Position numbers and translations under genes: made by a program. 64,000 nucleotides of DNA from NCBI GenBank assembly GCA_977862235.1, contig OZ374558.1, positions 1,240,001-1,304,000 of the forward strand, in the 5' to 3' direction. The stretch comes from Dudresnaya verticillata. Taxonomy: Eukaryota. How positions within the stretch are numbered: position 1 is the stretch's first letter; each line of letters begins with the position of its first letter. The notes below the pieces were generated by a model that made no database searches, was not told the origin of the DNA, and saw only the letters and a list, made by a program, of their open reading frames with translations. Of the stretch, positions 1 to 64,000 are shown in pieces.

Positions 1-3000
1 CCCGCGACGTCTGTCAGTAGGGGCAGTCACATCTGGATTCGATGGAATCTCTCAAAGCCTGAAACTGGAAAACGCATGAGCGGCTTTAGTTCCTTGCTCA
101 TACACGTCGCAGGCTACAGGGACATCCTGCACGACGCCGTATATATTTTGTTCCGGAAAAGTCCCAGTATGAACGCAGAGAGCATGACGTTGCGCTCAGT
201 GTAGTACTCAAACGCATATGGGTTTTATTTTGGCCTCAGGGATTCCATTTGATACTCTCCAGCATGGGATAGCTCTTCCATGGTGCGCTGGAAAGCGTCT
301 TCGCTGGTGGTGCGAAGTTCGCATGTTTCCAGTCTTTCGGCCAATCTCCTCATACTGATAACGTCAAATTGCCATGTCATGGTCCTTTGCAAATCCCAAA
401 CCACCTGCAAGATACTGTGTTCCCAGAAAATGTGCGACGGCCAAACATCCATTTCGCAAGGAGAGTGCAATAAGACTTCTCCCGCGACGTCTGTCAGTAG
501 GGACAGTCACATCTGGAATCGATGGAATCTCTCAAAGCCTGAAACTGGAAAAACCATGAGCGGCTTTAGTTCCTTGCTCATACACGTCGCAGGCTACAGG
601 GACATCCTGCACGACGCCGTATATATTTTGTTCTGGAGAAGTGCCAGCATGAACGCAGAGAGCATGATGTTGCGCTCAGTGTAGTACTCAAGCGCATATG
701 GGTTTTCTTTTGGCCTCAGGGATTCCATTTGATACTCTCCAGCATGGGATAGCTCTTCCATGGTGCGCTGGAAAGCGTCTTCGCTGGTGGTGCGAAGTTC
801 GCATGTTTCCAGTCTTTCGGCCAATCTCCTCATACTGATAACGTCAAATTGCCATGTCATGGTCCTTTGCAAATCCCAAACCACCTGCAAGATACTGTGT
901 TCCCAGAAAATGTGCGACGGGCAAACATCCATTTTGCAAGGAGAGTGCAATAAGACTTCTCCCGCGACGTCTGTCAGTAGGGAAAGTCACATCTGGATTC
1001 GATGGAATCTCTCCAAGCATGAAACTGGAAAACGCATGAGCGGCGTAAGGTCCTTGCTCATACAGTTCGCAGGCTACAGGGACATCCTGCACGACGCCGT
1101 ATATATTTTGTTCAGGAAAAGTGCCAGCATGAACGCAGAGAGCATGACGTTGCGCTCAGTGTAGTACTCAAACGCATATGGGTTTTATTTTGGCCTCAGG
1201 GATTCCATTTGATACTCTCCAGCATGGGATAGCTCTTCCATGGTGCGCTGGAAAGCGTCTTCGCTGGTGGTGCGAAGTTCGCATGTTTCCAGTCTTTCGG
1301 CCAATCTCCTCATACTGAAAACGTCAAATTGCCATGTCATGGTCCTTTGCAAATCCCAAAACACCTGTAAGATACTGTGTTCCCAGAAAATGTGCGACGG
1401 GCAAACATCCATTTTGCAAGGAGAGTGCAATAAGACTTCTCCCGCGACGTCTGTCAGTAGGGAAAGTCACATCTGGATTCGATGGAATCTCTCCAAGCAT
1501 GAAACTGGAAAACGCATGAGCGGCGTAAGGTCCTTGCTCATACAGGTCGCAGGCTACAGGGACATCCTGCACGAAGCCGTATATATTTTGTTCTGGAAAA
1601 GTCCCAGTATGAACGCAGAGAGCATGACGTTGCGCTCAGTGTAGTACTCAAGCGCATATGGGTTTTATTTTGGCCTCAGGGATTGCATTTGATACTCTCC
1701 AGCATGGGATAGCTCTTCCATGGTGCGCTGGAAAGCGTCTTCGCTGGTGGTGCGAAGTTCGCATGTTTCCAGTCTTTCGGCCAATCTCCTCATACTGATA
1801 ACGTCAAATTGCCATGTCATGGTCCTTTGCAAATCCCAAAACACCTGTAAGATACTGTGTTCCCAGAAAATGTGCGACGGGCAAACATCCATTTTGCAAG
1901 GAGAGTGCAATAAGACTTCTCCCGCGACGTCTGTCAGTAGGGAAAGTCACATCTGGATTCGATGGAATCTCTCCAAGCATGAAACTGGAAAACGCATGAG
2001 CGGCGTAAGGTCCTTGCTCATACAGTTCGCAGGCTACAGGGACATCCTGCACGACGCCGTATATATTTTGTTCAGGAAAAGTGCCAGCATGAACGCAGAG
2101 AGCATGACGTTGCGCTCAGTGTAGTACTCAAACGAATATGGGTCTTCTTTCGGCCTCAGGAATTCCATTTGATACTCTACAGCATGGGATAGCTCTTCCA
2201 TGGTGCGCTGGAAAGCGTCTTCGCTGGTGGTGCGAAGTTCGCATGTTTCCAGTCTTTCGGCCAATCTCATACTGAAAACGTCAAATTGCCATGTCATGGT
2301 CCTTTCCAAATCCCAAACCACCTGCAAGATATTGTGTTCCCAGAAAATGTGCGACGGGCAAACATCCATTTCGCAAGGAGAGTGCAATAAGACTTCTCCC
2401 GCGACGTCTGTCAGTAGGGAAAGTCACATCTGGATTCGATGGAATCTCTCAAAGCCTGAAACTGGAAAACACATGAGCGGCTTTAATTCCTTGCTCATAC
2501 ACGTCGCAGGCTACAGGGACATCCTGCACGACGCCGTATATATTTTGTTCCGGAAAAGTCCCAGTATGAACGCAGAGAGCATGACGTTGCGCTCAGTGTA
2601 GTACTCAAACGCATATGGGTTTTATTTTGGCCTCAGGGATTCCATTTGATACTCTCCAGCATGAGATAGCTCTTCCATGGTGCGCTGGAAAGCGTCCTCG
2701 CTGGTGGTGCGAAGTTCGCATGTTTCCAGTCTTTCGGCCAATCTCCTCATACTGAAAACGTCAAATTGCCATGTCATGGTCCTTTGCAAATCCCAAAACA
2801 CCTGTAAGATACTGTGTTCCCAGAAAATGTGCGACGGGCAAACATCCATTTTGCAAGGAGAGTGCAATAAGACTTCTCCCGCGACGTCTGTCAGTAGGGA
2901 AAGTCACATCTGGATTCGATGGAATCTCTCCAAGCATGAAACTGGAAAACGCATGAGCGGCGTAAGGTCCTTGCTCATACAGTTCGCAGGCTACAGGGAC

Positions 3001-6000
3001 ATCCTGCACGACGCCGTATATATTTTGTTCAGGAAAAGTGCCAGCATGAACGCAGAGAGCATGACGTTGCGCTCAGTGTAGTACTCAAGCGCATATGGGT
3101 TTTATTTTGGCCTCAGGGATTGCATTTGATACTCTCCAGCATGGGATAGCTCTTCCATGGTGCGCTGGAAAGCGTCTTCGCTGGTGGTGCGAAGTTCGCA
3201 TGTTTCCAGTCTTTCGGCCAATCTCCCCATACTGATAACGTCAAATTGCCATGTCATGGTCCTTTGCAAATCCCAAACCACCTGCAAGATACTGTGTTCC
3301 CAGAAAATGTGCGACGGCCAAACATCCTTTTTGCAAGGAGAGTGCAATAAGACTTCTCCCGCGACGTCTGTCAGTAGGGACAGTCACATCTGGAATCGAT
3401 GGAATCTCTCAAAGCCTGAAACTGGAAAAACCATGAGCGGCTTTAGTTCCTTGCTCATACACGTCGCAGGCTACAGGGACATCCTGCACGACGCCGTATA
3501 TATTTTGTTCCGGAAAAGTCCCAGTATGAACGCAGAGAGCATGACGTTGCGCTCAGTGTAGTACTCAAACGCATATGGGTTTTATTTTGGCCTCAGGGAT
3601 TCCATTTGATACTCTCCAGCATGAGATAGCTCTTCCATGGTGCGCTGGAAAGCGTCCTCGCTGGTGGTGCGAAGTTCGCATGTTTCCAGTCTTTCGGCCA
3701 ATCTCCTCATACTGAAAACGTCAAATTGCCATGTCATGGTCCTTTGCAAATCCCAAAACACCTGTAAGATACTGTGTTCCCAGAAAATGTGCGACGGGCA
3801 AACATCCATTTTGCAAGGAGAGTGCAATAAGACTTCTCCCGCGACGTCTGTCAGTAGGGAAAGTCACATCTGGATTCGATGGAATCTCTCCAAGCATGAA
3901 ACTGGAAAACGCATGAGCGGCGTAAGGTCCTTGCTCATACAGTTCGCAGGCTACAGGGACATCCTGCACGACGCCGTATATATTTTGTTCAGGAAAAGTG
4001 CCAGCATGAACGCAGAGAGCATGACGTTGCGCTCAGTGTAGTACTCAAGCGCATATGGGTTTTATTTTGGCCTCAGGGATTGCATTTGATACTCTCCAGC
4101 ATGGGATAGCTCTTCCATGGTGCGCTGGAAAGCGTCTTCGCTGGTGGTGCGAAGTTCGCATGTTTCCAGTCTTTCGGCCAATCTCCCCATACTGATAACG
4201 TCAAATTGCCATGTCATGGTCCTTTGCAAATCCCAAACCACCTGCAAGATACTGTGTTCCCAGAAAATGTGCGACGGCCAAACATCCTTTTTGCAAGGAG
4301 AGTGCAATAAGACTTCTCCCGCGACGTCTGTCAGTAGGGACAGTCACATCTGGAATCGATGGAATCTCTCAAAGCCTGAAACTGGAAAAACCATGAGCGG
4401 CTTTAGTTCCTTGCTCATACACGTCGCAGGCTACAGGGACATCCTGCACGACGCCGTATATATTTTGTTCTGGAGAAGTGCCAGCATGAACGCAGAGAGC
4501 ATGATGTTGCGCTCAGTGTAGTACTCAAGCGCATATGGGTTTTCTTTTGGCCTCAGGGATTCCATTTGATACTCTCCAGCATGGGATAGCTCTTCCATGG
4601 TGCGCTGGAAAGCGTCTTCGCTGGTGGTGCGAAGTTCGCATGTTTCCAGTCTTTCGGCCAATCTCCTCATACTGAAAACGTCAAATTGCCATGTCATGGT
4701 CCTTTGCAAATCCCAAACCACCTGCAAGATACTGTGTTCCCAGAAAATGTGCGACGGGCAAACATCCATTTTGCAAGGAGAGTGCAATAAGACTTCTCCC
4801 GCGATGTCTGTCAGTAGGGAAAGTCACATCTGGATTCGATGGAATCTCTCCAAGCATGAAACTGGAAAACACATGAGCGGCGTAAGGTCCTTGCTCATAC
4901 AGTTCGCAGGCTACAGGGACATCCTGCACGAAGCCGTATATATTTTGTTCAGGAAAAGTGCCAGCATGAACGCAGAGAGCATGACGTTGCGCTCAGTGTA
5001 GTACTCAAACGCATATGGGTTTTATTTTGGCCTCAGGGATTCCATTTGATACTCTCCAGCATGGGATAGCTCTTCCATGGTGCGCTGGAAAGCGTCTTCG
5101 CTGGTGGTGCGAAGTTCGCATGTTTCCAGTCTTTCGGCCAATCTCCTCATACTGAAAACGTCAAATTGCCATGTCATGGTCCTTTGCAAATCCCAAAACA
5201 CCTGTAAGATACTGTGTTCCCAGAAAATGTGCGACGGGCAAACATCCATTTTGCAAGGAGAGTGCAATAAGACTTCTCCCGCGACGTCTGTCAGTAGGGA
5301 AAGTCACATCTGGATTCGATGGAATCTCTCCAAGCATGAAACTGGAAAACGCATGAGCGGCGTAAGGTCCTTGCTCATACAGTTCGCAGGCTACAGGGAC
5401 ATCCTGCACGAAGCCGTATATATTTTGTTCTGGAAAAGTCCCAGTATGAACGCAGAGAGCATGACGTTGCGCTCAGTGTAGTACTCAAGCGCATATGGGT
5501 TTTATTTTGGCCTCAGGGATTGCATTTGATACTCTCCAGCATGGGATAGCTCTTCCATGGTGCGCTGGAAAGCGTCTTCGCTGGTGGTGCGAAGTTCGCA
5601 TGTTTCCAGTCTTTCGGCCAATCTCCTCATACTGATAACGTCAAATTGCCATGTCATGGTCCTTTGCAAATCCCAAAACACCTGTAAGATACTGTGTTCC
5701 CAGAAAATGTGCGACGGGCAAACATCCATTTTGCAAGGAGAGTGCAATAAGACTTCTCCCGCGACGTCTGTCAGTAGGGAAAGTCACATCTGGATTCGAT
5801 GGAATCTCTCCAAGCATGAAACTGGAAAACGCATGAGCGGCGTAAGGTCCTTGCTCATACAGTTCGCAGGCTACAGGGACATCCTGCACGACGCCGTATA
5901 TATTTTGTTCAGGAAAAGTGCCAGCATGAACGCAGAGAGCATGACGTTGCGCTCAGTGTAGTACTCAAACGAATATGGGTCTTCTTTCGGCCTCAGGAAT

Positions 6001-9000
6001 TCCATTTGATACTCTACAGCATGGGATAGCTCTTCCATGGTGCGCTGGAAAGCGTCTTCGCTGGTGGTGCGAAGTTCGCATGTTTCCAGTCTTTCGGCCA
6101 ATCTCATACTGAAAACGTCAAATTGCCATGTCATGGTCCTTTCCAAATCCCAAACCACCTGCAAGATATTGTGTTCCCAGAAAATGTGCGACGGCCAAAC
6201 ATCCATTTCGCAAGGAGAGTGCAATAAGACTTCTCCCGCGACGTCTGTCAGTAGGGACAGTCACATCTGGATTCGATGGAATCTCTCAAAGCCTGAAACT
6301 GGAAAACGCATGAGCGGCTTTAGTTCCTTGCTCATACACGTCGCAGGCTACAGGGACATCCTGCACGACGCCGTATATATTTTGTTCAGGAAAAGTGCCA
6401 GCATGAACGCAGAGAGCATGACGTTGCGCTCAGTGTAGTACTCAAACGCATATGGGTTTTATTTTGGCCTCAGGGATTCCATTTGATACTCTCCAGCATG
6501 GGATAGCTCTTCCATGGTGCGCTGGAAAGCGTCTTCGCTGGTGGTGCGAAGTTCGCATGTTTCCAGTCTTTCGGCCAATCTCCTCATACTGAAAACGTCA
6601 AATTGCCATGTCATGGTCCTTTGCAAATCCCAAAACACCTGTAAGATACTGTGTTCCCAGAAAATGTGCGACGGGCAAACATCCATTTTGCAAGGAGAGT
6701 GCAATAAGACTTCTCCCGCGACGTCTGTCAGTAGGGAAAGTCACATCTGGATTCGATGGAATCTCTCCAAGCATGAAACTGGAAAACGCATGAGCGGCGT
6801 AAGGTCCTTGCTCATACAGGTCGCAGGCTACAGGGACATCCTGCACGAAGCCGTATATATTTTGTTCTGGAAAAGTCCCAGTATGAACGCAGAGAGCATG
6901 ACGTTGCGCTCAGTGTAGTACTCAAGCGCATATGGGTTTTATTTTGGCCTCAGGGATTGCATTTGATACTCTCCAGCATGGGATAGCTCTTCCATGGTGC
7001 GCTGGAAAGCGTCTTCGCTGGTGGTGCGAAGTTCGCATGTTTCCAGTCTTTCGGCCAATCTCCTCATACTGATAACGTCAAATTGCCATGTCATGGTCCT
7101 TTGCAAATCCCAAAACACCTGTAAGATACTGTGTTCCCAGAAAATGTGCGACGGGCAAACATCCATTTTGCAAGGAGAGTGCAATAAGACTTCTCCCGCG
7201 ACGTCTGTCAGTAGGGAAAGTCACATCTGGATTCGATGGAATCTCTCCAAGCATGAAACTGGAAAACGCATGAGCGGCGTAAGGTCCTTGCTCATACAGT
7301 TCGCAGGCTACAGGGACATCCTGCACGACGCCGTATATATTTTGTTCAGGAAAAGTGCCAGCATGAACGCAGAGAGCATGACGTTGCGCTCAGTGTAGTA
7401 CTCAAACGAATATGGGTCTTCTTTCGGCCTCAGGAATTCCATTTGATACTCTACAGCATGGGATAGCTCTTCCATGGTGCGCTGGAAAGCGTCTTCGCTG
7501 GTGGTGCGAAGTTCGCATGTTTCCAGTCTTTCGGCCAATCTCATACTGAAAACGTCAAATTGCCATGTCATGGTCCTTTCCAAATCCCAAACCACCTGCA
7601 AGATATTGTGTTCCCAGAAAATGTGCGACGGGCAAACATCCATTTCGCAAGGAGAGTGCAATAAGACTTCTCCCGCGACGTCTGTCAGTAGGGACAGTCA
7701 CATCTGGAATCGATGGAATCTCTCAAAGCCTGAAACTGGAAAACACATGAGCGGCTTTAGTTCCTTGCTCATACACGTCGCAGGCTACAGGGACATCCTG
7801 CACGACGCCGTATATATTTTGTTCCGGAAAAGTCCCAGTATGAACGCAGAGAGCATGACGTTGCGCTCAGTGTAGTACTCAAACGCATATGGGTTTTATT
7901 TTGGCCTCAGGGATTCCATTTGATACTCTCCAGCATGAGATAGCTCTTCCATGGTGCGCTGGAAAGCGTCCTCGCTGGTGGTGCGAAGTTCGCATGTTTC
8001 CAGTCTTTCGGCCAATCTCCTCATACTGAAAACGTCAAATTGCCATGTCATGGTCCTTTGCAAATCCCAAAACACCTGTAAGATACTGTGTTCCCAGAAA
8101 ATGTGCGACGGGCAAACATCCATTTTGCAAGGAGAGTGCAATAAGACTTCTCCCGCGACGTCTGTCAGTAGGGGCAGTCACATCTGGATTCGATGGAATC
8201 TCTCAAAGCCTGAAACTGGAAAACGCATGAGCGGCTTTAGTTCCTTGCTCATACACGTCGCAGGCTACAGGGACATCCTGCACGACGCCGTATATATTTT
8301 GTTCCGGAAAAGTCCCAGTATGAACGCAGAGAGCATGACGTTGCGCTCAGTGTAGTACTCAAACGCATATGGGTTTTATTTTGGCCTCAGGGATTCCATT
8401 TGATACTCTCCAGCATGGGATAGCTCTTCCATGGTGCGCTGGAAAGCGTCTTCGCTGGTGGTGCGAAGTTCGCATGTTTCCAGTCTTTCGGCCAATCTCC
8501 CCATACTGATAACGTCAAATTGCCATGTCATGGTCCTTTGCAAATCCCAAACCACCTGCAAGATACTGTGTTCCCAGAAAATGTGCGACGGCCAAACATC
8601 CTTTTTGCAAGGAGAGTGCAATAAGACTTCTCCCGCGACGTCTGTCAGTAGGGACAGTCACATCTGGAATCGATGGAATCTCTCAAAGCCTGAAACTGGA
8701 AAAACCATGAGCGGCTTTAGTTCCTTGCTCATACACGTCGCAGGCTACAGGGACATCCTGCACGACGCCGTATATATTTTGTTCTGGAGAAGTGCCAGCA
8801 TGAACGCAGAGAGCATGATGTTGCGCTCAGTGTAGTACTCAAGCGCATATGGGTTTTCTTTTGGCCTCAGGGATTCCATTTGATACTCTCCAGCATGGGA
8901 TAGCTCTTCCATGGTGCGCTGGAAAGCGTCTTCGCTGGTGGTGCGAAGTTCGCATGTTTCCAGTCTTTCGGCCAATCTCCTCATACTGATAACGTCAAAT

Positions 9001-9285
9001 TGCCATGTCATGGTCCTTTGCAAATCCCAAACCACCTGCAAGATACTGTGTTCCCAGAAAATGTGCGACGGCCAAACATCCTTTTTGCAAGGAGAGTGCA
9101 ATAAGACTTCTCCCGCGACGTCTGTCAGTAGGGACAGTCACATCTGGAATCGATGGAATCACTCCTAGCATGAAACTGGAAAAACCATGAGCGGCGTAAG
9201 GTCCTTGCTCATACAGGTCGCAGGCTACAGGGACATCCTGCACGACGCCGTATATATTTTGTTCTGCAGAAGTGCCAGCATGAAC
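1..9285. repeat. Tandem array of ~19.4 x 480-bp units (three units are 477 bp), open at the window start; the unit is a decayed segment of a Sel1-repeat gene
   Basis: Exact 480-bp periodicity with a 3-bp deletion (ccaatctcat vs ccaatctcctcat) in units near 2265, 6105 and 7540. The minus-strand translation QDVPVACELYEQG...FMLGEI..PDV..PTDRRRGRSLI...AHFLGTQYL aligns to the Sel1 ORFs at 21006-21875 and 31864-32658. The array ends abruptly at ...gccagcatgaac (9285). Confidence 0.98.
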
Positions 9286-9697
9286 TGTGGTGCAAACGTC
9301 TGAAGACGTTACACCGCCGAGCAGTTCGGGGCTCGGTGGGTAGCTGCGCCCGTGGCGGTGAGGAGCCTCGCCTTGGGTGGTCTGTGGTAGAGCAGAGGAC
9401 ACGCCTTGGGCGGACTGTAGACGGCCGAGGCGGAAAGGAAGGAAAAAGGAGACAGAAAGGAAACACGTCAAGGACGGTGATAGACGTGGAAGCACGGGAG
9501 GTAGACGCTTGAGCCGTAGGCAGCAGTAGGATACGCGCGTGCGGAACGGGGAAGTCTGGACCAAGGCCGGCTTGCCCGGGCGTTTACTGCTACGTCTGGG
9601 ACGGCTTACCTAAGTATAGTACGGCGGTGCGGCGGCGGTGGTGCGTGTGCGTAGCGCGGGAACTCGGGACACGTGTTGTCCCGAGGCGCGTCTGACA
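9286..9697 (-). mobile_element. Possible LTR-like segment that truncates the array
   Basis: Unrelated sequence starts with TGTGG exactly at the array break and there is a TGACA at 9693-9697. A TATA-like motif and a CT-rich tract lie on the minus strand. No partner LTR, PBS, PPT or TSD found. Confidence 0.3.
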
Positions 9698-9827
9698 GAT
9701 CACCCATCGCATGCAGCCGCGCGCCTGACAGGTTGCCGTGCAACCCCCTGTGTGGGCGCTTACACACACACGTGGACGCGTGTGCCTTACAACCGTGCGC
9801 GCGCGTGTACTGTACAGCGTGCGCCTT

Positions 9828-9985
9828 GGATCTAATCCGATACTTGTCCGATCCCGATCCCATCCGGATCCGGGCCAGCAATGCAAACACTCGCAACCTT
9901 ACAGACGCGTATCTTACAGCTCAGGCGATCCGGATAGCCAATCTGGATACCGGATCCGGATCCCATCGGGATCCGTATTACAGTG
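9828..9985. repeat. GATCC-rich imperfect inverted repeat (MITE-like or subterminal repeats)
   Basis: Dense GATCC/GGATC motifs. Left ccgatcccgatcccatccggatccgg resembles the reverse complement of right ccggatccggatcccatcgggatccg. Confidence 0.45.
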
Positions 9986-10584
9986 CCCCGGGGCGCCATG
10001 TCGGCCCATCACCGTACAGTGCCCGCGTGGCGCGCGGCGCGCAGCGTGCGCGCGCGCCCCAGTGAGCCGTCGATGACGTGTTCGCGCGCCAACGGCGGTG
10101 GTGAGCGCCGGTGGCGGTTTCTCCGTCGGTCGACGTATTTGTTGCTCCGCTTTCAGCGAAAAAGGGGCTCACCCCCCTTGCACCACACGACCCCCCTCCA
10201 AAACGCGAACACGTCCGACCCTCAACCTGCCGCCGCGCGTTTGCCTCCGGCTGTGCCCGTGCCTGCGCTTTGTCTTGGTGTGTCTGCGCGCGCGTGATGC
10301 GACTTCGGCTGTGCCGTGCGAAACCTCGCTCGTGTTGCGCGCCGCGTGCCCTTGCACTACGCCGACATCATCGCCTGTGGCGCTTTGCGATCCCCGTCGT
10401 TGACGTCGTTCAGGCCCCCTCGCCTGTTGGCGTCCTGCTTTGTGTATCGCCTAGGGCGTAGTAACTGAATCGTCGTTGACGTGAGTTTGTAAGGTTTTCG
10501 CCAGTGGCGTTGGACAGTAATCGTCTTTGACGCACGCTTCGAGAACTTTCGCCATTGGCGCCGGATACGAGTCGTCTTTGACGT

Positions 10585-12947
10585 TTGTGGATTCATCCCC
10601 AGCGGCGCGAACTTATTCTCGTCTTCGACGTGATGCCGACCTTCAATGGCATGCAGGTGGCGGCCCCCTCGGCCGCGCCGGTGTACGCGTCACCTGTCGA
10701 CTTCGTCGGTAAGAATCCTCGCGATCACGCGCATTTCTTCGCGCGGGCCCCCTGGTTTGACCAGGAGGCTTTGCGTGAGGATAATTTGGTTTCCCATTAC
10801 GCTACTAGTGGTTTCTTGCCAGGGGGCCTGCCCCTTGGCGTCGTCTGGACGTTAGAGTGGAAGTTGCGCTGCGCGGTTCCGGTGGGGTGGCTTTGGGTGC
10901 GAGCGGGACAATCGCGCGCGGACGTCCACGCGCAGTTCGTCTCAGACGTACATCGACGCTTTACGCGTTATCCCGGGTCGACGTTAACGCCACCCCTTTT
11001 CAATTTCGATGCAGGGCAATATCGTACAGCCGGCGAGGCCGAATACGGTGCTCGTCTCGGGACGTTGTCGTTGAAACACGTGAGCGTGTCCATTTAGCCT
11101 CACATTTTGCAAGAGGCTTACCTCTTAGGTGTACGCTTAAAAGCGGATTTTCGTTACTTGCATCGTACGGACACGTTCTTCTGAGAGCGTTGTATACGCT
11201 GGGAATGTGAAACGCGTCGCCGAAAGGGCGTGTTTGTGCCCTACCAGGACATGCAGGTTGACCGCATTGAGCGTAGTAAGCTACCTTACTGTTTTGTGAA
11301 GGTGCCGCCTGTATGGCGTGAGTTCGAGATATGCGAAGGTTTCGCAGCAGAGCTCCCCCCATGTGTCACGTATCTTGGTTCAGAGCTGATGACCGACCCG
11401 TATTCCAGGTATTGGATCGTTTTCTACACCGAGTGGGTCGCCCACGTGGCGTATGCTTGGCTATAGGAGGTGTATGACACCTTCCGTATGTATAATCTAC
11501 CACCGCGTGTGGTAGCCTATCTCGGTAGCCTCGACTTGGTCGAAATATTTGGTGGTGCCAGGAACTCCGAGGAGTTCTGGGACCTGCGCGCTATTGCGGA
11601 TGAGATCGATTGGAACGACCCGGTCGCCGTGCCGTTAGCTAACAACCGCCGTAAGGCGAAGCGTTCGCGTTACGCGATGAGTCGAACTCATTCCGCCTGT
11701 GGCGATTGGATTTGGTTCAACCCTTGGACAAAGCGTCGTATGACGAAGAACATTGCCGAACGCCATCGTAAGACCGATCGCTTCACGCCGGGTAATCACC
11801 CGCGCGGTTTGCGTAAGACCTGCGACTTTGTCGGTGACTTTCCTCCTCACTTGAGTGCCTTAATGGCGGAGGAGGATGCTCTGCACGCCAACGGCGGACT
11901 GGATAACTCGTCTGGGACGGCTATTGTTACGCCTATGACGATGGAGTCTTCCGCTGAAGCCGTTGTCCCGTCTGCGACGTTACCCACGGGCCCTTCTGCG
12001 GCGAGTGCGATGCCAACCGGCGTGGCCACTGTCGCACCCTTGGACCTTGCGGCGCCCGTTGCGGACGACGAGGGTGACGTCATTATGGCAGTGCCAGTGT
12101 CTGAGCCACCCCCGTCCACAATGGCCGCAGGTGGAGCATCGAGCGTCATAGACGGTTCAGGGAAAGCTCCCAGCGTGCCGGTAGGGACCGAAGAACAGCG
12201 CCGTACGGTCCTCGCGTTGTTGCAGGCTGCCGGAGTCGCTACTAGCGGTTTGAGCGGCTCACCCACGGAGTGGGTGAGCCAATCTTTGTCGGCTGCGGTT
12301 CCGCCTCATGGTGGGTCCGCGCCGAAATCTACTATTGTCGTAGGCTCCGCGTCGAATGACGGTGTGGCAGAAAAGCTGTCGTCGCCTAAGGCGAATGGTC
12401 CAGCGTCCAAAGACGTGAGTATTACTGTATGACTGTACCGCCTGCGGCGAGCGAAACAAATGCTGCTATAGCGTCGTCGACGGCTCAGAAGGGGCCAGGT
12501 GCTCCTGCGTCGGTGACGAGAGCAGAGTTAACAACGCCGAAGGCGAGTGAAGAGGCGACGCCAATCGAGGCGGTTTCTGAACTTACGCCAAAGGCGGTCG
12601 ACGCGTCGTTGACTGCGCTTAAAGGGGATGGCGCTGGACTTGCACCTAAGGCGAATGATAGCTTGCGCTCTGCGCCTATGGAGGGTGTTGTTGCTTCATC
12701 GCCTGTGGCGGATATTGTTCCGACGACGTCAAAGGCGGTTGATAAGTCGCCCCTTTCGCCTGCGGTGCCTGTTGCGGCCACTCCGGTGTCAGTTAAAATG
12801 GCAAGGTCTTTGCGGTCCTCCCCGGCTCCTGACGTGAGTGTACTGTCGACGACGGAGGACGACCTCTACGAAGAGGCGTTGCGTGCGTCCGCCGAAGGCG
12901 TTACTGAAGATGAGTCTGCCGAGTCGTCTGCGACAAAAGAGTCTTGA
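10585..12947 (+). pseudogene. Disrupted hypothetical protein: Trp/Tyr-rich globular region followed by a long Ala/Ser/Pro-rich acidic tail; probably a TE accessory ORF
   Basis: Consecutive protein-like ORF pieces 10585-11097, 11230-11466, 11470-12432 (same frame across one stop) and 12429-12947. No recognised domain. Confidence 0.5.
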
Positions 12948-15900
12948 TGTCGTTTCAGGAACGGATAGCGGACGATAGGGTGCCTATCGTGTTGCGCTTC
13001 GGCTCCCTGGCGGGACCGATGAGCGGGGTATTCCCCTTCGTCTTTGACGATTAATGTAGCTGTAGTGGTTGGTTGCTAGGGCGAGGGGTTGTCCTTATTT
13101 GTTTTTAGCCCAGTAAACTTCGGCCATTGTCAGCGTCTGTTCGTTTCGCGTTTCGCGTTGGCCTTAGGCCGTAGCCTGTGAGCCCCTTTCGACTTTGCGT
13201 CGTGTTCTTGATTGCCCGCTGCAGTAGCGTTGGCTTTTGATGCCATTAGCCTTAGCCGTGCGTTGCGCTTCGGATGCGTTTGGCTAGTAGTGTAATACAG
13301 TGCAAGGCTTGCAGAAGCGGCGTGGAACTATTTCAGGATCGCGAATAGCGCCTGAGATCGAGATTGGAAGTGAACCTTCCAGGTAACTGACAAGTGGTCC
13401 ATTTCGGGACACATCCAGTGTTATGTTATGATTATTTATTAGTAGTGTAGGCGGGCCTTGTACAGAGTCCTCAGAAGCGGTGTCAGGGGCCCAGACGGTA
13501 GCCTTTTTCCATATAAGGTGCACCATTGTGGCAACTACTGCACAGTAAAGGTAAGCACCCTTCCGGCCCAAACCCGTTTCCAAGCCATCGGCACCGAAGC
13601 GCACTCGTCACCCGCGCCCGGTTAACCGCCCGCCCAGTGAACGGTTACGATGCCGTGCTTCCGTTAAGGGTACAATTGTTCTGTCAGGTTTTGGGTTCTT
13701 CCGCTCTACCACTGCTACCGAGGATCCGCTCTGCGTTACTGTTGGGGAGTTGTACTCTCTGAGTTAGCAAGAGACCTAAAAGGAACTACCTTACAAGTAG
13801 TGTCCGCTGTAGTAGCGTTTTTGTTCGTCTTGGACGTGCGGCGGTTGGCGTATTTCCGCTGACTTAGCGTTTTTGTAATGCGTGTGTCGCGCTGCGCTTT
13901 GGGCGTTTTTTGTCGGCGTCCTGGACGAGGGTCGCGAAGGCGGTAAGGTAGGTGTTGACGCCTTGGCGTTGCCGCCCCTTTCTTCTTCGACATTACTCCT
14001 TGGGGGTAGGGTAGGGAATGGTTGCGCTCGCGCGACTGAGGCCGCGGCGGCCGTCGGCAGCGGCGGAGTCGTTGGCGATTTGTTGGCGCGTGGTGCACGG
14101 AACCCACGGCAACTGCGTCTTCAAACACCTCCCCCCTTCGGGGGTGGGTTTGTCGGTGCGCCCCTTCTTCGGCGAGTTACGTCGGAGACGTGCAGCGGGT
14201 GCTTTCGCGCGAGACCGTGGCCGGCAGGGTGGCGGTCTCAGGGACTTGGCCGTGGTGCGAGTGCACGGCTCGACGTCGGAGACGGTTGTTGCGCGATGCC
14301 ACTTGCGCCTGTCGTCGCTGGTGCTCGTAGCACCTGCTCAGCCACTTGGCATGATTGCGTTCGGCGTGCGTTGACGGCTGGGTGGTGCGCGCTGCCGTGT
14401 TTGGAAATTAAAAATTGACCAAGTACTTCCTCCGATTACCCGAGGGGCGCGGGCGGCGGATCTCGATTTGCGATCTGGATCCACTGTCGGGGGCGGGAGT
14501 GGCTGTGAGTACGGGTTCGACGCCGCTACAACGGTTCCACGTGGCCGACTAAGCGATCACTGCGTGCTGCGGATGGGCCGAGGTAGCGCCGCCCCTCCGC
14601 CGCGTACGGAACAGATCAGTGGATGTATGGAGGGCCATCTGCGTGCAGCACACGGTCTTGCGGTGCCGTAACCGCGATTCGGTGCTGTTGCACTGAGCCT
14701 GACGGCGGTGGCTGTGCGGCGTTTCGGCGACTGCAGCACAGCGGACACGACACGGTTGAGAAATAAATGCAAAAGTGGGGCATTTTCCCACAGCAGCACA
14801 GCGCGCGCAAGTTGTCCCTTGCCGCCGCCGCCTCTTCTGACTGCAGCACTCCTCTGCAAATGGGAAACGTTCTCATTTCAAGTCTGGCAGCTGCTATTGT
14901 TGCTGGATGATGCACGCGATTGAAGCATCTTTTTACATTTGAAGTTTGGGAAGAACACGGCCAGAGACTGTAGGGTGGCGCACCGGCGGATCCGCGTCGA
15001 GAGCACGGTTTTGACGTGCGGTAAGGCATGCAGAGAAGAAGCATTGAGACTGTTCATGTAGAATAAGAATAGGTTGAGCGAGGACTTTATTCTCTCTAAG
15101 AGAAAATAAACCATGCCCAAAGGATCCCTCAGTTTAAACGTGGCATTTGCCCTTGAACTGCTACTCGTTCATCTCTAGTCGAGTACTGAAGCCGGCTCCC
15201 CATATTGATGCATCAATATTTCCGTCAAGAACTGGTAGCCGTATCAGCAGCGGTGGTGTATTTATTTCACTGCCCCGTCTTTCTGAAGGTGGAGGGTACT
15301 TCTAAAGCTTCCTTCTCACGTGCGCCACTCGAAAGACTATGATTCACAGCAATATCACCTAGAAGCGAGCCCAGGAAAAAGAAAGCTTCGAGGCCCGAGA
15401 AGGGTGTAGTAGATTTGGGGCAGAAAAGGCCTGATATTCACCAACAGTGGACGCTTGTCATCGCCCTCATATAAAAATGCTTTAAGCGATGCCAGGAAGG
15501 GGCGCTCCTGATATAATACTCTGAGGGGCATTTGCGGAGCAGAACAGTGGTCCAGACTCCAATAGAAGAAAAGGCAAGAAAGCTGGCAGCCATAAGGACT
15601 CGGAAGGGGATAATGTACCGTTGTGTACGGAAAACTCCGGCTCTTTGTGGAAGCACTTGGAAGTGCAATGGCACGTCTGGCCTTTCCCCGTGTAGTAGCA
15701 GCCTATGCAGGGCCCGGGCTCCGAGACAAGCAGAAAAGCCAGTCCCAGAGCGACCCCAGCCGACAAGACCTTGGCGCCTACGTCGTTGGTCAGGCAGAAG
15801 TGCACGTCGCCTCACGGCTCTGATCGAAGCCGAAGGTTTCCTAAGCCCACGTTATCGTGGAATGATAGTGCGACCCCGAAACTCTTCATAATTTGCTTAG

Positions 15901-16555
15901 ATTCATCCTGCGCTGGGGACTCCCGCCCATTTGCAAGACGCGTCATAAGAAGTGCGTGAGAACCAACAAGAACACTTCCTTCGGTACTACTAGAAACAAA
16001 CAATAAAGTCTAACATCTCAAGTTCACGCAACCTCCTGTGGTTCACTCAACATTTTATACTATTGATGCACACGTACAGCTTCCACTGAATAAAGACCTT
16101 CACCTGGGCCCTATCTAATGCAAAAATGGCCTGTCACCTTCGCTGCCCCGTACGGCTCCTGCTCCCGTGTGGATAGCATTGGGCTCGGTTGCGATCGCCT
16201 CCTCGGCTACACGCAAAAAACATTAATCGTTTCAAAACAAAAAGTCGTGCTTGTCCAGCGCCGGGCGTAACAAACTATATCTCCGTCGAGGAAGAGTTCC
16301 GTCCAACATCCCAAGAAGTTGGCTGTATGTTTGTTCTAGTTACGTAAGCCCCCACGTGGCAGACCCAAATCAATCTCGCGCCAGGTAATAATACCCCTCA
16401 ATTTGGAAGGACCTGCGACGTCCTCATTTGTTGCCCTGAATGTCTTTCCCTGCTTCGGGCCCTGATATGGGTAAAGACGCCCTTGTGTTGCAATACCTTT
16501 CTCCCTTTCAGCAAAAGCAGACGGTTTCTTGCTGCTCATCTAACAAACAATCTGG

Positions 16556-16562
16556 TATAAAT
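16556..16562 (+). promoter_or_regulatory. Candidate TATA box of the secreted peptide gene
   Basis: TATAAAT about 120 bp upstream of the ATG at 16679, followed by a C/A-rich leader. Same motif at 27414-27420. Confidence 0.5.
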
Positions 16563-16678
16563 GCGCTCCCTACGCTGCCCTCTTCCTCAACGAGCAGCTC
16601 GCAACCCGAAAGAGCAACCCGACACACCCCAATTCAAAAACCTTCCCCAAATCAACTTGAAACAACTCACCGAAAAAT

Positions 16679-16912
16679 ATGGCTCTCTTCAAGATATTTG
16701 CGGTGTTGTCCATGATCCTCCTTGTCTCCGGGTCTGTGGGTGCTGCAGCGGTCACCAAGGTCGACAAGAACCCGGAGCTCACAGTAGAGTCCATGACGAG
16801 GATGATGAAGGAGTTATTCCCATGCCAGACGGATTCTGACTGCAACAAGCAGATGAGCGGTTATTCGTTCTGTGACAGAACACATGCCTTCTGCATTCCG
16901 TTGTACAGGTAA
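16679..16912 (+). CDS. Small secreted cysteine-rich peptide precursor (77 aa), copy 1
   Basis: ATG start, hydrophobic signal peptide (MALFKIFAVLSMILLVSGSVGA), short pro-like segment, C-terminal C-x5-C-x9-C-x6-C (CQTDSDC...FC...FC), upstream TATA motif. Confidence 0.75.
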   Translation: MALFKIFAVLSMILLVSGSVGAAAVTKVDKNPELTVESMTRMMKELFPCQTDSDCNKQMSGYSFCDRTHAFCIPLYR

Positions 16913-17164
16913 ATATTGGTCGAAAGAGCTGCATAATCGGTTTCGGAAGGAGATAGAAGGCAGATTTGAGAATGTATCTATCGCTACGATGTTTGCGGGA
17001 ATGGAGACAGAAAGAGATAGACTTTACATGAGTTGACGCATTTGATGAACTCAACAGAATGCGAAGTTGTTCCATTCCCTTTTTGAAGCTCACAGAGTAA
17101 AAAGTGTCGCAGATATGCAGAGTTTGTCTTTTAGCCGCTCCATTACATTTCCGTTCCATTACAG

Positions 17165-18316
17165 TGTTGTAGACAGGGTGTTTATGGAATAGAAACAGGC
17201 TTGCGGGGATGAAACAACCGTTATCTCGTTGGTCGAATCAACGGTGTGTCAGGAGCGGGCTCGACAATACTGCCGGGGAATATTAAAGCATTACGTTGGA
17301 TACTTAGCTCCACTTTCCGGTCGGTAGGTCTTCAAAGACCCGTAACGCCGTTCTTTGACCCTGAGAACGCGGTTCTACAACGGCTCTCAGAATCGCGGCA
17401 ATCTCTCCCGCGGCCCTCTGCAACATTCCTCCCAAGTTGAAATCACGGTCACTTATTGGCTGACGGTTTTTGAGTCAATGGCTGGGCGTGGTCCATTCTG
17501 GACAGTTCTGAACAGTTCCGGACGGTGATTGGCTGTTCTCCTGCGCCGCCAGCGCCCAACTGTACCATTGGTTGGATATGGCTGGCTGTGGTTGGCTTGC
17601 CAGACCGGTACATGGCCAGTGGTTGGCTGAAACAATCCTTGGGGCCATCCACAAGCCATTCTTGATGCCCCACTCGCAATGCCTTCCACTGTGTCTACCG
17701 ACCTTGCCCCGAGAACAGTTCAGTCAGTCTTTTGCTCCAGGGAGATTGACGTACTTGCGTAACGCAATGGTGCGGAAGTTGCCGGGTGGACTGCTTGCTC
17801 TTACCCCTACGTGAGCGACTGCTGTCAACTGCTTCTGTGAGGGGAATTCTGTTGTCGCCCAGAACGCCAGGGACCCAAGCTGTTCTGTAGGGAATAGTCA
17901 GGCCCGCAGAGGGAATTCCAGCGCTCGTAAGTATCAACTGTGTCCGGTGTCCGGATATCTGCCAAGCGGGGCAGGATCAGCCTCTCCTTTCAGGTGAGCA
18001 CAGATTGTACTTGTTTGCCCGATATATGTGGGGTAGGCACAGTGTGAGAGCGTGACAGCGGAAGATATGCCAATACCGAGACTGGCGGCGGTTTTTTGTG
18101 TTGCCCGGACTGGCAATTGAAGCTCCTTCCAGGTTGTAGCTGATAAAGCGCCATCAAGTATGCTTAGAAGAGAGAGAGCGCGAGAGAGAAAGAAAGAGAG
18201 CTGAGAAAGCTAGGACATTAGAGACCGAGACCGACGCTCAGTGAAATATTGAATTGAACCCCTCTCTTTCTGCTTTCTGCTCTCTCCAGCTCTGTCCAGG
18301 ACCACTATGAACAACA
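17165..18316 (+). mobile_element. Possible solo LTR (~1.15 kb); duplicate at 28023-29174
   Basis: TGTTGT...ACAACA inverted termini, GA-rich then CT-rich tracts near the 3' end, no convincing ORF. The flanks do not form a TSD. Confidence 0.35.
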
Positions 18317-18619
18317 GGGAACACTTAAATCATAATCTTGGGAATGGTACGATACGATCTAGAGATAGTGCTAAATAGGGGAAGGCGCTTGTCGCCTGGT
18401 GTGTTCTAGTGTAAAAGACTCCTCGAGGGAAACTGCTCGCTTCTACACCGTGGAGCTCATGTCAGGTTTTTTGGACTACTCTGATAGAGAGAGAAGACAA
18501 ATTTATAGATGCAGAAGCTAAAAGGTACGCTACTTCGCCCAAGAGACTAAAGAGACAATGGAGAAGGCAAGCAGACGGCGGTTCATAGCTAAAGATTGAA
18601 GCAAATGAGAGATAAACCG

Positions 18620-20997
18620 GACCAGCACTCACGAGGTAGTGTCAGGGATCCCCGACACCAACTCCAAACAGTCCCCTTATCCGCAGCTCCGTCGGGCCGG
18701 CCGCTCCACCAACGCCGCTTGCCGCTTTCCCTCCTCTACTCACGCCCACATCCGCGCAAAGCGTGTTTTGACCTGGGACGCGAAACCCAGCTTGCTCAAC
18801 TTTCCTCTGCACGCCACTCTTTCGACCCGCGCAAGCACGTCTTGGCCAGCTTGAACTGCCTCCCTACCGATCATTGCGCCGCAGCTGGCCCCCTCTTCCA
18901 CTCCTGTATAACTTTGCGTTGTATGAGCGCACTTGGGGGCGGTTCTGGAAGACATTGATGGATGCCCGCGCAGCGTGCGGTGAAAACATTCCCCAATGGC
19001 GGCTGCGAGTGTGGCTGTATGCTCACCACTTCGCCGTAACGCCCAGTAGCACACACGACCGCACGCACAGACGCTGTCACTTCTGTCACTCGAAGACCCC
19101 GACCCATCCGCTGTCGCCCGCGTCTGCGACGCGCTGCGAGCCATCCGTCGTACATGCCTCGAAGAATACCCCTCACCGCATGCCACCCAATAGACAGGCC
19201 CACTCACTACCACATCTGCACTCTGTAGGGTATCACTCCCCGCCCATCAATCGACCGTGTGCAGGCAAATGGGCCAAAGTCGCCTACACAGGACCACGTT
19301 AAACAACAAAAAATACAACAACACATGTTTGCTTCTCAGTTGCGACTTGTGAAAGCTTCTGCTCTCTCTAAGACAGATTGTTCCGCTCAACCTACAGTAG
19401 CAGCCATTTCCCGACCCCGGGAGTCGTCCTTGCACTCCACATTCTGCAACATTGTCTCCACAGACGCCACCGCATCTCCATGCTTTGAGTATATGTTACT
19501 GGCGTACCATACTCCGCAGAAAACCACATGTTCCGTATAGGCCCAGTCTCGCTTCGCATGAACCGTGTGGTAACTCGTGGCGCGCAGCGTTGCGAAGGGA
19601 AAGTGTACAACTGGGAAAGGAAACGGACGCGGGTGGACAAGAGCGAATCGGCTGGCGATGCACCTTGGGCGATCCTCTCGATCCTCTCCACTTCACGTGG
19701 GGTCTGCCCCGAAGGGCTCTGGCCTTTATGACACTACTCTCTATTGAGCAAATCTGCTCCTACCAGCTTCCAGACAGGGAACAGCTTGCTGTCGGTGCGC
19801 CAGCGAGCTTGACAGTCATCTTGAGAAATACTTTTCCCTGACAACAGACAGTTCCAGGCCGCGAACCAACACACGTGTGCCATCGCGTAAGCGCCCACGC
19901 CTTGCGGAGCCGCAAGGCTGCGATCGCTTCCAATGCGTGAAGCGCTGCTCGCGAGCACAGTGCTCCGCGTCACAACCGGCATTAGAACTACTGGTTCCTG
20001 TCAACCATCTTCCGACTCTTCCCTGTCATTTGGGGACGTTCCCAATTCCGCCCCGCCGACTCCACGCGTCCCTCTAGCCTAGGTTCTGCCTTGCATCCCA
20101 CCCCATCATTCCTACCATCCATAGAATCTCTTACGTCGTTGAGTAAATCTGGCGGATTGGCCTCCGCGATGCTCATGACGCCTCCGCCTCCGCCGTCTCC
20201 ACACAGAAGCACGGGATTATTATGTGCTGACTCATAGGCCATTGTTTCCGATTCTGGTGCACTTTTGATCATCTCGTAAAGTTTAATCTCACTCCCAGCT
20301 CAATAGAGTTTACGAGCACCTCCGTGCTCTTCATTTACGGGTACGACTACCTGTCCCCGCTGTGAGGCTGGTAATCGGAGTCGTGTTTCTCTCTTGGATC
20401 CCTACGGCCATCAGGCCACCGTATGCACTGCTCAAGAGGGTGTTGTTTCGCTGCCACAACATGCTTCAAGATAAGCTTGTCGAGTTTATTTTGTCGCTCT
20501 CATGGGCTCGACGCTCGTGTTGCAGCGCCGTTTCCCAACCCGACGCATCCTGATCGTGGCTCTACCATCTCGATTTGTTCATTGATGATCCGACTTTTGC
20601 TTCATTTCCACAAGCGTTCGACGTTTCCATCATAAGTTCTCATTCCCATTCAAGCTTGTCTGGCTATGTTTCTGGGCAGACCTTTGCCGCTCGCGAGCGT
20701 TCCAAGCGCCGACACTATCGTGATATTTGTCGTATTCATGGCATTACCCTTCATCCGTTGGTAATGGATATCTACGGTCGAGTTGGAATCAGCAATTATT
20801 CCGGACAGTAAAAACTTGCAAACTTTATCGCGGACAAGAAAGGCTCGAATCCGCTTGTTGAGAAGAATCCTCTCCTTACTCGCCTATTTTCGTTTGTGCT
20901 CCAATATGTAGCCCTTACTGTGAATCGTCGGCTACTTCTCAGCGCCTCCAGTCCTTTCTCGTATTCTCTTCCCCTAATGCTCCCCCCTTGGTCCTAA
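18620..20997 (+). mobile_element. Decayed, internally deleted CRE-like (RLE-type) non-LTR retrotransposon, copy 1
   Basis: QLAVG RT-region motif (~19780), LDPYGHQATVC zinc-knuckle remnant (~20400), and QAFDVSIIS...RERSKRRHYRDIC...LHPLVMDIYGRVG endonuclease region homologous to 22102-22485. The 5' boundary is approximate. Confidence 0.8.
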
Positions 20998-21005
20998 GCT
21001 CTCGG

Positions 21006-21743
21006 CTACGACTCAGAAAGCTCCTCGAGCCTTTTCCTGGCTTTACGAGACCCCAAACCTGCAGCTCTCTGGTACAGTTCAATCGCCTTTGGCAAGTCCC
21101 TCTTCACTTCTGCATGATCACTCTCCAAGATCCGGGCCAGTTCGTACATCGACCCTATATCTCCTGACGCAATGCCTTGCTCCAGCAACGTCATGCTACG
21201 TGGAACATCTCTGTTGACACCTTCCCTTCCAAAGAACAGAATTAGGCTGAGCTCAACAATGGACGGGAGGAATCCACCATCGATAGCATACTGATAATAC
21301 CCAATTCCCATTTCAGTATCCTTTTCATATCCCCAACTCCCTTCAAGATATCGCGTTCCCAGAAAATGTGCGGCGGACATGCTGCCATTTTCCAAGGAGT
21401 GTGTAATAAGAATTCTCCCGCGGTGTCTATCAGTAGGGACAGCCACATCTGGGCTCAATAGAATCTCCCCTAGCATGAAACTCGAAATGACATCACCGGC
21501 GATGTGTCCTTGCTCATACAGCTCGCAAGCTCTTGGAAGGTCCTGCGCGACGCCGTCTAGTCCGTGCTGTAGAAAAAATGCCAGCCTGCATCTCGAGCGG
21601 GTGCAGTCGCGTGCGGTGCAGTACTCAAGCAGATCCATTGCTTTTTTCTTGTCCTTTGCGACGCCATTTGTTCCATACCAGTAAGACAGAGCTCTTTCAT
21701 GCTGCTCTGCAAGGCTTCGTCGCTGGTGTTGCCAAGATCTCAT
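21006..21743 (-). CDS. Sel1-like repeat (SLR) protein, copy 1 (first ATG at 21743; frame stays open to 21875)
   Basis: About six SLR units: YWYGTNGVAKDKKKA, GLDGVAQDLPRACELYEQG, AAHFLGTRYLEGSWGYEKD, GVNRDVPRS, SMYELARILESDHAEVKRDLPKAIELYQRAAGLG. Confidence 0.85.
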   Translation of the reverse strand: MRSWQHQRRSLAEQHERALSYWYGTNGVAKDKKKAMDLLEYCTARDCTRSRCRLAFFLQHGLDGVAQDLPRACELYEQGHIAGDVISSFMLGEILLSPDVAVPTDRHRGRILITHSLENGSMSAAHFLGTRYLEGSWGYEKDTEMGIGYYQYAIDGGFLPSIVELSLILFFGREGVNRDVPRSMTLLEQGIASGDIGSMYELARILESDHAEVKRDLPKAIELYQRAAGLGSRKARKRLEELSES

Positions 21744-22101
21744 GTTTCCCGTTTTGCGGCCTATCTCCTGGAAGCAAAGATGTCGAGCTGAGGAGCTCGC
21801 GCGTGTTCCTGGTTGGGGAAGGACGGCTCTTTGTGGTGTCAATACCACCGCGAAGATGTGTTGGTAATACAGCACATTTCCGTGGATCTAGCGCTACTTC
21901 GGGAAAGACGTGTGCTAGTTGGACGAAAAAAGGCGCGACTGGAAGTGGATCACGGCGCCAATCCGGATTGGAGACAGCGAGCGACGTGCACGAAGTTTTG
22001 GAAACTTTTCGACACCGGTTCGAAAATGTTTCGGGGTAAACGTCTGATGTCACTTTACGAAAGCATGAAGCTAGAGCATCCCTACTGGATATTCTTAAGC
22101 A

Positions 22102-24151
22102 CTACATAGGAGGCAAATCTGCAGGAGTCATGCGGCGACGATTGACGCTGCCGGCGACAAACAGCGTAACAAATGAGACAAGACGATTCAAGAGAGCATG
22201 TTTCTCAGCAAGCGGGCAAGTGCCTTTCTTTTCGGCGAGAAAGTTGGCGAAGACTTGAGCGCCGATGTCGAAGCCAGCACCGGTGCGCCCATATATATCA
22301 ATGACCATCGGGTGCAGCTCGATGTCATAATGATCACAAACAGCGCGGTAATAGTTACGTTTCGCCCTCTCGCGGGCAAGGATGGCCTGACCAGCGATGC
22401 GACCGGTTCTGCCCGGCAATGAATGGGGACTGGCGACAGAGGCATCGAACGCTTGTTCTTTAGGATCAAAGCTGCGATCGTCCATGTAGATGTCTAGGTG
22501 AAGCGGGTCGGGGTGGGGTCAGAAGGATCGACAAAGGGCTCTTCCAGGCGAAGTTGGACACCATGATGAAGCGAAACAGTACGAACATGACCAGCGAGTT
22601 TGTCCTGAAGGCCGTTGTGGCGACAGATAGAACCTTTGCGAGCGCCACAGAATGTGGCATGGTGCCCATATCGGTCGAGCAGAGGGATAGAGGAGCGGGT
22701 GCCAGCTGCGCAGCGGGAGCATGGGAGGTCGCCACTGAACAACGGGAGACTGAGACGAAGGCGGACCATGGTCTTCCAGATCTCAGGCTCGACGCGAAGA
22801 TCACTCCCGTGAAAAGGGATAGTTCTGAATGGGCGAGCAGAGTTTGAGGTACCAGTAGATTGGAGTCGTACACGAGTGCGGATGTCGCCAGCATCATGAG
22901 AGGCAGGCGTCAGGGTAGAAAGGTTATCAAGCAGGAGCCGGTTGTTTAAGTCGTGTTGTAGAGCTAGAGCGTACGTGGGCTGGAAGGCAGTGGATAAATC
23001 CCGAGCCAGTAGCAAGTCCATGGAATAGGGTGCGGCAGATGGCGAGAGGAATAAAATGCTCTGTATGCCTCGTAAAGGAGCAGAGAGGGTAGTACGAGCG
23101 CTAAAACCGGAAACGCCGAGTAGAGCAGTGATAGTCGGCAAGCAGGCGAGAACGGAACTCAGAAAGGCAATATCCGGCAAAACCATGAAGTATGCGTGAG
23201 ACCCAAACCGCCTTGATGCAGCGGGAGACCAGCCAATTCCCAAGCCCTGTTGGTCAGAGCCCCATGCGTTTCCTCAAAAACGCCTCGCATGTTGTTGCCG
23301 TGGTGACACGCACCAACCCGGGCAATTTGCGGTGGGGTTGTTCGAAGGAGATACACGAGCTTGCTGGCACCAGCAAAGTAGCGAAGGAGGTGAAACATTA
23401 ACTGCGGGTCTCCAAGTGCGGAGAGACGAGAAAAGATATGCTGCACAACGCTTTGGCGTTGCTGGGTAAACTGGAGGCACCCGTGCCCGGTACCGACAGG
23501 GGGCCCAAGAATATCAATGCATGGAGAACGGTTCAGATGACACGGAAGCGTGGTGACAACCGAGCGGCGCATGGAGAACGGTCGGATCCACCAAGCCTCG
23601 GTCTTATTCATTTGCATCCGGAAACCAATAGAGGCCCCCCGATCTTGTAAGAATGAAAGGATTTCAGAAGCAGCGGAAAGCGGAGCAACGATGTTGAGGC
23701 CATCCTCGTAGCATGCAACCAAGGGAAGGTCGGGGAAGGCAGCAATGAGCTGGTCAAGGAGAGGTTGAAAGGCAAGGGCAAAGAGTAGCATACTGAGCGG
23801 ATCCCCTTGTTGGGTTCCGGTGCGACTCCAGATAGTGTGGGGCCCGAACAGTAAAAGGGGGTCGCTGTAGAAAAGATAGTGCACAACCTTGGCGAGGTGC
23901 AGAGCATACTGAATAACCTGAGGGAGCAAGTGAGAACGGTCGATTGTGTTGAATGCGTTTTCGGCATCGATACGCAAAAGAACGAGGTCTTCAGAGTCGT
24001 TGTTGTCCACCACCACTCGGATAGCCTGCACCAAGGCCTCACAGCCGTTGGGGACACCAACAGCAAGCTGGTGAGGAAGGAGGTAGTTTAAGATGCTGGC
24101 GTCTTGAGAAGCGCTTTGGTTAAGAAGCCGACTGACGAAACGGCGGAGCAC
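22102..24151 (-). mobile_element. 5'-truncated CRE-clade non-LTR retrotransposon (RT, CCHC, restriction-like endonuclease), frameshifted
   Basis: QLAVGVPNGCEA, LRIDAENAFNTIDR, TGTQQGDPLS, degenerate YxDD (CYEDG), CSRC...LDRYGHHATFC...RHN, AFDASVASPH...RERAKRNYY...LHPMVIDIYGRTG. Confidence 0.92.
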
Positions 24152-25249
24152 AGCTCAAAATTGAACGGGCTCTTCTCAGAAGCTTCGTGAAGTGGCACAA
24201 TATCAAGCTTTCCGCCGCATGATGGGGAGATATTCGAGACCCTAGCGCCTCACCCAGATTCTCGAACGCGAAGGCCTCGATGACAAAGCCAATAACATAC
24301 GCTATAAAACCGAAAAAACTCGAGGGGGAAACACAATGCCCATCTGCAACATCGACGATGGTGTATGAACCAATTCCGGAGAACCGGGCGCTGGCGATCG
24401 AGCCGTTCGAGGACGCGCTATTCGCGCTGCCGTTTTGTATGGCAATGCGGGTGGATCAGAATATGTGGAACAGGAGATACTGGTCTTGTGGCGCACAGAT
24501 AAAAACTGATGCACGCGGAAGAATAGCCCGGAGCACGGGTCCGGCAGCTTGAGATCTTAGTGGCCCTCTTGTGGGACACGAGGTTTCCGTTTGATTAGGA
24601 GAAGCGCTAACCTGACTCATTCAGCTGAAACGGCGAGTAGAACGGAAGATTGTGCATCACAGTCGGGCCGCGCGAAGAGAAGAAATGAAGGCAGTAGGTC
24701 ACAATTTGTTGCAGATTACAACCGCACTACAGAATCAATGAGGCGCGTGCACAACTTCGTTATACGCCAAGACCAAGGAGCTGTTCAATTCTTGTTGGGA
24801 AGCCTGCAAGGTGTCTTGTTCGAACTCATGGATCGTGTGCTGCGGCTGCGATTCCGCTGTTGTGTGTTATTCTTAATCTGCGGTAGGTTGTAGGGTTGGG
24901 CGGGGTGGTTAGAGGCAGATGTGAGGGGAACTGCAGAATACGATGCGCACTCGGTGGATAAGTTGCGTCGGGAGCGGGAGGGGCGTGACTACGCGTTCGA
25001 CGCCGCTACAACGGTTCCACGTGGCCGACTGAGCGATCACTGCGTGCTGCGGATGGGCCGAGGTAGCGCCGCCCCTCGGCGTAAGGAACAGATCAGTGAA
25101 TGTATGGAGGGCCATCTGCGTACAGCACACGGTCTTGCGGTGCCGTAACCGCGATTCGGTGCTGTTGCACAGAGCCTGACGGCGGTGGCTGTGCGGCGTT
25201 TCGGCGACTGCAGCACAGCGGACACGACACGGTTGAGAAATAAATGCAA

Positions 25250-25965
25250 ACGTAGGGCATTTTCCCACAGCAGCACAGCGCGCGCAAGTTGTCCCTTGCC
25301 GCCGCCGCCTCTTCTGACTAAACACTCCTCTGCAAATGGGAAACGTTCTCATTTCAAGTCTGGCAGCTGCTATTGCCGCTGGATGATGCACGCGATTGAA
25401 GCATCTTTTTACATTTGAAGTTTGGGAAGAACACGGCCAGAGACTGTAGGGTGGCGCACCGGCGGATCCGCATTGAGAGCACGGTTTTGACGTGCGGTAA
25501 GACATGCAGAGAAGAAACATTGAGACTGTTCATGTAGAATAAGAATAGGTTGAGTGAGGACTTTACTCTCTCTAAGAGAAAATAAACCATGCAGGGGGAC
25601 AGTATGCACTAGACGGAGGGAGAAATCATACAACTTGAGCCTTCCTTGACTGCGTGTCCAGAAAGCCCAACTACACAAGCGATGTGACGCCAAACGCCGA
25701 GTAATTATCATTCGTCCTCTTCCCCTAATGACCTAATGAGGTCATGGATCCTGACATTCCATGGATATAGTATTCCATGCATCCTTTTGGTTGGTGCACA
25801 GCGATTGCCTCCTCCACGCAACACCGATGCCACGAATATTGACGCCACGGGCAAACTTGCACAGCGCCAGAGGATTTCGATGATAGCCTTTCCACAAGCA
25901 GAGCATTTAACTCATTATTGAGAACTCGTTCTTCCACTCCCACAACGCAAGTAAACTTTGGATCG
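25250..25965 (-). pseudogene. Possible heavily decayed protein-kinase remnant upstream of Sel1 copy 1 (paralogous pieces at 14770-15115 and 33500-33921)
   Basis: 25661-25965 is clearly homologous to 33611-33916. Only faint kinase-like motifs appear, in the expected order (YIHGMS, PILILHEQ, PDLK*(E/N)), with stops and frameshifts. Confidence 0.3.
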
Positions 25966-27536
25966 CCTCGGAACCCAAAGGATCCCTCAGTTTAAACGTG
26001 GCATTTGCCCTTGAACTGCTACTCGTTCATCTCCAATCGAGTACTGAAGCCGGCTCCCCATATTGATGCATCAATATTTCCGTCAAGAACTGGTAGCCGT
26101 ATCAGCAGCGGTGGTGTATTTATTTCACTGCCCCGTCTTTCTGAAGGTGGAGGGTACTTCTAAAGCTTCCTTCTCACGTGCGCCACTCGAAAGACTATGA
26201 TTCACAGCAATATCACCTAGAAGCGAGCCCAGGAAAAAGAAAGCTTCGAGGCCCGAGAAGGGTGTAGTAGATTTGGGGCAGAAAAGGCCTGATATTCACC
26301 AACAGTGGACGCTTGTCATCGCCCTCATATAAGAATGCTTTAAACGATGCCAGGAAGGGGGGCTCCTGATATAATACTCTGAGGGGCATTTGCGGAGCAG
26401 AACAGTGGTCCAGACTCCAATAGAAGAAAAGGCAAGAAAGCTGGCAGCCATAAGGACTCGGAAGGGGATAATGTACCGTTGTGTACGGAAAACTCCGGCT
26501 CTTTGTGGAAGCACTTGGAAGTGCAATGGCACGTCTGGCCTTTCCCCGTGTAGTAGCAGCCTATGCAGGGCCCGGGCTCCGAGACAAGCAGAAAAGCCAG
26601 TCCCAGAGCGACCCCAGCCGACAAGACCTTGGCGCCTACGTCATTGGTCAGACAGAAGTGCACGTCGCCTCACGGCTCTGATCGAAGCCGAAGGTTTCCT
26701 AAGCCCACGTTATCGTGGAATGATAGTGCGACCCCGAAACTCTTCATAATTTGCTTAGATTCATCCTGCGCTGGGGACTCCCGCCCATTTGCAAGACGCG
26801 TCATAAGAAGTGCGTGAGAACCAACAAGAACACTTCCTTCGGTACTACTAGAAACAAACAATAAATTCTAACATCTCAAGTTCACGCAACCTCCTGTGGT
26901 TCACTCAACATTTTATACTATTGATGCACACGTACAGCTTCCACTGAATAAAGACCTTCACCTGGGCCCTATCTAATGCAAAAATGGCCTGTCACCTTCG
27001 CTGCCCCGTACGGCTCCTGCTCCCGTGTGGATAGCATTGGGCTCGGTTGCGATCGCCTCCTCGGCTACACGCAAAAAACATTAATCGTTTCAAAACAAAA
27101 AGTCGTGCTTGTCCAGCGCCGGGCGTAACAAACTATATCTCCGTCTAGGAAGAGTTCCGTCCAACATCCCAAGAAGTTGGCTGTATGTTTGTTCTAGTTA
27201 CGTAAGCCCCCAAGTGGCAGACCCAAATCAATCTCGCGCCAGGTAATAATACCCCTCAATTTGGAAGGACCTGCGACGTCCTCATTTGTTGCCCTGAATG
27301 TCTTTCCCTGCTTCGGGCCCTGCTATGGGTAAAGACGCCCTTGTGTTGCAATACCTTTCTCCCTTTCAGCAAAAGCAGACGGTTTCTTGCTGCTCATCTA
27401 ACAAACAATCTGGTATAAATGCGCTCCCTACGCTGCCCTCTTCCTCAACGAGCAGCTCGCAACCCGAAAGAGCAACCCGACACACCCCAATTCAAAACCC
27501 TTCCCCAAATCAACTTGAAACAACTCACCGAAAAAT

Positions 27537-27770
27537 ATGGCTCTCTTCAAGATATTTGCGGTGTTGTCCATGATCCTCCTTGTCTCCGGGTCTGTGGGTG
27601 CTGCAGCGGTCACCAAGGTCGACAAGAACCCGGAGCTCACAGTAGAGTCCATGACGAGGATGATGAAGGAGTTATTCCCATGCCAGACGGATTCTGACTG
27701 CAACAAGCAGATGAGCGGTTATTCGTTCTGTGACAGAACACATGCCTTCTGCATTCCGTTGTACAGGTAA
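27537..27770 (+). CDS. Small secreted cysteine-rich peptide precursor (77 aa), copy 2, identical protein
   Basis: Same translation as 16679-16912; TATAAAT at 27414. Confidence 0.75.
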   Translation: MALFKIFAVLSMILLVSGSVGAAAVTKVDKNPELTVESMTRMMKELFPCQTDSDCNKQMSGYSFCDRTHAFCIPLYR

Positions 27771-29477
27771 ATATTGGTCGAAAGAGCTGCATAATCGGTT
27801 TCGGAAGGAGATAGAAGGCAGATTTGAGAATGTATCTATCGCTACGATGTTTGCGGGAATGGAGACAGAAAGAGATAGACTTTACATGAGTTGACGCATT
27901 TGATGAACTCAACAGAATGCGAAGTTGTTCCATTCCCTTTTTGAAGCTCACAGAGTAAAAAGTGTCGCAGATATGCAGAGTTTGTCTTTTAGCCGCTCCA
28001 TTACATTTCCGTTCCATTACAGTGTTGTAGACAGGGTGTTTATGGAATAGAAACAGGCTTGCGGGGATGAAACAACCGTTATCTCGTTGGTCGAATCAAC
28101 GGTGTGTCAGGAGCGGGCTCGACAATACTGCCGGGGAATATTAAAGCATTACGTTGGATACTTAGCTCCACTTTCCGGTCGGTAGGTCTTCAAAGACCCG
28201 TAACGCCGTTCTTTGACCCTGAGAACGCGGTTCTACAACGGCTCTCAGAATCGCGGCAATCTCTCCCGCGGCCCTCTGCAACATTCCTCCCAAGTTGAAA
28301 TCACGGTCACTTATTGGCTGACGGTTTTTGAGTCAATGGCTGGGCGTGGTCCATTCTGGACAGTTCTGAACAGTTCCGGACGGTGATTGGCTGTTCTCCT
28401 GCGCCGCCAGCGCCCAACTGTACCATTGGTTGGATATGGCTGGCTGTGGTTGGCTTGCCAGACCGGTACATGGCCAGTGGTTGGCTGAAACAATCCTTGG
28501 GGCCATCCACAAGCCATTCTTGATGCCCCACTCGCAATGCCTTCCACTGTGTCTACCGACCTTGCCCCGAGAACAGTTCAGTCAGTCTTTTGCTCCAGGG
28601 AGATTGACGTACTTGCGTAACGCAATGGTGCGGAAGTTGCCGGGTGGACTGCTTGCTCTTACCCCTACGTGAGCGACTGCTGTCAACTGCTTCTGTGAGG
28701 GGAATTCTGTTGTCGCCCAGAACGCCAGGGACCCAAGCTGTTCTGTAGGGAATAGTCAGGCCCGCAGAGGGAATTCCAGCGCTCGTAAGTATCAACTGTG
28801 TCCGGTGTCCGGATATCTGCCAAGCGGGGCAGGATCAGCCTCTCCTTTCAGGTGAGCACAGATTGTACTTGTTTGCCCGATATATGTGGGGTAGGCACAG
28901 TGTGAGAGCGTGACAGCGGAAGATATGCCAATACCGAGACTGGCGGCGGTTTTTTGTGTTGCCCGGACTGGCAATTGAAGCTCCTTCCAGGTTGTAGCTG
29001 ATAAAGCGCCATCAAGTATGCTTAGAAGAGAGAGAGCGCGAGAGAGAAAGAAAGAGAGCTGAGAAAGCTAGGACATTAGAGACCGAGACCGACGCTCAGT
29101 GAAATATTGAATTGAACCCCTCTCTTTCTGCTTTCTGCTCTCTCCAGCTCTGTCCAGGACCACTATGAACAACAGGGAACACTTAAATCATCATCTTGGG
29201 AATGGTACGATACGATCTAAAGATAGTGCTAAATAGGGGAAGGCGCTTGTCGCCTGGTGTGTTCTAGTGTAAAAGACTCCTCGAGGGAAACTGCTCGCTT
29301 CTACACCGTGGAGCTCATGTCAGGTTTTTTGGACTACTCTGATAGAGAGAGAAGACAAATTTATAGATGCAGAAGCTAAAAGGTACGCTACTTCGCCCAA
29401 GAGACTAAAGAGACAATGGAGAAGGCAAGCAGACGGCGGTTCATAGCTAAAGATTGAAGCAAATGAGAGATAAACCG

Positions 29478-31855
29478 GACCAGCACTCACGAGGTAGTGT
29501 CAGGGATCCCCGACACCAACTCCAAACAGTCCCCTTATCCGCAGCTCCGTCGGGCCGGCCGCTCCACCAACGCCGCTTGCCGCTTTCCCTCCTCTACTCA
29601 CGCCCACATCCGCGCAAAGCGTGTTTTGACCTGGGACGCGAAACCCAGCTTGCTCAGCTTTCCTCTGCACGCCACTCTTTCGACCCGCGCAAGCACGTCT
29701 TGGCCAGCTTGAACTGCCTCCCTACCGAGCATTGCGCCGCAGCTGGCCCCCTCTTCCACTCCTATATGACTTTGCGTTGTATGAGCGCACTTGGGGGCGG
29801 TTCTGGAAGACATTGATGGATGCCCGCGCAGCGTGCTGCGAAAACATTCCCCAATGGCGGCTTCGAGTGTGGCTGTATGCTCACCACTTCGCTGTAACGC
29901 CCAGTAGCACACAAGACCGCACGCACAGACGCTGTCACTTCTGTCACTCGAAGACCCCGACCCATCCGCTGTCGCCCGCGTCTGCGACGCACTGCGAGCC
30001 ATCCGTCGTACATGCCTCGAAGAATACCCCTCACCGCATGCCACCCAATAGACAGGCCCACTCACTACCACATCTGCACTCTGTAGGGTATCACTCCCCG
30101 CCCATCAATCGACCGTGTGCAGGCAAATGGGCCAAAGTCGCCTACACAGGACCACGTTAAACAACAAAAAATACAACAACACATGTTTGCTTCTCAGTTG
30201 CGACTTGTGAAAGCTTCTGCTCTCTCTAAGACAGATTGTTCCGCTCAACCTACAGTAGCAGCCATTTCCCGACCCCGGGAGTCGTCCTTGCACTCCACAT
30301 TCTGCAACATTGTCTCCACAGACGCCACCGCATCTCCATGCTTTGAGTATATGTTACTGGCGTACCATACTCCGCAGAAAACCACATGTTCCGTATAGGC
30401 CCAGTCTCGCTTCGCATGCACCGTGTGGTAACTCGTGGCGCGCAGCGTTGCGAAGGGAAAGTGTACAACTGGGAAAGGAAACGGACGCGGGTGGACAAGA
30501 GCGAATCGGCTGGCGATGCACCTTGGGCGATCCTCTCGATCCTCTCCACTTCCCGTGGGGTCTGCCCCGAAGGGCTCTGGCCTTTATGACACTACTCTCT
30601 ATCGAGCAAATCTGCTCCTACCAGCTTCCAGACAGGGAACAGCTTGCTGTCGGTGCGCCAGCGAGCTTGACAGTCATCTTGAGAAATACTTTTCCCTGAC
30701 AACAGACAGTTCCAGGCCGCGAACCAACACACGTGTGCCATCGCGCAAGCGCCCACGCCTTGCGGAGCCGCAAGGCTGCGATCGCTTCCAATGCGTGAAG
30801 CGCTGCTCGCGAGCACAGTGCTCCGCGTCACAACCGGCATTAGAACTACTGGTTCCTGTCAACCATCTTCCGACTCTTCCCTGTCATTTGGGGACGTTCC
30901 CAATTCCGCCCCGCCGACTCCACGCGTCCCTCTAGCCTAGGTTCTGCCTTGCATCCCACCCCATCATTCCTACCATCCATAGAATCTCTTACGTCGTTGA
31001 GTAAATCTGGCGGATTGGCCTCCGCGATGCTCATGACGCCTCCGCCTCCGCCGTCTCCACACAGAAGCACGGGATTATTATGTGCTGACTCATACGCCAT
31101 TGTTTCCGATTCTGGTGCACTTTTGATCATCTTGTAAAGTTTAATCTCACTCCCAGCTCAATAGAGTTTACCAGCACCTCCGTGCTCTTCATTTACGGGT
31201 ACGACTACCTGTCCCCACTGTGAGGCTGGTAATCGCAGTCGTGTTTCTCTCTTGGATCCCTACGGCCATCAGGCCACCGTATGCACTGCTCAAGAGGGTG
31301 TTGTTTCGCTGCCATAACATGCTTCAAGATAAGCTTGTCGAGTTTATTTTGTCGCTCTCATGGGCTCGATGCTCGTGTTGCAGCGCCGTTTCCCAACCCG
31401 ACGCATCCTGATCGTGGCTCTACCATCTCTATTTGTGCATTGATGATCCGACTTTTGCTTCATTTCCACAAGCGTTCGACGTTTCCATCATAAGTTCTCA
31501 TTCCCACTCAAGCTTGTCTGGCTATGTTTCTGGGCAGGCCCTTGCCGCTCGCGAGCGTTCCAAGCGCCGACACTATCGTGATATTGGTCGTATTCATGGC
31601 ATTACCCTTCATCCGTTGGTAATGGATATCTACGGTCGAGTTGGAATCAGCAATTATTCCGGACAGTTAACACTTGCAAACTTTATCGCGGACAAGAAAG
31701 GCTCGAATCCGCTTGTTGAGAAGAATCCTCTCCTCACTCGCCTATTTTCGTTTGTGCTCCAATATGTAGCCCTTACTGTGAACCGTCGGCTACTTCTCAG
31801 CGCCTCCAGTCCTTTCTCGTATTCTCTTCCCCTGATGTTCCCCCCTTGGTCCTAA
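29478..31855 (+). mobile_element. Decayed CRE-like non-LTR retrotransposon, copy 2
   Basis: Duplicate of 18620-20997; the endonuclease region is open in ORF 31433-31855. Confidence 0.8.
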
Positions 31856-31863
31856 GTTCTAGA

Positions 31864-32601
31864 CTACGACTCAGAAAGCTCCTCGAGCCTTTTCCTGGCT
31901 ATACGAGACCCCAAACCTGCAGCTCTCTGGTACAGTTCAATCGCCTTTGGCAAGTCCCTCTTCACTTCTGCATGATCACTCTCCAAGATCCGGGCCAGTT
32001 CGTACATCGACCCTATATCTCCTGACGCAATGCCTTGCTCAGGCAACGCCATGCTACGTGGAACATCTCTGTTGACACCTTGCCTTCCAAAGAACAGAGT
32101 TAGGCTGAGCTCAACAATGGACGGGAGGAATCCACCATCGATAGAATACTGATAATACCCAATTCCCATTTCAGTATCCTTTGCATATCCCCAACTCCCT
32201 TCAAGATATCGCGTTCCCAGAAAATGTGCGGCGGCCATACAGCCATTTTCCAAGGAGTGTGTAATAAGACTTCTCCCGCGATGTCTATCAGTAGGGACAG
32301 CCACATCTGGGTTCAATAGAATCTCTCCTAACATGCAACTAGAAAACGCATGACCGACGTTATGTCCTTGCTCATACAGTTCGCAAGCTCTTGGAAGATC
32401 CTGCGCGACGCCGTCTAGTCCGTGCTGTAGAAAAAATGCCAGCATGAATCTAGAGAGGGTGAAGTCGCGTGCGGTGCAGTACTCAAGCAGATCCATTGCT
32501 TTTCTCTTGTCCTTTGGGACACCATTTCTTCCAAACCAGTACGACTGAGCTCTTTCATGCTGCTCTGCAAGGCTTCTTCGCTGGTGGTGCCAACTTCTCA
32601 T
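31864..32601 (-). CDS. Sel1-like repeat protein, copy 2 (frame open to at least 32658)
   Basis: Uninterrupted paralog of 21006-21743 with the same SLR motifs. Confidence 0.85.
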   Translation of the reverse strand: MRSWHHQRRSLAEQHERAQSYWFGRNGVPKDKRKAMDLLEYCTARDFTLSRFMLAFFLQHGLDGVAQDLPRACELYEQGHNVGHAFSSCMLGEILLNPDVAVPTDRHRGRSLITHSLENGCMAAAHFLGTRYLEGSWGYAKDTEMGIGYYQYSIDGGFLPSIVELSLTLFFGRQGVNRDVPRSMALPEQGIASGDIGSMYELARILESDHAEVKRDLPKAIELYQRAAGLGSRIARKRLEELSES

Positions 32602-33050
32602 GTTGCGAGTCTTGCGGCCAATCTCCTTGAAGCAAAGATGTGGAGCTGAGGAGCTCACGCGCGTTCGCGGTTAGGGAAGGACGACTCTTTGTGGTGTCAA
32701 TACCACGGCGGTGGTGTGTTGGTCACCACGACGCTGTTTTGGTAAAACAACACATTGTGATGATGATGATGATGATGACACATTTCCGAGGAACTGGCGC
32801 TTCTCCGGGAAAGACAACATTTTTGTTAATTTTATCGAACAGTTTTTCCGCCCCTCTCGCCCGTTGGGGCCAAGGTCCATCTTCGTATCGATGTCAGAGC
32901 ATCGGCCCTGACGAGTCCACACTTTCAACCCCCTCTGAGTGTGGATCCAGACCTTCAACCCGCTATGAGTGGAGAAAGACTGGTACTGTATCATCACCTC
33001 TATCGTCCCACCAGGAAAGATGGGTCATAGGTTACCCTTCATCTTTGTCC

Positions 33051-33149
33051 TTCTATGCCGACTGTGCAGGCATATCATCATGAAGCTTTTCGAGCTCAAG
33101 GCCGGGTACGCCTGATTCCGGGAGCATAACCAGATCTACCACCACGTCG
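33051..33149 (+). pseudogene. ~100-bp duplicated fragment of the 2OG-Fe(II) dioxygenase gene
   Basis: ttctatgccgact...ttcgagctcaaggccggg...ataaccagatcta.caccacgtcg matches 37235-37337, with a small deletion and a TGC>TGA stop. Confidence 0.85.
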
Positions 33150-34200
33150 CCTTATATGCTGCTGCTTCCTTTCCAGGCTTCCAGTAGCATCATACACATC
33201 TTCTGCACTACATATCCGTCATCTAAAACAGCTGTGGCCCTGCTGTTACCATATCATGGGCTCTCTTTGGACTGAGACTTGTATCCTTTCAGAGTAACCT
33301 CGAACCACTTTTGCGTTTCTCCGTACTTCACTGTTCGATGGCATGCAAAGTGGTGGACAAGATCATGTAAGAGGAGCCCAAGGCATCTCTGAAAAAGGAC
33401 TCTTCTTGTATCACGCCCATTATGGCAATGAGCCCCACCGTTGTTGCGCACAGAAGTCATCCTGCGGACCCCACACAGTGCGCCGCCCAGATACTGGAAC
33501 CCAGTCCTACTTCTGCAGAATGGACAAGGCTCGAAGCATTTCCAGGAATGTTAGGCGTCGATGAACTCCTTCTGCTGTGTTTCCTTGGCTTTCACTGGAT
33601 TGATTTTCCAGAAAGTCCAACTATGCAAGTGATGCGACGCCGAACGCCGAGTAATTATCATTCGTTCTCTTCCCCTAGTGACCTAATGAGGTCATGGCGC
33701 CTGACATTCCGTATACGCAGTATTCCATACATCTTTTTGGTTAATGCGCAGCGTTTGCCTCTTCCAGGTAAGACCCATCCCACGAATTTTGACGCCGCGG
33801 GCAAGCTCGCACGGAGCTTGAGGATTTCAAATATAGCCTTTCCACAAGTCGGATCATTTAGCTCGTCATTGAGACCTCATTCTTCTACACCCGCAACGCA
33901 AGTAAGATTTGGATCGTTCATGTCGACAAGATATTGTCAGGTTGTGTTGGCGTCGATTACGTGCTTGAAAAGGAAATAAATGACCAAGAGCAGCCAGCTC
34001 ATACGAGCTTCCCGCCCAATGTCAGCACCAAGGGGAAAAGGACAAGGGCGGCGGATTGTGGGGCACAATCAATCCTTTGATGGTGCGTACTACAATTAAA
34101 GGCCAGAGGTAAGGGCGCGGCCGCAAAGCATGTGTGAGCATGCACGCTTCGCCACAGTAAGGTCGGACAGTCGGCTAATCAGGATCGGGGTATTGGAGTG

Positions 34201-35450
34201 CTAGAATTGCCAGTGTCTGTGCGTGCGGTCGCAGTACGAGGCGGGCGGCTGGCCAGCTGGGTGGGATCGGTAAAGTCCCCAGTGGTGGAATAGGAGAGTT
34301 GTCGGAGCGGGCGTACTAGGGAATGTTGGAGCTGTCAACGACGATAGGGGGCATCTGGGATTCGAAAAGTGCTTGCAGCTTTCTGAGCCTGTTCGGGGGG
34401 CATTTAATGCGTCCGCTGGCCGATTCAGATCCAGAAGAAGAGAGCCTGGACGCAGCCCAAGTTTGACTCCAGTTAGGGGGTGAGTGGGGTTAAAAGCCAG
34501 CGCGTACTCGAGAATGGGGCCGACAAGCGTGCGGTAAATGAAGCGAACGCAACTGGGAGGCATTCGGGGAGTTGAGCATGGACTGGGCTCCAATTCCATC
34601 ACAGGTTGACCCGGTGCCGAGATAGTGTGCGCTTGGGACAGCCTCGATTTATCTTCCAGCAATGCAGAGCCGGGAGGAAGAGGGGCGCAGACTGTGTCGC
34701 GTTGGGAGGAGAATGTGACATTTTTCGCCGATCATGCCATGCAACTGCGTTGGGCCCAGTCGTCGCAGATTTCCAATGCCTTCCTTAACTCTTGTGGGGA
34801 GTTGAGATGCAGAAGGCAGTCGTTCGCTACATGCAGACCGGGGAGGCGTGCTGATGGACGTTGGAGGTTAGAATACAGTTCTGCGGCTAGCAGCTCGATG
34901 TCGATGTTAAACAGGTCAGGGCTCAGGGGAGAGCCTTAAGTCACACCTCTGTGAACTGCTCCAGTATATCGAGAGATGTCGCCCACCGTTCGAACAGCGA
35001 GGGGACCAAGCATAGCCGCGATCATACGAGTTAAGTGATCAGGTAGTATCTCCTCTCTGGGTTTAAGGAGTTTGAGACGGTCAACTCCGTCGTGTGCACT
35101 CATGAGGTCTAGAATAGCGACATAGTCATCCCCACACTTCGTGGAGTGTTGGGCTAGGACAATGGCCATTTCCGTGCGGAGACCTGCCTGGAATTCCAGC
35201 TGCATTAAGTGTGGGGTGAAGTGGCTTTTCACTTCGCATGTGATCGCGCGGTCAACAACCTTGCGTAGATGTGAGAGTAGGCAAATTGGTCTATAGTCTG
35301 CATGGTCGTTTCGCGAGCCGCATTTGTGAATTGGAACCAGCAGCCCCCCGCTCCACTCTACGGGAAAGATTGAAAAGCGTGCGCAAACTTGGCGCATTGC
35401 CATGAGGAGGTCCACAACCAACGCTGTCGGTACCGATTGCCTTTCCGCGC
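34201..35450 (-). mobile_element. Truncated LINE reverse transcriptase (APE-type clades), pseudogenised
   Basis: KAIGTD, LVPIHKCGSRNDHADYRPICLLSHLRKV, AILDLMSAHDGVDR, RGVT*GSPLSPDLFNI, and downstream YRTLVGPILEYA. Confidence 0.88.
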
Positions 35451-36754
35451 GGGGGGGCGCAGCGGGTGGTCGCGTGGACAGCTGAGCTCCGCCCTGCCGT
35501 TGCCCCACACGCGCCGTGCGCGTGCCACGCTGCCGGCGGCGTCCAATCGCGCGCCGCGCATTGCACGCGCCGCGCGTCGCCGCAAACGCATTCCGCGTCG
35601 CCGCGTCGCGCCCTTCTTCCACTCCCGCCGCCTCCGTCCACCGCCGCCTTCGCTCCTTCCACCGCCCGAAAAGCAAAGCGCTCGCAATCCCTCCGGCCGC
35701 CACCTGCCCGCCGCCCAAGTCAACCTCCCCTCCGCGCATCCCGCCCGAAACCCCTCGCGTCACCCGCCCCGAGCGAAGCTCATCCGCAGCGCCGGCCCTG
35801 CGCAAGCAATGCGCTGCCTCGCCTCACCCTCGCAGTGCCGCCCGGCAAGTGCCACGCGTCCACCATCACCATCTCATCACCATCTCCACCCCGCGTCTGC
35901 AGCCCCACGCGAGAACACGCACGCATACGTGTACGTATCCATAACGACAGCCCCCGCACGCGCGCTCATCCCGTCATAACCTTCCCGTCCGTTCGAACGG
36001 CCATTACCGCCCGCCACAAGCCGTCGCAACTCCGGCACGCCAGCGCACATGTGGGCTGTCACCAACAGTGACACCTCAGCCCCGGTACCTGTGTAGCCGA
36101 TTTGACTCCATTCTACCTCGCCCTAGCCCTTACCCTTCGCCTTTGTCGCCTTCCTACTGCATTTCCCTTCATCAACCGTCACCCGCCATCCTCCATCCTC
36201 CACTCCCCGAAACATCTTAGCACCCTTCCTGTCACTTCCAGCCCAAAAATCCCTCTCCTCCGTCTCACCCTCCCCCCTGACGCTCCATTTCTACAACCCG
36301 CGACGGCACACCTCCCCACAACTCTGCCCCTTCCTTCTTGCCCTCCTCCCTCACGAAGCAAAAAAAAATTGCGCCCTCGTCCGTCGCTTAAACACACCCG
36401 CCCTGCGCGCAACTGCGCCAGTATCCACCGTAACGGCTACGAAAACACCCAAACAGGAAGTCAGGCAGACAGTGCACGTGCACCCACCCACCCACCACTT
36501 CGAAACACGTATAAGCAACTCGCCCTCGGTCCTTCCGCTCGTTACACACTCACACCGCGCAGCCGCTCCAACCTGCACAAATACATCTAGTGGCCTACCA
36601 ACAATTGAACAGCATCACTCTCGTCGTGTCCACCACTCCGCTCTCCCAAATTTAGGTGTGCCTCTACAACCCGCGTCTTCGAGCCTTGTCTGCCTGCCTG
36701 CAAGAAAAATCTGAACCACATCACCAGCCAGAAACGCTCCTGAAAGACTCAAAC

Positions 36755-37471
36755 ATGTCACAGGTCCGCGGCCGCAACGTTCTCCACAAGCAGCTGCTCT
36801 CCGAGGCAGACCGCGAAGAACTGTGTCGCGTCATCGGTGAGCTGGGCCCAGACCCAACCAGCAAGCACTTTGCGTCCCGCACGAAGAGCATCGGCTTCGT
36901 CTTGTGCATCGACGGTGATTGGTACCAGATCAACCGCAACTACTTTGCACAGGCAAAGGCCTACAATATGCTATCCGGTGGCTTCCGCCGCTACTATCGC
37001 GAGCTCCCGCGGGAGTTCATCGAGAGTCCCGCCGTTCAAAACCTGCTCTCCGAGTTCAAGCGCGTGCACGAAATCCCAGATGGAGAGCTCATATTGCTCA
37101 ACGTGCAAACTAGCCATGTTAGACATGGGGATAGGAACACTTGCCTAACGGGGCATGGAATTCATACAGATGGCACCGACAAGGCCATGCTAGTGTGTCT
37201 CGCCAGGAAGAACATTCAGGGGTGCATGAACTCGTTCTATGCCGACTATGCGGGCAATGATATCATCATGAAGCCGTTCGAGCTCAAGGCCGGGCACGCC
37301 TGCTTCTGGGAGGATAACCAGATCTATCACCACGTCGACCCAGGAGAGCCCGTCAAAGGCGCTGAGATTGGCGAGCGTACTGTTCTCGTCGCCAACTACC
37401 CCGCAAAGTTCTTCCTCGATGGCACTCAAAACCCCAAGAATATGTTGCAGAGGGGCCCTGCGAATATGTGA
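36755..37471 (+). CDS. 2OG-Fe(II)-dependent dioxygenase, 2OG-Fe_Oxy_2 (BsmA-like) family, 238 aa
   Basis: FAQAKAYNMLSGGFRRYY, GIHTDG (HxD), RKNIQG, DNQIYHHV (distal His), ERTVLV (2OG-binding Arg). Intact and intronless, with C/G-ending codon bias. Confidence 0.88.
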   Translation: MSQVRGRNVLHKQLLSEADREELCRVIGELGPDPTSKHFASRTKSIGFVLCIDGDWYQINRNYFAQAKAYNMLSGGFRRYYRELPREFIESPAVQNLLSEFKRVHEIPDGELILLNVQTSHVRHGDRNTCLTGHGIHTDGTDKAMLVCLARKNIQGCMNSFYADYAGNDIIMKPFELKAGHACFWEDNQIYHHVDPGEPVKGAEIGERTVLVANYPAKFFLDGTQNPKNMLQRGPANM

Positions 37472-40400
37472 GTGTGGTTTAGGGGTACACAATATGGTGC
37501 TGGATAGCAACTATTGGACTGGACACAAAGCGAAAACGAATTGCGACATTTGCTGGCAGCCGAGAGGCCGTAGCCGCGTCTACTGCAGTCGTATTTTCGA
37601 AACATCGAGGGGTGGTAGTGCCGGTGGTGGTTTGCAAAGGAATATCTACGGGACGCGAACTTTTTTCGTAGCGTAGTAAGGCTCACGCAGGCGAAATATC
37701 GCACTTTTCTCTTAAGCAACCTTGCTGCTTTGAGGAACGCCTGTTTGTAAAGTACGTGATTGCCGAGGGACCAAGTTCAAGTTACTGTTTTGCCCTTTGC
37801 AGCGAGTGTACGGAAGATGGTCTGCACTCTGTGGCAGGAACTTGCATGAGTCATCAAACACAGAGCTTGTGAAGCAAACATTTTGACACGGAACAAGCAT
37901 TGCGCCAGCAAGTACAACGCACACAGGCTTTCCCGTTTGCTGTGCGTGAGTATCTCGTGGAAGATGCGAGGTGCTGCAAAATGACTGCCGCAGCTGCATC
38001 TGGGATCAAGCGGTGCGGTACAGGGGCGTGTCTCCAATTTGCACACATGCGCGTTGACCAATCAGCGCACGTCGAATGGCCGGTAACTGCTCCACGCGTC
38101 TCGCAATTGTGAAATCCGAAGATTTTTCGTCGTTCTGTCAGCGGCCGTGGCCCGTGGCCCGGCGCGACAGGTCAGATTTGCATACGCAACCGTCGCGATC
38201 TGCGTCCTGCAATTTTACTGGTCGCCGTGTACGCAAATATCTGCTCCGTGGCATTGGGCGGTGCGCCTCCAGCCTCCACCTCATACAAATGGAATGTTGT
38301 TGATCTCTCGTTACGGCCGTTGCGTGTGAAGACGTGTCCGGCCTCGCTGCGAGATTCTGCGTCTCGAGATTTCCAGAGCGGCAACCTAGCCTTAACAGTC
38401 ACGGGAAGCATACAAGCACCAAACAGACTCTGGGGTACACATTACTCCACCTGCGTTCACCGTGCAATCCTCTTCTCCTGGTTGTTTCTACCGATAGACC
38501 GCAAAAACTTGCAAGCTGGCACACCCATGCTCTCGTATCCGATGGTGCAGAACATGTTGCCATCTTGTCTGATCTGCGACGGTTATACCCACTGGCACAT
38601 GCCAATCCAGCAAAGCAAAATCGTGGAACAATGCAATGGCCGTAAGTCAACCGCCATCCCCCGATAGGTATATTCAACAAAAAAGTTCTTTCGCTCTCCT
38701 CCGCCAAACGAGTACATCCCGTCTCGATGCGCCTATCGTTTCTTTACAGAGAGCAAGCAAACTACTGTTCCACTTAGTCCGTTCATTCACTTGGTTCAAG
38801 CTCGCACTCTTTCCAGACAGAGACGAGAATATTCACCCTCAGAGACAGACCTTCTGCTACCCCTTGCGTATCTTGTACCGCGATACTGTACAGAGTGATT
38901 CTCAAACGACTTCCTAGAGCCCCTTTTTCTTGTACTATTGGCTCAGTTCCGGTTACCAAGCTGGGACTGCATTCTCTTGGAGCTTCGCTCTAAAGAAACC
39001 AGTTCTTGGCAATCTAGCACCTTTCAAATGTCTATTCAGATGAAGCATGCGGTAGACTGCAAATATTTGGATAAATCAAAGTCGCCTTACCAGCCACGCA
39101 TCTATCTTTGTGATAGCTTCGTATTCTTCTGTTACAGCTCTCATATATTCATAAAGTGAAGCGTTTCTCTCAGTGAATGTTTTCCGATATGCCGTGCTTT
39201 GCAGTAAGTTCGAGTAAGTGTCCCATGAGCGAAATATGGATACAATGGAGGGCGTCAGACGGCTAGAGATCGGAGTAGTTGGCAAAGCCAAGCAGTTCAA
39301 TTGCAACAGCTTTTGATTTGCGAATATTTGCTGACGTATTCCCAGATGAGGAATCAGCCGCATTGTTCTGTAGTCTGTCTCTCCATCGATATCTATCAGC
39401 TCCTAACAACCTTGTCCTGAATACCTGATTGCTTTCTGCTACAGTTTGACAATTCTGCAACTGTCTCATGCAACTTTGCGGCACTGCGTCCGGTCGCTCT
39501 CGCAGACTCTTTGCAAGTGAAGATTCATTCCTTGTCTAGTACCTGTCGTATAAAAATAGAAACCGTCTGCCGCATCCGTCTTTGTTTTCCAGCGACCATT
39601 CTGTAATCATGACAAGTAGTCCTTATATATTCTGACAGCTATTCCTGGCAAGAGGCGCAGACGGCTAGCCCCACTGTTAGTTCTACCGACGGGGCTGATA
39701 AACCTTAAGGCACAAACCCTGCAGAACAACTTCTTCTCGCATAACTCAGCTGCCGGTATCTATCCCATCAAGTGTGAAGACATGAACAATTGCTACGAAG
39801 TTTGTCCTAGAATCCCCAATTCTTCAGTCTGTAGACCAGAGAAAATCCCCTGCTCTTATAGCTTTCTGGCATCCCTGCGAAAAAGCAAAGCAAAACAATA
39901 GAAATCGTGCGGATTTATTGGTTTAAAAGTGTCCCGTATTCACATCCATCTATGTAAGCTCATGCGGGGGTTTTCTCGAAGTTAACGCATTGATGGCGAA
40001 GAAATCTCACAGCCGTTTTTATGTTCCTACCATCACAATTCTTCGTCCATCACAGATCTTTTCTGTGTGTTTGTGCTCGAAAGGCAGTAAAACCTTTCGG
40101 TCATCGTTCTGTTCCACACCGAATTCATTGTGCGGAAGATGTTGGTTTGCAACGCAACTTGCAACCTTCCTAAGTCTTCTCGTTCAATTTACTTTTAGTA
40201 ACACTCCCTACCAGATACATCATGCTTCCAGACCAACATTCCTCCTTTCCAAGTGCCATTATGGGGAATATATCCACAAAATATTGCATTTGATGCCTCC
40301 ATGAAGCGAGACCAGACCTCCATGCATCCTTGTACGACTACTTTGTTGCTATGTAAGAGCAAGCAACTCAACCAACTAACTCTATCTAGCAATGTACTCT

Positions 40401-41473
40401 TTCTCCCACCCTTCTACCAACATGTATCGAAACCATTTTCAGAGACACTCAATGGTCTCCTCGTTCTCGAAACAAAGCCAGGGCTTTTTGGCCTGCTTGG
40501 TTGTTTTCCTATTCCTCCATTGCACATCCGCGAAGAAGCTGAACTGTCATGATAGAAGAGTTGTTGATTCCTTCTACTCATGCAATGTCACGTTTTGCGA
40601 ACAACAGGGAGAAACCCATTGAGCACAGGCATCAAATTCAAGAAGAAACAGCTGAAGGGGTTTCTGGAGTCATGTTCGATTCAGTTTGGTGGTCCGAAAC
40701 CTCTGAAAGCTGGGTGCCTCCGCTTATCGAGGTCAAAAACGTTCAACAAGAACAAGTCTGTTAAGGCCATGAAGAAAATTTCAAAGATATGCATCCCGAT
40801 GGCCGGGAGGTAAACTCATCATTGTTCTTTTAAAATCCACAAGTAGGGGGATGGGGCATTTCGTGATTGAAGGAAAAGACACATTAGGCCTTTGGACCTC
40901 TCGAATGCACTTTTGTTTTGGGGGATAATCTTATAAAAATCAACCTATACCCGAGCTTACCTTCTCGATTGAATGGAACGACAGTAAGATTATGCTATGA
41001 GTCTGCTAATGATATTGGATGAATAAAACCATCTCAACCAGAGATCGCACGGCTTTCAGAGAAAAATAGTGTTGATCGAAAAGTCATTCTTGTACATTCA
41101 CGGCGGCGGCAACTTCTCTCCTAAGGATCTTTTTCAGTTCTGTAAGCCTTCAATCCAGCCTTAGATATTAGGATTAAGGGAGGACTGTTGGGTGGAAATT
41201 GTAAATAACATCATTGACAAGACAAAACATGAATTTGAGTTGTACTGTTGAAGATCAGTCGCGTTGCTTGGTAGTGAATCCTATTCAAAATTAACGATAG
41301 GTATAGACAAAAGAGCCTTGCCTCATGTTATGTTAGGATTTCTTTCCTTAGAACAAGACCGTCCGGCGGGGCGCCGTACTAATTTGCGGAGCGCTTTATG
41401 ATTTTTTTTGGAGTGATTTTATTGGTAGATTAAGAGAAACTTCTAGAGACATATCGAGTAGAGCAGTACATAT

Positions 41474-44400
41474 CCCTAATGCCATTATTTATCGATCGGT
41501 ATAGTGATCCGTTTACTGGAGAACGCCCTAGTTCGGCGCATCAGGAGACTTGCCAATTCTGACCACACATTGGCATAGACCATGTTTGTCCCGTCCTCTT
41601 TACAGAATTTCACCAGCAGAGATGCAATAGGAGTCGGACAACAAGCCGAGGAACTTGGGTCACTAGGCACGTTTTGGAATGTGTAAAAAAGGGCTTTTAA
41701 TAAGTATAGGGATCGATACAGTGACTAAACCGGGGACGCCAATCATGATAATTGCAACGAAACTTCACGATAGACACGCCTTTACCTTCTACTCTGCTTT
41801 CGTTGAGGTTTCTGGGTAGGGCCTACTCGATCCTGCGGTGTCGCTGGAGTGGTTCTCGACAACAGCCGCTTAGAGGCTCTTCGTGTTGTTTGCGGACTTC
41901 GCGCTGGTGTACTTGCGGGAGTGCTCACCACCTGGTCGCCAGCCCCCGCATTTCTCCCATCTTCATTATCGTCAGCAACTGGAGGATATCCCGTGATTCT
42001 TGGTCTTTGTCTGTGTTTTAAAACCGTGTTACAGTGCAAAAGACTCTAACAGCTCTTGCGCAAGCCGGGGTACGTCCGAATACAGAGCTGCACGCTGCAC
42101 ACCGGGCATCGATAGGAGTAACGATGTCCCCTCCAGGGACCCTCGTTCTGCCCACACATCACACAGTACAAAACCGGCCCTTGCTTTGGCGTATGTCCCG
42201 GAACCACTTGGCGGCGCTTTACGCCATCTGAACTATTGAAAAATGTAACGGCTTTCGATTGCGTGCCTCTGGCATCTTTTTCAGCCCCTCTGCATTGCGA
42301 AGCGGCAAGGGTCCCTTTCCGCAGCTTCTTGTCGACCATCCCTTATTGCAATCGTCTCATCATGCGACAATAATTGCTTTGAGACATCGTACCTAACATC
42401 GGCCGTCGCTTGAACTTTGTTCAGCATGTTTCGATTGTTGTCGAGAGTTTTGAATGTGTCAGCAAACTCGAGCAGAGTTTGCCTCTCAAACATGCTCCAT
42501 GCAAAGAATGCATTGATAGCTACCGTTTTTAGTGTCTGAGACACTATTTTCTGTTCCTACTTGAAGTGGGAAGTTGAGCTTCGCAAAATGGCCCTTTGCT
42601 GTGTTGCTCTATCTATGCCCGCTTTTTTCTTCGAGTAGAACGACTGTGCTGCATGCTTAAAAAGCTTGAGAGGGAGGAATGTGCCCTGCTCTAGCACGTG
42701 AGACAAACCATCTTCCAAAACTTGCGATGAGTTGTGATAGAGTAATGATACGTCCTGAGGACGAATGCAGAAATTTCTATTGTGGCCACATCTATAGCGA
42801 TTTCGTGTGCCCATTTCACAAGGGGTATGGAAAGAGTGTTCATCGTGTCAAAACAGTTTTGCACAACGAAATAAGGAAAGCTCACCACAACTGTGTATAG
42901 AATACCCGTCTCAGCCGCGGCAACGTAAACCGCATAGCCCAGTCGCAGTACCAGGACCTGATGCATAATCTGTGCCGCATGTGAGTTGGGTATGTACCTC
43001 TTAAATGTTTCGTCTCCAACTACACATAGCACTGGTTCTGAAGTAGACAATTGGATCCTTTGATCAAGCGTTGAGGCCGCTACTCTTGCCTTGATTTCGA
43101 CAGGTGCGAGCACTAAAATGTCTTCATTGTCCTGGGCATTAGGGTCTTCATCAGTGGAGGACGTCAGAATAGGCAAAGAAGCCTTCTTGAGCATCGCGAT
43201 GCCATCCGGCGAACAAGCGAGATACTGGGCATTTCGGTTGCATAAAAGACCTGCCTCAAAGACCTCTTCGACGAACGGTAGTGCACGTAAAGCGACCAGG
43301 ACCGCGTCTTCGTTCGCAGTTCCAGGCATCATGGCTTCCGTACATCGTTTGTTCGACAACCATCCGCTGTACAAAATTTTGAACCATTCTTCTAATGTCT
43401 TCTCTTGTGGATCCCCCGAGAGCCCTAACAAAGACTGTAAAGATCCACTGCTAAGCATTAGCAATCCGGCGTTTTTCCCGGTAATTCTGAACTGGCGTAG
43501 CACGAACCATTCCGCGCATCTTTGTCCGACGGTTAGCGGAAGACAATTTCTGCTGATTATGTACTCCACAGTGTCCTTTAGTGCAGCGACCTGCTCACCC
43601 TCAATGTTACGCCTCGTGTAGAGAACCATATTAATTCGGTATTTAGGTTTCAGGACAGCTATCCAAGTATTCAAGCTTTCCTGCATAGGCGCGGGTACGG
43701 TAAACATGAACCGAAGCAGTTTCGCGAACTTCTCAGTCCCATATTCACGAACAGCGACGGCAGTAGTCTTCTTCTGACCCACCAATGATGCTGAATCCGC
43801 AACGATGTTCTTCGTTGCAAAAAGGACATCGGGTCCAAGTTGAGGGTTGTCGTCGATAACAAAAGCGCGTCGACGGTCCAGCTGCAAGTTTGAAATGCTG
43901 TCATTAGTATCAAGGGAGTCACTGCTGTCACCGTCCTGTGCATTTTCACGGGAACCACTCGCTTGCTCTGTCTCATTCCGACCGGTAGTCTCCTGCAGGA
44001 AAGCTTCTTCCTCCAAATCACCTCTCCCAGGACGCAGGTATGAAGAACCCACAAAGGGATGGACACGCAGAAGATGGTCAGGCAATACGAATACGGAACT
44101 GAAACCAAACTCCGTGATCAGATCCATGGACAGCCGCTTTCCATACCCTCTGTCCGCTGTGATAATGCATGTGCTCGTCGCTTCCGCACCCCTTCCATCC
44201 GTCAGCACTTCCAAACGTTTTCTCACCGATTCTACTTGCGATTCCCCACGCCTCCTGAAGCGAAGCGCAAGCACAACCCTTAATGGATCATCGGCAATAG
44301 CATCCGCAGAATGACCCTCCTTGTCTGCTTTTCGCGCACTCAGCATCTTGACATGATTGCCCGAGACCCTTGTGCCGTAGAGGTCATCATCCAAAGTAGC

Positions 44401-45558
44401 CAAAAGATAAAGTGGAACGAAGAAAACCTTCTTAGTATCACGAGATGAGAGTTTTTCAAACTCACCCAATTGACATGTCAAATCGCGTTGGGAATTCCAC
44501 TCCATTTGACCTTCACGGCCGCGTCCAGTTGCGAAAAATGCCACAATGTTGTCTGCGAGGAAACGGATCCTTTCCAGAGAAAATGTTGAGCTTCCCGACT
44601 GTCGCAAAACAGCAATAGTCTTTTCAAAGCTAAAACCAGTAGTGTGCGAGAGCAACAGCACAGAAACATAGCGGTACATGTCTGAAAGCTTTACCATATC
44701 CGCGTCGAGCTCACGAAGCCGGATGAGTTCATTGAGCCACTCCTTCAACTGCTGTAGAATCCGGTTCATGAATAGAACAACAAAACCGCTTCGGGTAGGT
44801 GCAATGTCTCGCACAGAGCATTCAAGCTTCCTTTTGTCAACTGTCGTTCTACATAGAAGCCTTGCTCGTTTATGAAGGACATCGCCTGCAAACGATTACT
44901 CCGAAAGCAGAGAAACAGCTTGCGTAGGGCTTAAATTCCATCCATGAGTGGGGTCTTCGCGATTAGCCCGCCCTGACCCGCCGCCCGTCCTCTCCGACGC
45001 CCTCGACCTCGCGGTCTTCCCCTTAATGATGCTCGTCGCCCTCTCCCGAGACCCCTTGTTCCCATCCCACTCGTCGAAGCCGCCACCGGGGCGGGATCGG
45101 TGGATGAAGGCCCGACATTCCCTCCCAGATTGGGGGTGCCGTCATTAACCGGCGGAGCCTCCGGTGCTTCGACAGTAGCCATTCGCGGTAGCTCCGCACC
45201 TTGCAACGCCCTCCAGGTACGACAGGAGGCCTCCGCGGTGGGTAGCTTAGCGACGAAACAGCGGTGTGAGCAGCAACAGGGTTGCAAACGGGAAGGAGGG
45301 GTGTCGCACACCCGGGGGCGCAGCTCCGAGAGTACCTATGGCATTTTGGGTGTTGAAGGCTTGATCGGCTCCCGAGAGGGAGGAGATGCTTCTGGAGATC
45401 GCAACAAGGGAATTTAAGCAATTTTTACAGCCGAAAATGCGCCTCAAAGTACCGGCATGTTCTGCCCCTACTGAGCAGTATAGCGATCAGAAGGGGTGTA
45501 ACGGCCAAAATCCAAAAATAGGCTTCGATCACTATCCCGATCGATAACGGCATTAGGG
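41474..45558 (-). mobile_element. piggyBac-like DNA transposon, 4085 bp, with TIRs and ATAT target-site duplication
   Basis: Left TIR ccctaatgccattatttatcgatcggtatagtgatc (41474-41509). Right TIR gatcactatcccgatcgataacggcattaggg (45527-45558). ATAT lies at 41470-41473 and 45559-45562. Confidence 0.93.
41782..45182 (-). pseudogene. piggyBac-like DDD transposase with an embedded YqaJ/lambda-exonuclease domain and a C-terminal Cys-rich domain; several stops and frameshifts
   Basis: N-terminal RGRPRGRG. TLDDDL, RKADKEG, ITADRGY. YqaJ motifs GQRCAEWFVLRQFRITG, GTANE, LACSPDG, VEIKAR, QIMHQ. Then FYSKKKAGIDRATQ, AINAF, and CVMC...CPVC...LC...SC*SLLH. Confidence 0.88.
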
Positions 45559-45697
45559 ATATAGAGGTGGAGTGGCCAAGGCCTGGGCTGCCCCGCCCCC
45601 CTCCCCCTCGCCTCGCGCGGCTGCCCCTCCTCCCCTCCCCCTCGCCTCGCGCGCCCGCCCCCCCGCCCGCGCGCCCCACCCCCCGCCTCCCGAACGC

Positions 45698-45745
45698 TGT
45701 GTGTGTGTGTCTGTGTGTGTGTGTGTCTGTCTGTCTGCGTGTGAG
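45698..45745. repeat. (GT)n/(GTCT)n microsatellite after a C-rich tract
   Basis: tgtgtgtgtgtgtctgtgtgtgtgtgtgtctgtctgtct seen directly. Confidence 0.9.
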
Positions 45746-45816
45746 CGTGGTGTGTGTCACGCGGGGAGGTGGTAGAGCGTATATTCGGGTGCCCGCTGTG
45801 CTCAGCTGCGTCGGTC

Positions 45817-45977
45817 GCCTGTGTGCGTGTTTATCATAACAAGCCAAATTGGCCAAATTGGCTTGTTATGATAAACACGCACGCAGGCAAGCCAATTGGG
45901 CTTGTTATGGTAATCACTTATCATAACAAGCCAATTTGGCTTGTTATGGAGCCAATTTGGCTTGTTATGATAAGTGA
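45817..45977. repeat. Two adjacent palindromes built from cataacaagccaa(a/t)ttggcttgttatg
   Basis: 45817-45888 has 36-bp arms with 2 mismatches and no loop. 45914-45977 reads tcacttatcataacaagcc...ggcttgttatgataagtga. Confidence 0.92.
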
Positions 45978-48005
45978 CGTACGAATAAGCTTACGGTGAG
46001 AACTTATGAACAGCTATTCAATACCCATTCTAAACTTAATAATATGGGGAGCGAATATGGATATACAACCATTATGTGGGACATCTTTTGGAGCAATGAT
46101 CTATGTGGCGTACTACACGTCCAGGACAGACAAATCGGGGAATGTTCATGATGTATTTCGAAAAGTGCGTAAGGTTGCTCCGAGTAGCTCTTGTTCAGCC
46201 AAACTGAGAAAAACACTCCTTGCGGTAGAATCAGTTCGTCCCTTGGGAGCACCTGAGGCGTCATCAATCTTTTAGGATATCCTCACCGGTTTATGTCGTG
46301 CAAAGTTATTAGAGTAGACATCAGGGAATATATTTAACTTGATATATTAAAACCAGAGGCATTGAACCGCCATGAGGACCAAGTATCATTTTCTGGCGTT
46401 CTACTGCAGTTCCCTGGCAGCAATGATAATTTTTAGTTCTCAGTTTCGAGCTCAAGCTCATCACTTTACGTGTATCGGAACGAATTCCAAAATATAAATA
46501 TCTTGGATTATTACGTTCCCGTTCGTCTTAAAGAATCGGAAAACCTTTCAATGACAGAATACGTACAAAAATACCACAAGCGGAGAAGAAAAAGGTGCAA
46601 AACCCCACATGAAATTGCTAAATCGAAGAGATTTGTTTTAATTGAGAGAAGTGCAGATGATACAGTGGTACTAGATTTAAAATATCATATCTTTGCTCCT
46701 GACCCGAAAATCCAATATACTTTTGCGGTGCATTAGTTTGGACTTTACCTCACAGAGAGCCAAAGGACTTTTCCAATCCTGTTAGCCCCTATAAACGCTC
46801 TTCAAGTCTGAAAGTCGCTGCGTGTTATTAAAAATACCTATAATTGAAAAGGTTTGAGGGTAGTCGCTTGCATTTGTACGAATCAACAGTACGTGAGCCC
46901 TACATATACGCCAAGTTCCATGGATGTACCTCAAAATACATGGATTTGCACATCATTTCCTGAAGAGAAGACATCGCGGTGCGGCGCGCCGCAATGTGCC
47001 GACTCTGACGTTCTGGTGCTGGATTGTACTGCTGAGCTAAAGGTAGGATTGTGTGTCGGAAGCAGAAGTGAAAAGTCTTGAGAGATATTCTCAAGACGAT
47101 TTAATGCAGAAAAGAGATTTGAGGGCCTTTAAGAGGCTGCTAGAGAAATCAAGGCCTTTAGGAGGCCGCTAGAAAACTTCATGGCCTTTAAGATGTCGGT
47201 GAAAGAAAGGACAACGAGCACTACGAAGGCGATTTCGGAAAATCCTTTTTTCCATGCGGATATTCATGATTTTTATGCCTCACGTTTGGCACGGGCGAGT
47301 AATGAATATCAGCATTTCAAATAAAGGTTCAGCGCATTGATTTCCCATGGCGCACGAATCCAGCGGAATGATTCGTGAATCACATTTCCGCTCTTTTTTT
47401 GATGGTGCTTGAGACCCCTGCAGCATCAAAAGTCATATGGTATTCCGTTTCCGTAATGCATCAGTTCCGGCCGGTGTGATGTGGCAAATCGCAAATCTAT
47501 TCACGCACTGCTATGATTCTAAAACCGCAAAATTAATGCGTCACAGCATTACCGCGGTAATGCCGCGGTTCCATTTCCGAGTCTACTATCGCTATGCATG
47601 CGGCTCATGGATTTTCTCGCTTTAATTCATGGAAACTGCTGCGTCACATGCGCCGCCCCAGGCAGGTCTGCCTGCCGCGTGTTGGTAGTCCTACGTCCAC
47701 ACTACATAATAGCTCCCTTCTTAACTTCCTCGCTCAGAAGCGCCGTGAACTCTTTGCAAAGTACGTCTCCTTCACACTGAAAGCAAGGTACAGAAACCTC
47801 GAGAACCCCAGCGCCTTGCGAGCCTTTTGCAAGGTCGGACGACCTTACGCGAGGACGAACAGCCTGTGCTCGACGCCACGCTACGTTAAAACCCTCGGGG
47901 ATTCCGTCGCACACTTGAACGTTGCCTTTCAGTCGGATCTTCGACTCTGGAAGCGACTCGCTTTGAAACGCGAAGAAGATACACAAACCTGCGATCTGTG
48001 GAACA

Positions 48006-49400
48006 TCATTGCCTACTGTCCCGCATCAGGACTGTGGAAGCATCTTTCGTGCTGTCTGTAGGTCGTGTCATTCTGCGGCCGCAGCTTTTCCCTACGAACA
48101 GGGCGCAGGGATATGCTGTGTTGTCCTTCGTGTACGCATACGTGCCTAGAATTCTAATTGCCCTTCCGTTTGTAGAAGATACTTCCTTTGTTAACATTTC
48201 GAGCCGCCCGGCGAGTGCAGTTATATAAAGGCATCTGCATAGAGTTCCAAAAGATTTGAAACAGATGAACATAACGTCACTCCACAATGACGGACACTGT
48301 GTGCTCTCGAAAGATGGGAAGAAGGAGATTGTATTATCCTCTTCCCCAGTCATCTCCATGGACGACGCGGCCGCGTCGTCTCTCGTTTCCCGCCATGTCC
48401 TAGCGGGAATAGCAAACTGCGCCACATCGCAATCAGCAGACACCTTCAAACAGAATTGCGTTGCGTTATTCAGCAGTTCTCCGTCATCCATGTGATGATC
48501 ATCACCAGCTTCTCTGTTGAGCCGCGCCGGTGTTCTTCTGGCCCGTGCCGTCGGCGTGATTAGCAGACTCTCGGGGGTTTCACGCAATCCCGGTACTGCC
48601 CCGGCCGGGGTACACGCGCTCGTATCGGCTGACACTCGTGGCTGGATTGGTGTCTGCGGTGTTTGGTCTTCCAGCACATTCGGAGATGCACTTCTTCTTG
48701 TCGTTCTACTACTTGCAGCCTTCTTCCCTTCCGGCGGGCTGGGGCTTTTTGCATGCAACTGGCCAGGCGATGGCGAAGGAACTAGAGAACTCTTTCACAG
48801 CTTTGATCCAGACCTGGATTCAAGCTTAGCTCTATCCGTGCAGTGTTTCTTTGCACTCGAATCTTGATTGTGTCTATCTCTGAGGCCAGAGCAGAATATC
48901 GTTGTCGTAGAAAGCTGAACTCACGCGTCAAAGCAGAACTGTCCATAACTTACACATCTTGCTCTCCACTATTGCAGTACTCGATATCTTGGCTTCCCTG
49001 GCGGCGCTGCTGTTGGTTCGACACATTTTCGATAGGCGGGCCCGCCCGCGTTCTCCAACTCAGTAGAGGATTTTCATTGTCCGAGCGATCTTGTTCCCAG
49101 ACACGAAGATGTCTACCTGCAAGAAATTCAACCTTCTCAACAGTTGCCATATAGTTTTACTGAGTATTGGAAACATACTCTATAGTCGCGACCGCGATTA
49201 AGTCACCGTCATCAATTTCAACAACGTCCAATACCTCAGCATCCCACCACACTTCGTCACCATTGTCCATCTCCCATGCTACCTGTACCCATTCATTGGC
49301 AAGCGGCAGAGTGTTGCGCTCCCTGCACCCCCTCATGTTGCAAAGCGTGATATGCGGATGTTTGCTGATGCATTCAAAAGCATACGTCTGCGTACGCGAT
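48006..49400 (-). pseudogene. CACTA accessory ORF A: Tudor-like N-terminal barrel, disordered linker, globular C-terminus
   Basis: WVQVAWEMDNGDEVWWDAEVLDV...ATIEY resembles a Tudor/Royal-family aromatic beta-barrel. It continues in ORF pieces 48950-49150 and 48006-48758. Confidence 0.5.
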
Positions 49401-49701
49401 GAGCAGGCCTGCTGAGGAAACTGTGACAGAACGATGCCCAAATGCGAAGTGCGGGTCAATATCGGCAATTGTGCGACCGTGCGGAACAGGTCTGCAGGCT
49501 TGCAGGCCTGCAGTGTTCCATTTATCAACTTGTCATCATTCTGGTTCATGAAAGTTTGTAGATCTACGCAGTATGTTTGCAGAATCACTTCGAGTACTGG
49601 CAAAGATACGCAGAAAGGGCTTATCGGGAATTTACAAAGGCCGTTGCTCCGCGCGCGAGTGCCATACTGTTATCCGTCTCTCCGCGTAGAGAACTCTAAG
49701 A

Positions 49702-52362
49702 TTGGACGGGTCAAGAATGACACCAACAACTAGGAAAGGCTATAACAGGCAAACTAGAAAACCAGTAGCAGGCAAGGAAGTATCCGGATATGTCCTTGCA
49801 ACAGCATTAACAAGCAGGCAGAGGCAGTCCCCGGCTTTCAGACGTTTTGTGGGCCCGCCCTCTGGGTTCCAGGAAGAGAGAGGTCGACCTCGTGATGTCG
49901 ACAGATACAACCCCGGCCGGGTTTCGAAAATTGAGGACACACCGCAATCTCATCCAGACGGTCCTGGGTCGGACGTGTTAACACCGCAAGATGACAGAGC
50001 TGCAAGCAGAAACCCTTCTTGTGCAAAAGAGCCTAAAAGGAGACGGACATCAAGGCGCCTAGGAGAACTCTTACAAAGTCCTGAAGATTTAGCCTTGGGC
50101 CAGACCCGGCCGGGTGATGCCAGATATGAAGAGTCAGCTCCCACAGAAGAGGACGCAACGGATAGTTCCGTTCTGGATTCCAGTGGGCGTGGTTCAGTAA
50201 GACTAGAACTGGAAGAAACACCTGACAGCCGGCAGGCATCCATACCACCAGAGCCCAAGCGTAGGCGTTTAGATGTAAAGACGCCTCGAAGTGTGGCTTA
50301 ATAGCGTATCGTGCAGGCGCCAAAGACGAGTTCGGCCGAACCGGTCGACGTTTCAGATGAGGGAGGAACTGCTGCTCTCGAAAGGCACGTAGAGAAACGC
50401 AGACCCAATTTATCTGGTGGTGAGGGGGACAACACAGCGTTGAACATAAGGAGAGGGCCATCTGAAAATCAAGTTCAGCCTTCTTTCTCGAAGTCAGCTT
50501 CAGGAGCTATTCAGCCTGGCCAGGCAGTCTTGGGAGCTGGTGCAAAGACATCGAGCCACAGCTCAATTCCGGAAACGGTATTGAAGAGTATGGCAAATTA
50601 TCTGAACGATACCATGAAGACATATTTTCAGTCTATCAGGATACCATACTGCAGCGCATTGGATATCTTGAAAGAAAACTATCAGAAGTTAAGTCTGATA
50701 TTGAGGAAATCCGTTGTGTTGAACAGTTTAGGGCGTCCGGGCCCGGACAAGGCTCTCATAAGAAGACTACAAGGGCAGCATTCGAGGAAAATCTTGAGAA
50801 GCTCACACCTCATGCAAGCCTCCTGTTCAACTAGACTGTTATGTGCAGAGTATCAAGCAGCTGCATTTCCTACTATATATCTACTGCTATCTCCAGACAA
50901 GATGATAGGGGCAAAGTGTCGGCCGACATTTTGCGAGCTTTTCTCTTCGCAAAGGAAGTAGACCAAGGAAAGAGGACATTCAAAGAAGCATTGGGAAGAC
51001 GTTTCAGTGCGTTCCGGTACCTCGTCGTGACAAACGCTATATTCAATGAGCAACAGAATCGGTTCCTTCAGTTCAGGCCTTTGACGACGGCAGCGATAGG
51101 AAATGCACAGATTAAGTCAAAGGCTTGAAGCCGGGCGAAGCGGCCGCTTCGCAAACTTCCGGGATGCCAAAATATGTAGATGCATCTGCAGATGGATCCA
51201 TTGATACCCGAATGGATTACCCCGAATGGTTGAAGCCAAAAGTAGTTGTCGAGGAACACATTAAAAACGCGCGGATGCTTTGTGAGACAGGGATGGGTAA
51301 GGGTCATGACGCTGAACGAGGGCCGGCCTGCAACTCGGAGGATATTTCAGAACTCCCCAAGTCTTTGGCTGTGAAAGACATTCCCAATGTTGAGGACATC
51401 GCCCTACATGGAGCTTCGTCACAGATTGGATCCGAAAAGAAGGCAAAAAGCCAAGAACGCGCTAGCAGAGGACCTGAAATACCTAATGGTCAACTGGAAA
51501 CAGCTGAACTGTGGGGGTATTGATCAGACCACAGTGCGAGTGCGCTGGGCTTCAACAGGGTCTGCATAGAATACTTCATCTACCGCGGCCGCGGGGGGGA
51601 ACGCATTCGATCTTGACGATGTGCTTGATATTAGTGACATTCCAGACACGACGAGGAACCCCGGCCAGGCAATAGATATAGACGTCTCTAATACCAACAA
51701 TTACGTTTAACGTAAAATACATTTAACGTTGGTATTAAAGCACGTTTAACGCACTGCTGAAGAAACGCATCGACATGATGTTTAGTGTTTCCCATGATGT
51801 ATTTGTACTGTCGTCAACATCCGGCGGCTGCCGGAGCGCAGATAGGAAATCAAGTAAACGCCAAGGTGCGGAGAAGAATCCACTCAAAAGAATTGTGAAC
51901 CTCATCGAGGTTGCAATGAATTTTTGCGTGGCTTTCACACAAAACTGTTCAAAAGAGTACTCGCCCGAAGTTTTTCTGGGTGCCGACATCAATTCATTGG
52001 AAACAATTGTTGCCTTGGCTCATGTGCTTCGTATGTTGGTGAAGAAGTTTGTGGCTGTTCATTTTGACGCCAGAGGGAGATATCGCGACCGGGACATATC
52101 AACTTCGGTAATTAAGATGGGGTCTTTGTCTCTGGAAACATTGCTGACGAGGAACTCCAACATGAAGCGGGTACTCACGAGCAGGGCACTTCGGATGACT
52201 GAGAAAGCGTACGAAGTGCTGAACATGACCGATGACAACCCTGAGGATAAACGGGCCCCTTGGGGTGATGCTGCAGCCACTGATGGGTGCGGCCGCGACG
52301 ATATTATTGGGCATGGAGCGGAACTCGTGGCTTGCGATACGACTGAAATCATGGAGGTCTAG
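49702..52362 (+). pseudogene. CACTA accessory ORF B, unknown function, fragmented
   Basis: Successive same-strand pieces 49702-50301, 50311-50961, 50841-51128, 51125-51523 and 51775-52362. NLS-like PKRRR occurs twice. Confidence 0.5.
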
Positions 52363-52810
52363 CCGTTAACGGCATTTACGTAAAGGCACAGTCTTCAGCT
52401 GCATCTCACATGTGTTTGTGTGCACACACACAAACATGTTTCAGACGGTTAACCATATCGTTAAACATATGAGTATGAATAATGGAACTTCATATTCTAG
52501 CCCCGTCGCGGCCGCGTGGGGTGAGCAACTCGCAAGGGAGAGAGCATTTTCCAACCCAAATCTTAGGAGAAGACATGCATCAACAATCAAGACAATCATG
52601 TCAAGTGAGAACTTGGCTAGAGCTCATTTACTCAACGACATAGAATGTAAACATCTACTGATGTGCACGTTCCAGCACCGCACGGAACTACTAACTACTA
52701 GTAGTTCAAGCAACTGCGCTATGCATACTCCAAATGCATGTTAACAATCTTGCATGAAAAGGGCGACCGCCCTTTTCGAGAACGGTCTCAAAGAACCAGG
52801 TCCGGCCAGA

Positions 52811-55800
52811 CTAGGCATCAACCACTGCGATAAGGACCATTACTGGTGACTTCGGTGATCCATTAGGGTAGCGACCATGGTCAGTTGCAACTGCGGCATG
52901 CCGGTCTGCGGACCATCCATCCCGAAGGCAGTTGTGCTGATACCCTCCGCCGCGACCGTCGTGCGCTGAATACCGTGGGGGGCCCACGACTCGGCGCAGC
53001 CGGGCGGGGCGCATAGTCCGGGCCATAGCCAGGGCTATATCCATCAACAGATTCATCGTAACCGCGCGGGGCTCCGCGGCGTCTATCTTGGTACCCATGG
53101 CACTGTTGCCCATATTCCCGACTATAGTCGCGCAGATGTGCCTCTAGAGAAGCTCCATGCTCTTGGTACTCACTCTCACGATAACCCCGAGTGTTATAGC
53201 GCTCATGGTATGCATTGTAACCGTATTGATTGCGGTTGCGATAGCCATGATCATTGTTATAACTGTGATATTCGTGATAATCGTCACGATCTTGATGGCG
53301 CACTGATCCTTGATATCCATCGCGATGCGCACTGCTTGTAGGATGTCTGTCACGATTACCCGTGCTCGGCCGGGCCCGGCTGGCCCCGAGCCCCGGGCTG
53401 CAGAAAAGCGATGACAATCGTCGTACCGGTAAGGCGCTGCGGGGCAGTGCCTCTTGTCCTGCCTGCCCAACAAAGCGATTAAGATAGTCTCTCTCGCTCG
53501 AACGGGAGCCAATTTCTCAAGCACCCCATTTAAGTTGCGCGTGGTATGAGTCAAAGTCTCAAACATGCGGCTGGCCAGCTGCTCCACCGTCTCGAAACCG
53601 GCATCCATCCAACCGTGGAGGTGGGCGTATGTCTTCAGACCTTGAATCATTCTCAGGTCGGGGCCAGTGAGACGCAGGGGAAGCGGTGTGGATGTATGTA
53701 CTTCCTGGCGACGAACTTGACACACAGAGAGTCTCACGTGTCGACACTTGGGGTCCAGAACGAACTTCTTTCCTGGGCGCCCATCGCAGATGACGTTTCC
53801 TGTTCCAATCTTAGCCTCCACGAAGAAACTGTTTCTTATCCCTTCAAAAGGCATGACAACTTCGAGGCGCTGCATCACCTCAAGCCCCAGCGCCGCAAAT
53901 ATCCGAGTCACGATCACCTGACAGTCAATGCGGCCGAATTTTCCAGTTTCGTCGGCTGCGGTGACAATCTCAACCTTTTCGGGTGTATCCCTGATTAGGA
54001 TGATGGCATCGCGACCAAGGATAAACGCACGGCCTCCGTGGATGGCTTCGTTGTGCCATATTGCTGTGATGAGCGCGAGAATCGCCACCTTGAAAACATC
54101 TCAAAGCCGTTGGCGATGTTTCTCATCATGTCCACTCACCATCTCCTGATGGTAGTACCAAACACAAAGCGGTAGCGGGACAGGAAGAGCAGGAGGTAGC
54201 TTGAGGTTGGCCAGCCATTCAGGCACAGCCTGGAAATTTTCCTGCATCTCTTCCAAAGTATACTTCTTGGTCTCAAATGAGTCCTATCGTACCAGCAGCT
54301 TGCATGCCTCCCGACACCATGCATCATACACGAAGTCTAGTCTATGCTTGAAGGCATTTCACCACCGACCCAGGATAGGGTCAGCGAACAACGGAAGGTC
54401 ATTGACAGGGCGGGCCCGCTCTTCTGACATATACTTTGACATGTTACTGTAATAGTAGCACTCCACATCCGCCCTCGAAAATGTGCGATCACCTTGCATC
54501 GCAGATGGCAACTCATACCACGGTCTCTCGCTTCCCACGAGTGACTACGCATCGTTGGCAGATAGTTGATCCTTGTCAAACAGCTTAAGGAACCTTAACA
54601 TGTCTGCTTTCATATTAGGGAGGTCCCTTCGCACGTACTAGGTGGACGACAAACTCCTCTGCATCATTGTCTTCCATTCCTATTGCGTGTTGAGGCGATT
54701 GACATCAAGTGTTTTCTAATCAAGCTTATTCCGGATCTAATGCGCGGTCGCGCTTCATCGAGGCCGTCGTTGCACACGCGGAAGATTCGCCCGTGAAGAC
54801 TCGAAAGTTGGGACAAGCGCCATCTGCACAGCGGCATGCTGCGCAGAATACTGCGCCACTGCAGCGGTGTCGCGTTCAGTATCCATTGCATCTTCTTGCC
54901 CGGCCGGGACTGCTCCAGAACCGCTAGCTTAAACTTCGCCCTCTGTGCGCTTCAGAGCACTCATGGATTCAGCATACGTTAAGTATGGCTGCGACGTTAC
55001 CTCCATCCGGTGCGGAGTAGGAGGGCGGTAGTCAATGCTTCGTTCGCGCTCCAACTCAACAGCATCAGGGACGGACATTGTGGGTGTTACACGCTCTTGA
55101 GAAGCAACAACGGGACCTGCAATCTTGGCAATATCATGACCATCGTTCGGGGTAGCAGGCGCACATCGGACCTGTTCGAGAGGAGCGGAGCCGGCAGGGC
55201 CCTGTCCGCGCGTTGAAGCTCCTGTGCCACGGCTCGGCGAGGCGCTATCCTTGCGCTTCTTTAGAATGGCATGCCTTTCTGACTCCAGCAGCATCTCCAT
55301 CTTCCTCTAGAGAGGCCTGAATCCAGGCAGCAGTTCCGATGGAACATTCGCTCGTGGAGTCCCAACCGGATTTCCTCTTGCGGTTGTAGCGCCGCTGTCG
55401 TACTGGACACAAATACAACCTCTTTATCTTCTGCTTCTCGCATCCCAAGGTCCTTGGGAGGGGCTGTAGAGGCCCCGGCTGCATTATCGCTCGAGGCGAC
55501 GCCGGCCGGCCAGCCCATGAGAGCTGATGGGGTTTCTGAAGCATCAGCGGGTGCCACGCTTATGATGTTACCCTTCCGTTTAAGCCGATTGTCGTTATGC
55601 GAAGTAGCCTTACCTCCCGATCCCGTAGCCGCGGCATCTCTAGATCTAGTAGTTGCAGAGCGGCTTCGAGAACTGCTGCGAGTCTTGACGCTACTTTCCA
55701 CCTGCTTCTTCTTATCGAGACCAGGGCTTGTCCTCTTGTTACGCGCTCCCACACTGTCCTCATCAACTTGGCCAAAGAGCTTCTTCTTAACGAGAATCGG

Positions 55801-56229
55801 CTTGGGCGTGATGCTGCTCGAATTGCGAGCTGGCACGGCCGCGCCTGCAGGCCTACATGCAGGTCGCCCGGTCTGCGCTGCCGAGCCTTTCGCAAACTCT
55901 GCACGTACTCCAGCGACAGCAACATGTTGAACTGCAGATCCCTTAGCCACTGATGCCTTCTCCTGCGGTGAAGCCGCGATGCTCTTGTTCTGCGTTGATG
56001 AAGGGTTTATCTTATTATGCGGTGACGCAGCGTCCTTATCAGCGGACTTGTCGGCCTTTCCAATACCATCATTGAAGGCGGCGGCCGCCGCGCGATTATG
56101 TACGACACGTTCGCTGACCATAGCGGAGCTGGGCTGCGTTTCCCGCAATGCCCGTGTGTGGAGGGGAGGAGAGAGAAACCAGCGGTGATGCACAGCGGAG
56201 TCTCTCGCCTTGCGGTTTAGAGCTCCCAT
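52811..56229 (-). pseudogene. CACTA accessory ORF C: basic disordered N-terminus, globular core, Tyr/Arg/Gly/His-rich C-terminal tail
   Basis: Pieces 55261-56229, 54929-55300, 53144-54088 and 52881-53417 (YHEYHSYNNDHGYRNRNQYGYNAYHERY...). Confidence 0.5.
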
Positions 56230-56883
56230 ACTAGTGTGTAGTGCGGGCTTGGGTGGGGGGTGGCGACCTTATGATGCCATGGCAGCCGCGGCGGGCCCTC
56301 GGGCATATAACGTCTTCGTCGGCAGGCTGATTTGTTCACCGACGGAGTGCAGTTCGGCCGAACAAGAATTCCATGGCCTCCCATTGGTGCAGGGTAAATC
56401 TAGGCCGCGTGCTTTTGTTGTTAAAACCACAGCTTTTCCTGGCCAGGCACGTACGTTCAGCCGCAGCTCTGTGTGTTTGGTCCGCAGACCAGACCGGCCT
56501 GAAAGGGTATTTTTTGGACAAATCATCTTTGCAGGGCCATCAAATGCGTGTGCGTGCACGTAACCGTCCCATCACAGTGGCTGTACGCGTATACCGATTC
56601 ATGGCTGCTGGAAACTGCAGCAATGACGTGTGTATTGCACTGCAGTCGGGCCCGACTGCAGCTGAAAATACGAAAAAGGCGGGCACGCCCGAGTCGTGGC
56701 TGTGCAGCGCGTGCCTCATTACGATTTGAATGAAGCTTGTGGCGTAGCAACGCGGTCGCCTTTCAAAGTCCTCAAACTGCGGAAACCGACAAACAGCTTT
56801 GCAGCGGCGACGCCCGAACGCCCATTCTGTACAGATTTCTATAGCAATTGGAGCTCCGAATCCGTTCACGTCCGTGAGCGGGA

Positions 56884-59800
56884 ATGGACGGAAGGAACCG
56901 AAAGAAGTTTCAGGGGCGACGCAAAACTCGACTTCGCTCATGGATGGATAGCGTTGGAATTCGAAGCGACTTGAAAGAGCTGTTTCGCCTTGAAAGTTCA
57001 AACGACGCAATTGTAGATAAGTTCACAAGAGATGCAAGCCCTGCCAATAAAGGTATCGCGGCCGCGACTGCGACACATGGAGATGTCCCTGGGGCAGCTG
57101 TCAAATCGGGCGACGCGGGGCATTGTCGAACATTAGCACTTCCTCCGGGCCACAGAGCGGGTCAAGAGCAAGATCCGCCCCATTTCTCTGACAACGAAAG
57201 TGCGTACGACAGAGAGGGGCCCCTTGGCAACGTTGATGGAGGTACAACTGGTGGCAATCATGCAGATGAGCTTTCCTTACAAGGGTCAGACAGTGACGAC
57301 TCGGAGAATAACTTGCCTCCCGAAGTATTCGAGACGTTTGAAGATATCATGGACTTAGGAACCGGAGAGTCAGTGAGACGCTGGCAGACTGATCTGTTTC
57401 GAGAACACGCACCACCGAAAGAACTCACGGCCGGCCGGCCGAGCGAAGACACACATTCAGATTCCCGGAACACGCTGTCGAGGAAGGATGTGAAGAAGTT
57501 GCTGCACCGCCGCAAAGACTTGCTGAATTGGGAAAACCTCTTCGCTCCTGTCACCATCTGCGGAAGCCTTCGACTTACGGTTAGACAGTATGCAACGGTT
57601 CAACGATTAGGACATTGACTTCTTCGCGAGGCCTCACTTCCAGCTTATTCGATCGTTCAGCGCACACGTTTCCCGTTCGCAATCAAGCAGTGCTTCCCTC
57701 TAAGCCGCATTGTCTCCCTTCCCGTGACTTTGGCTGATCTCAAGAGAGAACAGAAGGTATTGTGTTCACAACGTATTCCGAGCAATGCCCCGGCGATGGG
57801 ACTCGCAGGAGGAGGACATTTGCGAATGAGCGGAGTGGAGCGGCCGCTTTCATGCGCGCATCATCCGCTATGCAAGAAGCTTCCACTCCGGAGCTGAATG
57901 GCGACCATAATGAAAGGCATTATGGCTTTGGGAACCGTCACATGACAGCTCGCAAGTTTGCTCCAGTGAAGATCGTGTGCCCATCGGAATGGGCAAAGAT
58001 GGATATTGTCACCTTCCCAGTCTTTTAAGAAATGTTTCCATCTTTCGACACAACCGACCCCGGCCGGGATCCTGCTCCAGATGACTGCATTGAGATCACT
58101 AGAGTTGTTCGCAGGCGCGAGGATTTCATCTCCGCAGCGAATTGTTTGTTCGTGAAGAATAGGAAGAAGGTGTTTGGGGCCGTCCCGGGTGTTCCAATTG
58201 AGGTCATCTGCGGAAACGTTCCGCGATGTGTCGCCAAAACACCCACCAAATTCTATTGCCTGCGAACTTACTTTCAGAAAACACGGAAAACACCTCGCTT
58301 CAGGCACTATCTCGGCGACATAGTTCGTAGGTAGTAATGGGAAAGAGAGATCAAGTCCCACCAAAGCATTTGTGGCCGCAAAGGGAGTTGAGAAAGATAT
58401 AATCAAGCTCATCAGCACCGCCTACAATCCTTCATGCGCCCTGTCCGGTTGTAGCGAGCATCGCGGAGAGGATGCGCCTCTAGTGTCGAGTACGTCGCTG
58501 TGCACGGCCGTGATACCATGGCATTTGTGCACCCTGTTTCGTGTTGATTCAAGCCGGCCATCCAACTTCATTGCTTGCGTTCTTTTGAATAGATTCTGGC
58601 GATACAGGGACGGTGAACCATCTGAGTTGTTGGTTTGGATAGATCTCGACAACAGCTGGAATTCTGGCGTCGAGTACTGCGGAACAGACCTGGCGTACCA
58701 GGTGGTCAAGGAAACAACTCCAGTTACGGTTGTGTGTCTCCCTCAATGTACAGACCACAGAGAAAGAGAGCTGCGTAGAAGAATTCAGGAAAGCGATTCT
58801 CCACTGGACTTCAGTTCTCGGCCGAGAAACTTGGGGGTACTCCCTTCAGGGAAGAGGTACGTTGTATACCGCGTTTTGTTATACTGTGATGATTTTCAGC
58901 CATGCACGGCCCTTCTTCCCCAGGGCTCTGTGGGGGGTGTTTACATGCTGACCTTGGGACTTTCTCCTCGCAAGCGCGCGAAGCGATCGGCTGTCCAGCT
59001 CATCTTGTTAACTTCTCCAGGGATCAGTTGCAACGAAGTGTTACGATACATTATTCCCGATCTTGTGATGAGCGCGAAAGACGGGATTGTTGGCTGCACT
59101 CCGAATGCCGATCCCATGAGAATATTTGTTGACCCCGTGGGGTTCATCGCTGACTATCCAGCGGCCGCCAAGACTACTGATGTCATCGGACACGTAGGTA
59201 TGGCATCCTGCACACATTGTAATTTCCGGAGAGTCCTCAACGAAGTATGCAGCAAGTCTGGCTACACAGTGCAACTGCACACCCAGCACGCTTCAAGTCT
59301 ACGGTTTCAGGAACGGCATGATGCTATTCGCGAGAGTGGAATTTGTCGTGCCCAGGCTTCTCGTCTCGGTTTCTCTAAGGAAGAAGATGGAATTAAGTCG
59401 CTTATACTTCCCCGAGAACTGCAACACGCTGGGCCCATCGTCGTGACAAACCAGAGCGGAGACTTGGTTCCGCCCTGCATGTTCGACCCGTACCGCTCGC
59501 AGTTGATAGCCCCAGATCATTTCCTTACTGGTCTCGCGAAAAATACTCTGAGCGCTTGTTTCGGAGCCCTGACGAGGGAAGGGCAAGGCATTGCCGACGT
59601 CTTGATATGCCAAGCCCTTGGAGACAACGGCCTCTTAACGCAGAACCCAGTGTTCTAAAGAACGTTACACAGCATGAAACTCTCCGAACTCTACTGCGTT
59701 CTTGTCGTCTCAGTTCCAGTGTTCCGCCTAACGCTCGGCGCTCCACGTGAAGCGTATCATTTAGCTACTTTGTTGCAAACCTTGGTGGTGTTAACGTTCT

Positions 59801-61030
59801 GGTGGCCAGAAGCAGAGATTGATGGAATTGAAGCTGTGGACAACATACGTGAAGACGGCGGCCGCTGTTACTTAGAAGACTTGCAGCAACGCTCAGAACA
59901 GTATGTAGCTTTGCGCAATAGCTACATAGAAGGTTGTAATTTTGGTAACGACTTGGACAAGCCAAACCTCTATAGGACTCTCGAGCTGTACTACCACACA
60001 ATACCGCTATTCGGGCTTGCAAGACACTTCATGGAACTCGTGTTCGAATGCGCACATTCCCGGCTGAAGAGATGCGTTGCTCGAAGCAATCACCATAACG
60101 CCCACATTTCAGCTGTTGTATATGTGCTCGGCAACCACTGGCAAGGCAGGGTTTTCCTCCTGCGTCATGGGATGAGGACCGCTGTCTAGCGCTCTGGTAT
60201 GTTGTGTCTCAGGAGTCTCCGGCGACTGCTTCTCGGGCCCGAGATCAGTCACGCTCCGGATATTGACAGAGAAGTACAGAATTTGATCAAGTGGATGGAT
60301 GAGAAGATCGAAGAGGTCTTCGTAGAGCCAGTTGTGGAGAAGCGTCGAGCCGACGGGAAAGTCAGTGCCTCTTGGTCGTGCACGGACGCCGAATGGATCT
60401 CCGCAAAGTAGATGAAAGGAGGAAATATGGCCTAGAGAGTAAGTTCTTCTGGTGATACTTGGGAAGAAATCTTTGAGGATGCAATTGCCGCAGTGGAGCA
60501 AGCGTTTCCAGATTTCGGGGAGAGTGCGGCCGCACCTATCCTGTTCAAAGGTGCGAGACGTGTCCGGAAGACGAGCGTTGCAGGCCCGCAGCGCTCGTAC
60601 AAACATGACTCCATTGAGAAAGGATCCGTCGTTCAGTGCATACTGCTACCCAGTGGGGACTGGAACAAGGTGATGGTACCAACAGGGGCATGGGTGTATC
60701 CAATACTATGCAGTATTGGCTTGCTTCGAATGGGGTGGCAATGGAGCTTGGGCTATCGTAGCTGGATGAAATTGGGACGAGAGAAAACTGCAAGTTCGCA
60801 AGGCCTTGCGATGCAGCGAACTTAAAGTTCTCAAGATGACGAATGGAGTGCGAATAATTGGGTTGCACCACAAGTGTGCATTTCGGGAAGGGAACGGAGT
60901 GTCGAGTCCAGAGTTGTCCTGCGAGGTAGATTTGGAGCAGCGGAGAGTTCGTCACTCAGAATCGCTTGTAGAAGGAGGTACCTTCACGTACCAGACAAGA
61001 GCACATGGATATCCACCACGAATGGCATAG
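56884..61030 (+). pseudogene. CACTA/Plavaka-type (TnpD-like) transposase, disrupted
   Basis: YRVLLYCDDF, SVGGVYMLTLGL, GFIADYPAAAK, GHVGMASCTHC, IAPDHFLTGLAK, KPNLYR, FMELVFECAHSRLKR, in the expected order. Confidence 0.8.
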
Positions 61031-61714
61031 ATGAAGCACGGTCGTGCTACTCGCATGTCATAGTGGACGACCTCAACCGCGCGACCGCGCGACCGCACCC
61101 CCGCGCCCCCACGCGACCAACGTGCTGCCTGCACGCAGGCGCGGCCCGTGTGACCAGCACGGCGTGACCGCGCAGGCTATTGTGCGTGAAATGGGTGTCA
61201 ACAACGGGCAGAGGGTATACGAACCCGCTGGCAAACGCAGCGCGCTGCGCATGGCCGCGGCCGCAGTTCTGCGCTATATGTGATAAGTAGAAAGCATGAA
61301 GTAAAGCATTAAGAATCAAGAATCACCACAAGCATTGCCATAGATTGATCCGGTATCCACATGGAACGGCCGTTTCGGAACCAAAAGACAATGCATAAAT
61401 TCGTTGCGAGATGGGAGCGCACATTGGAATCAATTACAATGCGGTGGCAATGCGTCAAAACTGTCAGGGTAATGCGCTAACTACTAACAATGTGCGATTT
61501 GATTCAGAGCAACAACGCATGCGCAGCACGAATTTTAATGGCGGGTTAGCATAATTATTAATGGGTGGCAGCATTCTGAATCAATTTCTGGCACACTTTT
61601 TTGGGCCAGATCCATTACAATGTCGTGCTGCATTTCCTTTGCATGTCCATTTATTTCATTTGATTATTTTGTAATTGCTCTCGTAGTGAGTGAAAGCAGC
61701 AAAACCACTTAATT

Positions 61715-62740
61715 TCAGGGGCGTTGTTCCACAAACGTGACTGCTTCAGGCAGAAATGGATTTCCAACCACTACTGGCATGCTGTGGAAGGGGTAGTCGG
61801 TTCTGGATGGGTGGTCTTCTTCGTTGTGCAGGAGAAGGACGTCATTAGACTTCTTAACGCGAGACAGGGCGATATAGACCTGATCTGGAGAGAAGAAGTT
61901 GGATCGCAAGTCCACGATAATCTTGCGCAACGTTTGGCCTTGTGACTTGTACACTGTAGCACTAAATGCTAGACGAAGCGGAAAATGCCTGCGGGTAACT
62001 CGAACGCAGTGGAAGTCAAACTGGAAGTCGACACGGTGTAGCGCGTAAGTTGCCACTTCCTCCTTATCCCCGCTTTCGTTCAGCTTGGCCACGTAAACCA
62101 TTCTTTTACTGTAGCGCTTGACCACGAACATTGCACCGTTAACAATTTACGGGTGTAGAACATTCCGTATTACCATTACCGGGACACCAAACTTCAGTTT
62201 CAATTCATGCGGAGGTACCCCAGTGGGCATGTACCGTTAGGTCATCTCTGGAACGATGGTGGTCCCGACTGGGTTTTCATCTCTGTTACGGCCGCGGATT
62301 GGAACGATACTTGTAGCGGAACGCAGTGAGAACGAACTGCCCGGGAAGCGGTCCGAGCACTCTGTGCTGTGCTTGTCGACCAGTGCATTTGTCGGGCACA
62401 CAATCATACGGTTAAGTTCGACGTGTGCAGGGTTGTGTGTTACTGCCCACTTCCATACAATTTCGTACGAAGCTTGTATCTTCCCCGTCGAAGATGGTGG
62501 AAGCTTGCTTGTTGTAGGAAACCTTCCAGTAGCGATTGACATGAGCAGCCGGCTGAATCTCTGATCTTCTGCCTGACGAACTTGTTGAGTAATGCGCAGC
62601 AACTTCACAGCCTGCCAGAGGGAGGATGCCCAAGGTAGTTCGTCTAGTAAGGACACGTTGACGTATTCCTTGTTTCCATGCTCGTCTTCTTGAAGCCTCC
62701 GCGACGGAACAACTGGCAACAGCTGAAGGTAGTCACCTGC
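61715..62740 (-). mobile_element. Helitron-type Pif1 helicase, C-terminal half, disrupted
   Basis: GDYLQLLPVV, QQVRQAED, CPTNALVD, GVPPHELKLKFGVPVMVIRN, RRHFPLRLAFSATVYKSQGQTL, QVYIALSRV. Confidence 0.9.
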
Positions 62741-64000
62741 TGTTTCTCTTACTTTCTAGGGCACCTCCCTTCTTGGCCCTGTAGCATTTTACAGTCAAAC
62801 TACTGGGCTATTCCTCAGCTCTACCGCTACCCGCAAGGCCCCCGAACAGACTGAGGTGCATCCCCACTTGTGCCATACGGGATTGCACCATATCGATCTG
62901 TCCTTTGGTTTAAAAACTTCCTTCGACCATTCGGGCGTTCCATTCGGGAGGTTTTGGGGTACCGAATCCTGCCCTATATAGACGATTTTGCGCTCGTGCC
63001 GTACCCGCCAGGACGTGCAGCGACTCACAAAGACTATCAGGAAGCACGACGGTGTTTCGCGCGACTTTTCGAGAGGCTAGGGTATCACTCGGTATCCCAC
63101 AAAGGGTTTCTGGGTATGAACGCAACGGCTGTACCCTCTTTTAATGCATATAGACACCGTAGAGATGCGGGTGTTCGTAACAGCAGCGAAGATGGCCCTG
63201 GTGAGGCGTTTGGCCAAGAAATGTCTTCTTTTGGCCCAGCACAACCCTCGGCTGGTATCCCGGCGCTTGTTACAGCATTTCTGTAGCGTCTGCGGTTCAT
63301 TGTCGCTGGCATTGCCGTTATCCCGCTTCTATACTCGGTCTCTCTACCTCAATATGAGCCTTTCGGAAAATAACAGCACTAGCAATTGGAACCAAGGGTT
63401 GCGCATATGGCTGTCCCGACAATCACTACACGATCTTCGGTATTTTCGGGCTTTCACTCGTGGCGAAGGCCGCGACCTTGTCCCACCTCCTCCCCAGATG
63501 ACACTCCGCAGCGATGCATCCGATGTTGGGTATGGAGGGCTGCTGGGCTTTGATGCGAATCCTGGATCTCGGGGTTTGTGGGACGGTCGCGTTTTCTGGG
63601 CCGGGAACGGTCAATCGCAATCAGTTAATTTAAGAGAGCTGCGAACAGTTCGATTGTTACTGCAAAGACATTTTGCGGACTTCGAATTCGACCACAGTGT
63701 TCGGCATCTGTTACTACAGGAGTACAATTACGAGGTCGTCTGCATCTTGAACGCAATGATGTCAGCCTCGACCAATGATTACATAGCTACGGAAGCCATT
63801 AGTCCTGTTCCGCGCTCTGGGCGTGCGTACCGATGCCCGATGGATCCCGTCGGCTGTGAACAGGTTTGTCGATGCGCAGTCCAGCACATGGAACCTCGGG
63901 GACGTTCGTGCGACCAAGCTACTTGTGAGATCAGTACGGAAGGAGTACGAACTGAACCATGTGGTGTTTCAAAACAGACCTCTAGGAGAGCCTTTCGTAG
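62741..64000 (+). mobile_element. DIRS/Ngaro-like retrotransposon fragment (RT and RNase H), running off the window
   Basis: WFKNFLRP, RILPYIDDF; RNase H motifs SDASDVGYGG, VNLRELRTV, RWIPSAVNRFVDAQS. The left boundary is where helicase homology stops. Confidence 0.82.

What the first reader, a model, noticed from the sequence alone, without database searches (positions are those of the whole stretch)
1..9285. A satellite born from a protein-coding gene: 480-bp array of the N-terminal Sel1 repeats
Seen: each unit corresponds to about 483 bp of the neighbouring Sel1 genes (EIGRK... to ...YYQY; 21288-21769 and 32146-32627), joined head-to-tail at ccaatctcct|catactga. The units share a -2 and a -1 deletion and in-frame stops, so the founder was already non-coding when it amplified. 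Units are highly similar to each other and clearly more distant from the genes. Inference: recent amplification of an exon-derived satellite 12 kb from its intact paralogs. It could be a source of small RNA or heterochromatin acting on the Sel1 family, or a nascent centromere-like array.
Basis: partly seen in the sequence, partly recalled or inferred. Interest (0 to 1): 0.75.

Follow-up and report, generated by a model that had tools for sequence, protein, structure and literature searches.

The report
Satellite grown from dead gene fragment
A 480-base piece of a Sel1-repeat protein gene, already broken and heavily mutated, sits here in at least 19 head-to-tail copies near two related genes; it is likely neutral repeat DNA spread by unequal recombination rather than a regulator or a centromere.

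Summary
Observation confirmed. Window 1-9285 holds 19.4 copies of a 480-bp unit. Each full unit matches ~483 bp of two Sel1-repeat ORFs (g1 72-74%, g2 76-78%). All 18 full units carry a -2 deletion, a -1 deletion and one shared stop. Changes on the unit lineage fall evenly on codon positions (33/29/29) and 20 of 76 are synonymous (22% expected by chance), so the founder decayed for a long time before it was copied; g1 versus g2 shows purifying selection (dN/dS 0.37). The units form 13 haplotypes whose recombination signal rises with distance, plus nested exact duplications: repeated unequal exchange, not simple assembly stutter. The functional ideas are weak. Only 6 of 1274 distinct array 21-mers match g2 exactly and none match g1. 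In Drosophila, 70-76% identity did not give silencing (PMC7874207). Nothing here points to a centromere. g1 and g2 are open frames but have disrupted 5' flanks, so 'intact' is unproven. Gene-derived tandem arrays are known (Su(Ste), AT-chX). No reads, genome or named relatives were available. Verdict: a clean but likely neutral new example.

The parts
1..9285 (-). Tandem array, 19.4 x 480 bp; Sel1 sense is the minus strand; continues beyond the left window edge
351..8981 (-). 18 full units (15 x 480 bp, 3 x 477 bp with a 3-bp loss at the junction), 13 distinct haplotypes
831..1310 (-). Example unit, closest to g2 (78.0%); -2 deletion near 1177, -1 deletion near 1114, shared TGA near 846 (positions estimated from the alignment)
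8982..9285 (-). Truncated right-edge unit; breaks off inside the Sel1-derived sequence against unrelated DNA
280..684 (+). Antisense ATG ORF of 134 aa that spans the junction; present in 18 of 18 repeats (133 aa in 3); variation looks neutral
9286..14485 (.). GC-rich (58.8%) flank that cuts the array; no Pfam family in six frames, no second copy in the window; unidentified
21006..21743 (-). g1, Sel1-repeat ORF, 245 aa from the first ATG (frame open from 21887); unit-homologous part 21288-21769
31864..32601 (-). g2, Sel1-repeat ORF, 245 aa from the first ATG; unit-homologous part 32146-32627
14486..21865 (+). Copy 1 of a 7.4-kb duplicated block carrying g1
24967..32723 (+). Copy 2 of the block, carrying g2, with an insertion at 25593-25973
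22102..24154 (-). Broken LINE-like retroelement (RVT_1, E 6.7e-10) directly upstream of g1

Best explanation
The array is a young satellite whose 480-base unit is a broken, neutrally decayed fragment of a Sel1-repeat gene, likely multiplied in place by repeated unequal recombination and likely without a function of its own. Steps: (1) shown: the unit is homologous to ~160 codons of g1/g2. (2) Shown: the founder lost coding capacity before amplification and then drifted by about a fifth of its bases. (3) Inferred: one DNA-level event (break repair, template switch, or a small circle re-inserted) joined the fragment head to tail. (4) Shown as a pattern, inferred as a mechanism: rounds of unequal crossover or conversion produced mosaic units and nested 2-, 3-, 8- and 11-unit duplications. 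(5) Inferred: an insertion or rearrangement cut the right end at 9285. (6) Inferred: no selected role.
For: Homology. Lesions shared by 18 of 18 units. The gene frame from the ATG stops after 38 codons in 4 of 4 units checked. Pfam finds no Sel1 in the 4 unit-derived ORFs scanned at E up to 0.01 (one chance-level DUF5540 hit, below its cut-off). Neutral decay: 33/29/29 changes by codon position where g1 equals g2; 20 synonymous of 76 changes against 22% expected, p 0.41; dN/dS unit versus g2 0.80, whereas g1 versus g2 is 0.37 (Fisher p 0.003). Recombination: 142 of 528 informative site pairs fail the four-gamete test, 6 of 88 at under 40 bp against 19 of 87 to 28 of 73 in the bins from 40 to 239 bp, with at least 8 recombination events. 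Exact repeats of 1354, 1024, 811 and 811 bp at offsets 5274, 960, 3837 and 1437. No Rfam match; unit RNA fold z -1.43. Unequal crossing-over is the classical route (passages of PMC13553610 and PMC5615363).
Against: Neutrality is argued from sequence only; no RNA, chromatin or read data were available. Variation inside the array is poorer in synonymous changes in the gene frame than chance predicts (3 synonymous, 33 missense, 2 stops against about 22%), which I cannot explain; it does not favour Sel1 coding. A 134-aa antisense ORF is open in 18 of 18 repeats and is uncommon in controls (7.7% of decay simulations, 1.3% of shuffles). The array may be far longer than the window shows. A closer Sel1 paralog may exist elsewhere in the genome.
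Confidence: 0.75

Rival explanations
1. The array is a Su(Ste)-like source of small RNAs that silence Sel1-family genes in trans.
For: It is gene-derived, frameshifted and tandem, like Su(Ste) (passages of PMC7874207). 124 of 1274 distinct array 21-mers are within 2 mismatches of g2, and 67 of g1. The longest exact match to g2 is 24 nt.
Against: Only 6 of 1274 21-mers match g2 exactly and 0 match g1. No inverted repeat in 1-1500. In Drosophila, CK2beta-tes at ~70% and vasa at 76% identity escape silencing; that is animal piRNA, so only an analogy. The unit drifted neutrally away from the genes, the opposite of what a silencer should do.
Confidence: 0.08
2. The array is the edge of a large centromeric or pericentromeric satellite block.
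For: It is open at the left edge, shows irregular multi-unit duplications, and lies next to a region dense in broken mobile elements. 480 bp is near three nucleosome lengths (recalled, not tested).
Against: Only 9.3 kb is visible. Centromeric monomers are conventionally 100-200 bp (passage of PMC13049873). GC is 48.6%, close to the gene's. No second array in the other 54.7 kb. No positive evidence.
Confidence: 0.05
3. The unit was captured by a mobile element, and the array is that element's internal or terminal tandem repeat.
For: Satellites often arise inside transposons (passages). The region holds another displaced gene piece: 33048-33149 matches the 2OG-Fe gene at 86.8%. A PIF1-like helicase remnant lies at 61.7-62.8 kb (below Pfam cut-off).
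Against: The unit is wholly Sel1-derived. The right flank has no Pfam family in six frames, no terminal repeats of note and no second copy in the window. The left side cannot be seen.
Confidence: 0.07
4. The array, or its length and order, is an assembly artefact.
For: No reads or genome were available to check. 6 of 153 unit pairs are identical. Long arrays can be collapsed or chimeric in assemblies (general knowledge).
Against: 13 haplotypes among 18 units. 33 of 36 biallelic sites are shared by 2 or more units. Incompatibility grows with distance. The only indel that varies among units is the same 3-bp loss in 3 units. Read errors would not give this pattern.
Confidence: 0.03
5. The amplified thing is a new antisense micro-gene: the 134-aa plus-strand ORF made by the junction.
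For: Open in 18 of 18 repeats. The one length variant keeps the frame. An ORF this long appears in 7.7% of decay simulations and 1.3% of shuffles.
Against: 7 of 29 variants are synonymous against 22% expected (p 0.82). The chance of no stop under neutrality is 0.31. No Pfam hit. All copies descend from one founder, so this is one observation, not 18.
Confidence: 0.02

Closest known systems
Drosophila AT-chX piRNA cluster (passage of PMC7874207)
   Same: A tandem-repeat locus with ~76% identity to a protein-coding gene (vasa), the same distance as here; reported not to repress that gene in D. melanogaster.
   Different: A proven piRNA source in pericentromeric X chromatin. Here transcription is unknown and the related genes lie 12 and 23 kb away.
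Drosophila Su(Ste)/crystal repeats (passages of PMC7874207)
   Same: Tandem, frameshifted, untranslated copies derived from a protein-coding gene (CK2beta-tes lineage).
   Different: The Su(Ste) unit has a promoter and a hoppel insertion that drives antisense transcription, and its piRNAs are highly complementary to the Stellate target. This unit is a bare coding fragment with no close target in the window.
ATF7IP2-derived repeat on the Eremias velox W chromosome (PMC8160951, abstract and Discussion)
   Same: An amplified fragment of a protein-coding gene forms repetitive DNA of unknown function.
   Different: 10-11 kb unit with introns and SINEs, spread along a sex chromosome, exons without stops. 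Here the unit is 480 bp, dead and local.
Satellites seeded by transposons or rDNA spacers (passages of PMC5615363, PMC13553610)
   Same: An existing sequence is amplified head to tail and homogenised by unequal exchange.
   Different: The seed here is host coding sequence, with no transposon or rDNA in the unit.
Multicopy gene-derived fragments in alpaca repeat domains (one passage of PMC13751797)
   Same: Fragmented gene copies accumulate in repeat-rich regions.
   Different: Megabase regions with several genes, not one regular monomer.

Membership tests
Satellite DNA | Head-to-tail monomers over 100 bp | tested here: met
   480 bp x 19.4
Satellite DNA | Non-coding | tested here: met
   Lesions shared by 18 of 18 units and neutral change; transcription not testable
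Satellite DNA | Homogenisation by recombination among units | tested here: met
   Mean 3.4% among units against 22-28% to the genes; four-gamete signal
Satellite DNA | High copy number or long array in heterochromatin | not testable with these tools
   Left end is outside the window; no genome held
Sel1-repeat family (g1, g2) | Pfam Sel1 above the gathering score | tested here: met
   79.8 and 69.1 bits against 30.7; 14 PDB sequences matched at E up to 0.01, mostly Sel1/SEL1L proteins
Sel1-repeat family (g1, g2) | Complete, expressed gene | tested here: inconclusive
   Open 245-aa frames with dN/dS 0.37 in the 5' part, but 0 of 6 changed codons synonymous in the 3' part, and shared flank ends ~165 bp upstream of the ATG
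Su(Ste)-type trans-silencer | High identity to a target gene | tested here: not met
   72-78% to the only Sel1 copies found in the window; 6 and 0 exact 21-mers of 1274; the rest of the genome was not available
Su(Ste)-type trans-silencer | Antisense or double-stranded transcription giving small RNAs | not testable with these tools
   No RNA data; no inverted repeat in 1-1500
Centromeric satellite | CENH3 occupancy and presence on many chromosomes | not testable with these tools
   No chromatin data or genome
Transposon-derived satellite | Unit homologous to, or embedded in, a transposon | tested here: inconclusive
   Unit wholly Sel1-derived; right flank unidentified; left flank unseen
Retro-copied circular RNA | Junction joins a splice donor exactly to an upstream acceptor | tested here: not met
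   The unit starts 2 nt before a candidate acceptor, keeps that AG, and its 3' end is not followed by GT in g1 or g2

The most novel reading that the evidence does not exclude
A host gene family has spun off its own silencing array: a dead Sel1 fragment was amplified into a satellite that makes small RNAs or nucleates heterochromatin over a fast-turning Sel1 (putative pathogen-receptor) family. That would be a Su(Ste)-like system outside animals, caught next to its parent family, or the seed of a new centromeric repeat.
Probability: 0.1. Interest if true: 0.7.

Novelty: new member of a known kind. Interest (0 to 1): 0.3.

Why it matters
The seed of most satellites is unknown or is a transposon or rDNA piece. 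Here the source family sits next door and the order of events can be read from the sequence: gene death, about 20% neutral drift, one head-to-tail joint, then rounds of unequal exchange. That makes it a tidy case for studying satellite birth. It would matter much more if small RNAs or CENH3 were found on it, but the sequence evidence leans against a role on the neighbouring genes.

Tried and rejected
No whole genome is held. No sequencing run was listed for 8000-11000, and so no RNA holder; this is no evidence either way, and read laying could not be used. No exact match to the 30-nt junction in metagenome contigs. No related locus for g2 there (83 pattern hits, 0 confirmed). No close protein relative: 1 hit at 28%, 10 longer hits at 22-31%, and the best 150 of 13,784 representatives are at 23-34%. 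My impression of a red seaweed is recalled, not tested. Back-spliced circular RNA origin: rejected on junction anatomy. A decayed kinase domain upstream of g1/g2, a recalled resemblance: no support from Pfam, PDB or blastp against 167 fetched proteins, 9 of which have kinase motifs. Gene conversion between the array and g2 as the cause of the g1/g2 divergence step: rejected; the change-point is 21377 (range 21353-21473), not the unit end at 21288, and no long identical tract exists (24 nt at most). Compensated frameshift (-2 and -1 sum to -3): rejected, a stop follows the first deletion (4 of 4 units checked). A fixed higher-order repeat: not found; lags 8 and 11 are lowest but irregular. Sel1 periodicity in the unit: lost. 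Literature: 10 searches listed no paper on a Sel1-derived satellite; the library lacks most subscription journals. PMC8447722 and PMC10048060 (passages) gave nothing relevant. No supplements were read.

Full report
Observation. The first 9285 bases are a head-to-tail array of period 480 (19.4 copies, 96% matches), open at the window's left edge and cut mid-unit on the right. Every full unit aligns end to end with two segments further right: 32146-32627 at 75.7-78.0% and 21287-21769 at 72.0-74.1%. These lie in two minus-strand ORFs, g1 (21006-21743) and g2 (31864-32601), which score above the Pfam Sel1 cut-off; g2 also matches solved Sel1-repeat proteins. tblastn finds no third Sel1 copy outside the array. 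The window is eukaryotic-looking and rich in broken mobile elements (LINE reverse transcriptases, a PIF1-like helicase remnant). I could not establish the lineage.

The founder was long dead. All 18 units share a -2 deletion, a -1 deletion and a TGA; 8 of 18 have a further TAG. Although the deletions sum to -3, the gene frame stops 38 codons after the ATG in the 4 units checked. At sites where g1 and g2 agree and the units differ, changes fall 33/29/29 on codon positions 1/2/3, and 20 of 76 are synonymous against 22% expected (p 0.41). By contrast g1 versus g2 over the same stretch has dN/dS 0.37 (17 synonymous on 105 sites, 24 missense on 375; p 0.003). Counted only from the ATG, that contrast is weaker (13 of 36 synonymous, p 0.07). 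The substitution spectrum is broad, with no C-to-T excess. So the roughly 20% distance is mostly neutral decay on the unit's own lineage, before amplification.

The array grew in several rounds. Units differ by 16.4 of 480 positions on average and up to 30, and form 13 haplotypes. Of 528 pairs of informative sites, 142 fail the four-gamete test: 6 of 88 pairs under 40 bp apart, against 22-38% in the bins from 40 to 239 bp, with at least 8 recombination events. Exact repeats of 1354, 1024 and 811 bp at offsets of about 11, 2, 8 and 3 units show nested multi-unit duplications without a fixed higher-order period. This is the pattern expected from unequal crossover or conversion (inference; the classical model, passages of PMC13553610 and PMC5615363) and is hard to get from read errors. 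Copy number and order still need reads. Internal diversity (3.4%) exceeds the 0.56% divergence of the distal part of the neighbouring duplication (29 of 5135 sites). At equal rates, the array began before that block was last copied or homogenised, while its newest expansions are very recent.

How the first joint formed is not readable. The unit begins 2 nt before a candidate splice acceptor (pyrimidine tract plus CAG in g1, AAG in g2). It keeps that AG, and its other end is not at a donor in either gene, so a back-spliced circular RNA does not fit. No microhomology is visible in g1 or g2, but the founder's own flanks are lost. A DNA-level event is the default inference.

The neighbours are not clearly intact, and not the direct parents. 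g1 and g2 sit at the ends of a 7.4-kb duplicated block (14486-21865 and 24967-32723). Their divergence rises from 0.56% distally to 2.5% in the 3' part of the ORF, 8.5% in the unit-homologous part and 12.5% just upstream, with a change-point near 21377, not at the unit end. This suggests a recombination breakpoint inside the Sel1 gene, unrelated to the array. At sites where the genes differ, the units side with g2 26 times, g1 9 times and neither 7 times (p 0.006 for 26 against 9). Homology between g1 and g2 ends about 165 bp upstream of the ATG. g1 is then preceded by a broken LINE; g2 by a short simple repeat and a displaced piece of the 2OG-Fe gene. Between the unit start and the ATG, 3 of 4 changed codons are synonymous, a weak hint that coding starts further upstream; in the 3' part 0 of 6 are synonymous. 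They may be last exons, truncated genes or young pseudogenes.

Function. For silencing of g1/g2: of 1274 distinct array 21-mers, 6 match g2 exactly and none match g1; 124 and 67 are within two mismatches. There is no inverted repeat in the first 1500 bases, no Rfam match in the window, and the unit's fold is unremarkable (z -1.43). The best benchmark I found is Drosophila, where CK2beta-tes (~70% to Su(Ste)) and vasa (76% to AT-chX piRNAs) escape repression (passages of PMC7874207); that is an analogy across kingdoms. A closer target elsewhere in the genome cannot be excluded. For a centromere there is no positive evidence and no test. An antisense 134-aa ORF spans the junction in all 18 repeats; it is somewhat unusual (7.7% of decay simulations, 1.3% of shuffles), but its variation is neutral (7 of 29 synonymous). 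One oddity stands against a tidy story: within-array variants are poor in synonymous changes in the Sel1 frame (3 of 38), which I cannot explain beyond chance.

Comparison and novelty. Tandem or amplified repeats made from protein-coding genes are known: Su(Ste) and AT-chX, ATF7IP2 fragments on a lizard W chromosome (abstract and Discussion of PMC8160951), and gene-derived fragments in alpaca repeat domains (one passage). The review passages I saw name transposons and rDNA spacers as the usual seeds. Sel1-repeat proteins are listed among potential pathogen receptors in one red seaweed (table passage of PMC12115072), relevant only if the lineage guess is right. Ten paper searches listed no Sel1-derived satellite.

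Verdict. A real feature with a correctly read origin, likely neutral. New member of a known kind; interest 0.3. The chance of a regulatory or centromeric role is put at about 0.1.

Noticed in passing
window 15116-21865 vs 25974-32723: The duplicated block shows a divergence gradient from 0% (16750-18250) to 12.5% at the Sel1 5' end, with a change-point near 21377; likely a recombination breakpoint inside the Sel1 gene that made g1 or g2 a chimera.
   Followed up: yes
window 33048-33149 vs 37232-37337: A 102-bp inverted piece of the 2OG-Fe dioxygenase gene (86.8%) lies about 450 bp upstream of g2, a second displaced gene fragment in this region.
   Followed up: partly
window 36656-37471 (+): Open 2OG-Fe_Oxy_2 ORF (E 7.4e-23) with only four close relatives found (59-65%), all unnamed; the rest are at 37-39%.
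   Followed up: partly
window 20554-20997 (+), 31412-31855 (+), 22102-22518 (-): Homologous LINE-like 3' end peptides flank g1 on both sides and g2 on its 3' side, pointing at the gene; resemblance to CRE-type endonuclease domains is recalled, and Pfam gave no hit.
   Followed up: no
window 9286-14485: GC-rich 5.2-kb element with plus-strand ORFs (10582-11097, 11467-12432, 12390-12947) that share a frame across a few stops, and a 24-bp inverted repeat at 9850-9973; no Pfam family; possibly an unknown mobile element.
   Followed up: partly
window 25593-25973 and 33607-33916: A ~380-bp insertion in copy 2 of the duplication matches a second place at 83%; likely a small dispersed repeat.
   Followed up: no
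window 45817-45977: Palindromic stretches (72 bp at 94%, 64 bp at 87.5%) beside a TG microsatellite; possibly the end of a DNA transposon, next to a 734-aa ORF (42691-44895) with no Pfam family.
   Followed up: no
window 21586-21604: Five G/T differences between g1 and g2 within 19 bp (coding strand), with the units siding with g2 each time; a mutation cluster or short conversion tract.
   Followed up: no
window 61715-62755 (-), 63120-63998 (+), 58324-59658 (+): PIF1-like helicase remnants (below cut-off) and two long unassigned ORFs, probably further mobile-element debris.
   Followed up: no

Follow-up and report, generated by a model that had tools for sequence, protein, structure and literature searches.

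The piggyBac transposon is a major genome-engineering tool, prized for its precise, footprint-free excision from TTAA sites. Lambda-exonuclease-type enzymes have been described in other eukaryotic DNA transposons. ISL2EU, of the PHIS superfamily, carries a YqaJ exonuclease as a separate ORF, next to a PIF/Harbinger-like transposase with a THAP domain (PMC4122938). KolobokE is a eukaryotic cut-and-paste DDD/E transposon with a lambda-exonuclease-like PD-D/ExK nuclease placed downstream of its transposase domain, and with RR...YY termini, and Kolobok elements are present in rhodophytes (PMC9587614). The initial annotation of the present locus, made from the sequence, had named both precedents, and both can be found in print.

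The searched literature, which does not extend to Repbase or Repbase Reports, yielded no description of a YqaJ, lambda-exonuclease or PD-(D/E)XK domain in a piggyBac transposase; these two sources may already contain red-algal piggyBac families of the nested-exonuclease type. In the main text of the piggyBac survey PMC5381638, the word "exonuclease" has 0 occurrences, and the survey dropped sequences with long insertions.

The window considered here is a 64-kb stretch of red-algal DNA. It very probably contains a decayed transposon of the piggyBac superfamily whose transposase has a YqaJ-type PD-(D/E)XK nuclease nested between the second (D2) and the third (D3) of its catalytic aspartates; the activity predicted for this nuclease is the resection or trimming of 5′ DNA ends at breaks that the DDD core introduces.

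The element and its gene

The 4.1-kb element (window 41470-45562) carries one gene on the minus strand (Table 1). The sequence CCCTAATGCC is found at both ends in inverted orientation, and the CCC...GGG termini resemble those of piggyBac. The right repeat is identical to the left one at 30/32 positions, leaving aside one 4-nt indel. The window contains just two matches to the 15-nt end motif, one at each element end and in inverted orientation, against a chance expectation of 0.10. The first six bases of the termini fit the piggyBac end motif C[C/A/T][C/A/T][T/G/A][T/A/G][T/G/A] given in PMC5381638.

Both flanks read ATAT, as opposed to the TTAA of piggyBac. Since this tetranucleotide is palindromic, it might equally belong to the inverted repeat as its outermost bases, and with one copy and no empty site the target-site duplication stays a candidate. 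PMC5381638 includes ATAT in its list of non-TTAA sites, which are rare and come from single piggyBac-like copies. Neither a second copy nor an empty-site paralogue of the element is present within the 64-kb window, and the terminal-repeat pattern gave 0 matches when scanned across metagenome contigs.

Table 1. Coordinates of the element's features in the window
Feature	Position	Strand	Remark
Candidate 4-bp target-site duplication, left, ATAT	41470..41473	.	adjoins left terminus
Terminal inverted repeat, gene 3′ end, 36 nt	41474..41509	+	begins CCCTAATGCC
Transposase gene remains, single, intronless, three frames	42001..45182	-	ATG 45182-45180 to ~42001; tblastn with intact relatives
In-frame TAG replacing W of CW..WH	42046..42048	-	ends Cys-rich domain early
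Cys-rich C-terminal domain	42049..42165	-	CVMCG...YRCPVCSVQLC...RKSC
Interval holding second frameshift, C-terminal half	42281..42344	-	
AINAF motif	42506..42520	-	
In-frame TAG in place of conserved W of KWEQK	42557..42559	-	
D3 motif YSKKKAGIDRATQ	42599..42637	-	other frame than main ORF
Main open frame, stop-to-stop, 734 aa	42691..44895	-	
Frameshift, exonuclease domain/D3 segment junction	42700..42706	-	
Lambda-exonuclease/YqaJ-type PD-(D/E)XK domain	42712..43551	-	ORF residues ~449-728
Exonuclease catalytic motif HAAQIMHQ	42958..42981	-	
Exonuclease catalytic motif VEIKA	43087..43101	-	
Exonuclease motif CSPDG	43201..43215	-	catalytic SPDG
Exonuclease motif GTANE	43309..43323	-	
Exonuclease motif RQFRITG	43477..43497	-	
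Exonuclease motif GQRCAEWF	43504..43527	-	
D2 motif ITADRGY	44143..44163	-	
D1 motif TLDDDL	44380..44397	-	profile match pairs D1 with LTIDEQL of piggyBac
In-frame stop TAA	44896..44898	-	
N-terminal Arg/Gly-rich region, MATVEAP...RGRPRGRGRRRGR	44990..45182	-	out of frame with main ORF; lower bound approximate
Terminal inverted repeat, gene 5′ end, 32 nt	45527..45558	-	
Candidate target-site duplication, right copy, ATAT	45559..45562	.	adjoins right terminus

In the 734-aa frame, the N-terminal part of piggyBac (DNA binding/dimerisation) is followed by D1, D2, a beta region that resembles the insertion domain, and the complete exonuclease domain. The RG-rich N-terminus, which is also present in relatives, leads into this frame through an additional frame change. 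The window copy is dead: stops interrupt its gene in frame at three points, and the frame is shifted at least three times. All three catalytic aspartates are retained, and SPDG, VEIKA and HAAQIMHQ are intact; the D3 motif reads YSKKKAGIDRATQ, compared with YSKTKGGVDG.AQ in the family, and keeps its aspartate. The initial annotation had already described the copy as decayed and had placed each of the motifs correctly, and its bounds, 41474 and 45558, coincide exactly with the outermost position of each terminal inverted repeat.

Profile and structural evidence for two nucleases in one protein

At E<=1, Pfam returned only weak zinc-finger noise for the reading frames of the window and nothing for the 734-aa frame, and phmmer of this ORF against the PDB gave noise only. 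This leaves relatives, profiles and predicted structure as the basis of the domain calls. Among 44 relatives, YqaJ (PF09588) is matched at E<0.01 by 15 of 19 close and 10 of 25 distant ones (25/44 in total), mostly over profile positions 1-146 of 150; its gathering score of 22 bits is reached by 17 and missed by 27. The gathering score of DDE_Tnp_1_7 (PF13843) is reached by 7/44 relatives and missed by 37, one of which matches below it, and such low scores result from the splitting of the profile by the inserted domain. The N-terminal part of DDE_Tnp_1_7 (within positions 1-258) precedes YqaJ in P0071, P0079, P0084 and P0137, and its positions 298-349 follow YqaJ in P0024.

The family profile matches piggyBac 6x67 in the PDB with E 3e-16, pairing positions 116-284 with pB 134-300 and 795-869 with pB 435-505, with D1 and D3 aligned. 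Between these two stretches, positions 510-622 match the LHK-exonuclease 3syy (E 0.0027). The match to piggyBat 9c0f has E 1.6e-8, with E 0.0042 for the CRD stretch. The Cys-rich pattern C..CG...C..C..LC...C is present in the family; zf-Tnp_2 is matched weakly in the intact relative P0007 (E 0.0059, below the cut-off).

The AlphaFold model of the window ORF (pLDDT 83) points to the same two components. Its residues 12-413 superpose on 6x67_C 117-429 (Z 15.3, rmsd 3.9, 291 aligned), and residues 449-728 superpose on lambda exonuclease 1avq_A (Z 15.1, rmsd 3.8, 210/228 residues aligned). The predicted model also resembles LHK-Exo with Z 14.2 and, in Foldseek, 3slp_A with E 3.6e-6. In the predicted model of P0007 (pLDDT 79), residues 10-853 match 6x67_C with Z 21.8, the piggyBac fold resuming after the exonuclease, residues 451-723 match 1avq_A with Z 14.8, and residues 158-790 match the ASV integrase core.

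The insertion domain of piggyBac reportedly extends over approximately residues 372-433. Since the model aligns up to piggyBac residue 429 and the profile resumes at 435, the nuclease stands just after the insertion domain and does not replace it. The initial annotation had proposed a YqaJ/lambda-exonuclease domain in frame between D2 and D3. This central claim is upheld by sequence profiles, by predicted structure, in which both folds are recovered in the window frame, and by all 50 relatives that span the region. One of its details is refined: the nuclease adjoins the insertion-domain junction, nested between D2 and D3, but does not take the place of the insertion domain. Pfam is empty on the 734-aa frame itself, whereas the Pfam matches of relatives and the family profile support both domains.

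Relatives and conservation of the nested architecture

The 734-aa frame has 32 relatives at E<=1e-3, with a lowest E of 1e-224, a resemblance well outside what chance would give; the closest is a Gracilariopsis chorda protein, 52% identical across 97% of the ORF. These relatives include Chondrus crispus proteins, and many are intact, at 1000-1260 aa. An exhaustive HMMER search with P0007 yielded 2241 clusters at E<=1e-3; at E<=1e-30 the number is 262. Among the relatives are proteins of red algae and of Plasmodiophora as well as sequences of marine protist transcriptomes, the named distant members being from Plasmodiophora brassicae and one MMETSP transcriptome. A quick tree places the window copy with G. 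chorda copies (SH-aLRT 99). Database labels of the members read "YqaJ domain-containing" only, "piggyBac-derived" only, or are lacking, a divergence that follows from the split Pfam signal. Searches of metagenome contigs and of viral contigs with the family alignment gave no confirmed related locus. The ESM Atlas gave a single lead, namely a eukaryotic cluster (score 0.94) labelled "hypothetical protein", in which 20% of the members carry SAP.

The architecture was counted in the 50 relatives, out of 182 proteins, that span D1-D2 and D3. The exonuclease segment is present in 50/50, and the domain order is identical in every one: an RG-rich N-terminus, the DNA-binding/dimerisation region of piggyBac, D1 and D2, the beta region akin to the insertion domain, the complete lambda-exonuclease fold, the D3 segment and the Cys-rich domain. 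The nested exonuclease is thus the design of the family, and the two-nuclease transposase predicted from these sequences is family-wide. The initial annotation had asked for intact relatives of the same domain order, which are numerous, and had regarded members devoid of YqaJ as the contrary outcome. In the one protein found without it, P0091 (663 aa), everything from behind D2 to beyond D3 is missing, nuclease included, apparently through an internal deletion or a faulty gene model.

Conservation was scored in the same 50 relatives, which are 23-50% identical to P0007. The transposase aspartates are kept in 49/50 (D1), 49/50 (D2) and 48/50 (D3), and the exonuclease residues in 49/50 (D), 49/50 (E), 48/50 (K) and 48/50 (Q). 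Because both catalytic sets are nearly invariant, both nucleases appear, from their sequences, to be kept active by selection.

Possible roles of the second nuclease

The DDD core would likely nick and join the 3′ ends in a piggyBac-like manner. The nuclease would be placed at the junction where the piggyBac insertion domain leads back to the catalytic domain, and from this position it should be near the junction between the transposon end and its flank. There, it would likely load on 5′-phosphate ends made by the transposase and degrade that strand in the 5′ to 3′ direction. Lambda exonuclease itself acts as a toroidal trimer, which counts against such activity in a domain nested in a transposase. 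Several outcomes of such processing can be considered. The likeliest, at somewhat less than even strength, is that ends at the donor or gap are resected and repair is thereby steered to homology-directed copying, which would bring the element back where it was excised. Second-strand cleavage in the manner of TnsA is unlikely, and the trimming of 5′ overhangs of the excised element before integration is rather improbable; the remaining probability belongs to other roles or none. The 5′-3′ processing of flanks or ends would be unlike precise TTAA excision, and the ATAT flanks of the single copy are compatible with it.

In Tn7, TnsB (DDE) cuts the 3′ ends and TnsA (PD-(D/E)XK) cuts the 5′ ends. 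In related transposases, the insertion-domain region handles the non-transferred strand. The nested nuclease may accordingly be seen as a second-strand cutter, with the DDD core nicking the 3′ ends and the nuclease cutting the 5′ strand, which would replace the hairpin and relax the TTAA requirement. Its location at the insertion-domain/catalytic-domain junction, the conservation of both catalytic sets and the ATAT flanks in place of TTAA are consistent with this scenario, as is the precedent of TnsA as a PD-(D/E)XK transposase (PMC3424549). However, the top fold and profile matches are processive 5′-3′ exonucleases (lambda Exo, LHK-Exo), not the restriction-endonuclease-like TnsA, no sign of lost hairpin chemistry is seen, and the evidence on the target comes from a single copy, which leaves a second-strand cutter with a low probability. 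An equally doubtful extension is a widespread protist piggyBac lineage in which the DDD core cuts and joins the 3′ ends and a built-in nuclease handles the 5′ strand, so that a division of labour like that of TnsA and TnsB would be fused into one chain and freed from the hairpin and from TTAA, e.g., for ATAT.

The reading of an active 5′-3′ exonuclease has also to be weighed against a catalytically silent one, in which the domain would be a structural or DNA-binding module, i.e., an enlarged insertion domain. Inactive PD-(D/E)XK homologues exist (PMC3424549), and the activity of the family's nuclease is itself a prediction. The retention of D, E and K in 49, 49 and 48 of 50 members at 23-50% identity would be unexpected for a dead scaffold, which makes a silent module very improbable.

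There is even less probability that the element is a transposon of the KolobokE type, with its lambda-exonuclease-like nuclease and TTAA-type target, instead of a piggyBac. The nuclease is nested between D2 and D3, the termini are CCC...GGG, and the Pfam, PDB-profile and fold matches are all to piggyBac or piggyBat, in a PDB that holds no Kolobok structure for comparison. The chance insertion of a YqaJ gene into one piggyBac copy, or a chimera of assembly or gene model, has in its favor only the general frequency of nested insertions within decayed repeats, and is excluded by the uninterrupted 734-aa frame that covers D1, D2 and the nuclease, by the 32 relatives and 2241 HMMER clusters, and by the order common to 50/50 spanning relatives from several eukaryotic groups.

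An apparently active second nuclease in the piggyBac core would show that the junction tolerates a 270-residue enzyme. The lineage with a nested nuclease would offer a test case of how a transposase couples strand cleavage to end resection and repair choice. To this, the window contributes a red-algal genomic copy, dead but bounded by terminal inverted repeats, with candidate ATAT target sites.

Comparison with known systems

The similarity to canonical piggyBac (Trichoplusia ni 6x67/6x68; Myotis piggyBat 9c0f; PF13843) includes the DDD triad on an RNase H-like core, the D1 (LDDxL.G.R) and D3 (Y..-KGGVD) motifs, the N-terminal DNA-binding/dimerisation helices and the C-terminal Cys-rich domain. 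One intronless gene lies between short inverted repeats starting with CCC, next to a 4-bp palindromic flank, and the fold (Z 15-22 on predicted models) and profile (E 3e-16) agree. The family differs in the approximately 270 extra residues of lambda-exonuclease fold and an acidic linker between pB ~429 and 435, so that its proteins reach ~1000-1260 aa compared with ~600. The repeats of the window copy, 32/36 nt, exceed the average of 14 +/- 2 nt for 157 piggyBac-like elements (PMC5381638), and its flanks, known from one copy, are ATAT and not TTAA.

In comparison with lambda exonuclease/YqaJ (PF09588; 1avq, 3slp, 3sm4; 3syy), the whole fold is present in the predicted window model, and the family conserves both the PD-(D/E)XK residues and the N-terminal motif Q..W...R..TG. 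However, the phage enzyme is free-standing and serves recombination, whereas the present one is built into the interior of a eukaryotic transposase, and its identity to the solved enzymes is just 14-18%.

Tn7 TnsA/TnsB and Cas4-Cas1 are similar in function only: each pairs a PD-(D/E)XK nuclease with a partner, an RNase H-like transposase in the former and the integrase Cas1 in the latter, to process DNA ends to be joined. They are prokaryotic, consist of separate or end-to-end fused proteins and belong to other nuclease subfamilies; homology is not claimed.

ISL2EU has in common with the present element that it is a eukaryotic DNA transposon carrying a YqaJ exonuclease. The element was not assigned to it: both domains are in a single ORF, and the window frames and the relatives gave no THAP or Harbinger-type Pfam match. 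KolobokE likewise combines a DDD/E transposase with a lambda-exonuclease-like nuclease, but its transposase is of another superfamily; by the nuclease position and termini described for it in PMC9587614, the present element, with CCC...GGG termini and a nuclease between D2 and D3, falls outside. With such a lineage, piggyBac would join Kolobok and ISL2EU as eukaryotic transposons with an acquired lambda-type exonuclease.

Nuclease domain within the piggyBac-type core

The initial annotation proposed that a YqaJ domain is nested between D2 and D3, the second and third of the DDD catalytic aspartates, in a piggyBac-type transposase, and both the sequence profiles and the predicted structures bear this out. 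The main frame of the element (734 aa), when searched alone, gives no Pfam match at E<=1 and no phmmer match in the PDB. Among its full-length relatives, 15/19 close and 10/25 distant proteins match YqaJ (PF09588) at E<0.01, the gathering score being reached in 17/44, and DDE_Tnp_1_7 (PF13843) exceeds its gathering score in 7/44. The DDE_Tnp_1_7 match precedes YqaJ in four relatives (P0071, P0079, P0084 and P0137), within profile positions 1-258, and in another (P0024) positions 298-349 are matched after YqaJ. A family profile of 41 sequences, with the main frame at its head, matches the Trichoplusia ni piggyBac transposase (6x67) in the PDB with E 3e-16 in collinear stretches: profile 116-284 corresponds to piggyBac 134-300, including the D1 motif, profile 795-869 to piggyBac 435-505, including KGGVD, and the Cys-rich end is also matched. 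The same profile matches piggyBat (9c0f, E 1.6e-8), and its segment 510-622, which has a piggyBac stretch on either side, matches LHK-Exo, an exonuclease of the lambda type (3syy, E 0.0027). With a smaller profile of 20 sequences, 6x67 is matched at E 3.2e-5.

A structure of the main frame was predicted from the family alignment (pTM 0.76, mean pLDDT 83.4). Foldseek relates this model to piggyBac (6x67_C, E 1.3e-5) and to lambda exonuclease, here with E 3.6e-6 and a target TM of 0.67 (3slp_A). VIA-align superposes model residues 12-413 on piggyBac 117-429 (Z 15.3, rmsd 3.9, 291 residues) and residues 449-728 on the entire lambda exonuclease 1avq_A (Z 15.1, rmsd 3.8, 210/228), with Z 14.2 for LHK-Exo and 12.8 for piggyBat. 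The model of P0007, an intact relative (pLDDT 79), matches piggyBac with Z 21.8 over residues 10-853, a match which therefore spans the insert. Residues 451-723 of this model match lambda exonuclease (Z 14.8), and residues 158-790 align to retroviral integrase cores. Such structure alignments, combined with the 41-sequence profile match, place the predicted nuclease between piggyBac positions of about 429 and 435. The insertion domain of piggyBac is the beta-rich segment at about 372-433, and the models place the nuclease after this segment and before the D3-bearing strand-helix. The earlier suggestion that the nuclease occupies the site of the piggyBac insertion domain was thus nearly right: this domain is retained, with the nuclease placed directly behind it.

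Family distribution and conservation

A word-indexed protein search yields 32 relatives of the main frame. A protein from Gracilariopsis chorda ranks first, with 52% identity over 97% of the query (E 1e-224), and others belong to Chondrus crispus. Many unnamed intact relatives of 1000-1260 aa (P0002-P0016 and others) lie on contigs of roughly 3.6-4.6 kb, close to the length of the element, as would be expected if multi-copy elements form contigs of their own in assembly or are transcribed. With P0007 as query, an exhaustive HMMER search reaches 2241 clusters at E<=1e-3, of which 262 pass E<=1e-30; the matches listed, the best 150 of the 2241 clusters, include named distant members from a marine-protist transcriptome (MMETSP) and from Plasmodiophora brassicae. 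The automatic public names of members are "YqaJ viral recombinase domain-containing", "PiggyBac transposable element-derived" and "hypothetical". A maximum-likelihood tree joins the window copy to two G. chorda copies (SH-aLRT 99) and puts another G. chorda copy (P0017) and the C. crispus copy in a different sub-lineage; the tree comes from a quick search only, and its long outgroup branches are unreliable. This placement suggests a florideophyte red alga as host.

The exonuclease segment is present in each of the 50 proteins, drawn from 182 collected, that cover both the D1-D2 and the D3 regions, so the nested domain is a design of the family rather than a one-off insertion. One 663-aa relative (P0091) is without the whole stretch from just past D2 to just past D3, apparently through an internal deletion or a faulty gene model. 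Conservation was counted in the alignment of these 50 spanning members, which are 23-50% identical to P0007. The DDD aspartates are kept in 49/50 (D1), 49/50 (D2) and 48/50 (D3), and the exonuclease residues in 49/50 (Asp), 49/50 (Glu), 48/50 (Lys) and 48/50 for each of two downstream Gln. Conservation extends to the N-terminal Q..W...R..TG motif, where all 50 have R or K; in lambda exonuclease this motif includes the 5'-phosphate-binding arginine. The conservation of both catalytic residue sets argues for two active sites under selection.

Possible role of the second nuclease

The DDD core would presumably carry out piggyBac-type 3'-end nicking and strand transfer. In related transposases, the non-transferred strand is handled close to the junction where the second nuclease sits, and the best matches of this nuclease are 5'-phosphate-dependent 5'-3' exonucleases. 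Its most likely role, still tentative, would be the resection of 5' ends at the breaks made by the transposase. Such resection would steer the repair of the donor or gap to homology-directed copying, and the element would be regenerated at the donor. By analogy, the domain might instead be a TnsA-like second-strand cutter, which appears unlikely, and the trimming of 5' overhangs of the excised element is more doubtful still. A silent scaffold is the least probable, as the conserved catalytic residues speak against it.

Element termini, gene structure and decay

Every motif named in the initial annotation is found in place, and its bounds, 41474 and 45558, prove to be the outermost bases of a terminal inverted repeat pair (see the table). 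The two repeats are identical at 30/32 positions, a 4-nt indel aside, and both start with CCCTAATGCC; the 15-nt end motif has only two sites in the window, at the two element ends (chance expectation 0.10). ATAT stands immediately outside both ends and is likely a target-site duplication, in which case the element would span 41470-45562. This falls short of proof, because ATAT is palindromic and is seen at a single copy with no empty site; neither a second copy nor an empty site of the element is present within the window.

Coordinates of the terminal repeats, coding segments, motifs and lesions of the element
Feature	Position	Strand	Remark
Terminal inverted repeat, left	41474-41509		36 nt
Terminal inverted repeat, right	45527-45558		32 nt
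RG-rich N-terminus	begins at ATG 45182-45180	minus	outside main frame
Main frame in tblastn	about 45060 to 42706	minus	interrupted by TAA 44896-44898
Main frame, stop-to-stop	44895-42691	minus	734 aa
TLDDDL	44397-44380	minus
ITADRGY	44163-44143	minus
GQRCAEWF + RQFRITG	43527-43477	minus	YqaJ-like set
GTANE	43323-43309	minus	YqaJ-like set
CSPDG	43215-43201	minus	YqaJ-like set
VEIKA	43101-43087	minus	YqaJ-like set
HAAQIMHQ	42981-42958	minus	YqaJ-like set
Frameshift into D3-bearing frame	near 42700-42706	minus
D3 motif YSKKKAGIDRATQ	42637-42599	minus	outside main frame
TAG	42557-42559	minus	replaces W of KWEQK
AINAF	42520-42506	minus	outside main frame
Second frameshift, into Cys-rich domain	between 42281 and 42344	minus
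Cys-rich tail	42165-42049	minus	outside main frame
TAG	42046-42048	minus	W position; premature end of Cys-rich domain

The decay was mapped by tblastn with intact relatives as queries. The transposase gene is spread over three frames and is intronless, as the relatives align collinearly. The stops and frameshifts confirm that the copy is decayed, as had been noted from the sequence, and it is dead. The D3 motif has drifted, with KAGIDR in place of the family KGGVDG and the aspartate retained. Of the three in-frame stops in the transposase, two are TAG codons at positions where Trp is conserved; each is what a G-to-A transition would make of TGG, the codon for Trp, and deamination-type decay is a possible cause.

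Other features of the window

A C-rich 34-nt repeat run (45591-45687) and a (TG)n-like microsatellite (45698-45741) directly flank the element. About 260 bp past its right end, near-perfect palindromes and 23-36-nt repeats with the unit TTATCATAACAAGCCAAATTGGC are clustered at 45817-45977, possibly a small foldback or MITE-like element. The first 9.3 kb (1-9285) are taken up by 19.4 tandem copies of a 480-bp satellite unit (96% matches). A 6.75-kb direct duplication (15116-21865 and 25974-32723; 98.4% identity, starts about 10.9 kb apart) carries a Sel1-repeat ORF in each copy (21006-21887 and 31864-32670, minus strand), with a reverse-transcriptase fragment (23159-24154, minus strand) between the copies; it may be a segmental duplication or else the very long terminal repeats of a retroelement. 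Another reverse-transcriptase fragment is recognised at 34936-35823 on the minus strand (RVT_1, E 7.8e-6), and the plus strand carries at 36656-37471 an ORF encoding a 2OG-Fe dioxygenase domain (PF10014, E 7e-23).

Comparison with known transposons

Transposase homology, the termini and the Cys-rich domain assign the element to the piggyBac superfamily. A TTAA target is expected for piggyBac, whereas the flanks of this one copy read ATAT, a single observation that hints at a non-TTAA target. ATAT is named among the rare odd target sites of piggyBac-like elements in the main text of a 2017 survey of 157 such elements; the word "exonuclease" does not occur in that text, and the survey left out sequences with long insertions (PMC5381638). 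No description of a piggyBac transposase with a lambda-exonuclease-like domain was found in the literature searched, a scope outside which Repbase lies.

Lambda-exonuclease-like nucleases occur in other eukaryotic DNA transposons, as the initial annotation had stated: ISL2EU has one as a separate ORF (PMC4122938), and in KolobokE the nuclease follows downstream of the transposase domain (PMC9587614). Membership in KolobokE is ruled out by the termini and the domain order. The architecture of a two-nuclease transposase and its family-wide conservation are supported by the alignments and predicted models, which point to a lineage of piggyBac that carries a second nuclease nested in its transposase, seen here as a dead, TIR-bounded copy of red-alga type.
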